Source of the DNA: Shigella phage Henu10
Sequence record: OQ791282
DNA: 47,865 bases
Reading direction: 5' to 3' (one strand)
Shown here: in pieces, positions 1 to 47,865 of the stretch
How positions within the stretch are numbered: the first letter of the stretch is position 1
Layout of the letters: the number at the start of each line of letters is the position of its first letter
Translations under genes and position numbers: made by a program
Notes under the pieces: model-generated
Told to the model about the DNA's origin: nothing
Databases searched by the model: none
The model's input: the letters and a program-made list of their open reading frames with translations, nothing else

Positions 1-8734: not shown

Positions 8735-9454
8735 ATGAAAGCGTTAATCAAAATTACAGAACAAAACGGAAAACAAGCCGTGTCAGCTAGAGAGTTACAC
8801 TCTTTTTTAGAGATAAAAGATAAATTCACAGATTGGATAAAGCGAATGTTTGAGTATGGATTTATTGAAAACATTGATTATCAGATTTTATCGGATTTTT
8901 CCGAAAAAATAGGCAGAGGTCGTCCATCGGTTGATTACGCCCTTACACTAGATTGTGCAAAAGAGATTTCAATGTTACAGAGAAGCGAAAAAGGCAAACA
9001 AGCGAGGCGTTACTTCATAGAGTGCGAAAAGAAACTCCGCACAGGGGCTTACGCTTTACCACAGACCTTTGCAGAAGCATTGAAATTAGCCGCCCAACAA
9101 GCAGAGCGTATAGAATTGCAACAGGCAGAACTCAAAAAACAAGCCCCGAAAGTGGCTTATTATGAAGAAGTATTGCAAAGCGAAAGCACTTATAATACCA
9201 ATCAAATAGCAAAAGAGTTAGGTATGAGTGCCATTACGCTTAACAAAAAGTTACAAGATTTAAAAGTTCAGTATCGGCAAGGTGGCACTTGGCTACTCTA
9301 CCACAAATATCAAAATAAAGGCTATACGAAAACTAAAACGCATACCTATACCGATACTAAAGGGGCAACCCAAACCAGTATGCAGACGGTATGGACTGAA
9401 AAAGGGCGTTTATTTATACACGAGGCTTTATCTAAACGCTTACAAAGTGCCTGA
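8735..9454 (+). CDS. AntA/AntB-family phage antirepressor
   Basis: N-terminus MKALIKITEQNGKQAVSARELHSFLEIKDKFTDWIKRMFEYGFIENIDYQ matches the AntA N-terminal domain; paralogue at 22775..23524. Confidence 0.65.
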   Translation: MKALIKITEQNGKQAVSARELHSFLEIKDKFTDWIKRMFEYGFIENIDYQILSDFSEKIGRGRPSVDYALTLDCAKEISMLQRSEKGKQARRYFIECEKKLRTGAYALPQTFAEALKLAAQQAERIELQQAELKKQAPKVAYYEEVLQSESTYNTNQIAKELGMSAITLNKKLQDLKVQYRQGGTWLLYHKYQNKGYTKTKTHTYTDTKGATQTSMQTVWTEKGRLFIHEALSKRLQSA

Positions 9455-9460
9455 TATAGA

Positions 9461-9492
9461 AAAGCACCCTTAATGGGTGTTTTCTTTTTTTA
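9461..9492 (+). terminator. Rho-independent terminator
   Basis: Stem AGCACCC / GGGTGTT (one G-U), loop TTAAT, followed by TTTCTTTTTTT. Confidence 0.5.
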
Positions 9493-9623
9493 GCAATTCA
9501 CAAAGCAGAATATTAAAAAATATTACTAAATTTGCTTTTGTAAGTAAGGGGGACTAAGTTCCCTTTGTTTCAGAATAACAGATTTGGCTTTAGGTTTCGC
9601 AACAAACTTAAAGCCTTTTTTGT

Positions 9624-9809
9624 TTACCGATACTTCTCTAACATTTTTTCTAAATCTTCTGGCGTTTGTTCGGTAAGGTCAATTTCTTTCTCTTTCTTAT
9701 CATCGTCGTAGTCAGGAGCATCTATAAGCATTCGCTGTACGATACGCCAATCCACCTCCCAAAGCAAATAATCTAAAGTCCAGCCGAAATGGTGGCATAT
9801 TTGCCCCAT
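9624..9809 (-). CDS. Tail assembly chaperone, frameshift-extension (T-like) segment
   Basis: Reading frame is -1 relative to 9827..10288 and stays open upstream across that ORF's stop; acidic C-terminus. Confidence 0.4.
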   Translation of the reverse strand: MGQICHHFGWTLDYLLWEVDWRIVQRMLIDAPDYDDDKKEKEIDLTEQTPEDLEKMLEKYR

Positions 9810-9826
9810 AACGCCGTATATAGATT

Positions 9827-10288
9827 TTATTTCTCTATCGGATTCGCTTTGGTTGGACGATTTCCGTTTAACAATGCGATAGAGAGTATAAAATTTGCGT
9901 AGTCAGCCTCTTTTAGTAATGTTTGGGCGAAATTCAGTATTTCTTTTGAAGTATAAGATTTTAATACTTGTCGTTGTATCCACCAGGAAAGAAGTTTGTT
10001 ATCCGTAACGCAAACTGCTATCACTTTGGCTACTTTATGAGCGTTTTGCAATACTGCTTGGTATTGAGCAGACAGTTGTTCTTGAAAATCTTTTGAGTTT
10101 AACGCCTCATCGTTAAGCTCCATAGTGATAAATATCTTAGATAGCCTAAGCATACGCCCCAAAGCCATTTTTTTGGCTTGGAATTTTCTTTTTTTTCCAA
10201 AAAAGGAAGTTACCTCTATTTCAAACCCCTTTCCCGTGAGTAGGTCAAGTTCCTTTTTTTCTGCTTGTATTTGTTCTGTTGTTGTCAT
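9827..10288 (-). CDS. Tail assembly chaperone (G-like)
   Basis: 153-aa ORF between tail tube gene and the tape-measure region; slippery heptamer near its 3' end. Confidence 0.45.
   Translation of the reverse strand: MTTTEQIQAEKKELDLLTGKGFEIEVTSFFGKKRKFQAKKMALGRMLRLSKIFITMELNDEALNSKDFQEQLSAQYQAVLQNAHKVAKVIAVCVTDNKLLSWWIQRQVLKSYTSKEILNFAQTLLKEADYANFILSIALLNGNRPTKANPIEK
9890..9896 (-). other. Candidate -1 programmed ribosomal frameshift site (A_AAT_TTT)
   Basis: Heptamer fits X_XXY_YYZ in the 9827..10288 frame; the -1 frame continues into 9624..9809. Confidence 0.4.
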
Positions 10289-10367
10289 TATGTTTTGCTT
10301 TTAGAAAAAATACCTACCCACAAATGCAGATAGGTATTTCAACAATTAAAAAATAGAAAAATAGAAG

Positions 10368-10871
10368 TTATGCGACTCTAAATGTACTCCATTCCGCCTC
10401 TCCAGCTTTGGTAGGTGTTAAAACTTCCGCTTTAACAACAACTCCCACCCAACTCTCTTTGCCAATGTCAGGGGTAAAACTAGCGGTTATCAAAACTCTA
10501 GGAAATATAAATCCTAAACCTTTTTTAGGCGTGATTTTTAGTGAGCGTTCAATAGTAACCGCAGAAGATGGAGCTTTATAGACTGTTGTTCCTGCTGAAC
10601 CTGATTTAGTTCCGCCAAATACAGCTACTAGAGTATCTTCATCAGGGTTGGCTACTGTAAACTCTATTTTTTTCTCTCCGCTGGTTAAAATAGCATCTGC
10701 TCCGCCGTCAAATTCTTCTACATTTAGTTTTTTTATAGTGGGGTCTCCAAATTGGATTTTACAAGTTCCTTCTTGGGTAAGCCCTAATGCGGCAAATGAT
10801 GTTCCCACTCCTCCGTCTGTAGCGATATTGGAAAGTTCAATCCTTGCTACTCCTAAGTTAAATAAAGGCAT
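10368..10871 (-). CDS. Major tail (tube) protein, putative
   Basis: 167 aa, position immediately upstream of chaperone genes; Gly/Thr-rich beta-type composition. Confidence 0.45.
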   Translation of the reverse strand: MPLFNLGVARIELSNIATDGGVGTSFAALGLTQEGTCKIQFGDPTIKKLNVEEFDGGADAILTSGEKKIEFTVANPDEDTLVAVFGGTKSGSAGTTVYKAPSSAVTIERSLKITPKKGLGFIFPRVLITASFTPDIGKESWVGVVVKAEVLTPTKAGEAEWSTFRVA

Positions 10872-10898
10872 AATAATTTAATTTTAATGGTTATTTTT

Positions 10899-11309
10899 TT
10901 AGTTAAAAGTAGGGTAGGCATTAAGCTGTACCCTGAAATTGTAATAATTTTCGTTTTGTTCTTCAAAGTCCTGATGTGTTTCCACATCAAGGTTATAATC
11001 GTTTTCCCAAACATCGTTTAAAACGGCATAGACCTTATCCGCTATTTCCTTTAGACGCTTGTTGTCTTTATGCAGTTGCGTGATACCACCTACCGTTACA
11101 GACTTTTTAGGCACATAGCAGTTGATATTGAAAACGCCGTTTTGCAGCATTTGGTTCGTCATCGTTAGCGAGTTAATCACAATATCCTCCTTGTTGCTGT
11201 TTACTGGGCGATTGTCTTTGTAAATTTGCCCATTGATGAACTCATTTAACTTTGCCCGAAGTAGCAAGTCTAAAATCCATTGTTTTCCGTCTAATACCGT
11301 TCTTTTCAT
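10899..11309 (-). CDS. Tail completion / neck protein, putative
   Basis: Position within head-tail joining cluster; no motif. Confidence 0.35.
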   Translation of the reverse strand: MKRTVLDGKQWILDLLLRAKLNEFINGQIYKDNRPVNSNKEDIVINSLTMTNQMLQNGVFNINCYVPKKSVTVGGITQLHKDNKRLKEIADKVYAVLNDVWENDYNLDVETHQDFEEQNENYYNFRVQLNAYPTFN

Positions 11310-11749
11310 TGCAACTGTTTTAGTAATATTGGCACTTGTATTTTCGCTAACTGTTCCGCACTTGTAAGCACTACACGCCCTTTGCTTTCTACATAGCTGG
11401 CATATTTCATTCCTGCAACCACAATTAGAGCGATACCTCTAAATTTTGGTGCTACTTGGTAGGCTAACTCTCTACCGTATTTCAATGGGTCTTCTTTGCT
11501 TGGTACGCTTCCGTTAGCTGAAATACTAAAATTTTCCTCAATTACCCTTCCATCTGCTACAATTACATACCCCTTAGAGTTTCTAAGGTTAGCTGTTTGG
11601 TCTTGGTATGTCCCGTTAGCCTTAGCTTCATTAACACACTTTTCGCCCACAAATTTTAAAACCCTTATTAACTTTTGGGTATAGTCTTCCTCTGTTTGTT
11701 TTAGAATAGCATTTATATCATTCATAGAAAACTTTGGAACTAAACCCAT
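11306..11749 (-). CDS. Head-tail joining protein, putative
   Basis: Overlapping start/stop with neighbours in the connector cluster. Confidence 0.35.
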   Translation of the reverse strand: MGLVPKFSMNDINAILKQTEEDYTQKLIRVLKFVGEKCVNEAKANGTYQDQTANLRNSKGYVIVADGRVIEENFSISANGSVPSKEDPLKYGRELAYQVAPKFRGIALIVVAGMKYASYVESKGRVVLTSAEQLAKIQVPILLKQLQ

Positions 11750-12063
11750 ATTCTTGTGTGTAATTGTTCTTTACCAAACCGCTGTACCGTAGCCTCCAAT
11801 CTTAAAATATTGCCGTCCCACACTTGGATTTTAGCCCCCGTGTTGATGCTTGGACAATGTTTTGGAGCGTAAACCACCGCTGAATAAACATAAGCCTCTC
11901 CGTCTGTTTTGGTAATCTTACTACCACCACCGTTAATTTCATCTCTACAATAACCAACAGTAACCCACTTCGCTTCTCCGTCTTCCCATTCTGCCGTAGC
12001 TTGGTTAAAAGTCGCTTCTGTTTCTTGAAGTACTTTCAATATGTAAGGATACTGCTTTACCAT
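11740..12063 (-). CDS. Head closure/connector protein, putative
   Basis: Position only. Confidence 0.35.
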   Translation of the reverse strand: MVKQYPYILKVLQETEATFNQATAEWEDGEAKWVTVGYCRDEINGGGSKITKTDGEAYVYSAVVYAPKHCPSINTGAKIQVWDGNILRLEATVQRFGKEQLHTRIWV

Positions 12064-12380
12064 TGGTTAGAAATGTCTTTAATTGTTGGTTTAGGCAAAA
12101 GATTAGGCTTTCCCAGTTTCTCACATAGCATTTGATAATAGCCCTCTACTGCTTTTTTATCAAAAGATATAGAGTATCCGCCCTCACTAACGCTGTTTGG
12201 GAGCAATAACATTTCGGGGAGCAAATTGTAGAAAAACAAATCTAATTTAGAGGCTGTTTCATTGTTATACTCGCTTTCTATTTGCAAGTCTAACTTTGAT
12301 AATTCTGCACTAATTAAGGCGTCAGAGTAAGACACCGACCATAAATTTAGTTTCTCTCTGATATACTCCCCGATAGTCAT
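12057..12380 (-). CDS. Head-tail adaptor protein, putative
   Basis: Position directly downstream of major capsid gene. Confidence 0.35.
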   Translation of the reverse strand: MTIGEYIREKLNLWSVSYSDALISAELSKLDLQIESEYNNETASKLDLFFYNLLPEMLLLPNSVSEGGYSISFDKKAVEGYYQMLCEKLGKPNLLPKPTIKDISNQW

Positions 12381-13462
12381 TAGAATTTCGTCTTTAAGAT
12401 TAAATTTTGTCTTGTGTTGTTCAACACAGGCACGGCAAACGCAGTTCCTTTGGTTGAAATACTAATCGGGTCTTGGTGTCCGAAAGTTTTCACAAGGATA
12501 AAATCATCTTTGACCGCCTTACTCATTACATCAGGGAAATTCATGTTAAACTCCGTAGTAGTTGTGTACTGGGTAGTTCCTAAGATTGGAGACACAGAAA
12601 ATAAAATATTTCCAGCTTCCCAACCATTAGTGGCTTCTACTTGCCCTGCTTTGTTTTCGTGAGCAACAAACGATTCTACCAATCTAAATGTAGGCAACCC
12701 ATTTCCTTGCATTTGGGCATTTAACTGTTCTATTGTAATGTTAGGCAATACTGTAGAAGAGTTTACAGGAATACCGTGTACAAACTGACGAACCAAAGGA
12801 TTAGCAAGTAATACATCTAACACATCTCTTTCAAGTGTGATAGTAGTATATCTATACCCTTTACCTCGTGCCTCGCTTTGCAAGTCTGTAATTTCTTTAA
12901 TAGGGTCAGCATCTGCTGCACTAAACCAATTTTTCTTAGCATTTTGAGTTTTGATTTTAAAATCAATCTCCACATTTGCCACGCCCCCAGCGTTATTCGC
13001 AACCGTAGTTTTGAACTTTCCGTTAGAAATTAACTGTTTAGCTACCCATTCCAAACGAGCGTTTACCCCGTCCACCGCAAAGGTTACATCTTCGTAAATT
13101 TTATCAATGAGCTGGTTTTTTATCGCTTGATTTTGAGGGTAAAGAGCAACAGAGTTTCTTAGTTGTTGGATTCTAAGCAAGTCCTTCTCGTCTTTATCCC
13201 TTGCAATTTCAATCTTTGGAATTTCTCCTTTGATTGATTCTATAAAATCACGCCCTTTTCTTGAGGCTTTTGAGCCGATAGCTACAATGTCAGCCATTAT
13301 TTTAGCTCCCATTGACCCCTCTATACTTGCAAAGTTCAAGGTTGGGTTAAACTCCAACGGGAACAAGTTTCTGTATTGAAACCCGCCCAAAGGGTAGGCG
13401 TTCAAAACAGCTTCCAAATTTGCCTGACTAAATTCAGGAATAATATTATTTGCGTTTATCAT
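12380..13462 (-). CDS. Major capsid protein (lambda gpE-like family, putative)
   Basis: 360 aa, preceded by a ~120-aa putative decoration protein and a scaffold-like protein, as in lambda-like head modules. Confidence 0.6.
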   Translation of the reverse strand: MINANNIIPEFSQANLEAVLNAYPLGGFQYRNLFPLEFNPTLNFASIEGSMGAKIMADIVAIGSKASRKGRDFIESIKGEIPKIEIARDKDEKDLLRIQQLRNSVALYPQNQAIKNQLIDKIYEDVTFAVDGVNARLEWVAKQLISNGKFKTTVANNAGGVANVEIDFKIKTQNAKKNWFSAADADPIKEITDLQSEARGKGYRYTTITLERDVLDVLLANPLVRQFVHGIPVNSSTVLPNITIEQLNAQMQGNGLPTFRLVESFVAHENKAGQVEATNGWEAGNILFSVSPILGTTQYTTTTEFNMNFPDVMSKAVKDDFILVKTFGHQDPISISTKGTAFAVPVLNNTRQNLILKTKF

Positions 13463-13481
13463 AGTTTAGTTTTTTTTAAGG

Positions 13482-13853
13482 TTAAACGAATGAAATTCTC
13501 GGAAGAACCGTTTTGATAAATCCTACACCTGCTTTCTCTTTGTCAGGTAAAGCATCTTTCCTTGCAGTTCCTGCCATAACAACAGCTACTAAAGGCATAT
13601 CATCAATAACCACATCGTGAGCGGTTAGTCCGATTGCTCCTACAACATTGACAGTAGATAAATCCTCGTTCAACGGCTTGAACATACCCTCTGTATCAGG
13701 AATTAAAAGCGTTCCTGCGGGAACAACACCGTCCGAAAATCTTTCTTTTGCTTTTTCTGCGTTAATATGGACTCCGCCAGTATAAGTTGAGTCCACTTGG
13801 TCAAAAACGACAATCTGACGAGCAATGCCGTCCGTTTTTTTAACTTTTTTCAT
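13482..13853 (-). CDS. Head decoration protein, putative
   Basis: 123 aa immediately upstream of major capsid gene (gpD-like position). Confidence 0.4.
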   Translation of the reverse strand: MKKVKKTDGIARQIVVFDQVDSTYTGGVHINAEKAKERFSDGVVPAGTLLIPDTEGMFKPLNEDLSTVNVVGAIGLTAHDVVIDDMPLVAVVMAGTARKDALPDKEKAGVGFIKTVLPRISFV

Positions 13854-13856
13854 TTC

Positions 13857-14513
13857 TTAGTTCTGATTTTGATTAAACTTTGTTTTAATATAATCCTGAA
13901 CATCGGCAGAAACTTGTCCCTCTACTGGTCTATTTCCAAACAATGGGTTGCTTTGGTTTTTCAGTAAATCATTGTTAATAGACTGTGTAAACGCATCTTG
14001 GCTTTCCTTTAGTTGGTTTGCAAACTCGTTGATTTGCTCATCATTCTCAAAGGTTTTTCCGTCAATATGCAACTTGTAGAAGTTCTCATTTACACCTAAC
14101 TCTTGAAGTTTAGCAGTTAGCTTTTCCTTATTGGATTGTTGGATTTTTTCGGATTTTAAAGCGGTGATTTCCCCTTTTAATTCTTTCAGTAATTCCAACA
14201 TTGGATTTGGCTCAGGATTTCCCTCATTTGGTTTCGGTTCAGGGTTAGGGTTTGGAGTTGGATTAGGCTCGTTCTTCTCTAACTTCTCTTTCAAATCCTT
14301 AACCTCTTTTAAAAGAGTTCTGTTCCTGTCCTCAAAGGACTGATAAATACGCAATTCACTTTCCACGCTTTCAATCGCTTGGGTGATTTCCGTTTCTTCT
14401 GCTTCTTCTTTGACCGTTCTTACCAATCTGTCGGCTGTAACTTTCAAAATGCTTTCACTTAACCCTAAATCTTTATATTTAGTTTTAAGTAATTCAAGAA
14501 TTTTTTTGTTCAT
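13857..14513 (-). CDS. Scaffolding protein, putative
   Basis: Coiled-coil protein with proline-rich linker PNPTPNPNPEPKPNEGNPEPNP, upstream of capsid genes. Confidence 0.5.
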   Translation of the reverse strand: MNKKILELLKTKYKDLGLSESILKVTADRLVRTVKEEAEETEITQAIESVESELRIYQSFEDRNRTLLKEVKDLKEKLEKNEPNPTPNPNPEPKPNEGNPEPNPMLELLKELKGEITALKSEKIQQSNKEKLTAKLQELGVNENFYKLHIDGKTFENDEQINEFANQLKESQDAFTQSINNDLLKNQSNPLFGNRPVEGQVSADVQDYIKTKFNQNQN

Positions 14514-14621
14514 AGATAAATGGTTATTAGTTTTTTAGTATCTTTGTGTTACAAAACTACTTTAAGTAATAACTCCTTACAATAGGAAAACCAAATAAAT
14601 AGCGTTAAAAATTAAATTTCT

Positions 14622-14645
14622 GATTTTAAAAGCGTGTTTTAAAAT
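14622..14645. repeat. 25-bp dyad-symmetric motif, copy 2 (GATTTTAAAAGCGTGTTTTAAAAT)
   Basis: Same arms and core (opposite core orientation) as 6240..6264; abuts ATG 14646. Confidence 0.6.
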
Positions 14646-14912
14646 ATGAACGAGATTTTACACAAGAGAATAGCCGATATGACCACCTTTGAAATGATGG
14701 AGAGTGCTTATCTTATAGAGAAGGCAAGATGTATCACAATGTCTATTGATGATTTTGCCAAGACTATGGGGTGGGACAATCGGAAAGTTTATAAACTTTT
14801 AAAAGGCAAAATACTTCCTGAAAAAATAATAAGGGGAGGTTATGATTCTTTAAGGCAACGCAAAAGACCCGTATTTATAACGGAAGAGGTGTTAAAATGG
14901 ATTAAAAACTAA
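14646..14912 (+). CDS. HTH DNA-binding protein (excisionase/HTH_17-like)
   Basis: 88 aa; plus-strand ORF within the head module, TATCTTTG box at 14539..14546. Confidence 0.4.
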   Translation: MNEILHKRIADMTTFEMMESAYLIEKARCITMSIDDFAKTMGWDNRKVYKLLKGKILPEKIIRGGYDSLRQRKRPVFITEEVLKWIKN

Positions 14913-14925
14913 TAACCAAATAACT

Positions 14926-15156
14926 ATGAGTACATTTAATTTTTCAGAATTTCTGATGCAAAAAGGATTTACTTTTACTAATTACGGAAGCCATAGCTTA
15001 TACGAGCTTTCCAGAGGCGAACACGATTACTGCGTGAATTTACAAGGAGAAGTAATGACCACCAATGAAAGTAAAACAAAGGATTTAAAAGTGGATATTC
15101 CTATTCCTAAAAATAAATCGGAAGCCGAAAGGTGGTTTAAAAAATTTATTGGATAA
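14926..15156 (+). CDS. Hypothetical protein
   Basis: 76-aa ORF followed by terminator at 15163..15190. Confidence 0.4.
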   Translation: MSTFNFSEFLMQKGFTFTNYGSHSLYELSRGEHDYCVNLQGEVMTTNESKTKDLKVDIPIPKNKSEAERWFKKFIG

Positions 15157-15162
15157 TACTAA

Positions 15163-15190
15163 AAAAGCCCTTAAATAGGGGGCTTTTTAT
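15163..15190 (+). terminator. Rho-independent terminator
   Basis: AAAGCCC / GGGCTTT stem with loop TTAAATA followed by TTTTT. Confidence 0.6.
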
Positions 15191-15440
15191 TTGTACGATT
15201 AAATAAATTATCGTAAATTTGTAGGGTAACTGAAAGTCAGTTATGCGAGTTGGCACCTCGCTTGTTTAACTTTAACTAAAAATCAATGAAATTCAGATTT
15301 GAATTGAGTTTTAGAAAGCTGAAAAGAGGTTTTAAAATCAGGTTGTTGGTCGCAATCAAAGATTTATTAAAACTAATTTTCTAATCTCTAACTCGGTGGG
15401 ATTAAAATCCCACCTCATTGATTTTTCACAAAACAAAGTT

Positions 15441-15590
15441 ATGAAATATTTTTTAAAAAATCTCCGTTCTAAATGGAAAGAAATAAACACGGAGGGTTAC
15501 GAAAAAACTTTTGTTCTTGAGTTGTCTTTGGAGCAGATTATTTTAATTGGTATTGCTGTAATTGGACTTATATGGATAATGATAAAATAA
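15441..15590 (+). CDS. Small membrane protein, putative (ATG start preferred over track GTG at 15396)
   Basis: MKYF... with C-terminal hydrophobic helix; the GTG start at 15396 lies inside hairpin 15395..15414. Confidence 0.3.
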   Translation: MKYFLKNLRSKWKEINTEGYEKTFVLELSLEQIILIGIAVIGLIWIMIK

Positions 15591-15775
15591 AGGAACGGAT
15601 TTTAGAAATCTTAGACCTATTTGGAATGACAGGAACAAAGGCGGCAGAAATTATGGGAGTAAAAGCCTCTACATTTAATTGTAAAAAAAACGATAATAAT
15701 CCCCGCCATTGGTTTAATCAAAAAAACCTTGATGATTTAGTCGCTTTTATTAAAAGGGAGGCGGAGAAGTTATGA
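15572..15775 (+). CDS. HTH DNA-binding protein
   Basis: 67 aa; TGTKAAEIMGVKASTF is HTH-like. Confidence 0.4.
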   Translation: MDNDKIKERILEILDLFGMTGTKAAEIMGVKASTFNCKKNDNNPRHWFNQKNLDDLVAFIKREAEKL

Positions 15776-16813
15776 AAGTAATTTAGCATTATTTTCTATC
15801 CATTCAGGCTTATACTTCCAATTCTTAAAGCGGTCTTTATTGTCTTTAACCCACTGATTAAACTGCTTCGGTGTTGCTCCTATATAGTATTTAGAGGTTT
15901 CAGGTGGCAGTTCTTGGTTATTGTTGAGTTCCTTTATAAGTTCCTCATCGCTTTTTAAAATGGTTCTTCTGTGGCACATACAGCCAATATGCCACTTGTT
16001 CCAGATAAAGTTTTTAGGGTATCTTCCTGCTAACTCATCGCAAATGTCGTAAACTTTATGACTTGGGGATAAATGAATTTCTACGCCCACCACATCATTA
16101 TTCTGCATTATTCTTATTTGTTCGCTGGTGCGGTAAGCGGTGTTAATTTCTTCCTTAGCTAATCGCAAAGCGTTTTTGTGTGCCGAACGGTAAACGCCCT
16201 GACCTGGATTATAATATTTGGCATTTTGACTTAATACTAAATTGCCGTGCTTGTCTCTTATCCTGCGGTATAGTCTGTCGGGTTCGTTTAGGTTCTTTTT
16301 GATTTTACGAGCGAGTTCATTGGCACTCATTCCCTCCGAAAGGCTAACATCAATAGCCATCTCTAACTCGGACTTTACTTGTTGGGTAATACTCCAAACT
16401 CTCTCGGATAGTGTAAAATCGTTTATCTTTCGTTGCTGAAAAGAATGTAAGGCTTTGAGGTTATGAGGCGTTTTTGCTACCTTTTCAATCTCTCGGATAT
16501 AGGTTTCCTTGCTTAGTTTATGAGCTAACCTTTCCAAAGTAGCTATTCGCAAAGCATTGTATTTTTCATTTGCGAATTGCCACTGTTTCTCCGTTCCTAT
16601 ATTGATAGTATTAAGCGTGTTTTTGTAATAAGAATCTAAAGCCTTTTCAATCTCCAGTAGTATTTTTTTATTATTGCGGAAGCGGTAAATCTTGTTTGTA
16701 ATATCAGACTTAACGACCAAAGATGAAACCCTTGCAATCAAACCATTGTAGATTTGTTCAAGGGTTCTTCCGTATTGTTTTACTCGTTTCCTATGTAGTG
16801 TATCAAAGTCCAT
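15770..16813 (-). CDS. Phage head morphogenesis (minor head) protein, putative
   Basis: 347 aa directly downstream of putative portal gene with coupled start/stop. Confidence 0.45.
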   Translation of the reverse strand: MDFDTLHRKRVKQYGRTLEQIYNGLIARVSSLVVKSDITNKIYRFRNNKKILLEIEKALDSYYKNTLNTINIGTEKQWQFANEKYNALRIATLERLAHKLSKETYIREIEKVAKTPHNLKALHSFQQRKINDFTLSERVWSITQQVKSELEMAIDVSLSEGMSANELARKIKKNLNEPDRLYRRIRDKHGNLVLSQNAKYYNPGQGVYRSAHKNALRLAKEEINTAYRTSEQIRIMQNNDVVGVEIHLSPSHKVYDICDELAGRYPKNFIWNKWHIGCMCHRRTILKSDEELIKELNNNQELPPETSKYYIGATPKQFNQWVKDNKDRFKNWKYKPEWIENNAKLLS

Positions 16814-18171
16814 CAGATAGCGAATGATTTGCTATTAGCCAATTCGTTAATTCTATCGTCTTCCTCTTGTATCTGCTGTATCATTTCTTTTGGATTCTTA
16901 ATGCCGAGTTTTTGCATAGCATATTCTTGCGAGTAGAGAGGCTTATTGCCATTAGCTTCCATTAAGAAACGAACGAAATCCGCATCGTTATTGATGATGA
17001 AAGGAGTAATAATTGGCTCTACATCTAAGTCATTATTCTTTAGTTTTACATTGAACATTTGTAGGTGCGACTTGATGATACTTGCTCTTCTTTGAAGGGC
17101 AGGAATATAAATAGCCAGCTTGTCCATTACCTTGAGGTGTGCCGATAAAAACAAAAATTCAGCATTGCTTCCTGCTAACATATTACCCAAACCTTTCATA
17201 TTGTCAAAGCTAATATTTGGTGTAGCGGTAAAGTCGTGAACATCTCGTTCTAAACGGTCGGTTTCTTCCGTGAGGCTTTGGTTAGCTTGGGGTTGATTGG
17301 CAAATTCAGCTTCCGCTCCTTCTTCTAACTGTAGTACACGCCCAGACTTGTCTTGTGATAACTGCCCTGTTACTTTGCCTTTTAGTTTTAAAATAGGAAA
17401 AGAAAAGCGGTCGTTGCTTTCTGCGGTGTTAGAATAAATGTGCTCCAATCTTTCAATGGCAGTTTGCACATCTGCCCACTCTACATTTTCCTGCTTGTAG
17501 TACACTATCGGAATTTTTCCTATTGCGTTAGGAATATCGCTTATTTTTTTCCATTCTTTTTCTTGTTCATATCTGATAATCCTTTCGTCTGTATAAACCT
17601 CAAAAATGGTTTTATTTCCATTCTTGAACTCCCGAGCAAAAGAAATAAGGTTGTCGTTTTCGTCAAATTTCGGATATAAGCTATAAATGTCAGGTGTCAA
17701 AACTTTAACCTTTAGCCTAAATTTTGCTCTAAACCCATAATGTTCGTTAGGTTCATCGGTAAAATACCAAAGCTCGGCACATTCTGTAAATCGTCCCACA
17801 GAGGTTGCGATTTCCCTATCCACAAATTTCATCTTGTTTTTTTCAATAACCTTTAAAAAGGCTTTAAATAGCTCATCGTCCTCGAGGTTATTCGTGTATT
17901 TGATAGGTTCGCCACATAAAAAGGTAGTTGCTATATTGACTATCTTTTTTTGATAGGGAAGACCGATGCGATTAAGGGGTATGGTTACTTTTTGTTTTTG
18001 CTTATTTCCTTTTTCGTCTGTATAGTCTGACACCACCGTTCTATCCGGGTATTTTACCAAATCGGTAAAAATTTTATGCTTTTTTACTTCATATTGGGAG
18101 TTGAACAGCGTAATATCAGGCAAAGTACGCTCCCCTTTATGTTTTTCTATTTCTTGAGCAATGGTATTCAT
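16813..18171 (-). CDS. Portal protein, putative
   Basis: 452 aa immediately downstream of terminase large subunit. Confidence 0.55.
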   Translation of the reverse strand: MNTIAQEIEKHKGERTLPDITLFNSQYEVKKHKIFTDLVKYPDRTVVSDYTDEKGNKQKQKVTIPLNRIGLPYQKKIVNIATTFLCGEPIKYTNNLEDDELFKAFLKVIEKNKMKFVDREIATSVGRFTECAELWYFTDEPNEHYGFRAKFRLKVKVLTPDIYSLYPKFDENDNLISFAREFKNGNKTIFEVYTDERIIRYEQEKEWKKISDIPNAIGKIPIVYYKQENVEWADVQTAIERLEHIYSNTAESNDRFSFPILKLKGKVTGQLSQDKSGRVLQLEEGAEAEFANQPQANQSLTEETDRLERDVHDFTATPNISFDNMKGLGNMLAGSNAEFLFLSAHLKVMDKLAIYIPALQRRASIIKSHLQMFNVKLKNNDLDVEPIITPFIINNDADFVRFLMEANGNKPLYSQEYAMQKLGIKNPKEMIQQIQEEDDRINELANSKSFAI

Positions 18172-18263
18172 AATGATATATTAGTGATAATCACAAAATT
18201 AACTATACCAAAAACCGCTAACAATAGCAATAGGGGAGGATTTGGCAGAAAAACTAAATTTTC

Positions 18264-18284
18264 GATTTTAAAAGCGTGTTTTAT
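18264..18284. repeat. Dyad-symmetric motif, copy 3 (GATTTTAAAAGCGTGTTTTAT)
   Basis: Directly downstream of terL stop and about 90 bp upstream of portal start. Confidence 0.55.
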
Positions 18285-19583
18285 TTACAAAATACTCGCA
18301 ATCTGCTGTAAATCGTTTTGGATAGGTTCGTCAAGTTCTATAAAGCCGTAACGAAGAGCATCTATCAAGTGGTTATGTTTGTCAATAGGGATACCAGCTT
18401 TTTTATCGTTCCAAGCGTAATTGCGGAGTTCCTTTTTGAGGTTATGGCTATTCTCGGTTACAATAATTTGATATTCTAACATTTTTAAAATAGAGGCGGA
18501 CACGATGCCAGGCTTTTTCTTTGTTGGTTTTATGTTTAATCCTTTTTTACGCAAGTCCTCAATTAGTCGTGGCTCAGCACTATCGCCTACTATTAAATCA
18601 TTTTCTCGGTCTATAAGGCTTTTATTTAGCAGATACAAATCATCTGTTGAGAGTTGATTGTTTCCGTAATATTTCTCATCAGCATAGATAATTTTTCTTT
18701 TGTGGTCAATAGCTACCTTAACTAATGTATCTGGGTCTATGCTAAATCCGTAATCTTGACCATAGCAGTAAGGAATAGATGTGTCAAAGTCGCCTTCCTT
18801 CCAATTAGTAAAGATAACGCCCTCTGCCATATCAGACCACCTGCCTATGATTTTTTGAGCGTACTTGCTCTTATTGAATAGGGCTTGGTCTAATTTACCG
18901 TTTATAGTACACTGCTCTATACTTTCCTGTTTTATACGCTCTATATTAGACAAGAATTGTTCTGACAAGTTCTCTATGTTGTCTAAATAGGTCGTGTGGA
19001 TATGTAGGACATCGGGGTGGGTGCTTATCTGTACATCTACACCGTCAATCTGTACTATCTTATGGGTATTTTCAATATATTTTTTATAAATAAAATGGTC
19101 GGAGTCGGTAGGGTTGAGTATCAGTATAACTCTTAATTGTTTATTTTTCTGACGAATGGATAGGATTAACTTTTCGTAATCTTCCTCGTTTTCCCACTCT
19201 TCCATTTCATCGCCCACGAAGGTGGTTATCCCCTGTATGGATTTAAGGTTTGCTGTTTGGTTTCCTGACGAAGTTTTTATCCCTCTAAATAAAATACTAC
19301 TTCCTGAAAATTTATTTAGTATTTCATTGTTTGTTACTGTAAAATACTCCTGCACGCCCTCTTTTTCTATTTTTTCCTCAAACTCTGGAATGATAGAAAT
19401 ACGAGCGGAGGTCATCGTGTAACGGCTAAAGAGCATCTTATGCCCAGCTTCAAAAGATAATCGCTCTACAAAGGTAGTCGCATTATAGGATTTTGCAGAC
19501 CCTCTACCTCCAGTAAGGAGTATAATAAACTTGTCTTTGTTGGTGTAAAGAGGGTTATATACTTCTTGTGTTTTTATTGGCAT
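18285..19583 (-). CDS. terL: Terminase large subunit
   Basis: 432 aa; Walker A LLTGGRGSAKS near N-terminus; nuclease-type C-terminal half; follows small subunit. Confidence 0.8.
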   Translation of the reverse strand: MPIKTQEVYNPLYTNKDKFIILLTGGRGSAKSYNATTFVERLSFEAGHKMLFSRYTMTSARISIIPEFEEKIEKEGVQEYFTVTNNEILNKFSGSSILFRGIKTSSGNQTANLKSIQGITTFVGDEMEEWENEEDYEKLILSIRQKNKQLRVILILNPTDSDHFIYKKYIENTHKIVQIDGVDVQISTHPDVLHIHTTYLDNIENLSEQFLSNIERIKQESIEQCTINGKLDQALFNKSKYAQKIIGRWSDMAEGVIFTNWKEGDFDTSIPYCYGQDYGFSIDPDTLVKVAIDHKRKIIYADEKYYGNNQLSTDDLYLLNKSLIDRENDLIVGDSAEPRLIEDLRKKGLNIKPTKKKPGIVSASILKMLEYQIIVTENSHNLKKELRNYAWNDKKAGIPIDKHNHLIDALRYGFIELDEPIQNDLQQIASIL

Positions 19584-19677
19584 TTTGTGAATTTGTCAAT
19601 ATAAAGGCGTGTTTTTTGCTTCGTTTTGGTCTCACGCTGGGGATTTTATTAGACCAAATTGTATTATTTATAAAAAA

Positions 19678-20160
19678 TTATTCTTTTTCTTGTTGATTGT
19701 TTATTTTGAGCCAGTCCGAAATGTTGATACTACCTTTTTGGTTCAGCTCTATATCTTGTCTGTCTCTCCACGCTTTAGGCTGTCTATTTTTCAACCAAAA
19801 TATTTGGGCTGATGTTTCAGGAGGATAATAGTCTTCTACCTCTACAACTTCTACTTTCTCTATCTGTCTATCGTGTTCGTCATATTGCTTTACTTTGATT
19901 GGTACTTGTCTTTTTTCCTTATGCCCCAAAGCTCTTTTATACAAAGTAGAAGCTACATTAGCATCAGCTTCTTCTTTTCCCTTTTTTATGGACTCTAAAA
20001 ATTCAGGGTGTTCGTTCTTCCAATTATTTAAAGTCCCTTCTGTAATCTCAAATAAATTAGCCATTTGAGCATCAGTAAGTCCAGCCAAACAATATTTTAA
20101 TGCTTGTGCAGGGTGATAATTAGCGTCATATTTCGTGGGTCTTCCTACTTTATTCTCCAT
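19678..20160 (-). CDS. Terminase small subunit, putative
   Basis: N-terminal GRPTKY... HTH region typical of small terminase DNA-binding domains; upstream of terL. Confidence 0.55.
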   Translation of the reverse strand: MENKVGRPTKYDANYHPAQALKYCLAGLTDAQMANLFEITEGTLNNWKNEHPEFLESIKKGKEEADANVASTLYKRALGHKEKRQVPIKVKQYDEHDRQIEKVEVVEVEDYYPPETSAQIFWLKNRQPKAWRDRQDIELNQKGSINISDWLKINNQQEKE

Positions 20161-20887
20161 TCTCTATTATTTCTGCAAATTCTTCTCCTTTTATGAACTT
20201 AGTATCTCCGCTTAAGTGAAATCGCTCTAAGAAAAACACTTTATTCTCATAGCTGTCAAAAGATAGGGTGATATAAGGGTCTCCCTCATAAACGGTTCCT
20301 TCCTTAACTTTCGCTTTAGCTTCTTTTACGGCTTGTTTTTTTTCCTCTTGTGAGGCTTCTTCTTCACTATCTTGTGTTTTAGCCTTTTCTTTCTTTTCTT
20401 CTTGAGGTTCAAAAGTAGGCACTTCAATATTTAGGTCTTTAGGTAGTTCTACCTCTATAAAAGAAAGGTCTATATCATCTAAACCTGCTAAATCTACATC
20501 AATATCAGGAACGATTAAAGCTAACTTTTGGTAGTCCATTTCTCCTTGTACGGACTTGGAGTTAAAGAATATGTTTAGCTCTTTCTCTGTCTTTAAATCT
20601 ACATTGATAACTTCTACTTTTATCTCGTAGTCGTTCTCTTTTGTAGAGGAATTATATTTATTTACTTCGTCAGCAATAGATAACTTTTGATGTCCCGATA
20701 CTAAATTTGTGGTTAATTCGTTCCATACCATTCCCCCTATAATGCCGTTTGCCTTGATGTTCTTTTTTAAGGCTTTTCTTGCTTCATCAGTTATCTTTCT
20801 TGGATTGTATGGAGCGGGCGTTATTTGGCTTCTTAGTATAGTTCTAGTTTCAGATTGCTTTATTTTGTTTTTCATAGTCATATTCAA
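20150..20887 (-). CDS. ParB-like nuclease domain protein
   Basis: N-terminal ITPAPYNPRKI...GHQKL resembles ParB/Srx N-terminal domain; acidic low-complexity C-terminal half; overlaps neighbours on both sides. Confidence 0.55.
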   Translation of the reverse strand: MNMTMKNKIKQSETRTILRSQITPAPYNPRKITDEARKALKKNIKANGIIGGMVWNELTTNLVSGHQKLSIADEVNKYNSSTKENDYEIKVEVINVDLKTEKELNIFFNSKSVQGEMDYQKLALIVPDIDVDLAGLDDIDLSFIEVELPKDLNIEVPTFEPQEEKKEKAKTQDSEEEASQEEKKQAVKEAKAKVKEGTVYEGDPYITLSFDSYENKVFFLERFHLSGDTKFIKGEEFAEIIENGE

Positions 20888-21554
20888 ATAAAATTCTTTC
20901 CGTGTCGGGAAACTCTTCTATAACTCTTTTTAAATCCCCTGGAGCGTTTGCCCTACACCATAAAAGAAAAGAAAGGTTTGTTACATCTGTTCCTTGCGAC
21001 CTTGTGTTTCCTACATTTCCATATTGTAATGGCTCTATAAGTCTTTTTTTACTTATAAACTGCAAAACTTCTTTATTAGACCACTTGGATAATGGGTATA
21101 CCTTTTGTGTCTCTTCGTTTATTATTTCGTTTTCATAGGTTCGCAACATCAACCTCCTGTTGAGGCTGTCGTTTTGCTTAAACCCATACACTGCCCATTG
21201 GATACCCGTTTCTTCCTTAATTTTTTCTGTAATTGTTGATAGGTTGTATTGTGCATAATTTACCTCATTAGTCCCGCAGATGCCTAATTTTTTATAATTG
21301 TAGTAGGCGTAATGTGGGGTTTGAATAAACGAGGCATTCTTATATCTTCTTTCAGCCCAAAGAATATATTTGTTTATATGCGAAAGGTCTTTGACCATAT
21401 ACATATACACACACTTTACCTCTTTGAAATAAGGGCTTAACATTTCAAGTAAAGCGATGCTATCTTTGCCATTGGCAGAATGAAAGAGTAAAACCCTGTC
21501 CGTTTTTTCAGACAAGGCTTTAATACTCTTCATTGTGTCGGCTAGCAGGTTCAT
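20850..21554 (-). CDS. PAPS reductase-like PP-loop protein
   Basis: LLFHSANGKDSIALLEML matches the PP-loop motif of the PAPS reductase family. Confidence 0.6.
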   Translation of the reverse strand: MNLLADTMKSIKALSEKTDRVLLFHSANGKDSIALLEMLSPYFKEVKCVYMYMVKDLSHINKYILWAERRYKNASFIQTPHYAYYNYKKLGICGTNEVNYAQYNLSTITEKIKEETGIQWAVYGFKQNDSLNRRLMLRTYENEIINEETQKVYPLSKWSNKEVLQFISKKRLIEPLQYGNVGNTRSQGTDVTNLSFLLWCRANAPGDLKRVIEEFPDTERILFEYDYEKQNKAI

Positions 21555-21726
21555 TTATTACTAAATTGCACCGTTAGCCTTCAATCTTCTGTTAGTTCTA
21601 CCAAAAGAAGACAGTTTCCCTTTCTCGTAGTCTTTTTTTGTTCGGTAGGCTTGTCTTTTCCCGCCTGTGTAACGAACTGCATAAGGTTCTGGCATAATAA
21701 TTTAAGTTTTAATGGTTAATTTTGTT

Positions 21727-22185
21727 TTAAATGTTTTCTCTATTGATTACTCTTGCAATAGGTATTGCGAAAATCATAGGCACTTCGTCTTCATCTGTTA
21801 GATTTTTGAATTTTGCAGGTTCTTCATCTAGCTCGTTAAATCCGTATGATTCTCTTACAAATTTAACATCTTCTTCATCTGCTGGGCTTATAATGTGCGG
21901 TGGGTATATTTCTACATCTAAGTGCCACGATTGATTATAGTTCGTGAATCTAATGTATGTTATATCTTCACGCACAATATCATCTATACCCATAGAACCG
22001 TCTGGATTTTCCAAATACTTATTAAAGGTTTTTTCCTTCTCTTTATCTACAAACATTTTATGATAAAAGTCTGAAAAATCTCTTATTTCTACCGTTTTAC
22101 TACCGTTTGCGATAGCTTCTGCATAAGGCTTTCTCATTAACAGCTTGTAAGCCTCAACTTCTGTATTATTTACCTTTATTTTCAT
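21727..22185 (-). CDS. ASCH-domain protein, putative
   Basis: N-terminus LLMRKPYAEAIANGSKTVEIR resembles ASCH/PUA-like domains. Confidence 0.4.
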   Translation of the reverse strand: MKIKVNNTEVEAYKLLMRKPYAEAIANGSKTVEIRDFSDFYHKMFVDKEKEKTFNKYLENPDGSMGIDDIVREDITYIRFTNYNQSWHLDVEIYPPHIISPADEEDVKFVRESYGFNELDEEPAKFKNLTDEDEVPMIFAIPIARVINRENI

Positions 22186-22372
22186 TTTTCTATTTTTTTT
22201 AATTGTTGTTTCATTCTTTCTATTAACTCAATGTGTTCTACTAACTTACCCCTTGTCTTTGTTTTGTACTTCTGTATGGCTTTTGCTTCAATCATTACTT
22301 TACAAAAGTAGTCTTAATCTATTATATTTCAAATATTAAAGCGTGTATAAATTCAAAAAAAATAAAGATTTT

Positions 22373-22396
22373 GATTTTAAAACACGCTTTTAAATT
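22373..22396. repeat. Dyad-symmetric motif, copy 4 (GATTTTAAAACACGCTTTTAAATT)
   Basis: Immediately downstream of the 22398..22712 stop; a degenerate half-copy at 22336..22352. Confidence 0.55.
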
Positions 22397-22397
22397 A

Positions 22398-22712
22398 TCA
22401 ATACATTAAATTAAACTTTTTAAAACACCTAAACTCATTGACCTCTGTATCAAAATAGACTTGTGTGGTTGGGTTTTCTTTTCGTTCTGAACCTTTGGTT
22501 TCAGGTAGTAAATCGGCTTTCAAAGTACCCCACGCTTCTCTAATGCTACCGTCTACCTTTTGAAAGTAGAAACGAACAATACCCTGTTGCATTCTCTTTT
22601 TTAGTTTGTAATTTGCCCACGCTTTTTTTAGGCATTCGCTAAATTTTAAACCTGTTTGTTTGAAAAACTGCCACGCTAATTGCATTATTTGTTTTAAATA
22701 TGTTGGGTTCAT
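22398..22712 (-). CDS. Hypothetical protein
   Basis: 104-aa ORF; no confident motif. Confidence 0.4.
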   Translation of the reverse strand: MNPTYLKQIMQLAWQFFKQTGLKFSECLKKAWANYKLKKRMQQGIVRFYFQKVDGSIREAWGTLKADLLPETKGSERKENPTTQVYFDTEVNEFRCFKKFNLMY

Positions 22713-22774
22713 AAGTTTATAATTTTATGGTTTAGAATTGTGTAAATAGGGGCGTGTTTCAGCCCCATTTGTTG

Positions 22775-23524
22775 TTAGGCACTTTGTAGGTGTTTGAGAA
22801 ATTTGTTTACAAAATAAACCTGCCCTTTGCCTGTTACCTTTGTGGTTATGGTGGTATGCATAACGCCACCGCTACCTGAACGAGTGCCTTTTTTGAGTTC
22901 AAAAATACCCTGTTCTACATATTTTTGATTGGGTATGTTGTAGCGTTCGCCTTTACGCCCCAAATAGCCATTTTCTCTTAGGTATTTGAACAATCGCCGT
23001 TCGCCTATCTCGTAACCGTTTTGAGTAATTACTTTGGCTAACTCGCCAATAAGACACGAGGTCTTACTACCCATTACCGCCTCTGTAAATAATACCTTTG
23101 GGGCTTGTGCTTCAAGTTGAGCTTGTTGCTCTTGATTTTGCAAGAGTAATACCTCTTTTTCTTCTTCTTTCTTGATGAGTTCAAGTAAGGCTTCTTTGTA
23201 GGTGGTGGGTAGGGTGGTTTTAAGTTTCTTCTCACACTCTATGAAGTAACGCCTCGCTTGTTTGCCTTTGTCGCTTCTCTGTAACATTGAAATCTCTTTT
23301 GCACAATCTAGCGTAAGGGCGTAATTTATTAAGGGGCGACCGCCGTTAGGTTTTTCGGAAAAATCCGATAAACTCTGATAGTCAATGTTTTCAATAAATC
23401 CATACTCAAACATTCGCTTTATCCAATCTGCGAATTTATCTTTTATCTCTAAAAAAGAGTGTAACTCTCTAGCTGACACGGCTTGTTTGCCATTTTGTTC
23501 TGTAATTTTGATTAACGCTTTCAT
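22775..23524 (-). CDS. AntA/AntB-family phage antirepressor (paralogue of 8735..9454)
   Basis: First ~100 aa nearly identical to the 8735 product; C-terminal half diverged. Confidence 0.65.
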   Translation of the reverse strand: MKALIKITEQNGKQAVSARELHSFLEIKDKFADWIKRMFEYGFIENIDYQSLSDFSEKPNGGRPLINYALTLDCAKEISMLQRSDKGKQARRYFIECEKKLKTTLPTTYKEALLELIKKEEEKEVLLLQNQEQQAQLEAQAPKVLFTEAVMGSKTSCLIGELAKVITQNGYEIGERRLFKYLRENGYLGRKGERYNIPNQKYVEQGIFELKKGTRSGSGGVMHTTITTKVTGKGQVYFVNKFLKHLQSA

Positions 23525-23526
23525 AG

Positions 23527-23847
23527 TTAGGCAGATTTAGTGTTAAGCAAAATATCATCTGTCAACAATTCTACATCTTCAAAAAAATCTTTAGGTAATC
23601 GGTTGTGCATCGCCCAAAGCAAAGAGGCTAAGTTGGCTACTCTTTGTTCAGCATTTTGGTAATACCCTTTGCGAATTTCGCCTGTAAGCATATCCATTTG
23701 CTCTGTAACTAGGTAAAATAGATTGTCTTGGTCTACACCAAAACAAGAGTTAAACTCAGATAGGCGTTTTGCTCTATCAATGGTTTTTTGGTTTTGCACC
23801 TCGCTACTGTTGTTTGCGGTTGGTGCGGTTGTTTGATGGTTTAACAT
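23527..23847 (-). CDS. Hypothetical protein (first gene of second antirepressor cassette)
   Basis: N-terminus MLNHQTTAPTANNSSEVQ paralogous to 8340..8732. Confidence 0.5.
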   Translation of the reverse strand: MLNHQTTAPTANNSSEVQNQKTIDRAKRLSEFNSCFGVDQDNLFYLVTEQMDMLTGEIRKGYYQNAEQRVANLASLLWAMHNRLPKDFFEDVELLTDDILLNTKSA

Positions 23848-24030
23848 AATAATTAAAAATAAAATAGGCGTAAGTAGGTGCTGTTAAACCATCGTGTTCA
23901 CGAAAGTGTATAATATTACTATTATACGACACCCTTACGCCTGTAAGTTTATATTTTATTTTTATTGAGTATACAACTACTCACGATGGTTTAACACTGC
24001 AAATATACGACTATTTTTTTAACCACCAAA
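23835..24030 (-). promoter_or_regulatory. Promoter plus structured 5' leader, paralogous copy
   Basis: -33 TTTG and -7 TATATTTG (24007..24000) on minus strand; arm1 GTTAAACCATCGTG, arm2 CACGATGGTTTAAC and start-codon copy GTTAAACCATC co-vary relative to copy 1; the stem CGTGAGTAG / CTACTTACG has a G-U pair only in the sense RNA. Confidence 0.6.
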
Positions 24031-24119
24031 TTTTTTGTAGAAAATTTTTTATTTTTTTCTTTGATGCATAAAAAAAAGCCCCTACAATTGGGGCATTTTT
24101 ATTACAATATATAATCGTT

Positions 24120-24944
24120 CTATTTTTTCTTTTTTTGCTTATCCTCCTTGAGCATTTTTTTATATCCTGCCTTAAGTTCTTTTCTTACATCAGGTAATTG
24201 TTTTTCCTGAGGAAGATTTTCAGGATTTTTACCAACATTCTTTTTGATAATTTCTCTTACCTCTTTGCCAACTTCGTAATGTGTAGCTTCAAGGTTATGC
24301 TGTCCTTGTATCCCCTTACTTTTAATTCGTTCCTCTGTCTGTGTAACACGGAATAAATTAGCTGCCAATTCAGTTCTACCCATGCTATCCATCAGCTTTT
24401 CTTTTTTCACATTGCGTTTATTAGCCAACTCCCAATTTCTCATATTGTACATTCCTAAATATCCCGCATTTGTGAACTTCGCATAATCTTGAACTTTTGC
24501 GTGTTTCAGAGTAGAATTAAGAGATTTATTCCCTTCCGTTAATTCTTCTCTAATTAAAAGCCTATCTATTTCCTGATGATTTTCTATATACAATTCAAAT
24601 TTTCGTGTTTGCTGAGCAAAATATGCTTGTGCTTGTGCAACCTCTATTTTTTTGGGGTCTCCATTCATTACAACCATATAACACGCAAAACGAGTCAGTT
24701 TGAAATCTTGAAAGGTGTTATTATCTATTGTTCTTTGTTCAGGTAAAATATTATCATAGTAAGGAATATTCAATGAAACAAATGCCTTAGTAGCTCTATC
24801 TAAAACTTTTTGAAATGATTTCATATTAGGATACGCCAACATCCTCATTAAGTCTGATGCCCACCAATAAGTTATACCATTTTCTTGCTTAAAATCTTCA
24901 AAAGAAAGTCCGTCAGCATCTGTATTATGAACTAATTCACTCAT
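24120..24944 (-). CDS. Bro-N / DinD-like domain protein, putative
   Basis: N-terminal ITYWWASDLMRMLAY resembles Bro-N/DinD-type N-terminal domains; basic C-terminal tail. Confidence 0.45.
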   Translation of the reverse strand: MSELVHNTDADGLSFEDFKQENGITYWWASDLMRMLAYPNMKSFQKVLDRATKAFVSLNIPYYDNILPEQRTIDNNTFQDFKLTRFACYMVVMNGDPKKIEVAQAQAYFAQQTRKFELYIENHQEIDRLLIREELTEGNKSLNSTLKHAKVQDYAKFTNAGYLGMYNMRNWELANKRNVKKEKLMDSMGRTELAANLFRVTQTEERIKSKGIQGQHNLEATHYEVGKEVREIIKKNVGKNPENLPQEKQLPDVRKELKAGYKKMLKEDKQKKKK

Positions 24945-25044
24945 ATTTTATCTATACTAAATTTATACAAAAATACAAAAAAAAGTAGACTTTCTTATGT
25001 TTTGCTTTTAAAAATTCGTTTTCACACACCTTTAAAAAAACACA

Positions 25045-25075
25045 AAACCCATTGAAAATCAATGGGTTTATTTTT
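25045..25075. terminator. Bidirectional terminator hairpin
   Basis: Perfect 11-bp stem AAACCCATTGA / TCAATGGGTTT with A-run upstream and T-run downstream. Confidence 0.55.
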
Positions 25076-25078
25076 GAG

Positions 25079-25181
25079 GTTGCGAACTATCACAAAGATA
25101 GTAAATTTTTGAAAGCAATTCACAACGCTATTGGAGTTGCTTGTCTTTCAAGTTCCGTTGCGAACCATCACAAAGATAGTA
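25079..25181. repeat. Two 25-bp direct repeats GTTGCGAAC(T/C)ATCACAAAGATAGTA
   Basis: Copies at 25079..25103 and 25157..25181; each carries TATCTTTG on the minus strand. Confidence 0.5.
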
Positions 25182-25183
25182 TT

Positions 25184-25513
25184 TTATTTCACATGAGAAG
25201 AGTTAAACCATAAACTCTTCTCTTGATATTGTGCCTTTATTCTCCCTATTTTTATTTCTTCCACATTTAAAGTTGAATTTTTTGGGACGATAAACATTTT
25301 CCCATCCATTATCATTTGACCGAACGCGTTACCATCTTTAGCATTTGAAATCCTTAACATTTCATCAAAATCAGACTCGGTAATCGTTCCCACTGTTTCT
25401 TGTGTAGTATGAACATCATCTCCCACCTTGAAAAATTCTGATTTTTTACCACAAGATATAAAAGCTCCCAATATTAACAAAGACAAGGCAAAAAACAATA
25501 ACGCTTTTTTCAT
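25184..25513 (-). CDS. Lipoprotein
   Basis: MKKALLFFALSLLILGAFISC signal/lipobox; promoter and 5'UTR identical to that of 6335..7027. Confidence 0.55.
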   Translation of the reverse strand: MKKALLFFALSLLILGAFISCGKKSEFFKVGDDVHTTQETVGTITESDFDEMLRISNAKDGNAFGQMIMDGKMFIVPKNSTLNVEEIKIGRIKAQYQEKSLWFNSSHVK

Positions 25514-25602
25514 AGTTTTAAATTTTAAATTAGTTATGTCGCAAAGATATAAAAAGTTATCAAGAAAAAGAGAGGCGGTAGCCCCTCTGTAATGCTTAGT
25601 GG

Positions 25603-25875
25603 TTACTCTCTTGAATAAACCATACCCTTTCTAAGCCCTGATGTTATTCTCCTGTACTTAAATGTATGTCCAACATCATACTGAGCATATGCTAAAGTGG
25701 GTACTTCCATAATGGAGTCTTTAGATTTGAAAAAGTAATCATAACCGCCTTTATTGTTTTTTAGGCTTATTTTTTCAGTAATTGTAAAGTCAAAATCTTG
25801 ATATGTGTCTTCCTTGTGTTCGCCACAAGAGAGTAAGGTAAATAAAAATAGTCCTGTTAATATTATTTTGTTCAT
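25603..25875 (-). CDS. Lipoprotein
   Basis: MNKIILTGLFLFTLLSCGEHK signal/lipobox. Confidence 0.5.
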   Translation of the reverse strand: MNKIILTGLFLFTLLSCGEHKEDTYQDFDFTITEKISLKNNKGGYDYFFKSKDSIMEVPTLAYAQYDVGHTFKYRRITSGLRKGMVYSRE

Positions 25876-26123
25876 CTCAATTTTATTACTAATTTTTCCG
25901 ATATGTATGTTTTTCCTTTTTTTAGAGTAGCGTAGTCTTCTACATCTACCTGCTTTTCATCTATTTCCCCTGTTATCTCATCTTTTATGATAATGTAATA
26001 CGCGGGGGTGTATCTTGTACCTACAATTTTATCAACCACGGTGTATTTGTACGGCTGTTGTTCTATCTTAAAAAAGAATAGAAATGCTCCTACTAGGAGT
26101 AGGGCGGTTATTGTTACTTTCAT
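25872..26123 (-). CDS. Secreted/membrane small protein
   Basis: N-terminal hydrophobic signal-like segment. Confidence 0.4.
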   Translation of the reverse strand: MKVTITALLLVGAFLFFFKIEQQPYKYTVVDKIVGTRYTPAYYIIIKDEITGEIDEKQVDVEDYATLKKGKTYISEKLVIKLR

Positions 26124-26129
26124 AATTAT

Positions 26130-26495
26130 TTACTGTTTATGAATTAAGTTTATAGCTGTTGAGGTTAGGAAGGGCATTTCTTCTTCTGGAATTTCATATA
26201 AAATATCTTCTACCTTTTTATTTTCTAAATCTTCAATACTCCCAAAATAAAAATCGGAGTAGCATACTTTATTACCTTCTAATGAAAAACCTTCAAATAA
26301 AATTTTACTTTTGGCTCTTAAAAATTCTGGCTTTTTAAACGGATTTTCATTTTCATCACAAGGAATTAACATTGATAATTTCAATGGCATTCTTAAAAAT
26401 TCAGCATAGTTTGTGCATCTTTTTTTAAAAATTTTACCTTTTATGGGTTCGTATTGTTGACTTAATACAAAATCTATCATTGATTGTAACTTCAT
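26130..26495 (-). CDS. Hypothetical protein
   Basis: 121-aa ORF in co-oriented early-gene array. Confidence 0.4.
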   Translation of the reverse strand: MKLQSMIDFVLSQQYEPIKGKIFKKRCTNYAEFLRMPLKLSMLIPCDENENPFKKPEFLRAKSKILFEGFSLEGNKVCYSDFYFGSIEDLENKKVEDILYEIPEEEMPFLTSTAINLIHKQ

Positions 26496-26705
26496 TTATT
26501 CTAAAATTTCTATCTTTTTATTATTCCCTTTTTCTATCACTTTATACATCATTTCTTTAACTTGCGGACCATAAGACCTGTAAGCCTTATTAAATGCTTC
26601 ATAAGGATTGTTTGCTTCTATTTCAAAAGTCCAACCGTCCTCTTCACCCTCGTAATAAAATAAATATAAATCCATATTATTCCTCTGTTTTCTTAATATC
26701 GTCAT
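26496..26705 (-). CDS. Hypothetical protein
   Basis: 69-aa ORF abutting the neighbouring ORF. Confidence 0.35.
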   Translation of the reverse strand: MTILRKQRNNMDLYLFYYEGEEDGWTFEIEANNPYEAFNKAYRSYGPQVKEMMYKVIEKGNNKKIEILE

Positions 26706-27043
26706 TATTTTTCAATTAAATGTTTACATTTGCCGTCCTTAGGCTCAAACATTGATAGTGGGACTATTCCGTTCCCAGTATCTAGCCATCTTAGGCATTG
26801 TTCTTTTAATGGACACTCTTTGTTAGCACATCGGCTAATATCGTTAGGGAGTTTTCTCATTTTCTATTAAATTATATAAAAAGTCAATTACTTCTTTTGA
26901 TTGGTCTTTGAGGTAGGGCTTGGATAAGTCCCATTTAATATTTTTATCATAACCTACTATAATATGTTTCGAATCATAGTCAATATTATATATTGAACCA
27001 TAAAAGTCAATAGCTAAAACAAGGAAAGAGTCTAAATATTTAT

Positions 27044-27793
27044 CTATACCTCATTTATTAGTTTTATTGCAATATTGTTGTCGTATCTTTTTGTATAATA
27101 AAAAGCCTCGCTATCGGTCATAAAGCCTTTAATGTTTAAAGGGACATCTCTTATCCAAATAGGAGTTAGCATATTGTGCAGAAACTGCTCTAGTGTTCTT
27201 AATGCTCGTCTTCTATACGAGTTCATATAATCACCATATTTTTCATAATCTTCATAAGAAACACCTACAAGGTTGTTGTTGTATTCTATTAGTTTTTCAT
27301 AAAAAGCAATGCCATATTTATCCCAAATTTCTTTTTCAGAAACTTCTTTAGAAATTTTATTTTCTTGTCTAAAATCACTTAATAACTCACGATATTTATT
27401 TATTTGAAAATCACTCCAACCCTCCTCTTTGTGAAAAGGTAAATATTCGGCTATTTTTTTACTAATCTCTCTCCAAAATTTAACGTTATAGGGGGTGTTT
27501 TTTACTATTGCTGATTCTTGATATTTTCCAAATATCATAAATATTACTTTAGATGAATCTAAATTTACAGTTATTCTAAAATCCTTGACAGCAAACTCCC
27601 ATATCGTTACTCTTTTATAATCATCAACCTCTATCGGGAAGCCAAATCTTTTGCTTAAATAAAAATAACTTTGGAAATATATATCCTTTGTAAACCAACC
27701 AAAATGAGTGTCCTTGTCTATCTGAAAGCCTAATGCTTTTGCAACTGTTTCAGTGATTGTTTTGTTACCTGAAAATAGGTTATATCTGCTCAT
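27044..27793 (-). CDS. Hypothetical protein
   Basis: 249-aa ORF; no motif recognised. Confidence 0.45.
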   Translation of the reverse strand: MSRYNLFSGNKTITETVAKALGFQIDKDTHFGWFTKDIYFQSYFYLSKRFGFPIEVDDYKRVTIWEFAVKDFRITVNLDSSKVIFMIFGKYQESAIVKNTPYNVKFWREISKKIAEYLPFHKEEGWSDFQINKYRELLSDFRQENKISKEVSEKEIWDKYGIAFYEKLIEYNNNLVGVSYEDYEKYGDYMNSYRRRALRTLEQFLHNMLTPIWIRDVPLNIKGFMTDSEAFYYTKRYDNNIAIKLINEV

Positions 27794-27816
27794 AATTTTT
27801 ATTTTGTTCTCATCTA

Positions 27817-28062
27817 TTAAATTTTAGGCATATCTGGCACTGAATGCCAAAAAACAACATCTAAATCCTCCTCTAAATCTGCCTCTGTCATTATCTTGCC
27901 GTCTTTTGGGTATATTTCGCCGTTTGAAATTCCCCACAAATAACCGTCTTCAACATACGCTAAACAGCCTAACGCTACCCAACCTTTGCCATTCGTTATC
28001 CAAACAGTTTCATTTTCGTTTGGTAATTCTTCTTCTACTTTTTTCCAATTATTTGTTGTCAT
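27817..28062 (-). CDS. DUF551-like phage protein
   Basis: Short Trp-rich protein (WKKVEEELP...WITNGKGW) of DUF551 type. Confidence 0.4.
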   Translation of the reverse strand: MTTNNWKKVEEELPNENETVWITNGKGWVALGCLAYVEDGYLWGISNGEIYPKDGKIMTEADLEEDLDVVFWHSVPDMPKI

Positions 28063-28355
28063 ATATCTTTTACAAATTGTCCGTTAATCATTTTTCCTGT
28101 CCTTTTGCTTATTACATCGTATGCACTTTGTACGCAGTCTATAAAGTTCAGATTCTGCATCTCACATTGAATAATTAGCGTAACTACTATATCTCCTATT
28201 GCATCTTTTATTTCTGTTCCATCATCATCTGCAATAGCTGTGAGTAGTTCTGTACATTCTTCTAATGTTTTGAGTGCTTGTTTTGTGGGCGTTGCTTTAG
28301 CTAGTATTCCCTTGTCGTCAGCCCATTGTTTGATTTGTTTGATTAGTTTTTCCAT
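28059..28355 (-). CDS. MazG-like nucleotide pyrophosphohydrolase
   Basis: LKTLEECTELLTAIADDDGTEIKDAIGDIVVTLII matches the MazG helical EExxE/D motif region. Confidence 0.55.
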   Translation of the reverse strand: MEKLIKQIKQWADDKGILAKATPTKQALKTLEECTELLTAIADDDGTEIKDAIGDIVVTLIIQCEMQNLNFIDCVQSAYDVISKRTGKMINGQFVKDI

Positions 28356-28461
28356 AATTTTTACTTTTTGTCATTTCTAATTGATAAATAAAATACTGTA
28401 ACAATAGCTGCACAGCCAATTATATTCATTATTACTGCTTCTAAATTTTCTCCTATTTCAA

Positions 28462-28779
28462 TCATTGTTTATTGTTTTTTAAAAAATCGTAAAGTTCATC
28501 AGGTGTTTTCAGATGTATCTTTTTATTTTCGTGTAAAATACACAGTTGCTTATTTCCGAAATCTGTTTCCCAACAGAACCACCCTATGTAATCGTATTTA
28601 TCATTCATTTCTTCTTGTAGGATTTTCAGTAGCATATTAGATAAATAGTGATTTTTGGGCATTAAGTCGTTTTCACTTACATCAGTAAAAACCTTACTTA
28701 AATTTTCAGCTACTTCCTTATCGTATTCGTATTGTTTCTTTATAGCCTCAATGGCTTTTATAAATGTTTGTTTTTGCAT
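28462..28779 (-). CDS. Hypothetical protein
   Basis: 105-aa ORF. Confidence 0.4.
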   Translation of the reverse strand: MQKQTFIKAIEAIKKQYEYDKEVAENLSKVFTDVSENDLMPKNHYLSNMLLKILQEEMNDKYDYIGWFCWETDFGNKQLCILHENKKIHLKTPDELYDFLKNNKQ

Positions 28780-28943
28780 AGCTGTTGTTTTAATTGTTGT
28801 ATTTGGTTATCGTTGTCTATGATTTTTTTTCTAAGCTCCTTGTATTTCTCTAATACTTTCTTTTTATGCCCTTCATAAAGTTGTTTCATATACCGTAGCT
28901 CTTCTAGCTTTTCGCGTATTGCTTCTTTGTCCCTGGCATTCAA
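28758..28943 (-). CDS. Hypothetical coiled-coil protein
   Basis: 61-aa basic helical ORF. Confidence 0.3.
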   Translation of the reverse strand: MNARDKEAIREKLEELRYMKQLYEGHKKKVLEKYKELRKKIIDNDNQIQQLKQQLCKNKHL

Positions 28944-28999
28944 TTCTCTTAGGGTGGGGGGGTTATGTTTAGATAGTTCTGTATCATTTAATTATAGTT

Positions 29000-29812
29000 T
29001 TAAAAATTGCAAACACACTTGTTTTCTTCAAAGTTTAGCTCTCCTGTAAAAGGGAGCTTAGAAAGCTCTACTAAATCGTCAATACTTTTATGACCTCTAA
29101 AAGAGGTATTGCCATATTTCCCCTCCATTTTTCTATACCAGTCTATAAAACGAGTTCCCTTTCGGATAACATCTATTAGATTGGCGTCAGATTTTTTCCA
29201 ACATAGTTCGCAGTTTCCATACTTGTTGTGTATTTCCAACTTGAATGGCTGACTATCCCAAAATTTATTTAGTTCCATTTGTCCTATTGGAAATTGAAAA
29301 TCAGTCAAAAGTGGAAATATCCTTATTTTGTCTTCCTTGATTTCTGCCCAACTTATTCGCTTGGGCATATCTTCTTTACGAAATCCAATAGCTTTTAAGT
29401 AACTATTCACACCGAAAATATCATCTGCAATTTTTTTAGCAGGTAATGTTTTAAGCATTTCGCTACAAAAAGGGGCTTCAAGGTTGGGCATACCATTAAA
29501 TGCTCCTTTATTTTTGTGTGCAATAGCATTCTCAAATGGTTTAGCAGTCATATCTAAGTTATCCCAATCTACTAGCTTGTAACTAACCCCAACACCCATT
29601 TCTGATGAATATACGCCTTCAATTTTAACAAGTGGAATATTCCAATGCTTCTCTATATTTTTGAGAAAATCTATCGTCTCTGGTCGCTCCATTCCTGTAT
29701 TGCAGAAAACAAACAACTTATTGTAATCCTTATATTTTTCGGATACTTGGATATGTCGTGCCATCATAGCGGAACTTCTCCCTCCAGACACTGTTATTAT
29801 TAAATTTTTCAT
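29000..29812 (-). CDS. PP-loop ATPase (PAPS reductase-like) with C-terminal Cys cluster
   Basis: N-terminal IITVSGGRSSAMMARH PP-loop; C-terminal CELCW...C.C cysteines. Confidence 0.55.
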   Translation of the reverse strand: MKNLIITVSGGRSSAMMARHIQVSEKYKDYNKLFVFCNTGMERPETIDFLKNIEKHWNIPLVKIEGVYSSEMGVGVSYKLVDWDNLDMTAKPFENAIAHKNKGAFNGMPNLEAPFCSEMLKTLPAKKIADDIFGVNSYLKAIGFRKEDMPKRISWAEIKEDKIRIFPLLTDFQFPIGQMELNKFWDSQPFKLEIHNKYGNCELCWKKSDANLIDVIRKGTRFIDWYRKMEGKYGNTSFRGHKSIDDLVELSKLPFTGELNFEENKCVCNF

Positions 29813-29837
29813 AGTTTTTCTGGTAACACATTTTGCT

Positions 29838-30125
29838 TTATGAATTCACAATGATAGCTTCTACTCCTGCAACAGCTTCTGGTTTTAATTCCAAAAAGTC
29901 TGTGCCTATTTGGTTGGCTTTGTTTTTACATATTTCTGCTAAATCCTTGTTGATTTCGCAGAAAAGAACCTCCTTAGCTCCGTACTCTTTCAGATAATCT
30001 ATAATATTACCTTTTCCTGCACTTGGCTCTAAAATAGTTTTGTTATTTACATCTAACTCCATAAGGTCTAAAACCTCTCTAGGAGTAGGGTAAAAGTCTT
30101 GGTTGAATAGGTTTTGGTATTTCAT
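29838..30125 (-). CDS. SAM-dependent N6-adenine DNA methyltransferase-like N-terminal fragment
   Basis: FYPTPREVLDLM followed by ILEPSAGKGN resembles motif X and motif I of gamma-class amino-methyltransferases; ORF stops (…AIIVNS) before any NPPY-type catalytic motif. Confidence 0.4.
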   Translation of the reverse strand: MKYQNLFNQDFYPTPREVLDLMELDVNNKTILEPSAGKGNIIDYLKEYGAKEVLFCEINKDLAEICKNKANQIGTDFLELKPEAVAGVEAIIVNS

Positions 30126-30234
30126 TTTGCTTTTTTATTAGGATTATTTCTTCTCTTGGGCTTTTGCTCTAGGCTTTGCCCTCTTTTCAGAAAGACCACA
30201 GGTCTATTGAGTTTCTTGGCTTCTTCTAATACCT

Positions 30235-30558
30235 CTAAGGCTTTTCTTCGTTGCTCCTTGCTTCGTTGGAGTGTAATTCCTTCCATTCTTTGGTGTCTTT
30301 TATGGTTAGTATTTCTTTTGGGAATTTCTTTTGTTTTTCAAGCTCTACAAAGTTTTTCAGTTCTTCGCTAAAAACTGTTTTCTTTTTAGCTAACTCGGCA
30401 ATCATTTTGAGTGGGAGGGAGGGGGCTTTAACCTTGCAATCTCTGCTCTCAGTTGTATATTTTCTATCGAAAGCCGTTTTATCATCGTGAATAAGTCTTT
30501 GGTTTGGTAATTCACTTGTTCTGATATTTGCTGTATTTGCTGTATTCCTTTGTACCAT
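30235..30558 (-). CDS. Hypothetical protein (overlaps 30402..30803 in another frame)
   Basis: ORF track only. Confidence 0.25.
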   Translation of the reverse strand: MVQRNTANTANIRTSELPNQRLIHDDKTAFDRKYTTESRDCKVKAPSLPLKMIAELAKKKTVFSEELKNFVELEKQKKFPKEILTIKDTKEWKELHSNEARSNEEKP

Positions 30559-30803
30559 TTTGTTTTTTTTAGTTTTTCTAATCCTTTAAGACCTTCTTCT
30601 GGACTTAAAGGGTGTTTTTGTAACACTTTCAAATCACATTCAGAGAGGTATTTATGAGACCAATCTGTAATGAATCTTATTTTATCACTCATCAACTTCT
30701 GATAATGAACATCTGTTACACTTTCTGTTTTTGCGTTGGCGTCCATTACAAAGTTTATGAACGCTTCTTTCACTTCGTCAGAAAGGCATCTCGTCTGTTT
30801 CAT
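30402..30803 (-). CDS. Hypothetical protein
   Basis: 133-aa ORF immediately downstream of helicase gene. Confidence 0.35.
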   Translation of the reverse strand: MKQTRCLSDEVKEAFINFVMDANAKTESVTDVHYQKLMSDKIRFITDWSHKYLSECDLKVLQKHPLSPEEGLKGLEKLKKTKWYKGIQQIQQISEQVNYQTKDLFTMIKRLSIENIQLRAEIARLKPPPSHSK

Positions 30804-31833
30804 AATTTATTGTATTAAATGCTTCACTTGGAGTGGTTCTAAATTCTTCTATTTTAAACTCTTGATTGGGTCTTCTGTCCTTGAACTTTGTGCATTGTGC
30901 AAACTGCACTTTGTCGTCAAACATCTCATAATATCGTCTGCTTCTCCAATCGTAGTAAATGGAGTAAATCCCCCATTTAGCAACCCCTTCAGGCTTAATT
31001 TTCAGGATATGTATATTTGTCTGATTTTCGGCTACATACTCCTCGTCTCCCTCTGGGTTTTCGTTTGGCTCTGGTCTATGGACTAAAATTTGCAACATCG
31101 CTTTTCTGTTGTTATTTTTTCCTCCATAGAACTCGTCAGCTAAAGCTGTGAGTTTTATTCTCTTTCCGCTTTTGGTTGTTACTTTAGCCGTCTCCGCCAC
31201 ATGGTTCACTATGATGTCGAACCTGTTATTTTCCTCTGCTTCTAAATTTATTCTGTTCAATACTCTAAGCACCTCACTCGCTTTAGGCTCAAAGTCGTCT
31301 ATATCGTAAATGGGGTCTATCACAAGGCAGTCAAACTTTATCCCATAATTAGCCTCCGCCATTGCTAACTCTTTGTAGATGTTATCTAGCTTCTGATAGG
31401 AGGTATCTTTTCTATCTTGCTTGAAAATATACAAGTGTCTTAAAATAAACTCTTCTGCCTCTGCTACTTCCTCATCTGTCATAGCGTACTTGTTGGGCTT
31501 TCCATCTGGTCTGACTTTAGTGTATGGCTTACCTTGATACATTCCGCAAAACTGCGTGAAAACTTTCTCTACATCTCCGCTTTCTGTGGTAAATAAAGCC
31601 ACTTTGAAATGGTGCTTTTCAATAAGCTGCATTACCATTTCGTTAGTTACTTGTGATTTACCGTGATTGGGTTCGCCACCTATTAGCAAAGTACATTTCC
31701 TGCTTCCCATTAACCATTTTCCATTGTTAAAGTCATTCCAAGTTTCAAACGAAAAATAGACTGGGTCTATCTCTCCCTTTGTGCGGAGTTTTCGCATCTG
31801 TGAATGAACCGAAGCTAAGTCTATAAACGCCAT
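30778..31833 (-). CDS. DnaB-like / RecA-fold replicative ATPase-helicase
   Basis: Walker A LLIGGEPNHGKSQ and Walker B FDCLVIDPIYDIDD. Confidence 0.6.
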   Translation of the reverse strand: MAFIDLASVHSQMRKLRTKGEIDPVYFSFETWNDFNNGKWLMGSRKCTLLIGGEPNHGKSQVTNEMVMQLIEKHHFKVALFTTESGDVEKVFTQFCGMYQGKPYTKVRPDGKPNKYAMTDEEVAEAEEFILRHLYIFKQDRKDTSYQKLDNIYKELAMAEANYGIKFDCLVIDPIYDIDDFEPKASEVLRVLNRINLEAEENNRFDIIVNHVAETAKVTTKSGKRIKLTALADEFYGGKNNNRKAMLQILVHRPEPNENPEGDEEYVAENQTNIHILKIKPEGVAKWGIYSIYYDWRSRRYYEMFDDKVQFAQCTKFKDRRPNQEFKIEEFRTTPSEAFNTINYETDEMPF

Positions 31834-31845
31834 AATTCTAATTTT

Positions 31846-32622
31846 TTAAACGCTCCAAATTCCGTAAGTCTTCTTCTTTTCTGTGGCTTTTTGAGAGGTT
31901 GTATTTTTGTACTTGTCTAGGGTTACGGGACGGCTAAAAAATTCAGGTGTTAGGTATTTATAGCCTTGTTCCATATGGTATTTGTCCTTTACCGCATTTT
32001 CGATAGCCTCCAGTATATCCTCTTTTGTGTAGCCTTCTTTCAATCTAGCCTTGTACTTTCTCTTTATTTGGTCGTTTATCGTTTTAAACTTGCGTTTTGT
32101 TTTGTCGCTTATGAAGTTTAATAGCTTTTCAAAGTCTATATCGTTATTGGGCTTCGCTTTTCCCTCTTCTTCCAAATCCGAAAGAGACCCTTTTGGTTCT
32201 TTTTCTAAAAGAACATTTAGTTTAGTTTTATTTAGTTTATTGTTAGTATCAGAAACTGTATCAAGAACCGTATCAGAAACCGTGTCAATATCTGTATCAG
32301 AAACTGTATCAAGAACCGTGTCAGCTGTTGATACAGTTGGAAAAACATATTTAGTTTGTCCGTCTATTCCCTTGCTTCTTTTTTGCGGTGTTTTAAAGTC
32401 AATAAGTCCTAATTGCATCAATCTATTTCTAGCATCTCTAACAGTATTAACTGACATTCCAAGTGCGATACTTAAATGTCTGTCGGAATGCCCAAAGGGT
32501 TGCTTCCAGCCCAACGAATTACAAGTATGCAACAGATAGAAGTATAATCTTGTGTCGTTAGGGCTGATGCAACGCTCTAAGTTGCATTGCCAAAATTTGT
32601 TTATGAGAACTATATAATTCAT
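31846..32622 (-). CDS. Replication initiation protein (N-terminal HTH, repeat linker, conserved phage C-terminal domain)
   Basis: Peptide repeats DTVLDTVSDTDIDTVSDTVLDTVSDT encoded by iteron-like DNA repeats; C-terminal region resembles conserved phage replication-protein C-terminal domains. Confidence 0.5.
   Translation of the reverse strand: MNYIVLINKFWQCNLERCISPNDTRLYFYLLHTCNSLGWKQPFGHSDRHLSIALGMSVNTVRDARNRLMQLGLIDFKTPQKRSKGIDGQTKYVFPTVSTADTVLDTVSDTDIDTVSDTVLDTVSDTNNKLNKTKLNVLLEKEPKGSLSDLEEEGKAKPNNDIDFEKLLNFISDKTKRKFKTINDQIKRKYKARLKEGYTKEDILEAIENAVKDKYHMEQGYKYLTPEFFSRPVTLDKYKNTTSQKATEKKKTYGIWSV
32246..32336. repeat. Iteron-like direct repeats (putative origin) inside replication gene
   Basis: GTATCAGAAACTGTATCAAGAACCGT at 32246..32271 and 32294..32319, plus further GTATCA-type units and an inverted TGATAC. 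Confidence 0.5.
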
Positions 32623-32645
32623 ATTTTTTTATTTCCTATCGTGGC

Positions 32646-32837
32646 TTAAAGTACCTTTACCTTTCCATTTTTTTCTTTATACTTAACTTCTGTATTTATT
32701 ATCTCGTACTTCCCATTTGGCAGTCTATTGACCGCTCTTATCTTAGCGGTGAGGGTGTTTTTCTTTTTCTTTTTTGAAATGAGTACCATTTGTTTTTTCT
32801 TTTGCTTCTCTGATTGCCTCTGTGATATTTTTCGCAT
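32646..32837 (-). CDS. Hypothetical basic protein
   Basis: 63-aa ORF. Confidence 0.3.
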   Translation of the reverse strand: MRKISQRQSEKQKKKQMVLISKKKKKNTLTAKIRAVNRLPNGKYEIINTEVKYKEKNGKVKVL

Positions 32838-32925
32838 CTAGGTAAATGGTCCTCTCGCTATTCCAAATGAAAAAAGTGGTACCCATTTTACCTAGATTAA
32901 AATTACTCCCTTCTATTTTCATTAG

Positions 32926-33222
32926 TTAGAAAGGCAAATCGTCGTCGTCCTGAAAATCATCGGCATTTGCTTCCTGTATTTTAGGTGTTGATTTTCTTAG
33001 ATTTCCGATGAATACAGATTTTATATTATCCTTATGATATTCTTCTTTTAATGGAGAGGATATAGAACCGTCATTTTCGTATTTGTCAGGTTCATCATTG
33101 ATATATACATTGACATTGATATATCGTGTTCCGTTTTCGTGTTTAAAAGTTTTTAGTTTACCTGATTTAAGATTTTCTAATAGTTTGTCGTAGTTAATAC
33201 TACCGTAAAATGATTGTACCAT
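32926..33222 (-). CDS. Small protein with SSB-type acidic C-terminal tail (DDDDLPF)
   Basis: C-terminus ...DDFQDDDDLPF resembles the SSB C-terminal interaction tip (E. coli SSB ends DDDIPF). Confidence 0.4.
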   Translation of the reverse strand: MVQSFYGSINYDKLLENLKSGKLKTFKHENGTRYINVNVYINDEPDKYENDGSISSPLKEEYHKDNIKSVFIGNLRKSTPKIQEANADDFQDDDDLPF

Positions 33223-33246
33223 TGGTTTTTATATTTTTAAAAATTA

Positions 33247-34005
33247 TTATTCAATTACTAAATAGCCTTCTCTTTCGTTTTTATAAATGAGACCTTTCCA
33301 CGCTAATAGATTGCTCTTGTCTTTAAATCTTGTAATTCTATGGTCGTTCATTGCTAAATCCATATACTCTACATCTGTAATTAAAGGTGCTTCTTCTAAG
33401 TGCGATTTTATTGTGTCTCTCATCTCAAAAAAGGTTTTTGCTCGTTCCTTAATCTCTGTTTGAAATTCTATATCTGCATCAAATTCTTTGATATGGTATC
33501 TTTGGTCTAATGGAATATCAAACTCTATTTTGTTGCCCCATTCGTCCATAACATTAGAGGTAAGGTAATAGACTAAATACCCTTTGTTAAATCCCGTCGC
33601 TAACATTTGCATCTGGACTTGTGCTAAGTAGTAGGCAGGTACTTTATCAATATTTTGTTTAAAAGTGTATATAGTGTATGGACATTTTATATCCATACAA
33701 TAATTGTCTATGGGGTTAATTACATCAGGAGTAGCCCATAATCCTTTGTCTATTTCAAAACTAACATCTGACTGATAAACAGTATTTTGAAAATTAGGCT
33801 GTATAATTACATTATAGGCTTCTTCTTCATTAAAAATGCCGTGTTGCATTGCTGTTGTTGTAAGATGTTTTTTTTGACCTAAAATCAACTCTAAGGCTTT
33901 TTCGTAAGCAAGGGTTTGAGCGGTCTTTGCCTTTAGCCCTTGTTGGGTAAATAACGCTCCAATTTCAGAAGCTCCAAGTCCTCCAAGTTTGTTTATTTCT
34001 TCCAT
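33247..34005 (-). CDS. YqaJ-like recombination exonuclease
   Basis: N-terminal GGLGASEIGALF motif; paired with ERF gene upstream. Confidence 0.6.
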   Translation of the reverse strand: MEEINKLGGLGASEIGALFTQQGLKAKTAQTLAYEKALELILGQKKHLTTTAMQHGIFNEEEAYNVIIQPNFQNTVYQSDVSFEIDKGLWATPDVINPIDNYCMDIKCPYTIYTFKQNIDKVPAYYLAQVQMQMLATGFNKGYLVYYLTSNVMDEWGNKIEFDIPLDQRYHIKEFDADIEFQTEIKERAKTFFEMRDTIKSHLEEAPLITDVEYMDLAMNDHRITRFKDKSNLLAWKGLIYKNEREGYLVIE

Positions 34006-34577
34006 TAGTTAATTCCTAATTTTTTGAGTTCAGCTTCTGTTTCTTTGGATACCTTGTATTTTTTTCTAATATCGCTAACTGTAAATGTTTTACCTTCGTC
34101 TATGCTTGATACTAATTTAGCCCATTGTTCTGTGTCTTTATTTAGCCACATTGCAGGCTCATTTGCTTTTTGTATCTTGGGTTTCGTGTCTAATACTTGC
34201 TTGTGTTCGTTAGTGTCAGCGTCTTTAGTATCATCTATTAAAAACAAACCATTTAAAGCATATTTGCGTGCATAAGATGACGACGCACCGAATGTTTGTG
34301 ATATATCCATTCCTTTTTTTGTGGGGTCAATACCAGCTTGAGCTTTTACGGATATTTGTGTGTTTTTATCACTAATTGTCGCTGTTGCCTCGCAATAAAT
34401 AATATCACCTATTTGCTTTATTTCATCGGTAATAACTAATGTGCAATCGTGTTTTAGTAATATTGGCTTTAAAGCCTCCAATATATCCTCACAACTTCTG
34501 TACTTGTATTTACCAAAGCTATTATATTGCCCTTTTGGGGCTTTTAGCTCTGATTGTATTTTGATGAGTTTTTCCAT
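34005..34577 (-). CDS. ERF-family single-strand annealing protein
   Basis: N-terminal region FGKYKYRSCEDILEALKP typical of ERF. Confidence 0.6.
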   Translation of the reverse strand: MEKLIKIQSELKAPKGQYNSFGKYKYRSCEDILEALKPILLKHDCTLVITDEIKQIGDIIYCEATATISDKNTQISVKAQAGIDPTKKGMDISQTFGASSSYARKYALNGLFLIDDTKDADTNEHKQVLDTKPKIQKANEPAMWLNKDTEQWAKLVSSIDEGKTFTVSDIRKKYKVSKETEAELKKLGIN

Positions 34578-34691
34578 TTTGTATATTTTTAATTGTTGAT
34601 TTTGTTTCTTGGGGGTTACGAAAAAATGCCGTAACCTTTCTTAACAGGCAATAGCCATAGGTAGTAACCTATTCGTTTTGCCTTTTGGGTT

Positions 34692-34877
34692 TTATATTGT
34701 TTTATCCTCGCTTTCATCTCTGAAAAAGTTTGTGATTTCTTGCTCTTTTACATTCATAAAAAGGCTTATCAATAAAAGCCCTACCGCAGACATCAAAGCC
34801 ATTGTATCGTGGCTTTCTGATACGGCGAAAGCGTAAATAATCGCCGTTACTGTTGTTATTTTTGATAGTGTTTTCAT
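34692..34877 (-). CDS. Small membrane protein
   Basis: 61 aa with two hydrophobic segments. Confidence 0.3.
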   Translation of the reverse strand: MKTLSKITTVTAIIYAFAVSESHDTMALMSAVGLLLISLFMNVKEQEITNFFRDESEDKTI

Positions 34878-34973
34878 TTTTTGGACTTTTTAAAGAAGTA
34901 GTCTAGTATATCTTTCTCAAACTCGGTGGCTTCTTGGTATTTTTTACCGTTGATAAGCCAATAGCCGTTTTGA

Positions 34974-35288
34974 TTATTTATTTTTATTAAAGTCATTTTT
35001 TAGGTCTGCTAGATGATACTCTAGTTCTAGGTCTTCTTCTTGGTTTTCGTATAGCTTTTGTTTCGCTATATTTACCCAGCCTTTTTGGGCTTCTTCTGAC
35101 ATTTGGAGGTCTTTTAGGCAAAGATTTTCATCTGTGATATTTACCTCTCCAAATTCATCTACTGTTACTAAAACAGTGTCGTCTTCGTCTATTGCGAACC
35201 ATACGGTAGGGGTAGTATTTCTACCCTCGTAATTGAACCCAAAATCGTTAAATTTTAAGGTTTCTAAGTTTTGTTGTATCTTTGCCAT
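34974..35288 (-). CDS. Hypothetical acidic protein
   Basis: 104-aa ORF. Confidence 0.4.
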   Translation of the reverse strand: MAKIQQNLETLKFNDFGFNYEGRNTTPTVWFAIDEDDTVLVTVDEFGEVNITDENLCLKDLQMSEEAQKGWVNIAKQKLYENQEEDLELEYHLADLKNDFNKNK

Positions 35289-35343
35289 ACTTTTGATTTT
35301 TTAAGGATTTAACATTCTTATTAAACTTGCTCTCTAATTGCCG

Positions 35344-35553
35344 TTAGAGGGCTTTTTTTCTTCTTTTTCTCTTTGGTTTTGGATATATTTTATACCTTTC
35401 TTTGGAATCAAACATAGCGTGCAACCTCTTCTTTCTACTTTCTTTGCTTTCCGCTACCCCTAACATCCAGCGATGAATTTTCTCTGTCTCTTTAGGGTCG
35501 CACACTAATGTTAATTGTGTTCTAAATATTGGTATAAGTTGCTCTGCTGTCAT
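35344..35553 (-). CDS. Hypothetical protein with basic C-terminus
   Basis: 69 aa; start overlaps stop of Cro-like ORF (ATGA). Confidence 0.4.
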   Translation of the reverse strand: MTAEQLIPIFRTQLTLVCDPKETEKIHRWMLGVAESKESRKKRLHAMFDSKERYKIYPKPKRKRRKKAL

Positions 35554-35729
35554 ATCTCAATCTCGTCTATTTCTTTTTTTAAACATTCTTTTGCTCTTTT
35601 TCTAATGTTCTTTGCAAGTTCACTCTCTGTGAAATATTTTAGAGCGTTAGTAATAGTCTGTTGAGTTACCCCAAACTCTTCTCTTAAGATTTTGTGATAT
35701 TTACTTGGTAGGCTTATTCTTTTTTTCAT
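35550..35729 (-). CDS. Cro-like HTH regulator (59 aa, below ORF-track cutoff)
   Basis: Translation MKKRISLPSKYHKILREEFGVTQQTITNALKYFTESELAKNIRKRAKECLKKEIDEIEI; first gene of the leftward early operon, divergent from the CI-like gene. Confidence 0.5.
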   Translation of the reverse strand: MKKRISLPSKYHKILREEFGVTQQTITNALKYFTESELAKNIRKRAKECLKKEIDEIEI

Positions 35730-35746
35730 AACTTTAACCCGTTAAA

Positions 35747-35809
35747 TTGATAGTGCAAATATAATACAAAATTGTATTATATAAAAATAATAATGATACA
35801 ATTCTGTAT
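35747..35809. promoter_or_regulatory. Early promoter/operator region
   Basis: Minus-strand TATATTTG (35763..35756) inside the 19-mer TTGATAGTGCAAATATAAT, also present at 40704..40722; inverted repeats ATACAA-N2-TTGTAT (35764..35777) and ATACA-N4-TGTAT (35796..35809). Confidence 0.5.
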
Positions 35810-35848
35810 TAAACAATTTAATTAACTGAAAATCAATATTAAAAATTT

Positions 35849-36415
35849 ATGAGAAGCTTTAGATTAAGCATTATTTCCTTAGTAATTTCTCTAATCGCTA
35901 TTTCTTTGGTGTATTTTAGACCTAGCCCTATTGAAATAGATATGTTTAATTCTATCATTACCATTCTGGCTCTTCTCATAACCTTACTAATAGGATATCA
36001 GATTTTCCAAATAATTGATTTTAAGCAAGAAAAAACCAACTTATTAAATGAAGTTGATAAAAAATTTAAGGCTACCCAAGAAGAGTTTGATAAGTCTATG
36101 CTAGAGATGAAAGGGGCAAATACAGTAATGTACAGCCATTTTTTTCAGTATTATATGGAGGGACAAAATGATTATGGTGTACTTTCCACATTTTCTGATA
36201 TTGTAATAAATAACTCACATAATGAAGATTTGTGCAAAGTAATGCTAAGAGCTGTTTTAGAATATACAGAAACGGGAATAACATTTAAACACGAATATGA
36301 ACAGAAAGAAATAATGAAATTATTTGAAGCAAAATCTATAGATTTTTTAAAAGCAATAGACAAAGAAAAATTTGAACTATTAAGAGAACGACTAGATATG
36401 TCATCAATTCGTTAG
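35849..36415 (+). CDS. Membrane protein (superinfection-exclusion candidate)
   Basis: Two N-terminal transmembrane helices; sits between the cro-like and cI-like genes. Confidence 0.4.
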   Translation: MRSFRLSIISLVISLIAISLVYFRPSPIEIDMFNSIITILALLITLLIGYQIFQIIDFKQEKTNLLNEVDKKFKATQEEFDKSMLEMKGANTVMYSHFFQYYMEGQNDYGVLSTFSDIVINNSHNEDLCKVMLRAVLEYTETGITFKHEYEQKEIMKLFEAKSIDFLKAIDKEKFELLRERLDMSSIR

Positions 36416-36684
36416 ATGATTTTGACTGTTCAGTGTTATTTACTAGCGAAGTGTTATTTTCTTTGGTATGAATGGGTGTATTTTTATCAAGAAGTAAAGA
36501 ACGAAAGATTGTTTCTTTAACAATATTTGAAGCTCTTTCTTGGTGTATTTTGGCTACAATTTTTTTTGATAGCTCATTTGATAAGAGAGCTTTATCATAT
36601 TTCTCTTCGTTGATTGCTTTGTAAATAATTTCTAAATCGTTCATATTAGCAATGTTTAGGATGTTAAAATAATAATACAAATAT

Positions 36685-37443
36685 ATGAAAAAGATAATAC
36701 AGAAAAGTATTAAAAATAATTTAAAGGATAGATTAAATACTGTTTATAACTATCTGAAAAAAACGACAGAATTTACAACGCAAACACTTTTAGCTGAGAA
36801 GATAGGATATACACGCTCTAATTTTTCAGCTGCATTAAATGGAGACGAGAGGTATCTAACAGAAGGTGTTGTTGATAAAATAGTGGAGGCTTTTCCGCAG
36901 TTAAATAGAGAGTGGTTCATAACGGGCAAAGGCGAAATGCTAAAGTCTTCAGAAGAAACTCCGATAAAAGGGGAGGGGGTAAAAGTAATTTTAGACGCAG
37001 AGATAAAAAGAACCCCATCGGAAGGCACACCTTATTATGATGTTGATTTTGCCGGAGGTTGGAACTCTGATGAGATTTTTTCACTTGGGAATCCATCATT
37101 TTATATCCAAAGTCCAGATTTTAGAAGGGCAGAGTTTGCTACTAATCTCGTGGGAAACTCTATATCAAAGATAATTCCCAGTGGAGCCATTGTAGGATTT
37201 AGACAAGTAGAGGATTGGAAAACTTATTTCCCAACAAATGAGCTGTATGGTATCATTACTAAAAACGAAATGAGAACCGTAAAAAGGGTAAAAAGAAAGA
37301 AAGGAGACTCAAATACACTTGTGTTGATTCCTGACCCATTAGAGGTTCATTCAGGATATGAGCCTGAGGAGTTGCCTATTGATTTTGTTTCAAAGATGTT
37401 TCAAGTGGTTGCTTGGGCAATGTTTGAGAGAGTAGCAATGTAA
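36685..37443 (+). CDS. CI-like repressor (HTH plus S24 LexA-like peptidase domain)
   Basis: N-terminal HTH (TQTLLAEKIGYTRSNFSAALNG); C-terminal GNSISKIIPSGAIVGF with downstream Lys-rich segment resembles the S24 Ser-Lys dyad region. Confidence 0.65.
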   Translation: MKKIIQKSIKNNLKDRLNTVYNYLKKTTEFTTQTLLAEKIGYTRSNFSAALNGDERYLTEGVVDKIVEAFPQLNREWFITGKGEMLKSSEETPIKGEGVKVILDAEIKRTPSEGTPYYDVDFAGGWNSDEIFSLGNPSFYIQSPDFRRAEFATNLVGNSISKIIPSGAIVGFRQVEDWKTYFPTNELYGIITKNEMRTVKRVKRKKGDSNTLVLIPDPLEVHSGYEPEELPIDFVSKMFQVVAWAMFERVAM

Positions 37444-37457
37444 TTAAAATAGAAATT

Positions 37458-37910
37458 ATGAGTCCTACTGAAAAAGGAAAGATATTTGAGGATTATGTTC
37501 AGGATATAATGTTTCCTGTTGATAGATATATAGTCGTTAGAAAGACGCCTAATTTTGAGGACGCAAGCAAACGATTGATAGAAGATTGCAATAATCCTGA
37601 TTTTACATTTAGAAGAATAAGAACAGGGAAGGAGTATAGCGTAGAGGCTAAATTCAGAATACCTAGAGGGTACAATGTTAATGTTTGTACGGAAGAACAG
37701 CTAGAGAGATATAGAAAGTATGATGAGCAAAGCCCTACTTTTATGGCTTTAGGAATAGGAGGGTGTCCGTCTAGTCCTACGATATTACTGTTTTTTCATA
37801 TAAGTAAGCTGGCGAGCACCAATATTTTCTTACCTGATTTCTTTAAGGATAATTATTTCAGATTGAACAGCCCTGTATTTTCTAAGTATATGGAAAAATT
37901 ATTAAGATGA
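37458..37910 (+). CDS. PD-(D/E)xK-like nuclease-fold protein, putative
   Basis: IFEDYV ... NNPDFTF ... SVEAKF gives an E / PD / ExK pattern with canonical spacing. Confidence 0.35.
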   Translation: MSPTEKGKIFEDYVQDIMFPVDRYIVVRKTPNFEDASKRLIEDCNNPDFTFRRIRTGKEYSVEAKFRIPRGYNVNVCTEEQLERYRKYDEQSPTFMALGIGGCPSSPTILLFFHISKLASTNIFLPDFFKDNYFRLNSPVFSKYMEKLLR

Positions 37911-38176
37911 AAACAGCGATAGACGAAAGAATATTGAGCCTGCCGAGATACCTAAAGAAGAACGGAGAAATAAAAAGGCTCCAAGAGTTCTACGATGAAA
38001 TTGGAATTTCCAAGCAACGGTTTAATAAAATTAAAAAACAAGATATAAGTGGCATTAACGCACACTTTACCGTTGAGCAGATACACAAAATAGGAATAGT
38101 TTATGGCATTGATTTTAATTGGATTTTTGGGGTAACAGATACCCCTAGACAAAACACCAAAAGTGCACAAATTTAA
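37907..38176 (+). CDS. HTH protein (excisionase/regulator candidate)
   Basis: 89 aa; YDEIGISKQRFNKIKKQ HTH-like; immediately upstream of the integrase. Confidence 0.4.
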   Translation: MKTAIDERILSLPRYLKKNGEIKRLQEFYDEIGISKQRFNKIKKQDISGINAHFTVEQIHKIGIVYGIDFNWIFGVTDTPRQNTKSAQI

Positions 38177-38228
38177 AAAAAAGTCAAAACAAAACTATAT
38201 TGATTATCAATAAATTAAAATTTCAAAA

Positions 38229-39545
38229 ATGGCAAAAAATGGTCAAAAAGTTTCCCTCTCTCTCCGCAAAAAGGAGTTAAGCCGTTGTAAATCAACGGTT
38301 TTGCTTTATAAAACAGGTCTTAAAGCACAAAAGTGCACAAATTCCATTTCCGCTACCCCTAATGTCCAACACTTTAATTTGGACGAAATGGAAAATTATT
38401 GGACTAATCCCAAAGTGAAACATTACCCCTTAGAAACAGGTAAGGATTGGTATGTTTGGTTTCGATTTAACGGAGGTAATCCCATTAGAGTAAAGCAAGG
38501 GCTTAATCAGATTCCAGAATTTGAGGAAAGGCTGCAAGAGGCTTATGCAATGGCAGATGTCATAAGAGAAAGGCTAGAGAGTGGTTGGGTTCCTCAAAGT
38601 GCTAAAGTGAGGGTAAAAAGGATAAATCTTATAGATGCCGTTATATTTGGCTTTGAGGAAAAAAAGAAAACTCTTTCAAAAAACAGCATCGATAATTTTA
38701 GAAGCTCTGTCAATTTCTTTATTGAAGCGGTCAAGGAGTTGCAATATCACAGAATGCAGGTGTCTAGTTTTGAAAGGATACAAGCTAAAGAGGTTCTGGA
38801 ACATCTAAAAAATGAGAAAGGCTGGTCTAACAAGACTTATAATAAACATCTTGGTTTTTTAAGGTCTGTTTTTCACGAAATACTTGACGCTGACTACATA
38901 AAAAGTAATCCATTTAGAGACATTAGAAATCTAAAGGTTCTAAAAAAAGAAGCAAATGTACCTCCAACAAATGAGGAGATGAAAGCTATATCTAACGCTT
39001 TGCAGGATTACTGTTTTGGGTTCTATGTCTTTTGTTCCACTATCTATTATTGCGGTATCCGTCCTGCGGAGTTGGTGCAAATGAAAGTATCAATGCTAGA
39101 TTTGGATAACGAGCTAATCAATTTACCTGCTGAAATAACAAAAACAGATGCTGATAGGGTAGTACCCATAAGCGAAAACTTGAAAAGTCTATTTTCAAAA
39201 TTTAACCTTTCTAATCCTCATAATTATTTGTTTGGTACTTGCGTGCCGAATGGAGGAAGGCACGGTATTAAAAATAGATATTTTGAGCCTAATGAGTTCA
39301 AAGTAAAGGAAGACACAGCTAATAAGCTATGGCGTAGGCTGATAAAAGACGGCTTAGGCATTGACAAAAATATGTACTCCTTGAAGCACAAAGGAGCAGA
39401 CGATAAAATATTAGCAGGAATGCCTATTGAAACCATACAGGCTATATTTGGACACTCTACTCAAAAAATGACCGAGCGATATGCTAGGATAATGAAATTG
39501 CAAAGATTTGAAGAGGCTAAAAAAATAAAGTTGCCTTCTTTTTAG
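38229..39545 (+). CDS. int: Tyrosine integrase (true start may be ATG 38388)
   Basis: C-terminal catalytic region ...GHSTQKMTERYARI (H-x-x-x-T-x-x-Y); a terminator-like hairpin and a 16-bp direct repeat lie within the first 160 nt of the track ORF. Confidence 0.8.
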   Translation: MAKNGQKVSLSLRKKELSRCKSTVLLYKTGLKAQKCTNSISATPNVQHFNLDEMENYWTNPKVKHYPLETGKDWYVWFRFNGGNPIRVKQGLNQIPEFEERLQEAYAMADVIRERLESGWVPQSAKVRVKRINLIDAVIFGFEEKKKTLSKNSIDNFRSSVNFFIEAVKELQYHRMQVSSFERIQAKEVLEHLKNEKGWSNKTYNKHLGFLRSVFHEILDADYIKSNPFRDIRNLKVLKKEANVPPTNEEMKAISNALQDYCFGFYVFCSTIYYCGIRPAELVQMKVSMLDLDNELINLPAEITKTDADRVVPISENLKSLFSKFNLSNPHNYLFGTCVPNGGRHGIKNRYFEPNEFKVKEDTANKLWRRLIKDGLGIDKNMYSLKHKGADDKILAGMPIETIQAIFGHSTQKMTERYARIMKLQRFEEAKKIKLPSF

Positions 39546-39550
39546 ATAAA

Positions 39551-39581
39551 AACCGCGAGAATTTACAAAGTTCTCGCGGTT
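39551..39581. terminator. Bidirectional terminator between convergent int and Panacea-pair operons
   Basis: Perfect 11-bp stem AACCGCGAGAA / TTCTCGCGGTT with loop TTTACAAAG. Confidence 0.6.
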
Positions 39582-39586
39582 CTAGT

Positions 39587-40189
39587 TTATAATTTTTGTG
39601 AATCTTGTTTAGAGTATAACTCTTTTATCTCTTCTGTAACGATAGGTTCATAAAATTTTATAAAATCATCTATAACACTTTCGTCACATGAATTTTTATT
39701 ATAACCTACATAAATATTGTCTCTGATATTTCCTTTTTGTTTCATATCATATTCTTTTTTTATACAATTTCTTTTCAAAAAAGTATAAAAAACGCTCATT
39801 CTTCTGTTTAAATCCTCTTTTTGAGAGTGTTTGACATAGTTGTCATCTAATGCATAAAAACAAAAAGAATAACCCTTATGTTCTTCTATGCAAAGGTTAA
39901 AACATTCTCTGAATAGTCGTAAAGTTACCATAGGATTTATACAATCCCTACCTTTATTTCTTTTAAATTTTTTTATCCCTTTAGATTTGGAAAATTTAGT
40001 AAAATAAAAAGACAAAACAATTATTTTGTATTTTTCAAAACGCTCTAAAAGAATTATCCATCTATGCTTTTTGTCTTCATCACAAATAATGAGGCTATAT
40101 TCCTCTTCAACATAAAATACTCCGTGCTTGTCTTTATTGGAACTTTTAATCCTTTTTTTAGAAACTTTAAAATAACTCTTCCCCAACAT
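39587..40189 (-). CDS. Hypothetical protein, putative toxin partner of the Panacea-domain protein
   Basis: 200 aa, Cys- and Lys-rich; overlaps the upstream gene by 23 nt; no recognisable domain. Confidence 0.35.
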   Translation of the reverse strand: MLGKSYFKVSKKRIKSSNKDKHGVFYVEEEYSLIICDEDKKHRWIILLERFEKYKIIVLSFYFTKFSKSKGIKKFKRNKGRDCINPMVTLRLFRECFNLCIEEHKGYSFCFYALDDNYVKHSQKEDLNRRMSVFYTFLKRNCIKKEYDMKQKGNIRDNIYVGYNKNSCDESVIDDFIKFYEPIVTEEIKELYSKQDSQKL

Positions 40190-40679
40190 TACTGTTAAAA
40201 GTTGCTATCCCACATACATTGTGATTGACAACAGGTATCCTTCCGTTACCGTCCAATGAAAAATCAGAAATACTTTGTCCATCTATTTTTATTGTATTGG
40301 TAGATATTTGCTCAGGAGAAATTTCTCCTCTAGCATTTCTCCAAAGAGATTCACTATGAGTCAAATCTACTAACTCTAATCCTGTATATCCTCCATAAAT
40401 CTTCCAAATTTCATTCAGATGAGAAACGATTTCTTTATCACATATATCTTTTTCAATATATCTCTCATTTATTAAATCCCCTCTTCTTATAAACCTATAT
40501 TTATCCCAAACATTGCGAACAACAGGACCTAATACCCAAGCCTGTATTTCGTCTTTAAATAGCAAATTTCTATACTTAACAAAATACCAAACTTGAGAGT
40601 AAAATAGAAGTTTCTGTAACTTCAGTGGTGTTACTCCTTTTCTAATAAAGAAAAACGATATATCTACTGCGGAATACAC
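40167..40679 (-). CDS. Panacea-domain (DUF4065 / GepA-like) protein, PanA-like antitoxin candidate
   Basis: N-terminus MYSAVDISFFFIRKGVTPLKLQKLLFYSQVWYF...AWVLGPVVRNVWDKY matches the Panacea hallmark (T.LKLQKLLYYAQ ... AW..GPV); own TATATTTG promoter at 40720..40713. Confidence 0.55.
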   Translation of the reverse strand: MYSAVDISFFFIRKGVTPLKLQKLLFYSQVWYFVKYRNLLFKDEIQAWVLGPVVRNVWDKYRFIRRGDLINERYIEKDICDKEIVSHLNEIWKIYGGYTGLELVDLTHSESLWRNARGEISPEQISTNTIKIDGQSISDFSLDGNGRIPVVNHNVCGIATFNSNVGEELF

Positions 40680-40854
40680 GATACAATATTTTATATATTA
40701 AATTTGATAGTGCAAATATAATATTTTAAAATTATTTTTATTTTTCTATTATTAAATTATGTAGTCAAATGTGCAAAAGCAGTTTAAATCTAAATGTCTA
40801 AATGATAAAAACCACCGTGAGGGTGGTTTTTGTTTTTACTTGCATTTGACGATA

Positions 40855-41349
40855 TTAGAAACTTACATATTCTGTCTTTTGCCTATTATACAACCCTTGC
40901 AAATCTGCAATAGACTTACCAAAGGTTTTTTGAAAATGTGGAGGGTCAGTAAATCTCCAATCGCCGCCCCAAGTCCAACCATAGCGTTTAAATATAGCTA
41001 CAATTTCTTGCCAATCTGCTATTTTATCATTGTCAAAATCTGCTTTTGTGTCCCACACGGCTGTTTGGTAAGTTCCGTTATTGTCTTTATCCACTAATAA
41101 GCAAATATCAATAGCCAATCCATAATTATGGTAAGACTGTCCACCTCTTGCATTAGTTACTCGTTTTCCTTTTTTTGTTCGACCTATTGCGTACAAGTCG
41201 TTTTGCTCCTTAAAAGTTCGGAGCGTATGAGTAAATCTACAAATAGCATTCCCTGTAAGAGCCTTGCAAATTTCCTTATAAATAGCTTTAGCTTCTTCCC
41301 TTAATTTCGGGTGCAAAAGTTCAATTCTTTGCAGTGTGATTTTATCCAT
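40855..41349 (-). CDS. Endolysin, peptidase M15 (L-alanyl-D-glutamate peptidase-like)
   Basis: Motifs RTFKEQNDLY, SYHNYGLAID and DWRFTDPPHF match M15/VanY zinc-ligand architecture. Confidence 0.75.
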   Translation of the reverse strand: MDKITLQRIELLHPKLREEAKAIYKEICKALTGNAICRFTHTLRTFKEQNDLYAIGRTKKGKRVTNARGGQSYHNYGLAIDICLLVDKDNNGTYQTAVWDTKADFDNDKIADWQEIVAIFKRYGWTWGGDWRFTDPPHFQKTFGKSIADLQGLYNRQKTEYVSF

Positions 41350-41361
41350 AGTCTTGTTTTA

Positions 41362-41940
41362 TTAAAATAGTTTTATTCTTTTCAGATAAAAGTAAAGTAC
41401 AGCCCCTGCGATAATTAGGATACTACCTATAATTATCCACACCCAAGTACCGAATGTAAATCCAGATGATTTCACTTCGTTAGATACCGCCCTTATTTCA
41501 TTAGCTACCTCATTTATTGTTCTTTGGGACACGGTGTTTCTTGCCAATTCCTGCACTTCATTAAGATATTCCTTTACTTCTTTTTTCTCCGTTGTATGTT
41601 GATTGCTATTCTTGAAAGATTTAACCGAGAATTGAGCATTCCCCTTTATGATGATGCTTTGTAAAGTATCCTTACCCTCTACTTCGTGAAAGACAAAGGG
41701 CTTATCGGTTTCTGTTTTTCCGAAAATTTCGATTTTCTTTTCTTGATGTTTAGAATGTTTATCAATCTGAAGTTTATCCTGTACTTTAGTCGTTTGTTCC
41801 CGCTTGATTTCTTTTGCAGAAATGCTGTCTTTTAGCTTTACTTCCACAGTTTTACTTTGGATATGAGTGTCCGTCTTCTTCCTCGTCCGACAAGAAAACA
41901 AAAGAAGTACAGCGATTATCAATAAAAATTTACTCTTCAT
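41362..41940 (-). CDS. Unimolecular spanin-like lipoprotein, putative
   Basis: N-terminal lipoprotein signal (LLLFSC) and C-terminal transmembrane helix in one 192-aa protein, between holin and endolysin. Confidence 0.4.
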   Translation of the reverse strand: MKSKFLLIIAVLLLFSCRTRKKTDTHIQSKTVEVKLKDSISAKEIKREQTTKVQDKLQIDKHSKHQEKKIEIFGKTETDKPFVFHEVEGKDTLQSIIIKGNAQFSVKSFKNSNQHTTEKKEVKEYLNEVQELARNTVSQRTINEVANEIRAVSNEVKSSGFTFGTWVWIIIGSILIIAGAVLYFYLKRIKLF

Positions 41941-42451
41941 ATTTTTTAGTTTTAAAAGTTTCTAAATCTGCATTTTCATTAAACTTGCGTAATTTTTTCA
42001 TCCACCCGACTGGTGGAAACTTTCCATTGGTTAGAATTGATAAATTCCCCATTGCACTTCCCGCAGGATAGAGTAAAACCATTAGTTGGAGCAATACTTT
42101 GAAATAGATGGCTATAAAATCAACATCTTTGACAATTTGATGCACCATTTCAAACAGAACATAGCCCACAATTACGCTTGTGGTTTTCCCAAATAACCCA
42201 TAGACATTTTCTTTAAATGAAAAATCCCTTTTCCTCCAATGCACCCAACTACCTAAAATATGGTCTAAAAACAACGCCACAAAAACAAAGGTCATAAAGA
42301 TTTGGTTTTCTATGTACCAACCGATAAACCGCTCCGTAAGAGATATTCCTATGGCTGGTGCGGCAGCTAATTTTATCGTTCCTAGTATTTTTTGGCTTGC
42401 AGTTCCTGTATGTATATTCATCAGATTAGTGATGATAAACTCTTTAATCAT
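41930..42451 (-). CDS. Holin-like membrane protein
   Basis: 173 aa with several predicted transmembrane helices; lysis cassette position. Confidence 0.45.
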   Translation of the reverse strand: MIKEFIITNLMNIHTGTASQKILGTIKLAAAPAIGISLTERFIGWYIENQIFMTFVFVALFLDHILGSWVHWRKRDFSFKENVYGLFGKTTSVIVGYVLFEMVHQIVKDVDFIAIYFKVLLQLMVLLYPAGSAMGNLSILTNGKFPPVGWMKKLRKFNENADLETFKTKKYEE

Positions 42452-42807
42452 AATGTGCGTCTTTTATTAAAAATTTGCCAAAGTTTTCGGTTTTTCAAAT
42501 ACTCTAAATCGTTTTGATTCTCATAAGCCTCTCGTTCAAATATGATGTTCCGATAGGCTTCTCTATGGTTCTTGTACCTAAACAAGTTCCATAGGTAGTT
42601 TAGTCCATACCAAACGAAAAAAGGCAAAATCAGTAATTCTAATTGCTGTCTTAGATGTATTTTCTCGTGGTTCAACAAGTACCTATTACTTTGATACTTT
42701 TTATTCTTTAGAAAGATGAAAGGAAACACCGCCATTGCGGTGTACCCTCTCGGTACTAAATACTTACTTATTATTACCATCTTCTGCCTCTTTTTTTTCA
42801 ACTTCAA
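42448..42807 (-). CDS. Small membrane-associated protein with HExxH motif
   Basis: NHEKIH motif, basic N-terminus, hydrophobic segment. Confidence 0.3.
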   Translation of the reverse strand: MKLKKKRQKMVIISKYLVPRGYTAMAVFPFIFLKNKKYQSNRYLLNHEKIHLRQQLELLILPFFVWYGLNYLWNLFRYKNHREAYRNIIFEREAYENQNDLEYLKNRKLWQIFNKRRTL

Positions 42808-43087
42808 AGCCGTTTATTATTTCTAAGATTGTATCTAAGGCACTATTGACCACCTGTAAATCTTCCACACTATTTACGCCTGTTCCATTTAATGATAGCC
42901 CTCCACCTTTAGAGTAAGAACCTGATAAGGTATTCCCGTCTTGTAATTGAGTGCTGAAATTGACCATTTGGGGAGTTTTATTATTGTAATCAGTTTCGTA
43001 CTGATAATAAATTTGTTTTTCCCCAATGTTTTCCATTAGCGTTGTTGCTACTCTCTCGTTTACTTTTTGTAAGTTTTTTGTTTTCAT
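42764..43087 (-). CDS. Hypothetical protein
   Basis: 107-aa ORF downstream of the fibre gene. Confidence 0.3.
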   Translation of the reverse strand: MKTKNLQKVNERVATTLMENIGEKQIYYQYETDYNNKTPQMVNFSTQLQDGNTLSGSYSKGGGLSLNGTGVNSVEDLQVVNSALDTILEIINGFEVEKKEAEDGNNK

Positions 43088-43113
43088 AGTTTTATTGTTT
43101 TTAAAAGTTATTA

Positions 43114-46100
43114 TTATGAATAATTTGTTATTATACCTTTTCTAATGGTAAGCCATACTCCCCCCAAAAATAATTCTCCTGTATATCCTACCTCTCCACC
43201 CACACGAATATCTCCCGATTCTATATTTAAGGCAGTAGCATACTGTCCGTCAGCCCTTATAGATAGGGCGTTGTAGGGCGTATAATTGTTCACATCACGC
43301 CCCCAGAGCCGAAGTATATTGTTTTTATTTCCGTTTAAAATACTATCATCATTATTGATGAGAGCATAGCTTTCTCTCCCAGATGAAAGACTTTTTTTAT
43401 ATGAAAGTATGCTTCCAGATGACTTTATTTCTAAATAGTCGTTTGGGTCTGCTATTCCTTGCCCCGAAAGTGTATTTCCGCTAATATTGAACCTTGCTAT
43501 TTTACCACCTGTAATTTCCATATCAGAGCCATAAACTTTCCCATTATCCAGCACCCTAAATGGTGCATTATGTTTATTGGCGTAGTTCGCTCCTGCTCCA
43601 AATCTCACGCTCATTGCTCCCTCGTCGGTAATACCACTAATAAAAGCGTTTTGATTAGCTTGGTTGCTTCCGACTGACATCAAGTTAGCCATCATCAACC
43701 CGCCTTGAATAGAAGTGAAGTTGTCGGTCTTGGTCTTCACATCAGCCAAAGAGGTTTGCATATTAGCTATTCCTTGTTGAAGGTTGGCAAATAGTGCGTC
43801 CAAGTCTTCGGGGGCGGGTGTCCAATCGGTTGCTTTATTGCCTTTTTCAAGTTTTACATCTTTAAACCAAACTGTATTGTTGCTAAACGCTCTGAGTATA
43901 AAGATGAAATAGGCTGTGTCAGGCTGTGTCCTTATTGTGAAGTTCACATATTTATATTCTGAATTAACAGGGAACTCCCTGTAATTATCAGAATAAACAG
44001 TCGTATGAGTGCCGTTCTCTTTCATTTCTAATGCGTAGAAAAAAGCTGAACCTATCCCCTTAACAAAGGCTGATATTGTATATTCTGTGTTTTTCTCACA
44101 TTTTATATTTTGGTCTATTTGATTGTAAACTTGTCCATCTATCGAGGTTATTTTAACGCTCCTTTCATTAGGTAGAAACTCTGCTTGTGGATACCCTTTG
44201 CTCCAATGCTCTCCACCGTTTTTAAATTCAGTATTGCGAGCTAGGTTTCGACCACCAACAATTACTCCATTGATAGCATTATTAAGTTGAGATGTTGTTG
44301 CACCTCCACCATTACTCACTATTGCCGAAGCGTTTAGTAACTCTGTTTTGATATAGCCTCCCTGCACAATTGTGTTGCCGAGCATTGCTCTTTCTACGGA
44401 GTTCTGCCACGCCATTGTGCCGAGATTATTAAATTTGCTAGTAACCTCGTTTCTATGAGTATTTACCAACGCTTGAGCGTGTGCCTTAGCTTCTTCTAAC
44501 TTCGCCTTAGCTTCATTTATTCTCGCTTGTTCTTCGGCGGTCACTATACTATCTGCGTGAGCCTCTGCTTGCAACCTCGCCAAATTAGCTTTAGCTTCCG
44601 CCACAGCAATAGCTGATTGTTCAGCCTTATCAGCTTTTCCATCTGCGTAGGCTTTTATTAGCGTTTCCTTTAAGTTATCTTGTGCCTGTGCATACTCTTT
44701 AGCTAATTGCAGTTTCTGCTGGGCATCTGCAATCGCTCGTTGTTCTTCTTTGCTAACCTTTCCGTCAGCGTACGCTTCCGCCTGCGTCTTGGCTAAATTA
44801 GCCTGTGCCTGTGCGTAAGCATTAGAGGCTTGTGTTGCCTGTTGCTCGGCTCTTGTAATATCTGATTGTATATCTTCAGGAGCAGGTGTCCAATCAGTAG
44901 CTTTATTTCCTTTTTCTAACTTCCAATTTCTGTGGTAAATTTTTGCAGTTGCAGGAACACTTCCGTCATTATTCCATATCGCATATATGCCCATAAAACG
45001 AGTGTTGTTATATGGAGAATTTTCTATCTTCGTCCAAACATTCGCAGGACAAAATTTTCTATTATTCTCCCCAAAACCTATATACATATCGTGAGTGGGC
45101 TTTACTTCCATTGATTGGATAGTTTCCTGCCCTGTGAGGTCTTCCGTGAAAACACTTATATTATTGAGTAAATGAAAATAGGTAGAAATATAAAAATTAC
45201 CATTATTCACACTTGTTCCAGAAATCCATTTCACTCCATTTTCCTCTCCCTGTGTTAAGTCCCATGTTCTTCCGTTGTTGTTGAACATTCCGTATCCTTT
45301 TTGAGAACCCCTAAGGTAATTTCTACCTCCTACACTTACCGCATCCACCGCTTGTTGTATAGCACTCCCAACTTCCGCATAACCATTACCGCTTTTGAAC
45401 TTAATCGTTCCTGCTATTTCCCCACTATCCAAATCAAAATAGGTTTGTCCGTTGAGCGATTTAATTCTCCCTGCTGTTATTTGCCCTCCGTGCATAAATA
45501 CATTACCGTACATTGCTTCTGCTTCTCGTTTACTGTCTTTTGGTGTGTAGAGTAAGTAACACAAGAAGTAATAATAATCTGACCGACTATCAAACCTTAT
45601 CTGCTCGGTGGTGATATACCACATCGCATTACTACTTCCTCTTGAACATTTCGCATAAACGTAATAAACCTGATTCAATAAATCATTACGGCTGTATGGT
45701 AGTAAATTCCACTCTCTAATATCGTCTTCTAAAGAAAAATGAACCAACTTCCCACCACTAATAAATGTTCTTGCAGGATTACCCTCTATATTAGGATTCA
45801 GACTTATATTTTCTAATGCAAATTGTTGGCTCTTTGCTCCAACCGAAAGCATATTGGCTTCTATACTCTCTGGCTTGATATGTGTAGAGTCAAAGTAACC
45901 CTCTACATCAAAGACACTTTCTCGAAGCTCTTGCAGGTTACGATAACCGTTCAAGTAATTTCGTCGGTTAATTTGTTCCTGCGTTTTTATAACCGTTTTA
46001 GTATCTTTAATATCGGTAAGCAGACTTGCTACAAAGCTGATTTCGTAAGTGTCCGCAATGCCTATTTTGTAATTATATTCATCTAATAAGTCCCTCGTAA

Positions 46101-47865: not shown

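Follow-up and report, generated by a model that had tools for sequence, protein, structure and literature searches.

A probable lambda-type attP, with putative arm-type integrase sites and a predicted tRNA terminator, ahead of the integrase gene of a temperate RAP44-like Riemerella phage

The DNA analysed here, a stretch of 47,865 bp referred to below as the window, matches the Riemerella phages RAP44, CRP12 and PT15 at about 100% identity and represents a temperate RAP44-like Riemerella phage. We consider it likely that the region 38152–38343 constitutes the attP of this phage and that it is built in the lambda manner, with arm-type integrase sites on either side of the core and a tRNA terminator supplied by the phage. 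Such a scheme is already classical and will not surprise the specialist; published work on the attP defines only its 19-bp core (PMC9745183, PMC12169736), whereas the putative site spans about 190 bp.

The core, TCCCTCTCTCTCCGCAAAA (38253–38271, plus strand), comprises the last 15 or so nucleotides of tRNA-Ser(UGA) together with trailing bases. It has been reported as the attP/attB core in Riemerella phages (PMC9745183, PMC12169736), it occurs once in the window, and we re-derived it independently from the junction sequences of attL (locus L001) and attR (locus L002), the flanks of which diverge on either side of the 19-bp block. At the attL locus, ARAGORN locates an intact tRNA-Ser(UGA) at 557–642, with the core at 628–646; beyond the core, the sequence continues as phage P'-arm DNA that matches the window exactly. 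The identity block is the tRNA 3' end and the tRNA is restored at attL, as is characteristic of a tRNA-3'-end integration module; strand exchange occurs within 38253–38271, which corresponds to the 3' end of the host tRNA-Ser(UGA) gene. The first-pass annotation had proposed integrase arm-type or regulatory sites in the interval delimited by two copies of a 16-bp direct repeat, and it is between these copies, and not elsewhere, that both the publications and the attL/attR junctions place the core.

ATG 38388 is the start codon of the integrase gene, which encodes 385 aa (38388–39545, plus strand). This start is 159 bases later than annotated, and both the 438-aa call and the 414-aa RefSeq call for RAP44, which begins at TTG 38301 within the interval 38229–38387, are over-extended. 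The corrected start draws on homologue alignment, the gene call at attL, Pfam and an AF2 model. All but one of 85 homologues cover only residues ~54–438 of the longer ORF, about 384 aa, and their first methionine aligns with M54 (MKNxWTxPK...); the start at 38388 suggested in the first-pass annotation is thereby borne out, and the alignment of homologous integrases does not run through residues 1–53. In a lysogen contig carrying attL, the integrase called is exactly the 385-aa protein and the frame upstream of M54 runs into stops within the tRNA, with no ATG. Moreover, purifying selection is visible only downstream of 38388. The 53-codon 5' extension (38229–38387, plus strand) is spurious and consists of non-coding attP DNA, and integration splits codons 1–14 of the 438-aa ORF from the remainder.

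The protein consists of an N-terminal domain, a core-binding domain and a tyrosine-recombinase catalytic domain. The last of these is recognised by PF00589 (E 4.3e-16) and phrog_1 integrase (E 1e-46), and Foldseek aligns the integrase with Tn1549 Int, XerA and lambda Int at E 1e-10 to 1e-9. R225, K252, H356 and Y365 are invariant, with Y330 and K333 at the positions expected for His II and Arg II. Residues 1–64 are modelled by AF2 as a separate beta3-alpha domain of three strands and a helix (pLDDT 95), and an N-terminal domain preceding the core-binding domain is conserved across all homologues. When searched alone with Foldseek this domain gave no match below E 1, Pfam searches up to E 10 yielded no match either for it or for the 53-aa extension, and the NCBIfam matches of the full 385-aa protein, all below the cutoff and beginning at residue ~92, were just of the generic Xer/integron type.

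Two exact copies of the 16-mer CAAAAGTGCACAAATT, and no more, are present in the 47,865 bp, at 38158–38173 and 38328–38343, on the plus strand and 170 bp apart; both had been noted at first pass. The further claim that the copies lie closer together than chance would allow also holds, since an exact 16-mer pair at most 300 bp apart arose in only 1.7% of simulated windows (n=300, second-order Markov); this k-mer simulation was used in place of a scan for the 16-mer with three mismatches, which yields a chance estimate that is uninformative for an exact pair. The likeness extends beyond the 16-mer, with 19 of 22 positions matching between 38152–38173 and 38322–38343, and the underlying repeat is a 10-bp unit, AGTGCACAAA, arranged as tandem pairs with one pair per arm in the same orientation. 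The candidate P-arm site (38152–38173, plus strand), centred about 96 bp to the left of the core centre and containing the first 16-mer, carries a degenerate unit AAACACCAAA at 38152–38161, which counts against reading it as an arm site, and a perfect AGTGCACAAA at 38162–38171. In the candidate P' arm (38322–38343, plus strand), which contains the second 16-mer, the tandem units are AAAGCACAAA at 38322–38331 and AGTGCACAAA at 38332–38341, centred +65 and +75 bp from the core centre and 45–65 bp upstream of the integrase ATG. A repeated motif, distinct from the core, is thus present on both sides of it (38152–38171 and 38322–38341). The half-site GCACAAA is found 10 times in the window against 6 expected, and three copies, all on the plus strand, fall within 177 bp at attP. 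None of the substitutions among CRP5, CRP19 and RAP44 affects the repeats or the core. In lysogens, the P-arm site goes with attR and the P'-arm units remain with the integrase gene at attL. From these sequence features we infer that the two 16-mers are putative arm-type integrase sites.

The same order of elements, P-arm pair, core, hairpin, P'-arm pair and integrase gene, recurs among 58 related integrase loci, with a P-to-P' spacing of 160–171 bp. Perfect tandem pairs of 8-mers spaced by 9–12 bp were found between –130 and –1 of the integrase gene in 28 of the 58 loci, compared with five of 58 controls, and on allowing up to one mismatch these counts rose to 49 and 13, respectively. Of the 22 loci with an intact attP, 16 carry a copy of their own P' motif in the P arm, whereas unrelated motifs were matched there in 13 of 332 cases. 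The GCACAA motif is present exactly in those loci where the integrase N-domain is at least 45% identical to that of the window, whatever the remainder of the protein; L052, for example, carries GCACAA with an N-domain identity of 65% and a C-terminal part only 32% identical, while L009, L011 and L012, with 46% identity in the C-terminal part and 33–36% in the N-domain, have GAGAACA or AGAGTAAA instead. A single motif class serves three targets, tRNA-Ser(UGA), tRNA-Ser(GGA) and tmRNA. This correlation suggests that arm-motif specificity follows the integrase N-domain rather than the catalytic part or the target gene, and the proposal that the repeat interval may hold arm-type sites thus gains strong comparative support across the related loci. 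A palindrome in the P arm, TTGATTATCAA (38198–38208), was considered as a conserved site for an accessory factor and discarded, because few attP loci (L075, L076 and L078) have a comparable palindrome.

Between the core and the P' arm lies a hairpin with a U-rich tail (38273–38307, inner stem 38279–38301, plus strand). The first-pass annotation correctly described a perfect CCGTTG/CAACGG pairing, with a following TTTT, between the repeats and inside the first 53 codons of the ORF 38229–39545. This pairing (38282–38287 with 38293–38298, loop TAAAT) forms part of a longer 14-bp structure with a dG of –15.8 kcal/mol (z –5.1), equalled by none of 200 shuffled sequences, and a terminator scan also picks up the hairpin, with nine pairs of which four are GC. 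At attL, the inner stem begins about 13 nt past the tRNA discriminator base and about 8 nt past the core. Pairing is preserved in CRP5 despite the changes 38283 C>T and 38299 T>C, and R. columbina shows compensatory changes. Stems of at least six pairs with a T-rich tail occur in 21 of the 58 related loci and in one of 58 in-gene controls, and the native attB flank, as seen in the L002 sequence, has its own hairpin and T7 at the same relative place after the tRNA. The structure is best explained as a predicted intrinsic terminator for the tRNA-Ser gene restored at attL, having a stable GC-containing stem and a U-tract after the end of a transcription unit. The strength of the terminator is uncertain because the U-tract, UUUUGCUUU, is short, interrupted and partly paired with upstream bases. 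An Rfam search of 37900–38500 gave no match.

The P arm adjoins orf89 (37907–38176, plus strand), a small HTH-like gene which is the last of a cI-like operon and ends at the P-arm site. Its product matches phrog_9710, as does the N-terminus of the CI-like S24 repressor, and NCBIfam yielded nothing useful for it. In most loci with an intact attP, the P arm is preceded by a comparable ORF with the ending ..N(F/A)NW... A published fragment carrying the integrase gene and attP integrates but does not excise (PMC9745183). It begins at 37976, within orf89, and the loss of excision by a fragment truncating this gene argues for the existence of an accessory factor; we infer that orf89 is a candidate for such a factor or for a recombination directionality factor. 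Since both arms are included in the fragment, it does not discriminate whether the arm sites are needed, and its 3' limit could not be placed because primer P8 of that study is absent from the window. We also considered the repeat as an operator of the cI-like operon and rejected this, since the operon carries one of the copies at its 3' end and the pair straddles the core at a distance fixed throughout the family.

That the 16-mers are a chance pair or a recent duplication lacking function might be argued from their being a single pair of A-rich sequence in an AT-rich genome. However, a pair of this kind is rare in the simulations and dozens of diverged loci show the two-arm tandem layout, built from different sequences; this recurrence across the family effectively refutes the idea, to which we attach almost no credence. 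It is distinctly unlikely, though far less remote, that the units bind another phage protein, either an excisionase or directionality factor or a repressor, for which the HTH-like orf89 product and the CI-like repressor are candidates. Excisionases such as lambda Xis also typically act at direct repeats in tandem, spaced by about 10 bp; the HTH-like ORF adjoining the P arm, both here and at most intact attP loci, and the failure of the orf89-truncating fragment to excise would suit such a protein too. Directionality-factor sites, however, are usually confined to one arm, whereas here both arms carry the motif, separated by a conserved distance that spans the core; the motif also tracks the identity of the integrase N-domain, and the P' pair is retained beside the integrase gene in many integrated loci on bacterial contigs. 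Arm-type integrase sites remain our preferred reading of the repeats.

The hairpin could alternatively serve the intasome as a structural or accessory element, through bending or cruciform formation, or act as an RNA element controlling the integrase gene. We regard this as unlikely: although the hairpin is only about 10 bp from the core, within the region that an intasome would wrap, has a weak U-tract and keeps its position in relatives regardless of the target gene, it is the pairing and not the sequence that is conserved, many relatives have a GC-rich stem followed by T6–T9, for example CGGGAAGCC..GGCTTCCCG TTTTTTT, and in the unoccupied-side host flank a terminator of this kind stands equally far from the end of the tRNA. 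A very different view of the interval has been published, in which attP lies inside the integrase gene and integration "fragments" or "disrupts" it (PMC12169736). The free phage would then produce a genuine 438-aa protein, integration would remove its 53-residue extension, and the repeat and hairpin would be incidental. In its favour, the frame is open from ATG 38229, where only 8.6% of the 159-nt frames of the window are free of stops, and several phage records annotate this start. Nevertheless, the extension is present in no homologue, the similarity upstream of the start in P0018 ("KAQKCT") being translated arm-site DNA, it has no Pfam match, and the att core, the stable hairpin and the repeat all fall inside it. 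Its substitutions are mostly non-synonymous (synonymous to non-synonymous counts of 1:3 and 0:2, against 43:7, 48:17 and 46:5 inside the integrase gene), RefSeq adopts yet another start, and the prophage, with the 385-aa gene only, still excises and circularises (PMC9745183). We therefore judge a real 438-aa protein to be extremely improbable. A variant, in which the integration state sets the isoform (438 aa in the free phage and 385 aa in the prophage) and so biases the direction of recombination, strikes us as very improbable too, given that conservation of the extension is lacking and that nothing in its few substitutions points to purifying selection.

The arrangement favoured here, arm-type sites around a core and a terminator upstream of a 385-aa integrase, resembles that of lambda in several respects. 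Both integrases have N-terminal, core-binding and catalytic domains (the general scheme is given in PMC2817482), both attP sites carry a repeated non-core motif on either side of the core within about 100 bp, and excision appears to need an extra factor (PMC9745183 for the Riemerella phage). Unlike lambda, with its two and three arm sites (P1, P2 and P'1–P'3), the RAP44-like phage has two tandem pairs in one orientation, of a motif unrelated in sequence; its target is a tRNA 3' end, its N-domain lacks a Pfam arm-binding match and the catalytic signature is Y-x-x-K-H rather than H-x-x-R. For KplE1 IntS and other tRNA-associated modules, attL overlaps the integrase promoter (PMC2951348). There, as here, the integrase gene lies directly beside attL and reads away from the tRNA, with arm sites between the core and the gene start, and by analogy the integrase could repress itself, but in the RAP44-like phage a terminator hairpin is interposed between tRNA and arm sites. 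IntDOT of CTnDOT, from the same phylum, likewise has an N-terminal arm-binding domain (putative here), several arm sites around the core and a need for accessory proteins (PMC2817482); set against the phage by description, it differs in having five arm sites, asymmetrically placed, and in tolerating mismatches in the overlap region, and CTnDOT is a conjugative transposon with no tRNA 3'-end target. The integrase of Lactobacillus phage mv4 also uses a tRNA-Ser 3' end and, as far as its description extends, is called atypical for heterobivalent integrases and belongs to another host phylum (bioRxiv 10.1101/2023.11.06.565760).

We propose that the integrase N-domain would bind the arm units while the core-binding and catalytic domains hold the core, such that attP folds into an intasome. 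Upon integration, the P' pair and hairpin remain with the integrase gene at attL and the P units pass to attR. In the lysogen the hairpin and its U-rich tail would take over from the tRNA gene's own terminator, and they could shield the integrase gene from read-through, originating at the tRNA in the lysogen and at the orf89 operon in the free phage. More speculatively, integrase bound at the P' pair probably also represses its own gene, the pair being so close upstream of the start codon. This autoregulation stays an analogy because the promoter has not been located: a sigma-70-like scan of 38300–38387 gave no match, and the Bacteroidetes –7 motif TAnnTTTG was matched upstream of the integrase gene in only two cases in the 58 loci, with no consistent place and no enrichment.

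The start of the integrase gene can now be corrected in those RAP44-like Riemerella phage records that carry the 438-aa or 414-aa call and, with the core upstream of the 385-aa gene, so can the view that attP is inside the gene and that integration fragments it (PMC12169736). An integration vector based on the integrase gene and attP is already in use in R. anatipestifer (PMC9745183), and the attP of about 190 bp proposed here (38152–38343) could help to shrink and tune it. R. anatipestifer is a poultry pathogen for which few genetic tools are available. More generally, a common attP layout emerges for a large family of Bacteroidota integrases targeting tRNA-Ser, tRNA-Ala and tmRNA genes, and the pairs of N-domains and arm motifs form a natural table that may guide specificity swaps.

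Two further structures border the integrase gene. A terminator-like hairpin, ACCGCGAGAA..TTCTCGCGGT, was detected after its end in the repeat/terminator scan (39551–39581, plus strand). At its start, a second inverted repeat, GTCCAA N9 TTGGAC (38364–38384, plus strand), ends 3 nt before the start codon and may serve the gene as a translational or operator element; perfect inverted repeats of at least 6 bp ending at or overlapping the ATG are present in 31 of the 58 related loci, as against 10 of 116 controls, with a fixed position and variable sequence.

The evidence supports the view that the region from the end of orf89, a small HTH-like gene closing the cI-like operon, to the integrase gene (int) constitutes a lambda-type attP with candidate arm-type sites and a predicted tRNA terminator, and that the int start has been mis-annotated. 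Positions 37900-38450 show 96.6-100% identity to 19 records of RAP44-like Riemerella phages, and the annotated integrase of Riemerella phage vB_RanS_CRP12 matches the 438-aa ORF at 100% identity. Three different integrase starts are used in public records: ATG 38229 (438 aa; CRP5, CRP19 and CRP12), TTG 38301 (414 aa; RAP44 RefSeq) and ATG 38388 (385 aa; used for the gene in a lysogen contig).

The window has just two exact copies of the 16-mer CAAAAGTGCACAAATT, at 38158-38173 and 38328-38343, both on the + strand. Any exact 16-mer pair at most 300 bp apart arose in 1.7% of 300 second-order Markov simulations of the window, in agreement with the first-pass annotation, which considered the copies closer than expected by chance. 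The 16-mer is a portion of a tandem 10-bp unit, also on the + strand, which reads AAACACCAAA then AGTGCACAAA in the P arm (38152-71) and AAAGCACAAA then AGTGCACAAA in the P' arm (38322-41). The hairpin reported between the copies was confirmed at 38282-38302 (stem CCGTTG/CAACGG, loop TAAAT, then TTTT) and, as also claimed, it lies inside the first 53 codons of the ORF at 38229-39545, which take in the second copy too. It forms the centre of a 14-bp structure when 38273-38307 is folded as RNA (dG -15.8 kcal/mol, z -5.1), which is also picked up by a terminator scan. A palindrome, TTGATTATCAA, is present at 38198-38208 in the AT-rich P-arm spacer between arm site and core; similar palindromes occur in only a few related attP loci (L075, L076, L078 and, more weakly, L062).

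The published attachment core (PMC9745183, PMC12169736), given there as nucleotides 25-43 of an annotated integrase gene 1,317 bp long, maps to 38253-38271 and its sequence is present once in the window. In the attL contig (L001), tRNA-Ser(UGA) extends over 557-642 (ARAGORN) and the core over 628-646, after which the DNA is identical to the window from 38272 on, into the 385-aa gene. In the attR of R. anatipestifer ATCC 11845 (L002), the order is orf89, first repeat copy, core and, from there on, unrelated host DNA. Since the flanks diverge at once on both sides, the identity block is exactly 19 bp, and the core re-derived from these junctions, a comparison which the first-pass annotation had proposed, falls between the two 16-mer copies and not elsewhere. 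Measured between centres, the perfect P-arm unit lies about 96 bp left of the core, and the two P' units lie about 65 and 75 bp right of it. Beyond the tRNA-Ser attB, the host flank of attR (L002 6366-6480) has a terminator hairpin of its own and, after it, a decayed copy of a related P' arm (AACAAAAGTAAACAAATT and CCATTTTCGCTACTCCTAATGTCCAA, in this order) that no integrase gene follows, apparently the remnant of an earlier integration event. The variant TAAACAA serves L026, another relative, as its working arm motif.

Among 85 homologues, 84 are about 380-390 aa long, span only residues ~54-438 of the ORF and start with a Met aligned to M54, encoded by ATG 38388 (consensus MKNxWTxPKxKxYP...WYVWFRF); thus they do not align through the first 53 residues, the check that had been suggested. 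The sole longer relative, P0018, has just 'KAQKCT' in common with the extension (159 nt, 38229-38387) and, as this is the translation of arm-site DNA, AAAGCACAAAAGTGCAC, it reflects conservation of DNA and not of protein. Upstream of M54, the attL frame has stop codons inside the tRNA and no ATG, and still the ATCC 11845 island excises and circularises spontaneously (PMC9745183). Substitution counts between the window and RAP44, CRP5 and CRP19 gave synonymous:non-synonymous ratios of 43:7, 48:17 and 46:5, respectively, for 38388-39545, and 1:3 (CRP5) and 0:2 (CRP19) for the extension, where RAP44 shows 0 differences; a Pfam search with the extension yielded no match. On these sequence comparisons, the integrase gene starts at ATG 38388, as first proposed. 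The statement that integration disrupts the integrase gene (PMC12169736) is an annotation artefact. An inverted repeat, GTCCAA N9 TTGGAC (38364-38384), stops 3 nt before this ATG, and its RNA fold is weak (-8.1 kcal/mol, z -2.0). Inverted repeats of at least 6 bp finishing at or overlapping the ATG occur in 31/58 related loci versus 10/116 controls, with sequences varying by locus, and provide a further anchor for the int start; they suggest translational or operator control. In many relatives the 3' arm takes in the ATG itself, CATTTTAATTT..AAATTAAAATG.

We collected 105 related integrase loci (Flavobacteriia, Chitinophagia and Bacteroidia; integrase identity 22-70%) from species-representative genomes and IMG/VR, 58 of which had enough upstream sequence for layout counts. 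The recurring order begins with the 3' end of a tRNA or tmRNA gene, after which come a hairpin, a tandem pair of half-sites spaced 9-12 bp apart and the start codon; this amounts to a general layout of attP in a Bacteroidota integrase family. Perfect tandem 8-mers were found in 28/58 loci versus 5/58 in-gene controls and, with at most one mismatch, in 49/58 versus 13/58. The half-site varies by clade (GCACAAA, GGCACAAA, GAGAACA, AGAGTAAA, GTGAACA, GTGTACA, TACACAA, ATAACA, AACTCAAAC and CCGGAAC, among others). Of 22 viral contigs whose attP is intact, carrying the tRNA 3' end but no tRNA, 16 have the locus's own P' motif again in the P arm, versus 13/332 tests with motifs of unrelated loci, and the P-to-P' distance is 160-171 bp throughout relatives (170 bp in the window).

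Two GCACA[AG] copies characterise loci whose integrase N-terminal domain is at least 45% identical to the window's, regardless of the remaining protein (N-terminal/C-terminal % identity: L007 70/70, L052 65/32, L045 64/47, L038 53/40, L020 51/34, L051 49/38, L010 45/40), with the single exception of L008 (51/48; variant motif ACAAAAGTTAACACA). L009, L011 and L012, with the highest C-terminal identity (46%) after L007, L008 and L045, show just 33-36% in the N-terminal domain and carry GAGAACA or AGAGTAAA. The GCACAAA class is used with tRNA-Ser(UGA), tRNA-Ser(GGA) and tmRNA targets, and the AGAGTAAA class with tRNA-Ser(GGA) and tmRNA. In the general scheme for heterobivalent integrases (PMC2817482), the N-terminal domain sets specificity for the arms and the core-binding and catalytic domains set that for the core; the motif here follows the N-terminal domain, as this scheme predicts. 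Family layout, presence in both arms and this tracking together support the candidate arm-type sites of the first-pass annotation. The integrase family also has an invariant Y330-x-x-K333-H334 ('YSLKHKGADD'; window 39375-39389, 385-aa numbering). Profile alignments to XerC-like, XerA and IntI4 proteins place the canonical H-x-L-R-H at Y330-H334, so that Tyr stands in for His II, and Lys for the second catalytic Arg, in 56/56 homologues; the RAP44 integrase is nevertheless active in vivo (PMC9745183).

The hairpin is best read as a phage-supplied, predicted intrinsic terminator for the restored tRNA gene. In attL its inner stem starts about 8 nt past the core and 13 nt past the tRNA discriminator base, and the unoccupied-side host flank has its own hairpin and T7 at the equivalent position (L002 6366-6412, dG -16.3). 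The stem stays paired as its sequence varies: the CRP5 changes 38283 C>T and 38299 T>C are both pairing-compatible, CRP19 gains one G-C pair and R. columbina has a longer, fully compensated stem (dG -17.8). Stems of at least 6 pairs with a T-rich tail lie between core and arm sites in 21/58 loci versus 1/58 controls, and many relatives carry classic terminators, for example CGGGAAGCC..GGCTTCCCG TTTTTTT. The short U-tract renders the strength of the predicted terminator uncertain. This terminator would also keep read-through transcription out of int, be it from the tRNA in the lysogen or, in the free phage, from the cI-like/orf89 operon.

The int start codon follows the P' pair at a distance of 45-65 bp, so that integrase bound there could repress int. 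KplE1 IntS has been shown to act in this way, and the same has been proposed of tRNA-associated integrases in general (PMC2951348); a search upstream of int located no promoter, and autoregulation therefore stays an analogy. A fragment with int and attP places a suicide vector stably at attB, without excision (PMC9745183). With primer P7 placed on the window, the fragment begins at 37976, and thus includes both arms, and it truncates orf89. The lack of excision is consistent with a requirement for a directionality factor, whose gene would be orf89 or lie elsewhere. The whole finding has practical value, in annotation as well as in work with the Riemerella integration vector. The product of orf89 (37907-38176) and the N-terminal part of the CI-like repressor (252 aa, 36685-37443) share a match to phrog_9710, and are therefore paralogous HTH-like domains. 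The repressor further matches phrog_4 and, weakly, S24 peptidase. In relatives, most intact attP loci likewise have a comparable small ORF ahead of the P arm.

Adjoining int, the - strand of 39587-40679 holds two overlapping reading frames. One encodes a 170-aa protein in which PF13274, the SocA/Panacea antitoxin domain, is matched at E 3e-17; the other, downstream of it, is a 200-aa ORF with no family match. Together they may be a toxin-antitoxin or defence cargo carried at the end of the prophage. Elsewhere in the window, about 6.5 tandem copies of the 12-bp GTATCAGAAACY at 32246-32324 could be iterons or a coding repeat. A 67-nt element with the palindrome TTTTAAAACACGCTTTTAAAA, present in four copies (6195-6261, 14577-14643, 18219-18285 and 22328-22394), may be a recurring intergenic regulatory or terminator element. 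Long internal repeats of 91-97% identity pair 1-253 with 44002-44254 and 43804-44103 with 47541-47840, and include a 334-nt inverted pair, 8703-9036 and 23223-23556, 14 kb apart.

Follow-up and report, generated by a model that had tools for sequence, protein, structure and literature searches.

A Panacea-containing gene pair beside the integrase of a temperate Riemerella phage, a candidate PanA/PanT-type module

In the Caulobacter socAB system the antitoxin gene stands upstream, and SocA serves as an adaptor for ClpXP. AtaT, TacT, ItaT and KacT are tRNA-acetylating GNAT toxins; in GNAT enzymes, the acyl-CoA/catalytic cleft is built by beta4, alpha3, the exit of beta5 and the start of alpha4. 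The PanA-PanT modules (Kurata et al. 2022, PMC8832971; Ernits et al. 2023, PMC10440598) are two-gene systems in which a Panacea gene lies upstream of, and overlaps, an unrelated conserved partner. Toxins of many unrelated kinds are neutralised by PanA antitoxins, which bind them directly and in some cases do so via appended domains (PMC8832971, PMC10440598); neutralisation can proceed through either the Panacea core or appended elements, namely Phd-C, PAD1 and ZBD (Ernits et al. 2023, PMC10440598). Some predicted PanTs were 'not toxic' in the assays of Kurata et al. (PMC8832971).

Here we describe a gene pair from the window, i.e. the whole 47,865-nt stretch of DNA that was analysed (sequence record OQ791282). 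By genomic criteria, the pair groups with PanA-PanT modules. It shares with them the order and overlap of the genes and the occurrence as a two-gene module both in prophages and at dispersed positions in chromosomes; also, its PanA carries an appended C-terminal segment that could neutralise in the way of Phd-C, PAD1 or ZBD. It differs in that its partner family is without annotation in Pfam, NCBIfam, PADLOC and PHROGs.

A combination of PanA with an acetyltransferase is no novelty among predicted pairs. In Dataset S1 of Kurata et al. 2022 (PMC8832971), cluster T20 is a predicted PanT, a canonical GNAT (Acetyltransf_7) associated with PanA in Actinobacteria. T20 resembles our pair in combining PanA with a partner of acetyltransferase fold, in its antitoxin-then-toxin order and in its small overlap. 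It differs in being a recognisable GNAT by sequence (CDD, Pfam) and in belonging to Actinobacteria, whereas the partner described here is not recognisable in this way and belongs to Bacteroidota. Two other clusters were rejected as the partner family: T1, which is very widespread and has no domain prediction, and T5, which is MazF-like by HHpred. Dataset S1 of Kurata et al. (PMC8832971), in its available part, does not contain the names Riemerella, Ornithobacterium, F. psychrophilum, Empedobacter or Lewinella. In the searchable literature, we found no validated Panacea-GNAT pair.

Architecture and setting of the gene pair

Its sequence shows the window to be a temperate Riemerella anatipestifer siphophage. 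Over positions 39000-41400 it is 100% identical to phages vB_RanS_PT03, PT15, PT33 and CRP12. The features of the region are as follows.

38229..39545, plus strand: int, tyrosine integrase (Pfam Phage_integrase, E 4e-16)
38253-38271, inside the 5' end of int: attP, an exact match to the published 19-bp RAP44-like attP
39551..39581, both strands: bidirectional intrinsic-terminator-like hairpin at the boundary of int and the pair, 14-bp stem with 6 GC pairs
39582..40796: variable cassette (moron), delimited by homology breaks, the slot having a different gene content in related Riemerella phages
39587..40189, minus strand: partner gene, candidate panT toxin, 200 aa, ATG start; a sequence orphan whose predicted fold is GNAT-like
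40167..40189, minus strand: 23-nt overlap of the panA 3' end and the partner 5' end (sequence ...AATGTTGGGGAAGAGTTATTTTAA)
40167..40679, minus strand: panA-like gene, 170 aa, GTG start (open reading frame and Pfam PF13274)
40713..40720, minus strand: candidate Bacteroidota-type -7 promoter box TATATTTG (pattern TANNTTTG), 34 nt before the GTG
40807..40831, minus strand: terminator-like hairpin closing the lysin operon, 10-bp perfect stem, then UUUUUAUCAUUU U-run
40855-41349, in the minus-strand operon upstream of the pair: lysin gene (Pfam Peptidase_M15_4)

The initial annotation had placed the two genes on the minus strand (40679..40167 and 40189..39587) with an overlap of 23 nt, and our analysis agrees with it in all these respects. 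Both open reading frames are real genes judging from their homologues, which retain conserved length at 36-90% identity. No earlier start of the panA-like gene is possible because an in-frame TAA lies 7 codons 5' of its GTG, and the start position of homologues agrees with this GTG. The 23-nt overlap is probably a site of translational coupling.

The pair and int are convergent, and the bidirectional terminator which had been proposed between them is indeed present. The hairpin at 39551-39581 reaches a folding energy of -20.7 kcal/mol on the plus strand and -18.0 kcal/mol on the minus strand (z -6.9 and -6.3, respectively) and is followed by U-runs on both strands. On the other side of the pair, the hairpin at 40807-40831 (dG -12.4, z -3.05, minus strand) shields the pair from upstream transcription and forms the second border of the cassette. 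The pair had further been credited with a promoter of its own. A match to the -7 box does precede the GTG, but it is only a motif match to the consensus and statistically not distinctive: the pattern occurs 89 times in the window against 71 expected, with no clear enrichment. A scan for sigma-70 promoters was set aside as not meaningful for Bacteroidota. Rfam and repeat scans of the cassette detected neither an RNA antitoxin nor an operator-like repeat, the terminators being its only structured elements.

The 19-bp attP of RAP44-like phages has been published (PMC12169736). As attP is situated at the 5' end of int, the pair would in a lysogen lie about 1.3 kb from attL, inside the prophage.

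Related Riemerella phages share int and lysin and have differing genes between the two terminators. When the segment 39000-41400 was used as query, phages RAP44, CRP2/5/6/19/34, GRAP2 and PJA1/PJO17 matched only 39000-39581 or 40797-41400. Homology to the RAP44-type phages stops exactly at the hairpin edge at 39581 and restarts at 40797. In RAP44 the slot contains a 60-aa HTH_XRE protein and a 113-aa protein without known function; in PJA1 it contains six other open reading frames, two of them encoding small HTH proteins. Since sister phages carry other genes between the terminators, the pair is, by this sequence comparison, a swapped cassette, exchangeable between the lysis genes and int. As regards the proposed hotspot next to int, the gap between int and lysin is a variable slot among Riemerella phages. 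Base composition also sets the cassette apart. Its GC content is 28.5% (25.5% in the partner gene) versus 35.1% in the window, and GC3 amounts to 0.21-0.22 in the cassette genes versus 0.29-0.34 in neighbouring genes.

In a tblastn search of 50,697 phage records, the partner was found to be encoded by four identical Riemerella phages only. No relative was detected by tblastn among plasmid records, nor in IMG/VR viral contigs by two scans, one with the family profile and one with the single protein.

The Panacea protein and the partner family

The 170-aa product had been assigned to the Panacea/DUF4065 family, and the HMM search with PF13274 (SocA_Panacea) bears this out: E 3e-17 and 64 bits, the gathering cut-off being 25.7. 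The match spans residues 21-113 of the protein and positions 1-112 of the 113 in the profile. The product also matches phrog_1281, a family of unknown function (E 6e-35). There is no additional N-terminal domain. Behind the Panacea domain, the protein continues into a C-terminal extension of about 50 aa (residues 114-170), which is kept in the cognate PanAs of both branches of the family described below. Five of its residues, R117, I132, L142, I148 and P149, are invariant across both branches, and the extension has no match in Pfam. We infer that it is a candidate for a partner-specific neutralising element. The invariant tail VGEELF, on the other hand, is confined to the branch with overlapping genes. 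It may be conserved for dual coding and translational coupling rather than for function, because the same bases also encode the N-terminus of the partner, ML(G/E)K.

The partner is Cys/Lys-rich, as had been noticed from its sequence: it contains 31 Lys, 11 Arg and 7 Cys. Its pI is 9.3 versus 6.3 for PanA, and this charge contrast was counted for a toxin-antitoxin reading. Sequence and profile searches of Pfam, NCBIfam, PADLOC, PHROGs and PDB gave no match to the partner. In PADLOC-DB v2, neither of the two proteins matched a defence system at E up to 1.

Relatives of the partner are few. The close family comprises 14 clusters in a collection of 5.8 billion proteins, and only 6 were recovered when 1.84 billion representatives were searched exhaustively with a profile. 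A search with the combined profile produced 43 clusters, all of them labelled 'hypothetical' and, wherever an organism is named, all from Bacteroidota. Every close member for which upstream sequence is available is preceded by a SocA_Panacea gene, overlapping by 17-23 nt (23 nt in L001-L008 and L014, 20 nt in L009 and 17 nt in L010-13). The neighbourhoods of these loci include the following.

L001: GH108 lysin, pair, integrase
L003: Amidase_3 lysin, pair
L005/6: pair, integrase
L007: pair, pseudouridine synthase
L010-12: NrdG, pair, IleRS; purely chromosomal

Altogether, the pair is seen beside three types of lysin (M15, GH108 and Amidase_3).

The family extends further when it is approached from the side of PanA. 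Ornithobacterium, Marinilabilia and Myroides possess PanA homologues of 39-54% identity, each followed by a protein of 166-177 aa without a Pfam domain. According to hhalign, these proteins are distantly homologous to the partner (probability 97.6%, E 4.5e-12, 147 columns). They belong to a distant branch whose members, known from Ornithobacterium, Marinilabilia, Myroides, Flavobacterium psychrophilum and Lewinella, all stand behind a PanA of 39-48% identity. In Myroides the pair is again convergent with an integrase. Three other contexts, in which the Panacea gene lies upstream with a gap of 2-29 nt, are listed here.

Flavobacterium psychrophilum: pair beside a KilA-N gene
A 3.75-Mb genome: pair beside a TIR-TPR gene
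Lewinella: LGT, pair, GalK

In every context with upstream sequence, representing at least 12 distinct neighbourhoods, the Panacea gene is directly upstream of the partner gene, the two genes overlapping by 17-23 nt at some loci and standing 2-42 nt apart at others. Since the Panacea gene precedes the partner in all these contexts, PanA and the partner have co-diverged as one mobile two-gene unit.

Predicted fold and conserved residues of the partner

The initial annotation had found no recognisable fold in the partner. At the level of sequence there is indeed no match; at the level of structure, a GNAT-like fold is predicted in two independent models, one of the window protein and one of a relative with 36% identity. 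The AlphaFold2 model of the partner, built from an alignment of 15 sequences, has a pLDDT of 72 and a pTM of 0.71. Four long antiparallel strands (beta1-4) come first; then follow a loop, a helix, beta5, a second loop, two helices, beta6, beta7 and a final helix. For comparison, the GNAT fold is a mixed beta-sheet with the core order beta4-alpha3-beta5-alpha4-beta6-beta7. A Foldseek search of the PDB with this model returned no significant match; the best hit, itself not significant, is the GNAT acyltransferase domain of NcdE (E 0.19, TM 0.31). We call the predicted fold 'GNAT-like' with moderate confidence.

Conservation was counted in an alignment of 39 partner sequences. Residues F61, C96, N128, R130 and F176 are invariant, and I46, S60, F111, A113, D116, S132, F137, L138, G153 and Y163 are conserved in at least 90% of the sequences. 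According to the predicted secondary structure, the conserved residues are placed on beta4, on alpha3, on beta5 and its exit, and at the start of alpha4.

The sequence itself carries no canonical signature of an acetyltransferase. When 16 close and 3 distant members were compared with Pfam at E up to 10, no acetyltransferase family was retrieved. Motif A (Q/R-x-x-G-x-G/A), which binds the acetyl-CoA pyrophosphate at beta4/alpha3, is not conserved in the partner family. The sequence R77-N-K-G80 is present in the close branch only and continues with D/E instead of G/A; some members have an 8-residue insertion at the position of motif A, and the distant branch is variable there. The models lack the alpha1-alpha2 segment of GNATs and contain a long insertion between beta4 and alpha3.

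Two possible signatures were considered and rejected. Within the close family, N128...Y135...L138 looked attractive as GNAT motif B (compare N..A..lY..lGF), but in the wider alignment Y135 varies, and the aromatic residue that is conserved sits one place off. The residues D115/D116, reminiscent of the catalytic DD of Rtt109, likewise lack conservation as a pair, D115 being replaced by N in the distant branch.

A comparison with AtaT, TacT, ItaT and KacT brings out both likenesses and differences. Common to all are a small basic protein with a GNAT-like fold (predicted in our case), an overlapping two-gene cassette and residence on mobile elements. Unlike these toxins, however, our partner belongs to no GNAT family of Pfam, has no conserved motif A, lacks alpha1-alpha2 and bears the long beta4-alpha3 insertion; moreover, its invariant residues are Cys, Asn and Arg, in contrast to the catalytic Tyr of the GNAT toxins. 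The antitoxins differ as well, since in AtaRT, TacAT, KacAT and ItaRT they are RHH proteins (DUF1778), whereas here the antitoxin is a Panacea protein encoded upstream. Because sequence membership, motif A and antitoxin type all set it apart, the pair by these sequence traits falls outside the canonical GNAT-toxin/RHH-antitoxin families. That the partner carries out acyl-transfer chemistry is possible, although we regard it as doubtful.

Proposed function and its alternatives

In our opinion the region is best explained as a PanA/PanT-type, type II toxin-antitoxin-like two-gene module, a reading to which we assign a probability of roughly 0.6. The constant pairing of a Panacea gene with the partner is the genomic signature that has been used for predicting PanA/PanT pairs (PMC8832971). 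Two observations are worrying. At matched loci the partner is always less conserved than PanA (68 vs 81%, 56 vs 66%, 40 vs 51% and 36 vs 58% identity), and the same is true for the distant branch (20-27% vs 39-48%). Such faster divergence of the partner seems unusual for an enzyme toxin and its antitoxin and counts against the toxin-antitoxin reading. The second is the lack of toxicity of some predicted PanTs in published assays (PMC8832971). The failure of PADLOC to recognise either protein and a promoter that is just a motif match were also counted against this reading.

The pair might instead be a conserved module of another kind, in which the partner is a non-toxic modifying enzyme or binding protein useful to the phage and PanA is a regulator, chaperone or sensor. 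The partner might, for instance, counter host defence as an acetyltransferase in the manner of AcrVA5, serve in lysogenic conversion or act as an inhibitor in the way of an antizyme. We consider this explanation rather unlikely, if by no means negligible. It is at odds with the presence of isolated pairs amid housekeeping genes far from any phage (NrdG/pair/IleRS and LGT/pair/GalK), sites at which a selfish or addictive module fits better than a phage-specific accessory role. The tight overlap and the strict co-occurrence with one PanA lineage are likewise typical of toxin-antitoxin pairs. A mechanism of the SocAB kind (type VI), with PanA as a proteolytic adaptor which feeds the partner to ClpXP for constant degradation, would agree with the identity of the Panacea and SocA domains (Pfam SocA_Panacea) and with the upstream position of the antitoxin-like gene, the same order as in socAB. 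Nevertheless, it appears improbable. The 170-aa product scores only 40 bits with the SocA equivalog NCBIfam NF047745, for which the cut-off is 190; the partner is linked neither to SocB nor, by the sequence libraries Pfam and NCBIfam, to any other described family; nothing points to a ClpXP adaptor mechanism; and those PanAT pairs that have been assayed form stable complexes in the type II manner (PMC8832971).

The 200-aa reading frame has also been deposited as an M15 family metallopeptidase (UIS73940.1, GenBank MZ995504, phage PT03), which would make it a second lysin. Apart from this depositor's product name, the evidence runs in the opposite direction. No Pfam peptidase matches the protein even at E up to 10, BLASTP against the neighbouring true M15 lysin gives E 0.32, three identical records name the reading frame hypothetical, and the predicted fold is not peptidase-like. 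The label is thus refuted by both sequence and fold, and the chance that the partner is a second lysin is practically nil.

If the pair is a PanA/PanT-type module, as we favour, it could work in the following way. The genes would be transcribed from their own promoter, probably in the lysogen too, and their translation would be coupled. The mildly acidic PanA would bind the basic partner and hold it inactive, either via the Panacea core or via the C-terminal extension of about 50 aa which distinguishes the PanAs of this partner family. Loss of PanA, or its triggering, would free the partner to arrest growth; infection by a second phage and disappearance of the element are examples of events that could bring this about. 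Its putative cofactor or active site would be formed by C96, N128 and R130 together with D116 and S132, on alpha3, at the end of beta5 and at the start of alpha4. By analogy with AtaT, TacT, ItaT and KacT, the likeliest activity would be acylation of an essential target; this is the weakest step of the scheme. The pay-off would be stabilisation of the prophage or element, or else abortive infection and exclusion of rival phages.

A bolder version of the same idea is that the partner is the founder of a new class of toxins or effectors. It would possess a stripped-down GNAT-like scaffold without the CoA-binding motif and without alpha1-alpha2, a site made up of Cys96, Asn128 and Arg130 (plus Asp116 and Ser132), and a target or chemistry unlike that of the tRNA-acetylating toxins. 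The C-terminal extension of PanA would restrain it, and the whole would be an abortive-infection or superinfection-exclusion module of temperate Bacteroidota phages. We offer this version tentatively, as one that is unlikely to hold in full. The suggestion of the initial annotation that the partner may be a new toxin type stands in so far as its sequence family is unannotated, but a GNAT PanT has already been predicted in T20. A 'GNAT-like PanT' is therefore no new concept.

Nor does the pair open a new class of systems, PanAT modules with many unrelated toxins being already established. If validated, it would nevertheless add to the Panacea network a new toxin family that is un-annotated in sequence libraries, and it would provide a fresh case for the question of how PanA neutralises, i.e. 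by the Panacea core or by an appended C-terminal element. R. anatipestifer causes disease in poultry, and phage therapy against it is under exploration. A validated pair would be a candidate superinfection-exclusion or abortive-infection gene in the prophages of this bacterium. Complex patterns of cross-immunity have been reported among lysogens (PMC12169736), and because only some RAP44-like phages carry the cassette, it could contribute to these patterns.

Integration site and repressor region of the phage

The variable int-lysin interval, or slot, that holds the Panacea pair is bordered by the tyrosine integrase gene (int), with which the following features are associated.

36685-37443: 252-aa protein, repressor candidate
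37458-37910: 150-aa ORF
37907-38176: 89-aa ORF
38253-38271: 19-bp attP core, TCCCTCTCTCTCCGCAAAA, spanning codons 9-15 at the 5' end of int

The core sequence is that published for RAP44-like phages (PMC12169736). Its position in the 5'-terminal part of the coding sequence means that integration splits int, as has been described for phage PJA1 (PMC12169736). The 252-aa protein, encoded two genes upstream of int, gave weak HTH and Peptidase_S24 matches and is likely a CI/LexA-type repressor; the 150-aa and 89-aa ORFs that separate it from int had no significant hit in Pfam. Repressor and int genes arranged in this way also adjoin the pair in two compared loci, L001 and L022.

Depositor labels and an antisense ORF

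The depositors of phage PT03 (GenBank MZ995504, compared locus L017) named the 200-aa partner (L017 2088-2690, equivalent to window 39587-40189) an 'M15 family metallopeptidase'; the 150-aa ORF that precedes int (L017 1-411, window 37458-37910) carries the label 'tyrosine-type recombinase/integrase'. Neither label has Pfam support; both look wrong and were apparently displaced from adjacent genes.

One further ORF was noted at the lysin gene.

40771-41097 (+): 108-aa ORF, GTG start, antisense to the lysin gene and spanning its terminator

In this AT-rich sequence, the frame is probably open by chance.

Slot contents in sister phages and Panacea pairs at distant loci

In the sister phages RAP44 (compared locus L015, 4585-5108) and PJA1 (L016, 570-1282), the int-proximal slot holds a gene for a small HTH_XRE protein of 60-64 aa, which abuts or overlaps the gene of an upstream function-unassigned protein (113 or 177 aa). 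Both arrangements are further two-gene units of toxin-antitoxin-like type, and the int-proximal slot therefore repeatedly hosts such pairs.

Marinilabilia salmonicolor carries two Panacea gene pairs arranged tail-to-tail within 3 kb (L020/L021, 4001-5028 and 5944-6999). The partner in one belongs to the family of the 200-aa protein. In the other, PanA is 186 aa long and its partner is an unrelated protein of 163 aa, devoid of Pfam domains. The two pairs illustrate, within a single locus, the swapping of partners by Panacea genes. In a 3.75-Mb genome (L027, 4913-6145), a distant copy of the pair, its partner remotely related to the 200-aa protein, adjoins a 410-aa TIR-TPR protein, a neighbourhood that may represent a defence-island context.

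Follow-up and report, generated by a model that had tools for sequence, protein, structure and literature searches.

A lysis operon with a candidate unimolecular spanin and a small HExxH protein in a temperate Riemerella phage

INTRODUCTION

Which products of a phage lysis operon take part in lysis, and which are only encoded beside those that do? The question is raised by two genes in the 47,865-nucleotide stretch of DNA analyzed here (the window; Shigella phage Henu10, sequence record OQ791282), one of which lies between the holin and endolysin genes and encodes a 192-aa protein with a lipoprotein signal at one end and a transmembrane (TM) helix at the other, while the second lies immediately upstream of the holin gene and encodes a small protein with an HExxH motif. 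We consider it probable, at roughly three chances in four, that the region is a late lysis operon following the canonical three-step Gram-negative pathway, with the 192-aa protein as a unimolecular spanin (u-spanin) and the HExxH protein as a passenger that is not required for lysis.

RESULTS

Layout of the operon and relatives of the window

Nucleotide identity places the window in the RAP44/PT15 group of temperate siphophages of Riemerella anatipestifer: it is 100% identical to Riemerella phages PT03, PT15, and PT33 and 96% identical to RAP44 over shared genes. An integrase is encoded in the window, consistent with a temperate phage, and the same lysis cassette is found in a prophage of the R. 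anatipestifer chromosome CP011859. The four minus-strand open reading frames (ORFs) that the initial annotation had listed for the cassette are all present, with the HExxH ORF ending at 42448, and they form part of a tight late operon that runs in the following order:

42764..43087, minus strand: 107-aa acidic ORF between the tail-fiber and HExxH (zincin) genes, listed as a hypothetical protein in the PT15 and RAP44 annotations
42448..42780, minus strand: 110-aa small HExxH protein, putative mini gluzincin-like protein, PHROG 15610; its stop and the holin start codon overlap (ATGA)
41930..42451, minus strand: 173-aa holin, PHROG 14914, four hydrophobic segments
41362..41940, minus strand: 192-aa unimolecular spanin candidate with a lipobox, a C-terminal TM domain (TMD), and a basic tail
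40855..41349, minus strand: 164-aa soluble M15 peptidoglycan peptidase, predicted endolysin, PF13539 and PHROG 2649
40804..40834, no strand assigned: terminator-like bidirectional hairpin, G+C-rich, with A and T runs at its flanks, a 13-pair stem, and a T tail

The end of the 107-aa ORF overlaps the start of the HExxH gene by 17 nt, the first 11 nt of the 192-aa gene overlap the end of the holin gene, a 12-nt gap separates the 192-aa gene from the M15 endolysin gene downstream, and the hairpin closes the operon 20 nt past the endolysin stop codon. The position of the 107-aa ORF is kept in the R. anatipestifer prophage, and its product has no match in Pfam, PHROG, or NCBIfam. PADLOC returned no matches for this ORF, the HExxH protein, the 192-aa protein, or the Panacea pair.

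Holin and endolysin

The 173-aa protein takes its holin label from annotation, namely, its match to PHROG 14914 ("holin"; 5.4e-83) and its position in the cassette. Hydropathy places hydrophobic segments at residues 22 to 38, 51 to 67, 91 to 107, and 112 to 128; the match to Pfam Phage_holin_4_1 stays below its cutoff (17.5 bits versus 22.2), as does a likewise weak NCBIfam holin_1 match. Holin homologs with 42 to 45% identity head the same cassette elsewhere. The assignment of the endolysin to the M15 peptidases is confirmed by Pfam (PF13539 Peptidase_M15_4, 8.2e-19, 68.4 bits against a cutoff of 25; VanY, 2.3e-7), and the protein also matches PHROG 2649 (endolysin, 6e-31) and carries an endolysin-type GenBank product name. 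By family, it would be an L-alanoyl-D-glutamate peptidase. It has neither a signal nor a SAR segment, and its N terminus is not hydrophobic (maximum KD, 0.65).

Architecture of the 192-aa protein

The N terminus of the 192-aa protein, MKSKFLLIIAVLLLFS-C17-R18, matches a PROSITE-type lipobox pattern (LLFS-C17), with arginine, not aspartate, at position +2 after the lipobox cysteine. At the other end, a hydrophobic stretch at about residues 158 to 189 (KD 2.35 to 2.54) precedes the basic tail KRIKLF, so that the combination of lipoprotein signal and C-terminal TM helix in a single protein, from which the spanin reading had originally been drawn, is borne out. The predicted periplasmic domain of about 147 residues is rich in K, E, and T. 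It begins with a charged stretch, carries a conserved beta-rich motif (DTLQSIxIKGNA) at its center, and has a helix close to the membrane; the domain is Cys-free, Cys17 being the sole cysteine of the protein. A six-frame scan of the whole window found four ORFs of at least 90 aa with a lipobox, and a C-terminal anchor is present in the 192-aa ORF only. The lipobox, the cysteine, and the TMD are all kept in homologs at 34 to 40% identity; a search over 5.8 billion proteins yielded no more than 5 clusters of homologs, each of them Riemerella-type or metagenomic. An NCBIfam "LPxTATN/LAXTG sorting signal" match on the C terminus was rejected, being below threshold and covering the TM helix and basic tail only, with no LPxTG-like motif before the helix.

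With a lipoprotein signal, a C-terminal TMD, a place in the lysis cassette, and no periplasmic cysteine, the 192-aa protein shows all the sequence hallmarks of a u-spanin, and this reading is well supported; lipoylation, topology, and membrane disruption are predictions from the sequence. Bacteroidota do not sort lipoproteins by the same rules as Escherichia coli, and for this reason outer-membrane localization of the protein is assumed here.

Comparison with known spanins

The u-spanin class was defined, after an earlier spanin study cited there, by Kongari et al. (2018, BMC Bioinformatics 19:326, PMC6139136), whose catalog already lists the RAP44 protein as a u-spanin ("USP") forming a singleton family in Table 5, a call that is itself bioinformatic. 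That entry describes a 192-aa protein with a 149-aa periplasmic domain that is 39% helix and 19% strand and has one coiled coil at residues 113 to 148, and all 58 cataloged u-spanins lack a periplasmic cysteine (PMC6139136). The RAP44 protein (gp03, YP_007003601) is 98% identical to the protein studied here over all 192 residues, with four substitutions; it likewise lies between holin and endolysin, with the same lipobox, TMD, and Cys-free periplasmic domain, whereas the endolysin is an Amidase_3 in RAP44 and an M15 peptidase here. The u-spanin reading in the initial annotation agrees with this published entry, and the predicted identity of this cassette gene has been known via its RAP44 ortholog since 2018.

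The prototype u-spanin, T1 gp11 (PMC6139136), shares the outer-membrane lipoprotein signal, the C-terminal TMD, the absence of periplasmic cysteine, and the location in a lysis cassette, but no sequence similarity between the two was detected, which leaves the pair outside the family criterion of at least 40% identity over at least 40% of the periplasmic domain. T1 gp11 is also shorter (133 aa versus 192 aa), its periplasmic domain is mostly beta whereas helix makes up about 39% of that of the 192-aa protein, for which a coiled coil is predicted, its gene is the last of its cassette rather than lying between holin and endolysin, and most of the T1 family has a pinholin and a SAR endolysin as partners instead of the canonical holin and soluble endolysin present here. 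The likeness to lambda Rz/Rz1 would be one of function, a periplasm-spanning link between inner and outer membranes that disrupts the outer membrane once murein is degraded, and the membrane-proximal helical/coiled-coil segment next to the TMD resembles that of an i-spanin. Unlike Rz/Rz1, the 192-aa protein is one polypeptide with a C-terminal rather than an N-terminal TMD, lacks a cysteine for an intermolecular disulfide, and has no embedded or overlapping o-spanin gene.

A conserved cassette around the holin

Among 50 surveyed loci with holin homologs, the downstream ORF was readable in 46, and in every one of these an overlapping lipobox ORF directly follows the holin gene (173 to 197 aa; one of 134 aa). 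The C-terminal hydrophobic anchor reaches our TM threshold (KD 1.6) in 13 of the 46 downstream proteins; it scores less than that in the 33 loci of the MVSC group, whose proteins have 173 aa apart from one with 134 aa, and there the anchor is visible in the single representative that was read. The endolysin encoded after the lipobox gene varies, comprising Amidase_3, M15, Phage_lysozyme, and PF11860 muramidase by Pfam and a GH108-like enzyme by eye, and at least five endolysin types occur across cassettes with the holin and the lipobox-anchor gene. The order of holin, overlapping lipoprotein-anchor gene, and interchangeable endolysin is thus invariant, even past detectable spanin similarity. 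That the endolysin type changes while the holin-overlapping lipobox gene stays, over 46 loci, is the pattern of a lysis gene and not of a moron. Within this lineage, u-spanins with helical membrane-proximal segments look typical.

These observations bear on whether the 192-aa lipoprotein could instead be an envelope protein for superinfection exclusion or lysogenic conversion (Cor/Llp-like), or a holin regulator. We regard this as very unlikely. The phage is temperate and encodes other small lipoproteins, and PHROG comparison gives no significant match to Rz-like spanins (E about 0.02), the match to Cor being equally weak. The lipobox, C-terminal TMD, and Cys-free periplasmic domain nevertheless fit the u-spanin definition (PMC6139136), and a gene that overlaps the holin and precedes the endolysin in 46 of 46 loci, whatever the endolysin type, behaves as expected of a lysis gene. 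No second spanin candidate occurs in or beside the cassette, the other lipobox ORFs lying about 6.3 kb and about 25 kb away. We also rejected a two-component spanin among these remote ORFs: although a 90-aa lipoprotein does follow an 83-aa protein with an N-terminal TM segment, coiled-coil and Pro/Cys-rich spanin features are lacking in both.

Sequence and predicted fold of the HExxH protein

The HExxH protein had been described as 119 aa long; in homologs and GenBank it starts at ATG 42780 (MVIISKYLVP...) and has 110 aa, and the longer version is over-extended because its TTG 42807 start adds 9 residues that neither homologs nor GenBank support. The motif itself is real (H38-E39-K-I-H42): across 116 diverse homologs, E39 and H42 are invariant and H38 is present in at least 90%. 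Invariant or nearly invariant positions in phage and chromosomal copies are H38, E39, H42, Y58, Y76, E82, and E84. The last two are invariant and belong to a second motif, ExEA or E82-x-x-A85 (FEREAY, ExxA-like), in helix 80 to 88, a candidate site for the third, glutamate metal ligand of a gluzincin. A confident AlphaFold2 model (pLDDT 93) has a three-strand sheet followed by helices, with HExxH in helix 33 to 49. The hydrophobic segment that the initial annotation had pointed out is real and conserved in the family (residues 47 to 69), but as a TM helix it is borderline, with a KD19 of 1.45 here and of at least 1.6 in 60% of family members; helix 49 to 60 is uniformly hydrophobic. The protein has no signal peptide.

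It matches PHROG 15610 ("protease"; E = 1e-44) over nearly the full profile: residues 10 to 115 of the 119-aa version align to profile positions 2 to 104 of 105. Pfam yielded no match at an E value of ≤1 other than a subthreshold one to PF13699 DUF4157/eCIS_core (12.2 bits, E = 0.21; gathering threshold, 22), and none to Peptidase_M78. A Pfam scan of 48 diverse relatives assigned no family, the best DUF4157 match being in 1 of the 48 (E = 0.086); an SBF match in this set was discarded as the N-terminal transporter of one fused or miscalled protein. PDB sequence searches with two HExxH-family profiles returned spurious KCNE1 matches or nothing, and Foldseek against the PDB found nothing significant (best, the BlaR1 protease domain, E = 2.9). 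The best structural match of the protein is the C-terminal domain of VgrG2b (PDB 6H56), a DUF4157-type thermolysin-like gluzincin, at 12% identity. The VgrG2b domain has about 180 aa, is delivered by a T6SS, and has a partner immunity protein, whereas the HExxH protein is a stand-alone protein of 110 aa with no secretion signal. Motif and model together suggest a minimal gluzincin-like metallopeptidase domain, which we treat as putative.

Distribution and genomic context of the HExxH family

The HExxH family is large: clustering yields over 4,300 groups at 90% identity and 3,108 at 50%, and nearly all members are stand-alone proteins of about 110 aa. On Flavobacteriaceae chromosomes (75 loci) the gene lies in the synteny hutU, then zincin > PALP > glucosaminidase-LysM > hemL. 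Phage members occur in crAss-like phages, in siphophages of Bacteroides, Phocaeicola, and Parabacteroides, and in Maribacter and Riemerella phages, and repeated capture is the simplest explanation for this presence in several unrelated Bacteroidota phage groups. For the Riemerella phages, the likeliest source of the gene is a flavobacterial chromosome, because the protein is 60 to 65% identical to chromosomal copies and only 30 to 44% identical to the copies of other phage groups.

In the crAss-like phages Carjivirus, Delmidovirus, and Diorhovirus, a 104- to 109-aa protein with 2 to 3 TM segments is encoded directly upstream of the HExxH homolog; we detected no homology between this protein and the Riemerella holin. 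In at least two phage lineages, the immediate neighbor of the HExxH gene encodes a holin or a multi-TM protein that resembles one. Other phage groups have it after the portal or terminase gene or among tail genes, with no membrane-protein neighbor. The crAssphage (Carjivirus communis) gp56, a "putative zincin superfamily protease," resembles the Riemerella-phage protein in PHROG assignment (15610), identity (37 to 42%, varying with the alignment), length (about 110 aa), and retention of all motif residues, and differs in context, being encoded among tail genes rather than before a holin. The literature on a crAssphage zincin led only to the large virion protease domain of phi14:2 gp65, which is unrelated.

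Around the holin itself, none of the 44 non-Riemerella loci with a holin ORF found carries the HExxH gene within 4 kb on either side of the holin (less at contig ends), in keeping with the earlier remark that the gene is unusual for a lysis cassette. This widespread, Pfam-less family does not regularly accompany such cassettes. With every non-Riemerella cassette that uses a homolog of this holin lacking it, the gene is probably accessory rather than the lysis regulator that the initial annotation had envisaged.

DISCUSSION

The most direct challenge to a passenger role is that the HExxH protein is a component or regulator of lysis that processes the holin, an antiholin, the spanin, or an outer-membrane/peptidoglycan tether and is released or activated at holin triggering. 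We consider this unlikely. The gene does share the late operon and a 4-nt stop/start overlap (ATGA) with the holin gene, it is retained in every Riemerella phage and prophage examined, and its family-conserved hydrophobic helix suggests membrane proximity. The wider family offers further parallels: a small multi-TM protein precedes the homolog in three crAss-like genera, the VgrG2b C-terminal domain is a toxin with an envelope target on the periplasmic side (PMC6899460), and the flavobacterial gene has a glucosaminidase-LysM gene two genes downstream and, in Polaribacter, an overlapping VanY gene. Against these stand the 0 of 44 non-Riemerella cassettes with homologous holin and lipoprotein-anchor genes that carry it, its place by portal, terminase, or tail genes in other phage groups, the lack of a signal peptide, and the unrelatedness of the crAss multi-TM neighbor to the Riemerella holin; a syntenic chromosomal gene in Flavobacteriaceae is, moreover, hard to square with a dedicated lytic role. 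A related and quite unlikely proposal extends to the whole HExxH/ExEA family, whose members would be minimal, possibly membrane-associated gluzincins acting as a Bacteroidota-specific protease for envelope processing or lysis timing, with an outer-membrane/peptidoglycan tether or a holin inhibitor as examples of substrates. The immunity-type metallopeptidase also suggested at the outset, that is, an ImmA/IrrE-type (M78) protease cleaving the phage repressor, or else an antidefense protease, we judge to be very unlikely: the protein matches neither Peptidase_M78 (PF06114) nor any other Pfam family and has no PADLOC match, its gene lies in the late operon between the tail-fiber and holin genes, far from the HTH regulator and the integrase and not beside a repressor, and its closest relatives are Flavobacteriaceae chromosomal genes in a metabolic or housekeeping neighborhood.

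Under the preferred reading, of a canonical pathway with a u-spanin and a passenger HExxH protein, lysis would proceed in three steps. The holin would build up in the inner membrane and open holes at a set time; the M15 peptidase, soluble and lacking an export signal, would cross through these holes and cleave the peptide stems of peptidoglycan. The C-terminal helix would tether the 192-aa u-spanin to the inner membrane, leaving its basic tail on the cytoplasmic side while its periplasmic domain threads the murein mesh, and destruction of the mesh would let the protein collapse and fuse or disrupt both membranes. The HExxH protein would be cotranscribed with the lysis genes, probably with translational coupling to the holin, and its most likely activity, late in infection, would be to cleave some protein of the host or the phage, either in the cytoplasm or on the surface of the inner membrane.

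The lysis cassette is overall ordinary and largely already known, and with the RAP44 ortholog cataloged as a u-spanin in 2018, the practical value of our analysis is mainly one of annotation. About twenty Riemerella phages have GenBank records that leave the spanin gene unlabeled, and a Riemerella phage paper from 2026 describes the lysis system as a "two-component holin plus endolysin" and leaves the spanin gene unannotated (PMC12845321). What the survey adds is that the module of holin, lipoprotein-anchor gene, and swappable endolysin is kept in a wider set of uncultivated phages. The HExxH family is large and conserved, and a role in the envelope or in lysis in Bacteroidota and their phages, including crAssphage, would, if true, be of moderate interest.

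Gene order and phage identity

Across 40855-43087, identity reaches 100% with the Riemerella anatipestifer siphophages vB_RanS_PT03, PT15, and PT33, with coordinates in PT15 equal to those of the window, and 96 to 99% with GRAP2, PJA1, and PJO17, and likewise with RAP44 across common genes. In the R. anatipestifer chromosome CP011859, a prophage holds the same gene block with an integrase close by, and the window encodes an integrase at 38229-39545; we therefore assign the element to the temperate phages of the RAP44 group. The lysis genes lie downstream of the tail module in the following order, 5' to 3':

43114-47472, minus strand, 1452-aa tail protein with Prophage_tail and CBM domains
42764-43087, minus strand, 107-aa ORF
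42448-42780, minus strand, HExxH ORF (initially annotated from 42807)
41930-42451, minus strand, holin, 173 aa, PHROG 14914
41362-41940, minus strand, 192-aa protein with lipobox and C-terminal anchor
40855-41349, minus strand, M15 peptidase (Peptidase_M15_4), 164 aa, endolysin
40804-40834, terminator-like hairpin that closes the gene order

These genes are densely packed: the 107-aa ORF runs 17 nt into the HExxH gene, whose stop codon overlaps the holin start (ATGA), the holin gene overlaps the 192-aa gene by 11 nt, and a 12-nt gap precedes the endolysin gene. The holin assignment comes from PHROG 14914 (5e-83), and the protein has four hydrophobic segments; its Met1 and Met11 (MIKEFIITNLM...) make a dual-start holin/antiholin arrangement conceivable. 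The endolysin matches Peptidase_M15_4 far over threshold, as well as several endolysin PHROGs, and a hydropathy scan found no hydrophobic segment at its N terminus; it would therefore need a canonical holin for access to the wall.

A candidate unimolecular spanin between holin and endolysin

The 192-aa protein begins with MKSKFLLIIAVLLLFS-C17, a PROSITE-type lipobox in which C17 is the only cysteine of the protein, and terminates with a strongly hydrophobic helix and the tail KRIKLF. Scanning all six frames of the window gave four lipobox ORFs of at least 90 aa, of which only this one also carries a C-terminal anchor. Kongari et al. reported a periplasmic cysteine in 0 of 58 u-spanins and listed RAP44 as a singleton u-spanin family (Table 5), with supplementary tables giving 192 aa, a periplasmic domain of 149 aa, 39% helix, 19% strand, and one coiled coil at 113-148 (PMC6139136). 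Identity between the 192-aa protein and RAP44 gp03, the product of a gene of the same length and position, is 98%; the u-spanin reading in the initial annotation, which is well supported, is therefore a rediscovery of a published bioinformatic call. A 2026 description of phage GDF21 assigned the lysis system to holin ORF63 and endolysin ORF65 and passed over ORF64 (PMC12845321). GenBank does not carry the call: every record seen labels the gene "hypothetical protein".

Among 5.8 billion proteins searched, only five clusters proved related to the 192-aa protein. Two distant relatives (34 to 40% identity) keep the lipobox, the single cysteine, the C-terminal helix, and a conserved central motif, DTLQSIxIKGNA, and both are flanked by a holin homologue (42 to 44% identity) and an endolysin of a different type, either a PF11860 muramidase or a PF00959 lysozyme. 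We then surveyed these two loci together with 48 IMG/VR loci bearing holin homologues; in every locus with both a holin ORF and an ORF downstream of it, an overlapping lipobox-protein gene followed the holin (46/46 loci; one product of 134 aa, the others 173 to 197 aa). The C-terminal anchor reached the transmembrane threshold (hydropathy score of 1.6) in 13 of the 46, and 11 were matched by an HMM of the Riemerella protein. That HMM did not recognize the lipobox proteins of the 33-locus MVSC group, whose single representative read (locus L098) still has a lipobox (MVSC), a charged middle rich in K, E, and T, and, at the C terminus, the segment WWVYFVIFAAGGLCW, under the hydropathy threshold. 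The endolysin encoded after the lipobox gene is of at least five kinds, four by Pfam (Amidase_3, M15, Phage_lysozyme, and PF11860 muramidase) and a fifth, GH108-like, assigned by eye. The architecture of the u-spanin candidate and its synteny are read directly from sequence, and a gene that holds its place while the neighboring enzyme varies would be expected to serve lysis rather than to be a moron.

The Riemerella phages themselves exchange endolysins, with M15 (40855-41349 in the window) in PT03, PT15, PT33, GRAP2, PJA1, and PJO17 and Amidase_3 (4749-5303 in the RAP44 locus) in RAP44, the CRP phages, and PJN03; homology breaks directly after the u-spanin stop codon. About 25 IMG/VR loci from uncultivated phages, with holins 40 to 45% identical, encode directly upstream of the holin a 119-aa protein whose N-terminal region is hydrophobic (MKEIVNFLVGLVLFLLAWALFLPISFLNFFIVGL...; e.g., 3633-3992 in L098). 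This gene takes the slot held by the HExxH gene in Riemerella phages, and its product might serve as a second holin or an antiholin.

Lipoprotein sorting in Bacteroidota differs from the E. coli system, and the surface-export signals described for this phylum are acidic. Residues +2 to +6 of the 192-aa protein are RTRKK, strongly basic and unlike those signals, a composition that would fit a periplasm-facing lipoprotein. The cassette most likely works in the order holin, M15 peptidase, u-spanin: the holin would permeabilize the inner membrane, the soluble peptidase would then reach and cleave the murein, and the u-spanin, for which we infer lipoylation, localization, and activity, would be held in the outer membrane by its lipid and in the inner membrane by its helix, with the basic tail inside. 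Once freed from the murein mesh it would disrupt the outer membrane, presumably by membrane fusion, the proposed action of spanins (PMC6139136).

Other loci in the window

In the early region (25184-26123, minus strand), three small envelope-targeted ORFs follow one another and encode an 83-aa protein with an N-terminal transmembrane helix and then lipoproteins of 90 and 109 aa. None of the three had a family match; they are possible superinfection-exclusion proteins, and a separated spanin pair was weighed and not favored. Just downstream of the lysis-operon terminator, on the minus strand, a SocA/Panacea-domain protein gene (PF13274, 3e-17) overlaps by 23 nt the gene for a 200-aa protein that had no match in Pfam, PHROGs, NCBIfam, or PADLOC; the pair (40167-40679 and 39587-40189), adjoining the integrase, resembles a Panacea antitoxin paired with a toxin that may be new. 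After the tape-measure gene, a low-GC island (0.29 to 0.33) with inverted GC skew lies on the plus strand, opposite the structural genes (6335-9454), and encodes a Big_2 lipoprotein, a DUF3800 protein, and an AntA/KilAC antirepressor. The mature N terminus of the Big_2 lipoprotein, C-SRDDD, resembles a Bacteroidota surface-export signal, and the island is probably a moron or regulatory insertion.

A putative mini-zincin inserted upstream of the holin

The HExxH motif of the ORF preceding the holin is real, but the 119 aa initially annotated from a TTG at 42807 include nine unsupported residues. All homologues start M-(I/V/L)-I-x-S-K-Y-L-V-P and GenBank places the start at ATG 42780, which makes the protein 110 aa long. 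PHROG 15610 ("protease") is matched at 1e-44, and no model in Pfam, NCBIfam, or PADLOC exceeded threshold (DUF4157/eCIS_core, 12.2 bits against a cut-off of 22 bits). Clustering at 90% identity divides the family into >4,300 clusters, and clustering at 50% into 3,108; almost all members are stand-alone proteins of 105 to 115 aa. Across 116 diverse members E39, H42, Y58, Y76, E82, and E84 never vary and H38 rarely does, with the same conservation in phage and chromosomal copies. A confident AlphaFold model built on this alignment (pLDDT 93.4) has a three-strand sheet, the HExxH helix (33-49), a long hydrophobic helix (51-69), and a FEREAY helix (80-88). The VgrG2b C-terminal domain is, by its authors' description, a DUF4157-type thermolysin-like gluzincin with its Glu ligand on a later helix (PMC6899460). 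Foldseek and sequence searches of the PDB returned nothing significant for the HExxH protein. We conclude that it is a minimal gluzincin-like domain of PHROG 15610, not demonstrably in any curated peptidase family, and its gene belongs to a known, functionally blank family of phages and bacteria.

In Flavobacteriaceae the zincin is an ordinary chromosomal gene (75 loci, different species), divergent from urocanase (hutU) and a DUF4136 lipoprotein and followed 3' by a PALP-family enzyme, a glucosaminidase-LysM protein, and hemL. The only functional hint at these chromosomal loci is the nearby peptidoglycan hydrolases; in Polaribacter porphyrae a VanY (M15) gene overlaps the 3' end of the zincin gene. 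The Riemerella phage copy is 60 to 65% identical to the flavobacterial copies, whereas identity to the copies of other phage groups is 30 to 44%, which points to capture from a flavobacterial chromosome. Among other phages the gene lies among tail genes (crAssphage gp56, "putative zincin superfamily protease"), after the portal in other crAss-like genera, and after the terminase in Bacteroides, Phocaeicola, and Parabacteroides siphophages; Maribacter phages carry it too.

The protein was initially proposed as a regulator or immunity-type metallopeptidase; a direct role of the zincin in lysis is unlikely. The ATGA coupling to the holin gene and the retention of the zincin gene in every Riemerella phage seen would suit such a role, as would residues 49-60, which are hydrophobic on all faces family-wide (the segment is transmembrane grade in 60% of members). 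Three Crudevirinae genera also encode, directly before the zincin, a conserved 104- to 109-aa protein with two or three transmembrane segments, but this protein shows no relationship to the holin of the Riemerella phages. What decides the matter is the distribution: the zincin accompanies a homologous holin in two Riemerella-type loci only and was absent within 4 kb on each side (less at contig ends) in all 44 other loci with a holin ORF; it is thus a lineage-specific insertion between tail module and lysis cassette, and the comparative evidence speaks against its being a core component of lysis or immunity. The unannotated Crudevirinae proteins (Carjivirus, p-crAssphage gp57; Delmidovirus; Diorhovirus; 3457-3786, 2091-2417, and 2184-2498 in loci L007, L092, and L094), with an extra 80-aa multi-transmembrane protein in cr110_1, could be holin candidates for crAss-like phages. 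The overall finding is ordinary; the interest that is left lies in the unexplored mini-zincin family.

Follow-up and report, generated by a model that had tools for sequence, protein, structure and literature searches.

The window analysed here (the whole stretch of 47,865 nt) is best read as the complete genome of a RAP44-like temperate siphophage whose host is Riemerella anatipestifer, with a tail tip that would pair a 367-aa ring protein of the Dit type with a 1452-aa central fibre of the Tal type, both carrying exchangeable cassettes of about 150 aa; we put the probability of this explanation, as a joint figure for all of its parts, at roughly 0.75. One cassette type, named T2, is present in both proteins of this phage, while a second type, T1, is found once in the fibre. 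A preliminary description of the same DNA had already pointed to a long repeat of high identity linking the 1452-aa ORF to the neighbouring tail protein, and this repeat was confirmed.

Circular genome and tail tip genes

The window is a circular contig and the complete circle has 47,738 bp, because an identical stretch of 127 nt is found at both window ends (1..127 = 47739..47865), an ORF wraps around the junction, and the order of the tail genes runs on across it. The wrap-around ORF, which lies on the minus strand (47460..47865, then 128..825) and codes for 367 aa, exists only when the window is read as a circle, since the first 127 nt of the window repeat its last 127 nt. The tail genes follow each other as TMP (Pfam TMP_3), two small ORFs, the 367-aa ORF and the 1452-aa ORF, so that the wrap-around gene is placed downstream of TMP and directly upstream of the central fibre. 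The 367-aa protein is called Dit-like on the strength of this synteny and of its match to phrog_6305 ('tail protein', E 1.5e-62); the Pfam Sipho_tail hit was weak (16.7 bits, below the cut-off of 24.2), and a comparison of its N-terminus with PDB sequences returned only noise. No galectin domain was detected by Pfam, and the cassette begins after aa 191 and is followed by just 26 aa, a tail that is conserved at 93–100% nt in all relatives, whichever cassette precedes it.

The Tal-like protein is organised, from N- to C-terminus, into a hub domain, cassette slot 1, an Ala-rich spacer, a neck, cassette slot 2 and a C-terminal domain (Table 1). It carries Pfam Prophage_tail (PF06605) at aa 115–267 (47 bits, above the cut-off of 31.3) and matched phrog_19846 with an E-value of 0, while a phmmer search of the whole protein against the PDB found nothing. 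The neck is kept in all relatives (78–82% nt identity), and AF2 confidence was low there. For the C-terminal domain no Pfam or PDB match was obtained; its variants include those of PJO17/PJA1, PJX6/CRP34 and L014. Downstream of the fibre gene there is only an ORF of 107 aa with no Pfam or PHROG match, and no separate gene for a receptor-binding protein (RBP).

Table 1. Features of the tail tip region and its genomic context, in window coordinates
Feature	Position	Strand	Basis
Erf-type single-strand annealing protein (context)	34005..34577	-	PT15 annotation 'essential recombination function protein'
Gene of the Tal-like central tail fibre (1452 aa)	43114..47472	-	ORF, Pfam, PHROG, gene order
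Tal N-terminal structural domain, aa 1-715, ends at ...AVDAVSVGGRN border	45328..47472	-	CRP12 comparison
Cassette T1, Tal slot 1, aa 716-867, CBM-like, ends in EKGNKATDWTPAPED	44872..45327	-	paralogue of T2
Ala-rich helical spacer, aa 868-1012 (145 aa)	44437..44871	-	composition, AF2, Pfam
Neck, aa 1013-1073, NLGTMAWQNSVE...NGVIVGGRN, leads into slot 2	44254..44436	-	conservation
Cassette T2, Tal slot 2, aa 1074-1223, predicted CBM4/CenC-like	43804..44253	-	codon comparison, Pfam, AF2, Foldseek
Tal C-terminal domain, aa 1224-1452	43114..43803	-	at least 3 allelic forms among relatives
127-nt exact core common to both T2 cassettes	44002..44128	.	= 47739..47865 = 1..127
Dit-like N-terminal part, aa 1-191	253..825	-	phrog_6305, CRP12 identity
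T2 in Dit, N-terminal 42 codons, aa 192-233	128..252	-	window 1..127 duplicates 47739..47865
T2 in Dit, C-terminal 108 codons, aa 234-341, continues over junction	47541..47865	-	codon comparison, Pfam CBM_4_9
Dit C-terminal tail, 26 aa, THYITISGNIDEITNLQTNAEELWSL	47460..47540	-	post-cassette; overlaps Tal start codon

Two copies of the T2 cassette

The repeated module had been described beforehand as a unit of ~105 aa or ~315 bp, which proved too short: a codon-by-codon comparison gave a full unit of 150 codons (450 nt) with 94.2% nt identity and 142 of the 150 aa identical, and the shorter estimate arose because the Dit copy is cut by the window end. The two copies lie 3.7 kb apart in direct orientation and their borders are sharp, identity falling to random level at both. 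A chance origin of this 450-nt match is excluded. Likewise, what had been reported as a triplicated module consists of two near-identical copies, one in the fibre and one in the Dit-like protein, and the other fibre module is a different cassette type, T1, with 31% aa identity to T2 (BLASTP E 5e-13). T1 and T2 are alike only at their border motifs, GGRN and EKGNKATDWTPAPED, where 44 nt of border sequence are 86% identical. The motif said to end each module, KGNKATDWTP(A/N)PED, was indeed present three times (Tal aa ~853–867, Tal aa ~1209–1223 and Dit aa ~327–341). The 127-bp exact core was borne out as well, although it is also the terminal overlap of the contig, which reduces its occurrences in the 47,738-bp circle from three to two.

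Substitutions between the T2 copies gave a dN/dS of 0.15, and 17 of the 26 differences are located at third codon positions, so both copies are, by this pattern, under purifying selection and functional. The same pattern bears on the notion that the pair belongs to a diversity-generating retroelement (DGR), one copy being the template repeat and the other the variable repeat of a targeted lectin-fold protein. Two stretches of ~94% identity, one of them within a ligand-binding domain, are what such an element would leave, but the differences are neither adenine-specific nor one-directional (A in Dit at nine sites, A in Tal at eight, neither at nine), their codon position bias and low dN/dS run against it, and the identical PT15 record, with its 79 annotated features, includes no reverse transcriptase. 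With this substitution pattern and no annotated reverse transcriptase, the DGR target reading was ruled out and has next to no probability.

A recent tandem-like duplication within this genome, in which the fibre copy was derived from the Dit copy or the reverse and the two then diverged by 6%, is also decidedly unlikely. It would fit the identity, spacing and direct orientation of the copies together with their 127-nt identical tract, a run that has a probability of ~0.003 if the 26 differences were spread evenly. However, the fibre copy is closer to the T2 cassette in the Dit of CRP19 (95.3%) than to its own partner, the Dit copy is 98.7% identical to that of CRP12, and the final ~50 nt of T2, which is a mosaic, group by slot and not by genome. 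Moreover, T2 is found in slot 2 of CRP6 and L015 and in the Dit of CRP12, CRP19 and L024, and both placements are therefore older than this genome. The preferred explanation is that the two T2 copies would have come together by combinatorial assortment out of a cassette pool shared by the whole population, the 127-nt tract having been homogenised afterwards. All six differences between the Dit copies of this phage and CRP12 are within the 127-nt core, and at each of these sites the Dit copy matches the fibre copy of its own genome; the source of the apparently later homogenisation may have been this second copy or a CRP19-like allele.

The same core is where deposited genomes differ. The Riemerella phages PT03, PT15 and PT33 are base-identical to the window, which has an additional arc of 3.7 kb; these GenBank 'complete genomes' are thus without most of the central fibre gene, because their assemblies collapsed at the T2 repeat. 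The PT15 record terminates exactly at the 127-nt core, PT03 equals PT15 minus 127 nt, and record breaks at cassettes are seen also in several sibling phage genomes. The opposite case, that the second T2 copy or its 3.7-kb arc is a mis-join at the repeat and the 44.0-kb circle of the PT03 and PT15 records is the true genome, is very improbable. It draws on the start and end of the contig both lying inside the repeat, on the longest exact match between the T2 copies being exactly 127 nt, which is also the length of the terminal overlap (127 is a common largest k-mer length of assemblers), and on the absence of the arc from three otherwise identical 'complete genomes'. In such a 44.0-kb circle, nevertheless, the N-terminus of Dit would run into the C-terminus of Tal, and Tal aa 1 to ~1157 would be lost, among them the PF06605 hub domain, which no relative lacks; at either end of the record, the depositors annotated a truncated 'similar to hypothetical protein'. 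CRP12 has the Dit N-terminal part, T2, the Dit tail and the Tal N-terminus in one unbroken stretch with 100% identical flanks, and CRP6 and L015 have neck, T2 and C-terminus unbroken; with only one shared 127-mer, the path taken by the window is furthermore the sole possible single-circle path. The suspicion of an assembly artefact raised by the preliminary description was consequently rejected for the window, as CRP12, CRP6 and L015 independently show the cassettes contiguous with their flanks.

Predicted fold of the cassettes

The suggestion that the module is of a receptor-binding type with a carbohydrate-binding fold gained support from structure prediction. The AF2 model of T2 is an all-beta sandwich of moderate confidence (pLDDT 74.7, pTM 0.69), for which Foldseek against the PDB retrieved CBM4 1gui as the best match (E 1.3e-6), followed by CBM16, CBM22 and CBM-like domains of phage tailspikes; the probability was 1.00 for 1gui, 2zex, 3oea and 4xup, with TM values of 0.5–0.6. 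Against BFVD, the same model matched phage RBP, BppU and host-specificity proteins. PDB sequences searched with a module profile gave hits to CBM4, CBM22 and porphyran CBM chains (8xmz, 1gui) with E-values of 4e-7 to 5e-4, while Tuc2009 BppA (5e7t) was marginal (E 0.014, above the default cut-off of the tool). Pfam CBM_4_9 (PF02018) was passed marginally by the Dit copy (26.0 bits against a cut-off of 25.9), and the fibre copy scored below it (21.2 bits, E 3.9e-4). Because Pfam, the PDB profile search and AF2 with Foldseek agree, T2 is supported as a CBM4/CenC/BppA-like beta-sandwich, for which carbohydrate binding is predicted.

The sequence profile and the ~150-aa beta-jelly-roll are shared with CBM family 4/CenC-like modules (PF02018; 1gui, 1gu3, 8xmz; CBM16, CBM22). 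Unlike these, the phage cassettes have only ~15–17% identity to them, are located on virion proteins instead of glycoside hydrolases, and are framed by invariant GGRN and EKGNKATDWTPAPED borders.

The Ala-rich spacer

Imperfect Ala-rich repeats had been placed at ~44400..44900, in a segment thought to be a coiled coil. The spacer does contain three imperfect units, recognisable by a turn motif A(Y/H)AD(G/S)(K/I) at window positions 44775, 44652 and 44562, and is rich in Ala (26%), Gln (12%) and Glu (10%). Tandem Repeats Finder reported no array in the Ala-rich region when run on 43000..47865, and the repeats therefore exist at the protein level only. AF2, as a monomer prediction, gave four long helices with pLDDT > 90, interrupted at the ADG turns, so the helical part of the earlier proposal is confidently predicted, whereas the coiled-coil arrangement is only partly supported: the helices may form either a parallel trimer or an antiparallel bundle. 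Foldseek found no significant match for the spacer model (best E 0.22). With a cut-off of 27 bits, Pfam GA_3 (PF22775) scored 33.1 in a scan of the spacer alone and 24.2 in the whole protein. The spacer is absent from the other Riemerella phage records and present in the prophage loci L014 and L015, which include an unrelated prophage.

Cassette exchange among related phages

Among ~20 relatives, at least eight cassette types were distinguished over three slots (Dit C-terminus, Tal slot 1 and Tal slot 2), and four types were seen in both Dit and Tal. According to the cassette map of these relatives, T1 occupies Dit, slot 1 and slot 2, T2 and T4 are each found in Dit and slot 2, and T8 is found in Dit and slot 1, while in the phage studied here T1 fills Tal slot 1 and T2 both of the other slots. 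Carrying one type twice is shared with PJO17 and PJA1, in which the doubled type is T1, and L015 has three Tal slots. The T1 type is also present in the Dit of CRP6, PJX6, PJO17 and PJN03.

The comparison with CRP12 located a breakpoint. The first 2155 nt of the Tal gene are 100.000% identical to those of the CRP12 Tal, the identity ending in the GGTAGAAATT (G-R-N) codons at window position 45318; past GGTAGAAATT the sequence changes to that of the CRP12 slot-2 cassette, to which the slot-1 T1 is 100% identical in aa and 97.8–98.2% in nt. For Dit, nt 1–570 are 100% identical to CRP12, and so are the flanks of the cassette; in other relatives, the Dit cassette differences are confined exactly between the YGRN and PAPED codons. 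Overall, the borders read (V/I/Y)GGRN(L/Y) on the N-terminal side and (K/E)(L/V)EKGNKATDWTPAPED on the C-terminal side. From these alignments, at least eight cassette types are mixed freely between slots in the relatives, and the breakpoints fall in the border codons. The module exchange envisaged in the preliminary description was in this way upheld: the same three slots hold different types in relatives and the breakpoint falls exactly in the conserved GRN codons. At the CRP12 junction the two sequences have just ~10–16 nt in common, and the borders are conserved chiefly as protein, synonymous sites being different. The Erf protein (Table 1) would be a candidate driver of such short-homology exchange.

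Modules framed by these borders occur as many as 15 times in one protein and form a family of 19,337 cluster representatives, a size that comes from an exhaustive profile search, word-indexed homologue searches having given mainly short fragments. The same borders were present in the Elizabethkingia phage TCUEAP3. The border codons also match Staphylococcus jumbo phages at 46 of 47 nt; judging from the sequences, this most likely reflects the shared peptide motif combined with AT-rich codon choice and not transfer. A literature search with the motif strings WTPAPED, DWTPAPE and GNKATDW found no papers, and the tail modules are not analysed in the Riemerella phage papers PMC12845321 and PMC12169736.

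Discussion

Module swapping is a known phage route to host change. In the mechanism proposed here, the cassettes would bind serotype-specific polysaccharide of the host surface (capsule or O-antigen), and recombination at the short conserved border sequences, possibly aided by Erf, would swap one cassette for another and could thereby retarget the phage to other hosts; we infer both the glycan binding and the effect on host range. Carrying T2 in two copies would raise the avidity for one glycan. In other siphophages Dit is a hexamer and Tal a trimer, and with this stoichiometry the virion would display ~9 T2 and 3 T1 modules. Published host ranges, given as numbers of strains out of 111, are 24 for PJA1, 27 for PJO17, 11 for PJR4, 16 for PJL1 and 8 for PJX6 (PMC12169736), and these counts agree only loosely with an effect of slot 2 and the C-terminal domain.

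It may be the Tal C-terminal domain that actually binds the receptor, the CBMs then playing an accessory part. In its full form, in which the modules are accessory or non-host adhesins (e.g., for mucus or environmental glycans) or structural decorations and host specificity resides in the C-terminal domain, this is an unlikely alternative to host-binding cassettes. The domain (aa 1224–1452) is unannotated and itself exists in several alleles, and the CBMs in Dit of lactococcal phages bind the host at lower affinity than the bona fide RBP (PMC7291167). Yet the proteins that bear the modules are those of the baseplate, which make the first contact with the cell, Tal is followed by the 107-aa ORF and by no separate RBP gene, and host-driven diversification would be expected to produce just such a high turnover of cassettes under purifying selection.

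With host-binding cassettes as the preferred reading, this tail tip belongs with the known CBM-decorated Dit/Tal adhesion devices of phages of Gram-positive hosts, i.e., those of Lactococcus (936/P335), Streptococcus thermophilus (cos/pac) and Lactobacillus (J-1) and the BppA of Tuc2009 (PMC6669499, PMC7533335, PMC7291167). BppA/CBM4-like beta-sandwich modules are present on both Dit and Tal, the Tal layout matches that described for S. thermophilus Tal, and the top structural matches, 1GUI and 1GU3, are those which the BppA CBM was reported to resemble (PMC7291167). In S. thermophilus Tal, variable regions govern host specificity (Duplessis and Moineau, as cited in a later paper). The differences are that the host is Gram-negative and belongs to the Bacteroidota, that the spacers are Ala-rich alpha-helical AYADGK repeats where theirs are collagen-like, and that a single cassette pool supplies Dit plus both Tal slots. 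In evolved Dit proteins the CBM sits in a loop of the C-terminal galectin domain; here the Dit module is a C-terminal cassette placed between the N-terminal domain and the 26-aa tail, and a loop insertion in a galectin domain was not seen with Pfam.

Identical border motifs and helical inter-module spacers are shared with the beads-on-a-string giant fibres of phages and prophages (e.g., PHROGs for receptor-binding proteins of the PblB type and for host range and adsorption proteins). Those fibres carry 3–15 modules per protein, whereas the fibre described here has only two, a third one having been transferred to Dit, the ring protein. Mosaic tail-fibre genes, for which modular shuffling is an established principle (PMC7291167), likewise have variable receptor-binding segments between conserved ones and a breakpoint in the conserved part; unlike their linkers, just ~10–16 nt are shared at the junction, and border nt identity among the three copies is 86%. 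One tentative generalisation, against which the odds still lie, is that GGRN and EKGNKATDWTPAPED constitute a phylum-spanning plug-and-play standard for adhesion cassettes, in which any CBM framed by them would fit a Dit, Tal or giant-fibre slot and dock on the shaft, and annealing proteins would use the 10–45 nt of border as splice points. If true, this would provide a design rule for re-targeting siphophages across phages of Bacteroidota and Firmicutes.

R. anatipestifer has many serotypes, and phage therapy in ducks is limited by narrow host range. The cassette map, with its three slots, at least eight types and defined borders, offers a concrete hypothesis for the determinant of host range and marks the exact junctions that may be used for engineering or for the choice of cocktail members. 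It would also extend CBM-decorated Dit/Tal devices, hitherto described mainly from dairy phages of Gram-positive bacteria, to a Gram-negative host of the Bacteroidota.

Repeat unit and module fold

The 1452-aa Tal-like central tail fibre (Tal) and the 367-aa Dit-like wrap-around tail protein (Dit) share a repeat unit of 150 codons (Tal aa 1074-1223, Dit aa 192-341), longer than the ~105 aa of the preliminary description, whose 318-nt span (43811..44128) was the portion visible before the window end. The two copies, here assigned to cassette type T2, differ at 26 nucleotides (94.2% identity) and 8 amino acids, and their identity drops to random level just beyond either border. Three copies had been claimed, two of them in the fibre; the pair in Tal and Dit is near-identical, whereas the second fibre module (Tal aa 716-867, type T1) has 31% protein identity to T2 (E 5e-13) and has in common with it, at the DNA level, 44 nt of border sequence (86%). 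The 127-bp exact core exists as the longest identical stretch of the T2 pair, and it coincides with the terminal overlap of the contig.

Coordinates of the features in the window
Feature	Position	Strand
HigB-like fragment and HTH protein	1432..1964	+
Tape measure protein	1967..6148	
Erf-type 'essential recombination function' protein (annotation)	34005..34577	-
Dit	47460..47865 then 128..825	-
Dit T2 cassette	47541..47865 plus 128..252	
Tal	43114..47472	-
Tal C-terminal domain	43114..43803	
Tal slot 2 (T2)	43804..44253	
Longest exact stretch of the T2 pair	44002..44128	
Ala-rich segment (aa 868-1012)	44437..44871	
Tal slot 1 (T1)	44872..45327	
EKGNKATDWTPAPED codons	44872..44918	

Tal carries an N-terminal Prophage_tail domain (47 bits, cut-off 31.3), the 1393-aa protein upstream is the tape measure protein, and Dit matched phrog_6305 'tail protein' (E 1.5e-62) and, weakly, Pfam Sipho_tail. 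On the T2 copies, Pfam CBM_4_9 scored 26.0 and 21.2 bits (cut-off 25.9), while a profile search with the module recovered a porphyran CBM (8xmz), CBM4 (1gui), CBM22 xylanase modules and a phage CBM-cenC protein, with Tuc2009 BppA (5e7t) as a marginal match only (E 0.014). The AF2 model of T2 is a beta-sandwich (pLDDT 74.7), for which Foldseek ranked CBM4 1gui first (E 1.3e-6), followed by CBM16, CBM22 and phage tailspike CBM-like domains; against BFVD it returned phage RBPs, BppU proteins, host-specificity proteins and one lactococcal Dit. These results bear out the carbohydrate-binding, receptor-binding-type fold proposed at the outset. The CBM of BppA has been likened to 1GUI and 1GU3, and BppA-type CBMs decorate Dit and Tal of Gram-positive siphophages (PMC7291167); the layout described for the Tal of S. 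thermophilus phages is also the plan of Tal here. The Tal C-terminal domain matched no known family or structure; it is mosaic among relatives, with at least 3 allelic forms (loci L008, L010, L006, L007 and L014), the middle part being different in PJO17, PJA1 and L014 and the last ~20 aa in PJX6, CRP34 and L021.

Circularity of the contig and the assembly question

Window nt 1-127 equal its last 127 nt, and once the junction is crossed the tail genes at the start (tape measure gene and two small ORFs) form one series with those at the end. The window is thus a circular contig with 47,738 unique bases, and the Dit gene is present only on this circle. By tblastn and megablast it falls among the RAP44-like temperate siphophages of Riemerella anatipestifer. 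Between the tape measure and Dit genes, the opposite strand encodes a small HigB-like fragment and an HTH protein; RAP44 and CRP34 have a full HigB/HTH pair at this position, and the stretch has the appearance of a moron within the tail module.

The contig ends lie in the repeat, and 127 nt, the length of the core, is a common upper limit of k-mer size in assemblers, so the break point was caused by the repeat. The same assembly graph could also be read as a circle of 44.0 kb, as deposited for PT03 and PT15. PT15 (GenBank ON933637, 44,128 bp) is window 1..44128 with 0 mismatches; PT03 (MZ995504, 44,001 bp) was placed as window 128..44128 on its final 1,002 bases, the sole part compared, which equal window 43127..44128; and PT33 (ON922917) is the reverse complement of window 209..43971. 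All three are 'complete genome' records that stop inside the two T2 cassettes and lack ~3.7 kb (window 44129..47738), with which the first ~1115 aa of Tal and the C-terminus of Dit are lost. However, the smaller circle would join Dit with the C-terminus of Tal and remove a hub domain that is kept in all relatives, and the depositors themselves flagged the record ends as truncated features, 'similar to hypothetical protein' being the only annotation at both ends of PT15 and PT33 and at the one PT03 end examined. Moreover, with the same flanks as in the window, the Dit N-part, T2, tail and Tal N-terminus are contiguous in CRP12, and the neck (the conserved stretch 44254..44436 before slot 2), T2 and the C-terminus are contiguous in CRP6 and prophage locus L015, which also removes the suspicion that the repeat was an assembly artefact. 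Judging from these sequence comparisons, we regard the window as correct and the three PT records as ~3.7 kb short.

Cassette map among relatives

Dit and Tal sequences were taken from GenBank relatives and IMG/VR prophage loci, and cassette types were defined on the interiors at a 60% identity threshold, resulting in at least 8 types (T1-T8).

Cassette types in the Dit and Tal slots
Genome or locus	Dit	Tal slot 1	Tal slot 2	Remarks
This phage	T2	T1	T2	Ala-rich spacer between Tal slots
CRP12, CRP19	T2	T3	T1	
PJO17, PJA1	T1	T3	T1	
CRP6	T1	-	T2	Single Tal slot
PJX6	T1	T3	T4	
RAP44	T4	-	T6	Single Tal slot
CRP34	T4	T5	T6	
L018	T8	T3	T1	
L024	T2	T8	Not seen (contig ends)	
L014	Cassette-bearing ORF not found	T1	T7	With Ala-rich spacer
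L015	Cassette-bearing ORF not found	T1	T3 then T2	Three Tal slots; with Ala-rich spacer

Every module is bordered by (V/I/Y)GGRN(L/Y) at the front and (K/E)(L/V)EKGNKATDWTPAPED at the end. Bordered modules are present in the fibre homologues, and relatives carry differing cassettes in the same slots, as expected from the module exchange suggested in the preliminary description. Four types (T1, T2, T4 and T8) occur in Dit as well as in Tal, and T1 of this phage (slot 1) equals T1 of CRP12 (slot 2) at 100% of amino acids and 98.2% of nucleotides. Tal nt 1-2155 are 100.000% identical to CRP12, after which the sequence switches to that 3' of the CRP12 slot-2 border, the junction lying within the 10-nt GGTAGAAATT, the G-R-N codons. 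Dit flanks are conserved up to the YGRN codons and from the PAPED codons on, independent of the cassette between them. In L015 (IMGVR_UViG_2841113585_000002), Tal (from 3556) reads T1, Ala-rich spacer, T3, neck and T2. In Elizabethkingia phage TCUEAP3 (L012, 2462..6655), Tal holds a helical spacer and a pair of almost identical cassettes with these same borders; the Dit of this phage, at 142 aa, is minimal and cassette-free.

History of the T2 pair

The dN/dS of 0.15 and the location of 17 of the 26 differences at third codon positions indicate purifying selection on the pair. A fresh in-situ duplication was rejected, as each copy is closer to the Dit T2 of another phage: Tal T2 is 95.3% identical to that of CRP19, above its identity to the own Dit copy, and Dit T2 is 98.7% identical to that of CRP12. 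The last ~50 nt of T2 sort by slot, not by genome. Differences within the pair are mosaic, with a 127-nt identical run amid 26 differences (P about 0.003). Exact runs of 80-200 nt are common between same-type alleles of different phages. Dit T2 and CRP12 Dit T2 differ at six sites only, all within the 127-nt core, and at each of them Dit T2 has the base of its own Tal copy. These sites carry the signature of a short conversion patch, for which the own Tal copy and a CRP19-like allele would be equally good donors.

Ala-rich segment and the wider family of bordered modules

The Ala-rich repeats noticed earlier in the fibre correspond to three imperfect protein units centred on A(Y/H)AD(G/S)(K/I) in a segment with 26% Ala; at the DNA level TRF detected no tandem array. 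Scanned alone, the segment matched Pfam GA_3 (33.1 bits, cut-off 27). Homologues in Sphingobacterium, Niabella and metagenomic proteins follow the consensus AYADGK(V/I)(T/S)xEExRAIADAxAK and alternate with bordered CBMs. AF2 predicted four helices (query residues 2-34, 42-75, 83-105 and 113-151; pLDDT above 90) broken at ADG turns, a model for which Foldseek gave no significant match, and the segment could form a trimeric coiled coil or an antiparallel bundle. It was not found in other Riemerella phage records, and prophage loci L014 and L015 have it almost identical at the same place after T1. In L015 a second AVSVGGRN border and a T3 cassette come after it, so that T1 plus spacer looks like an inserted block.

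An exhaustive profile search retrieved 19,337 cluster representatives, of which 9,563 reached E <= 1e-10; the 150 matches listed (P0077-P0226) each contain 2-15 matched stretches. The three sequences read (P0083, P0173 and P0209) have the same or closely similar borders (e.g., GGRNL/F; EKGNKATDWTPAPED, EKGDKATDYTPAPED). Proteins of this family reach 6,542 aa and 15 copies, with helical spacers between copies. Up to 46/47 nt of the EKGNKATDWTPAPED codons are shared with Staphylococcus jumbo phages (PALS_2 97.9% over 47 nt; MarsHill and Madawaska 95.6% over 45 nt), which probably reflects a shared peptide motif and AT-rich codon choice and not gene transfer.

Implications for host range and tail evolution

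The original observation is real and its interpretation essentially right, save for the module size, the number of copies and what the 127-nt core represents. By analogy with the CBM-bearing Dit and Tal of lactic-acid-bacteria phages, the cassettes may bind polysaccharide on the host surface and play a part in host range; carrying several of them would add avidity. Exchange may proceed through the short border homologies, perhaps helped by the Erf-type annealing protein of the phage, which could promote such events at cassette borders. Reported lytic counts (24 and 27 of 111 strains for T1/T3/T1 phages vs. 8-16 for T1/T3/T4 phages; PMC12169736) are compatible with this model but confounded.

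As a practical by-product, several public records of the phage family are truncated or broken at cassettes. The PJA1 record (PQ820058) ends inside the Dit T1 cassette, those of GRAP2 and GRNRAP2 stop close to the C-border of slot 2, and in PJN03 (ON245412, L011 1..2642) Tal jumps out of frame from ~aa 691 to the C-terminal domain, the entire cassette region being missing. CBM-decorated siphophage adhesion devices with modular shuffling are an already known kind; new are the host group, the three-slot cassette map in which Dit and Tal draw on a common pool, and the mapping of one breakpoint to the GRN codons.
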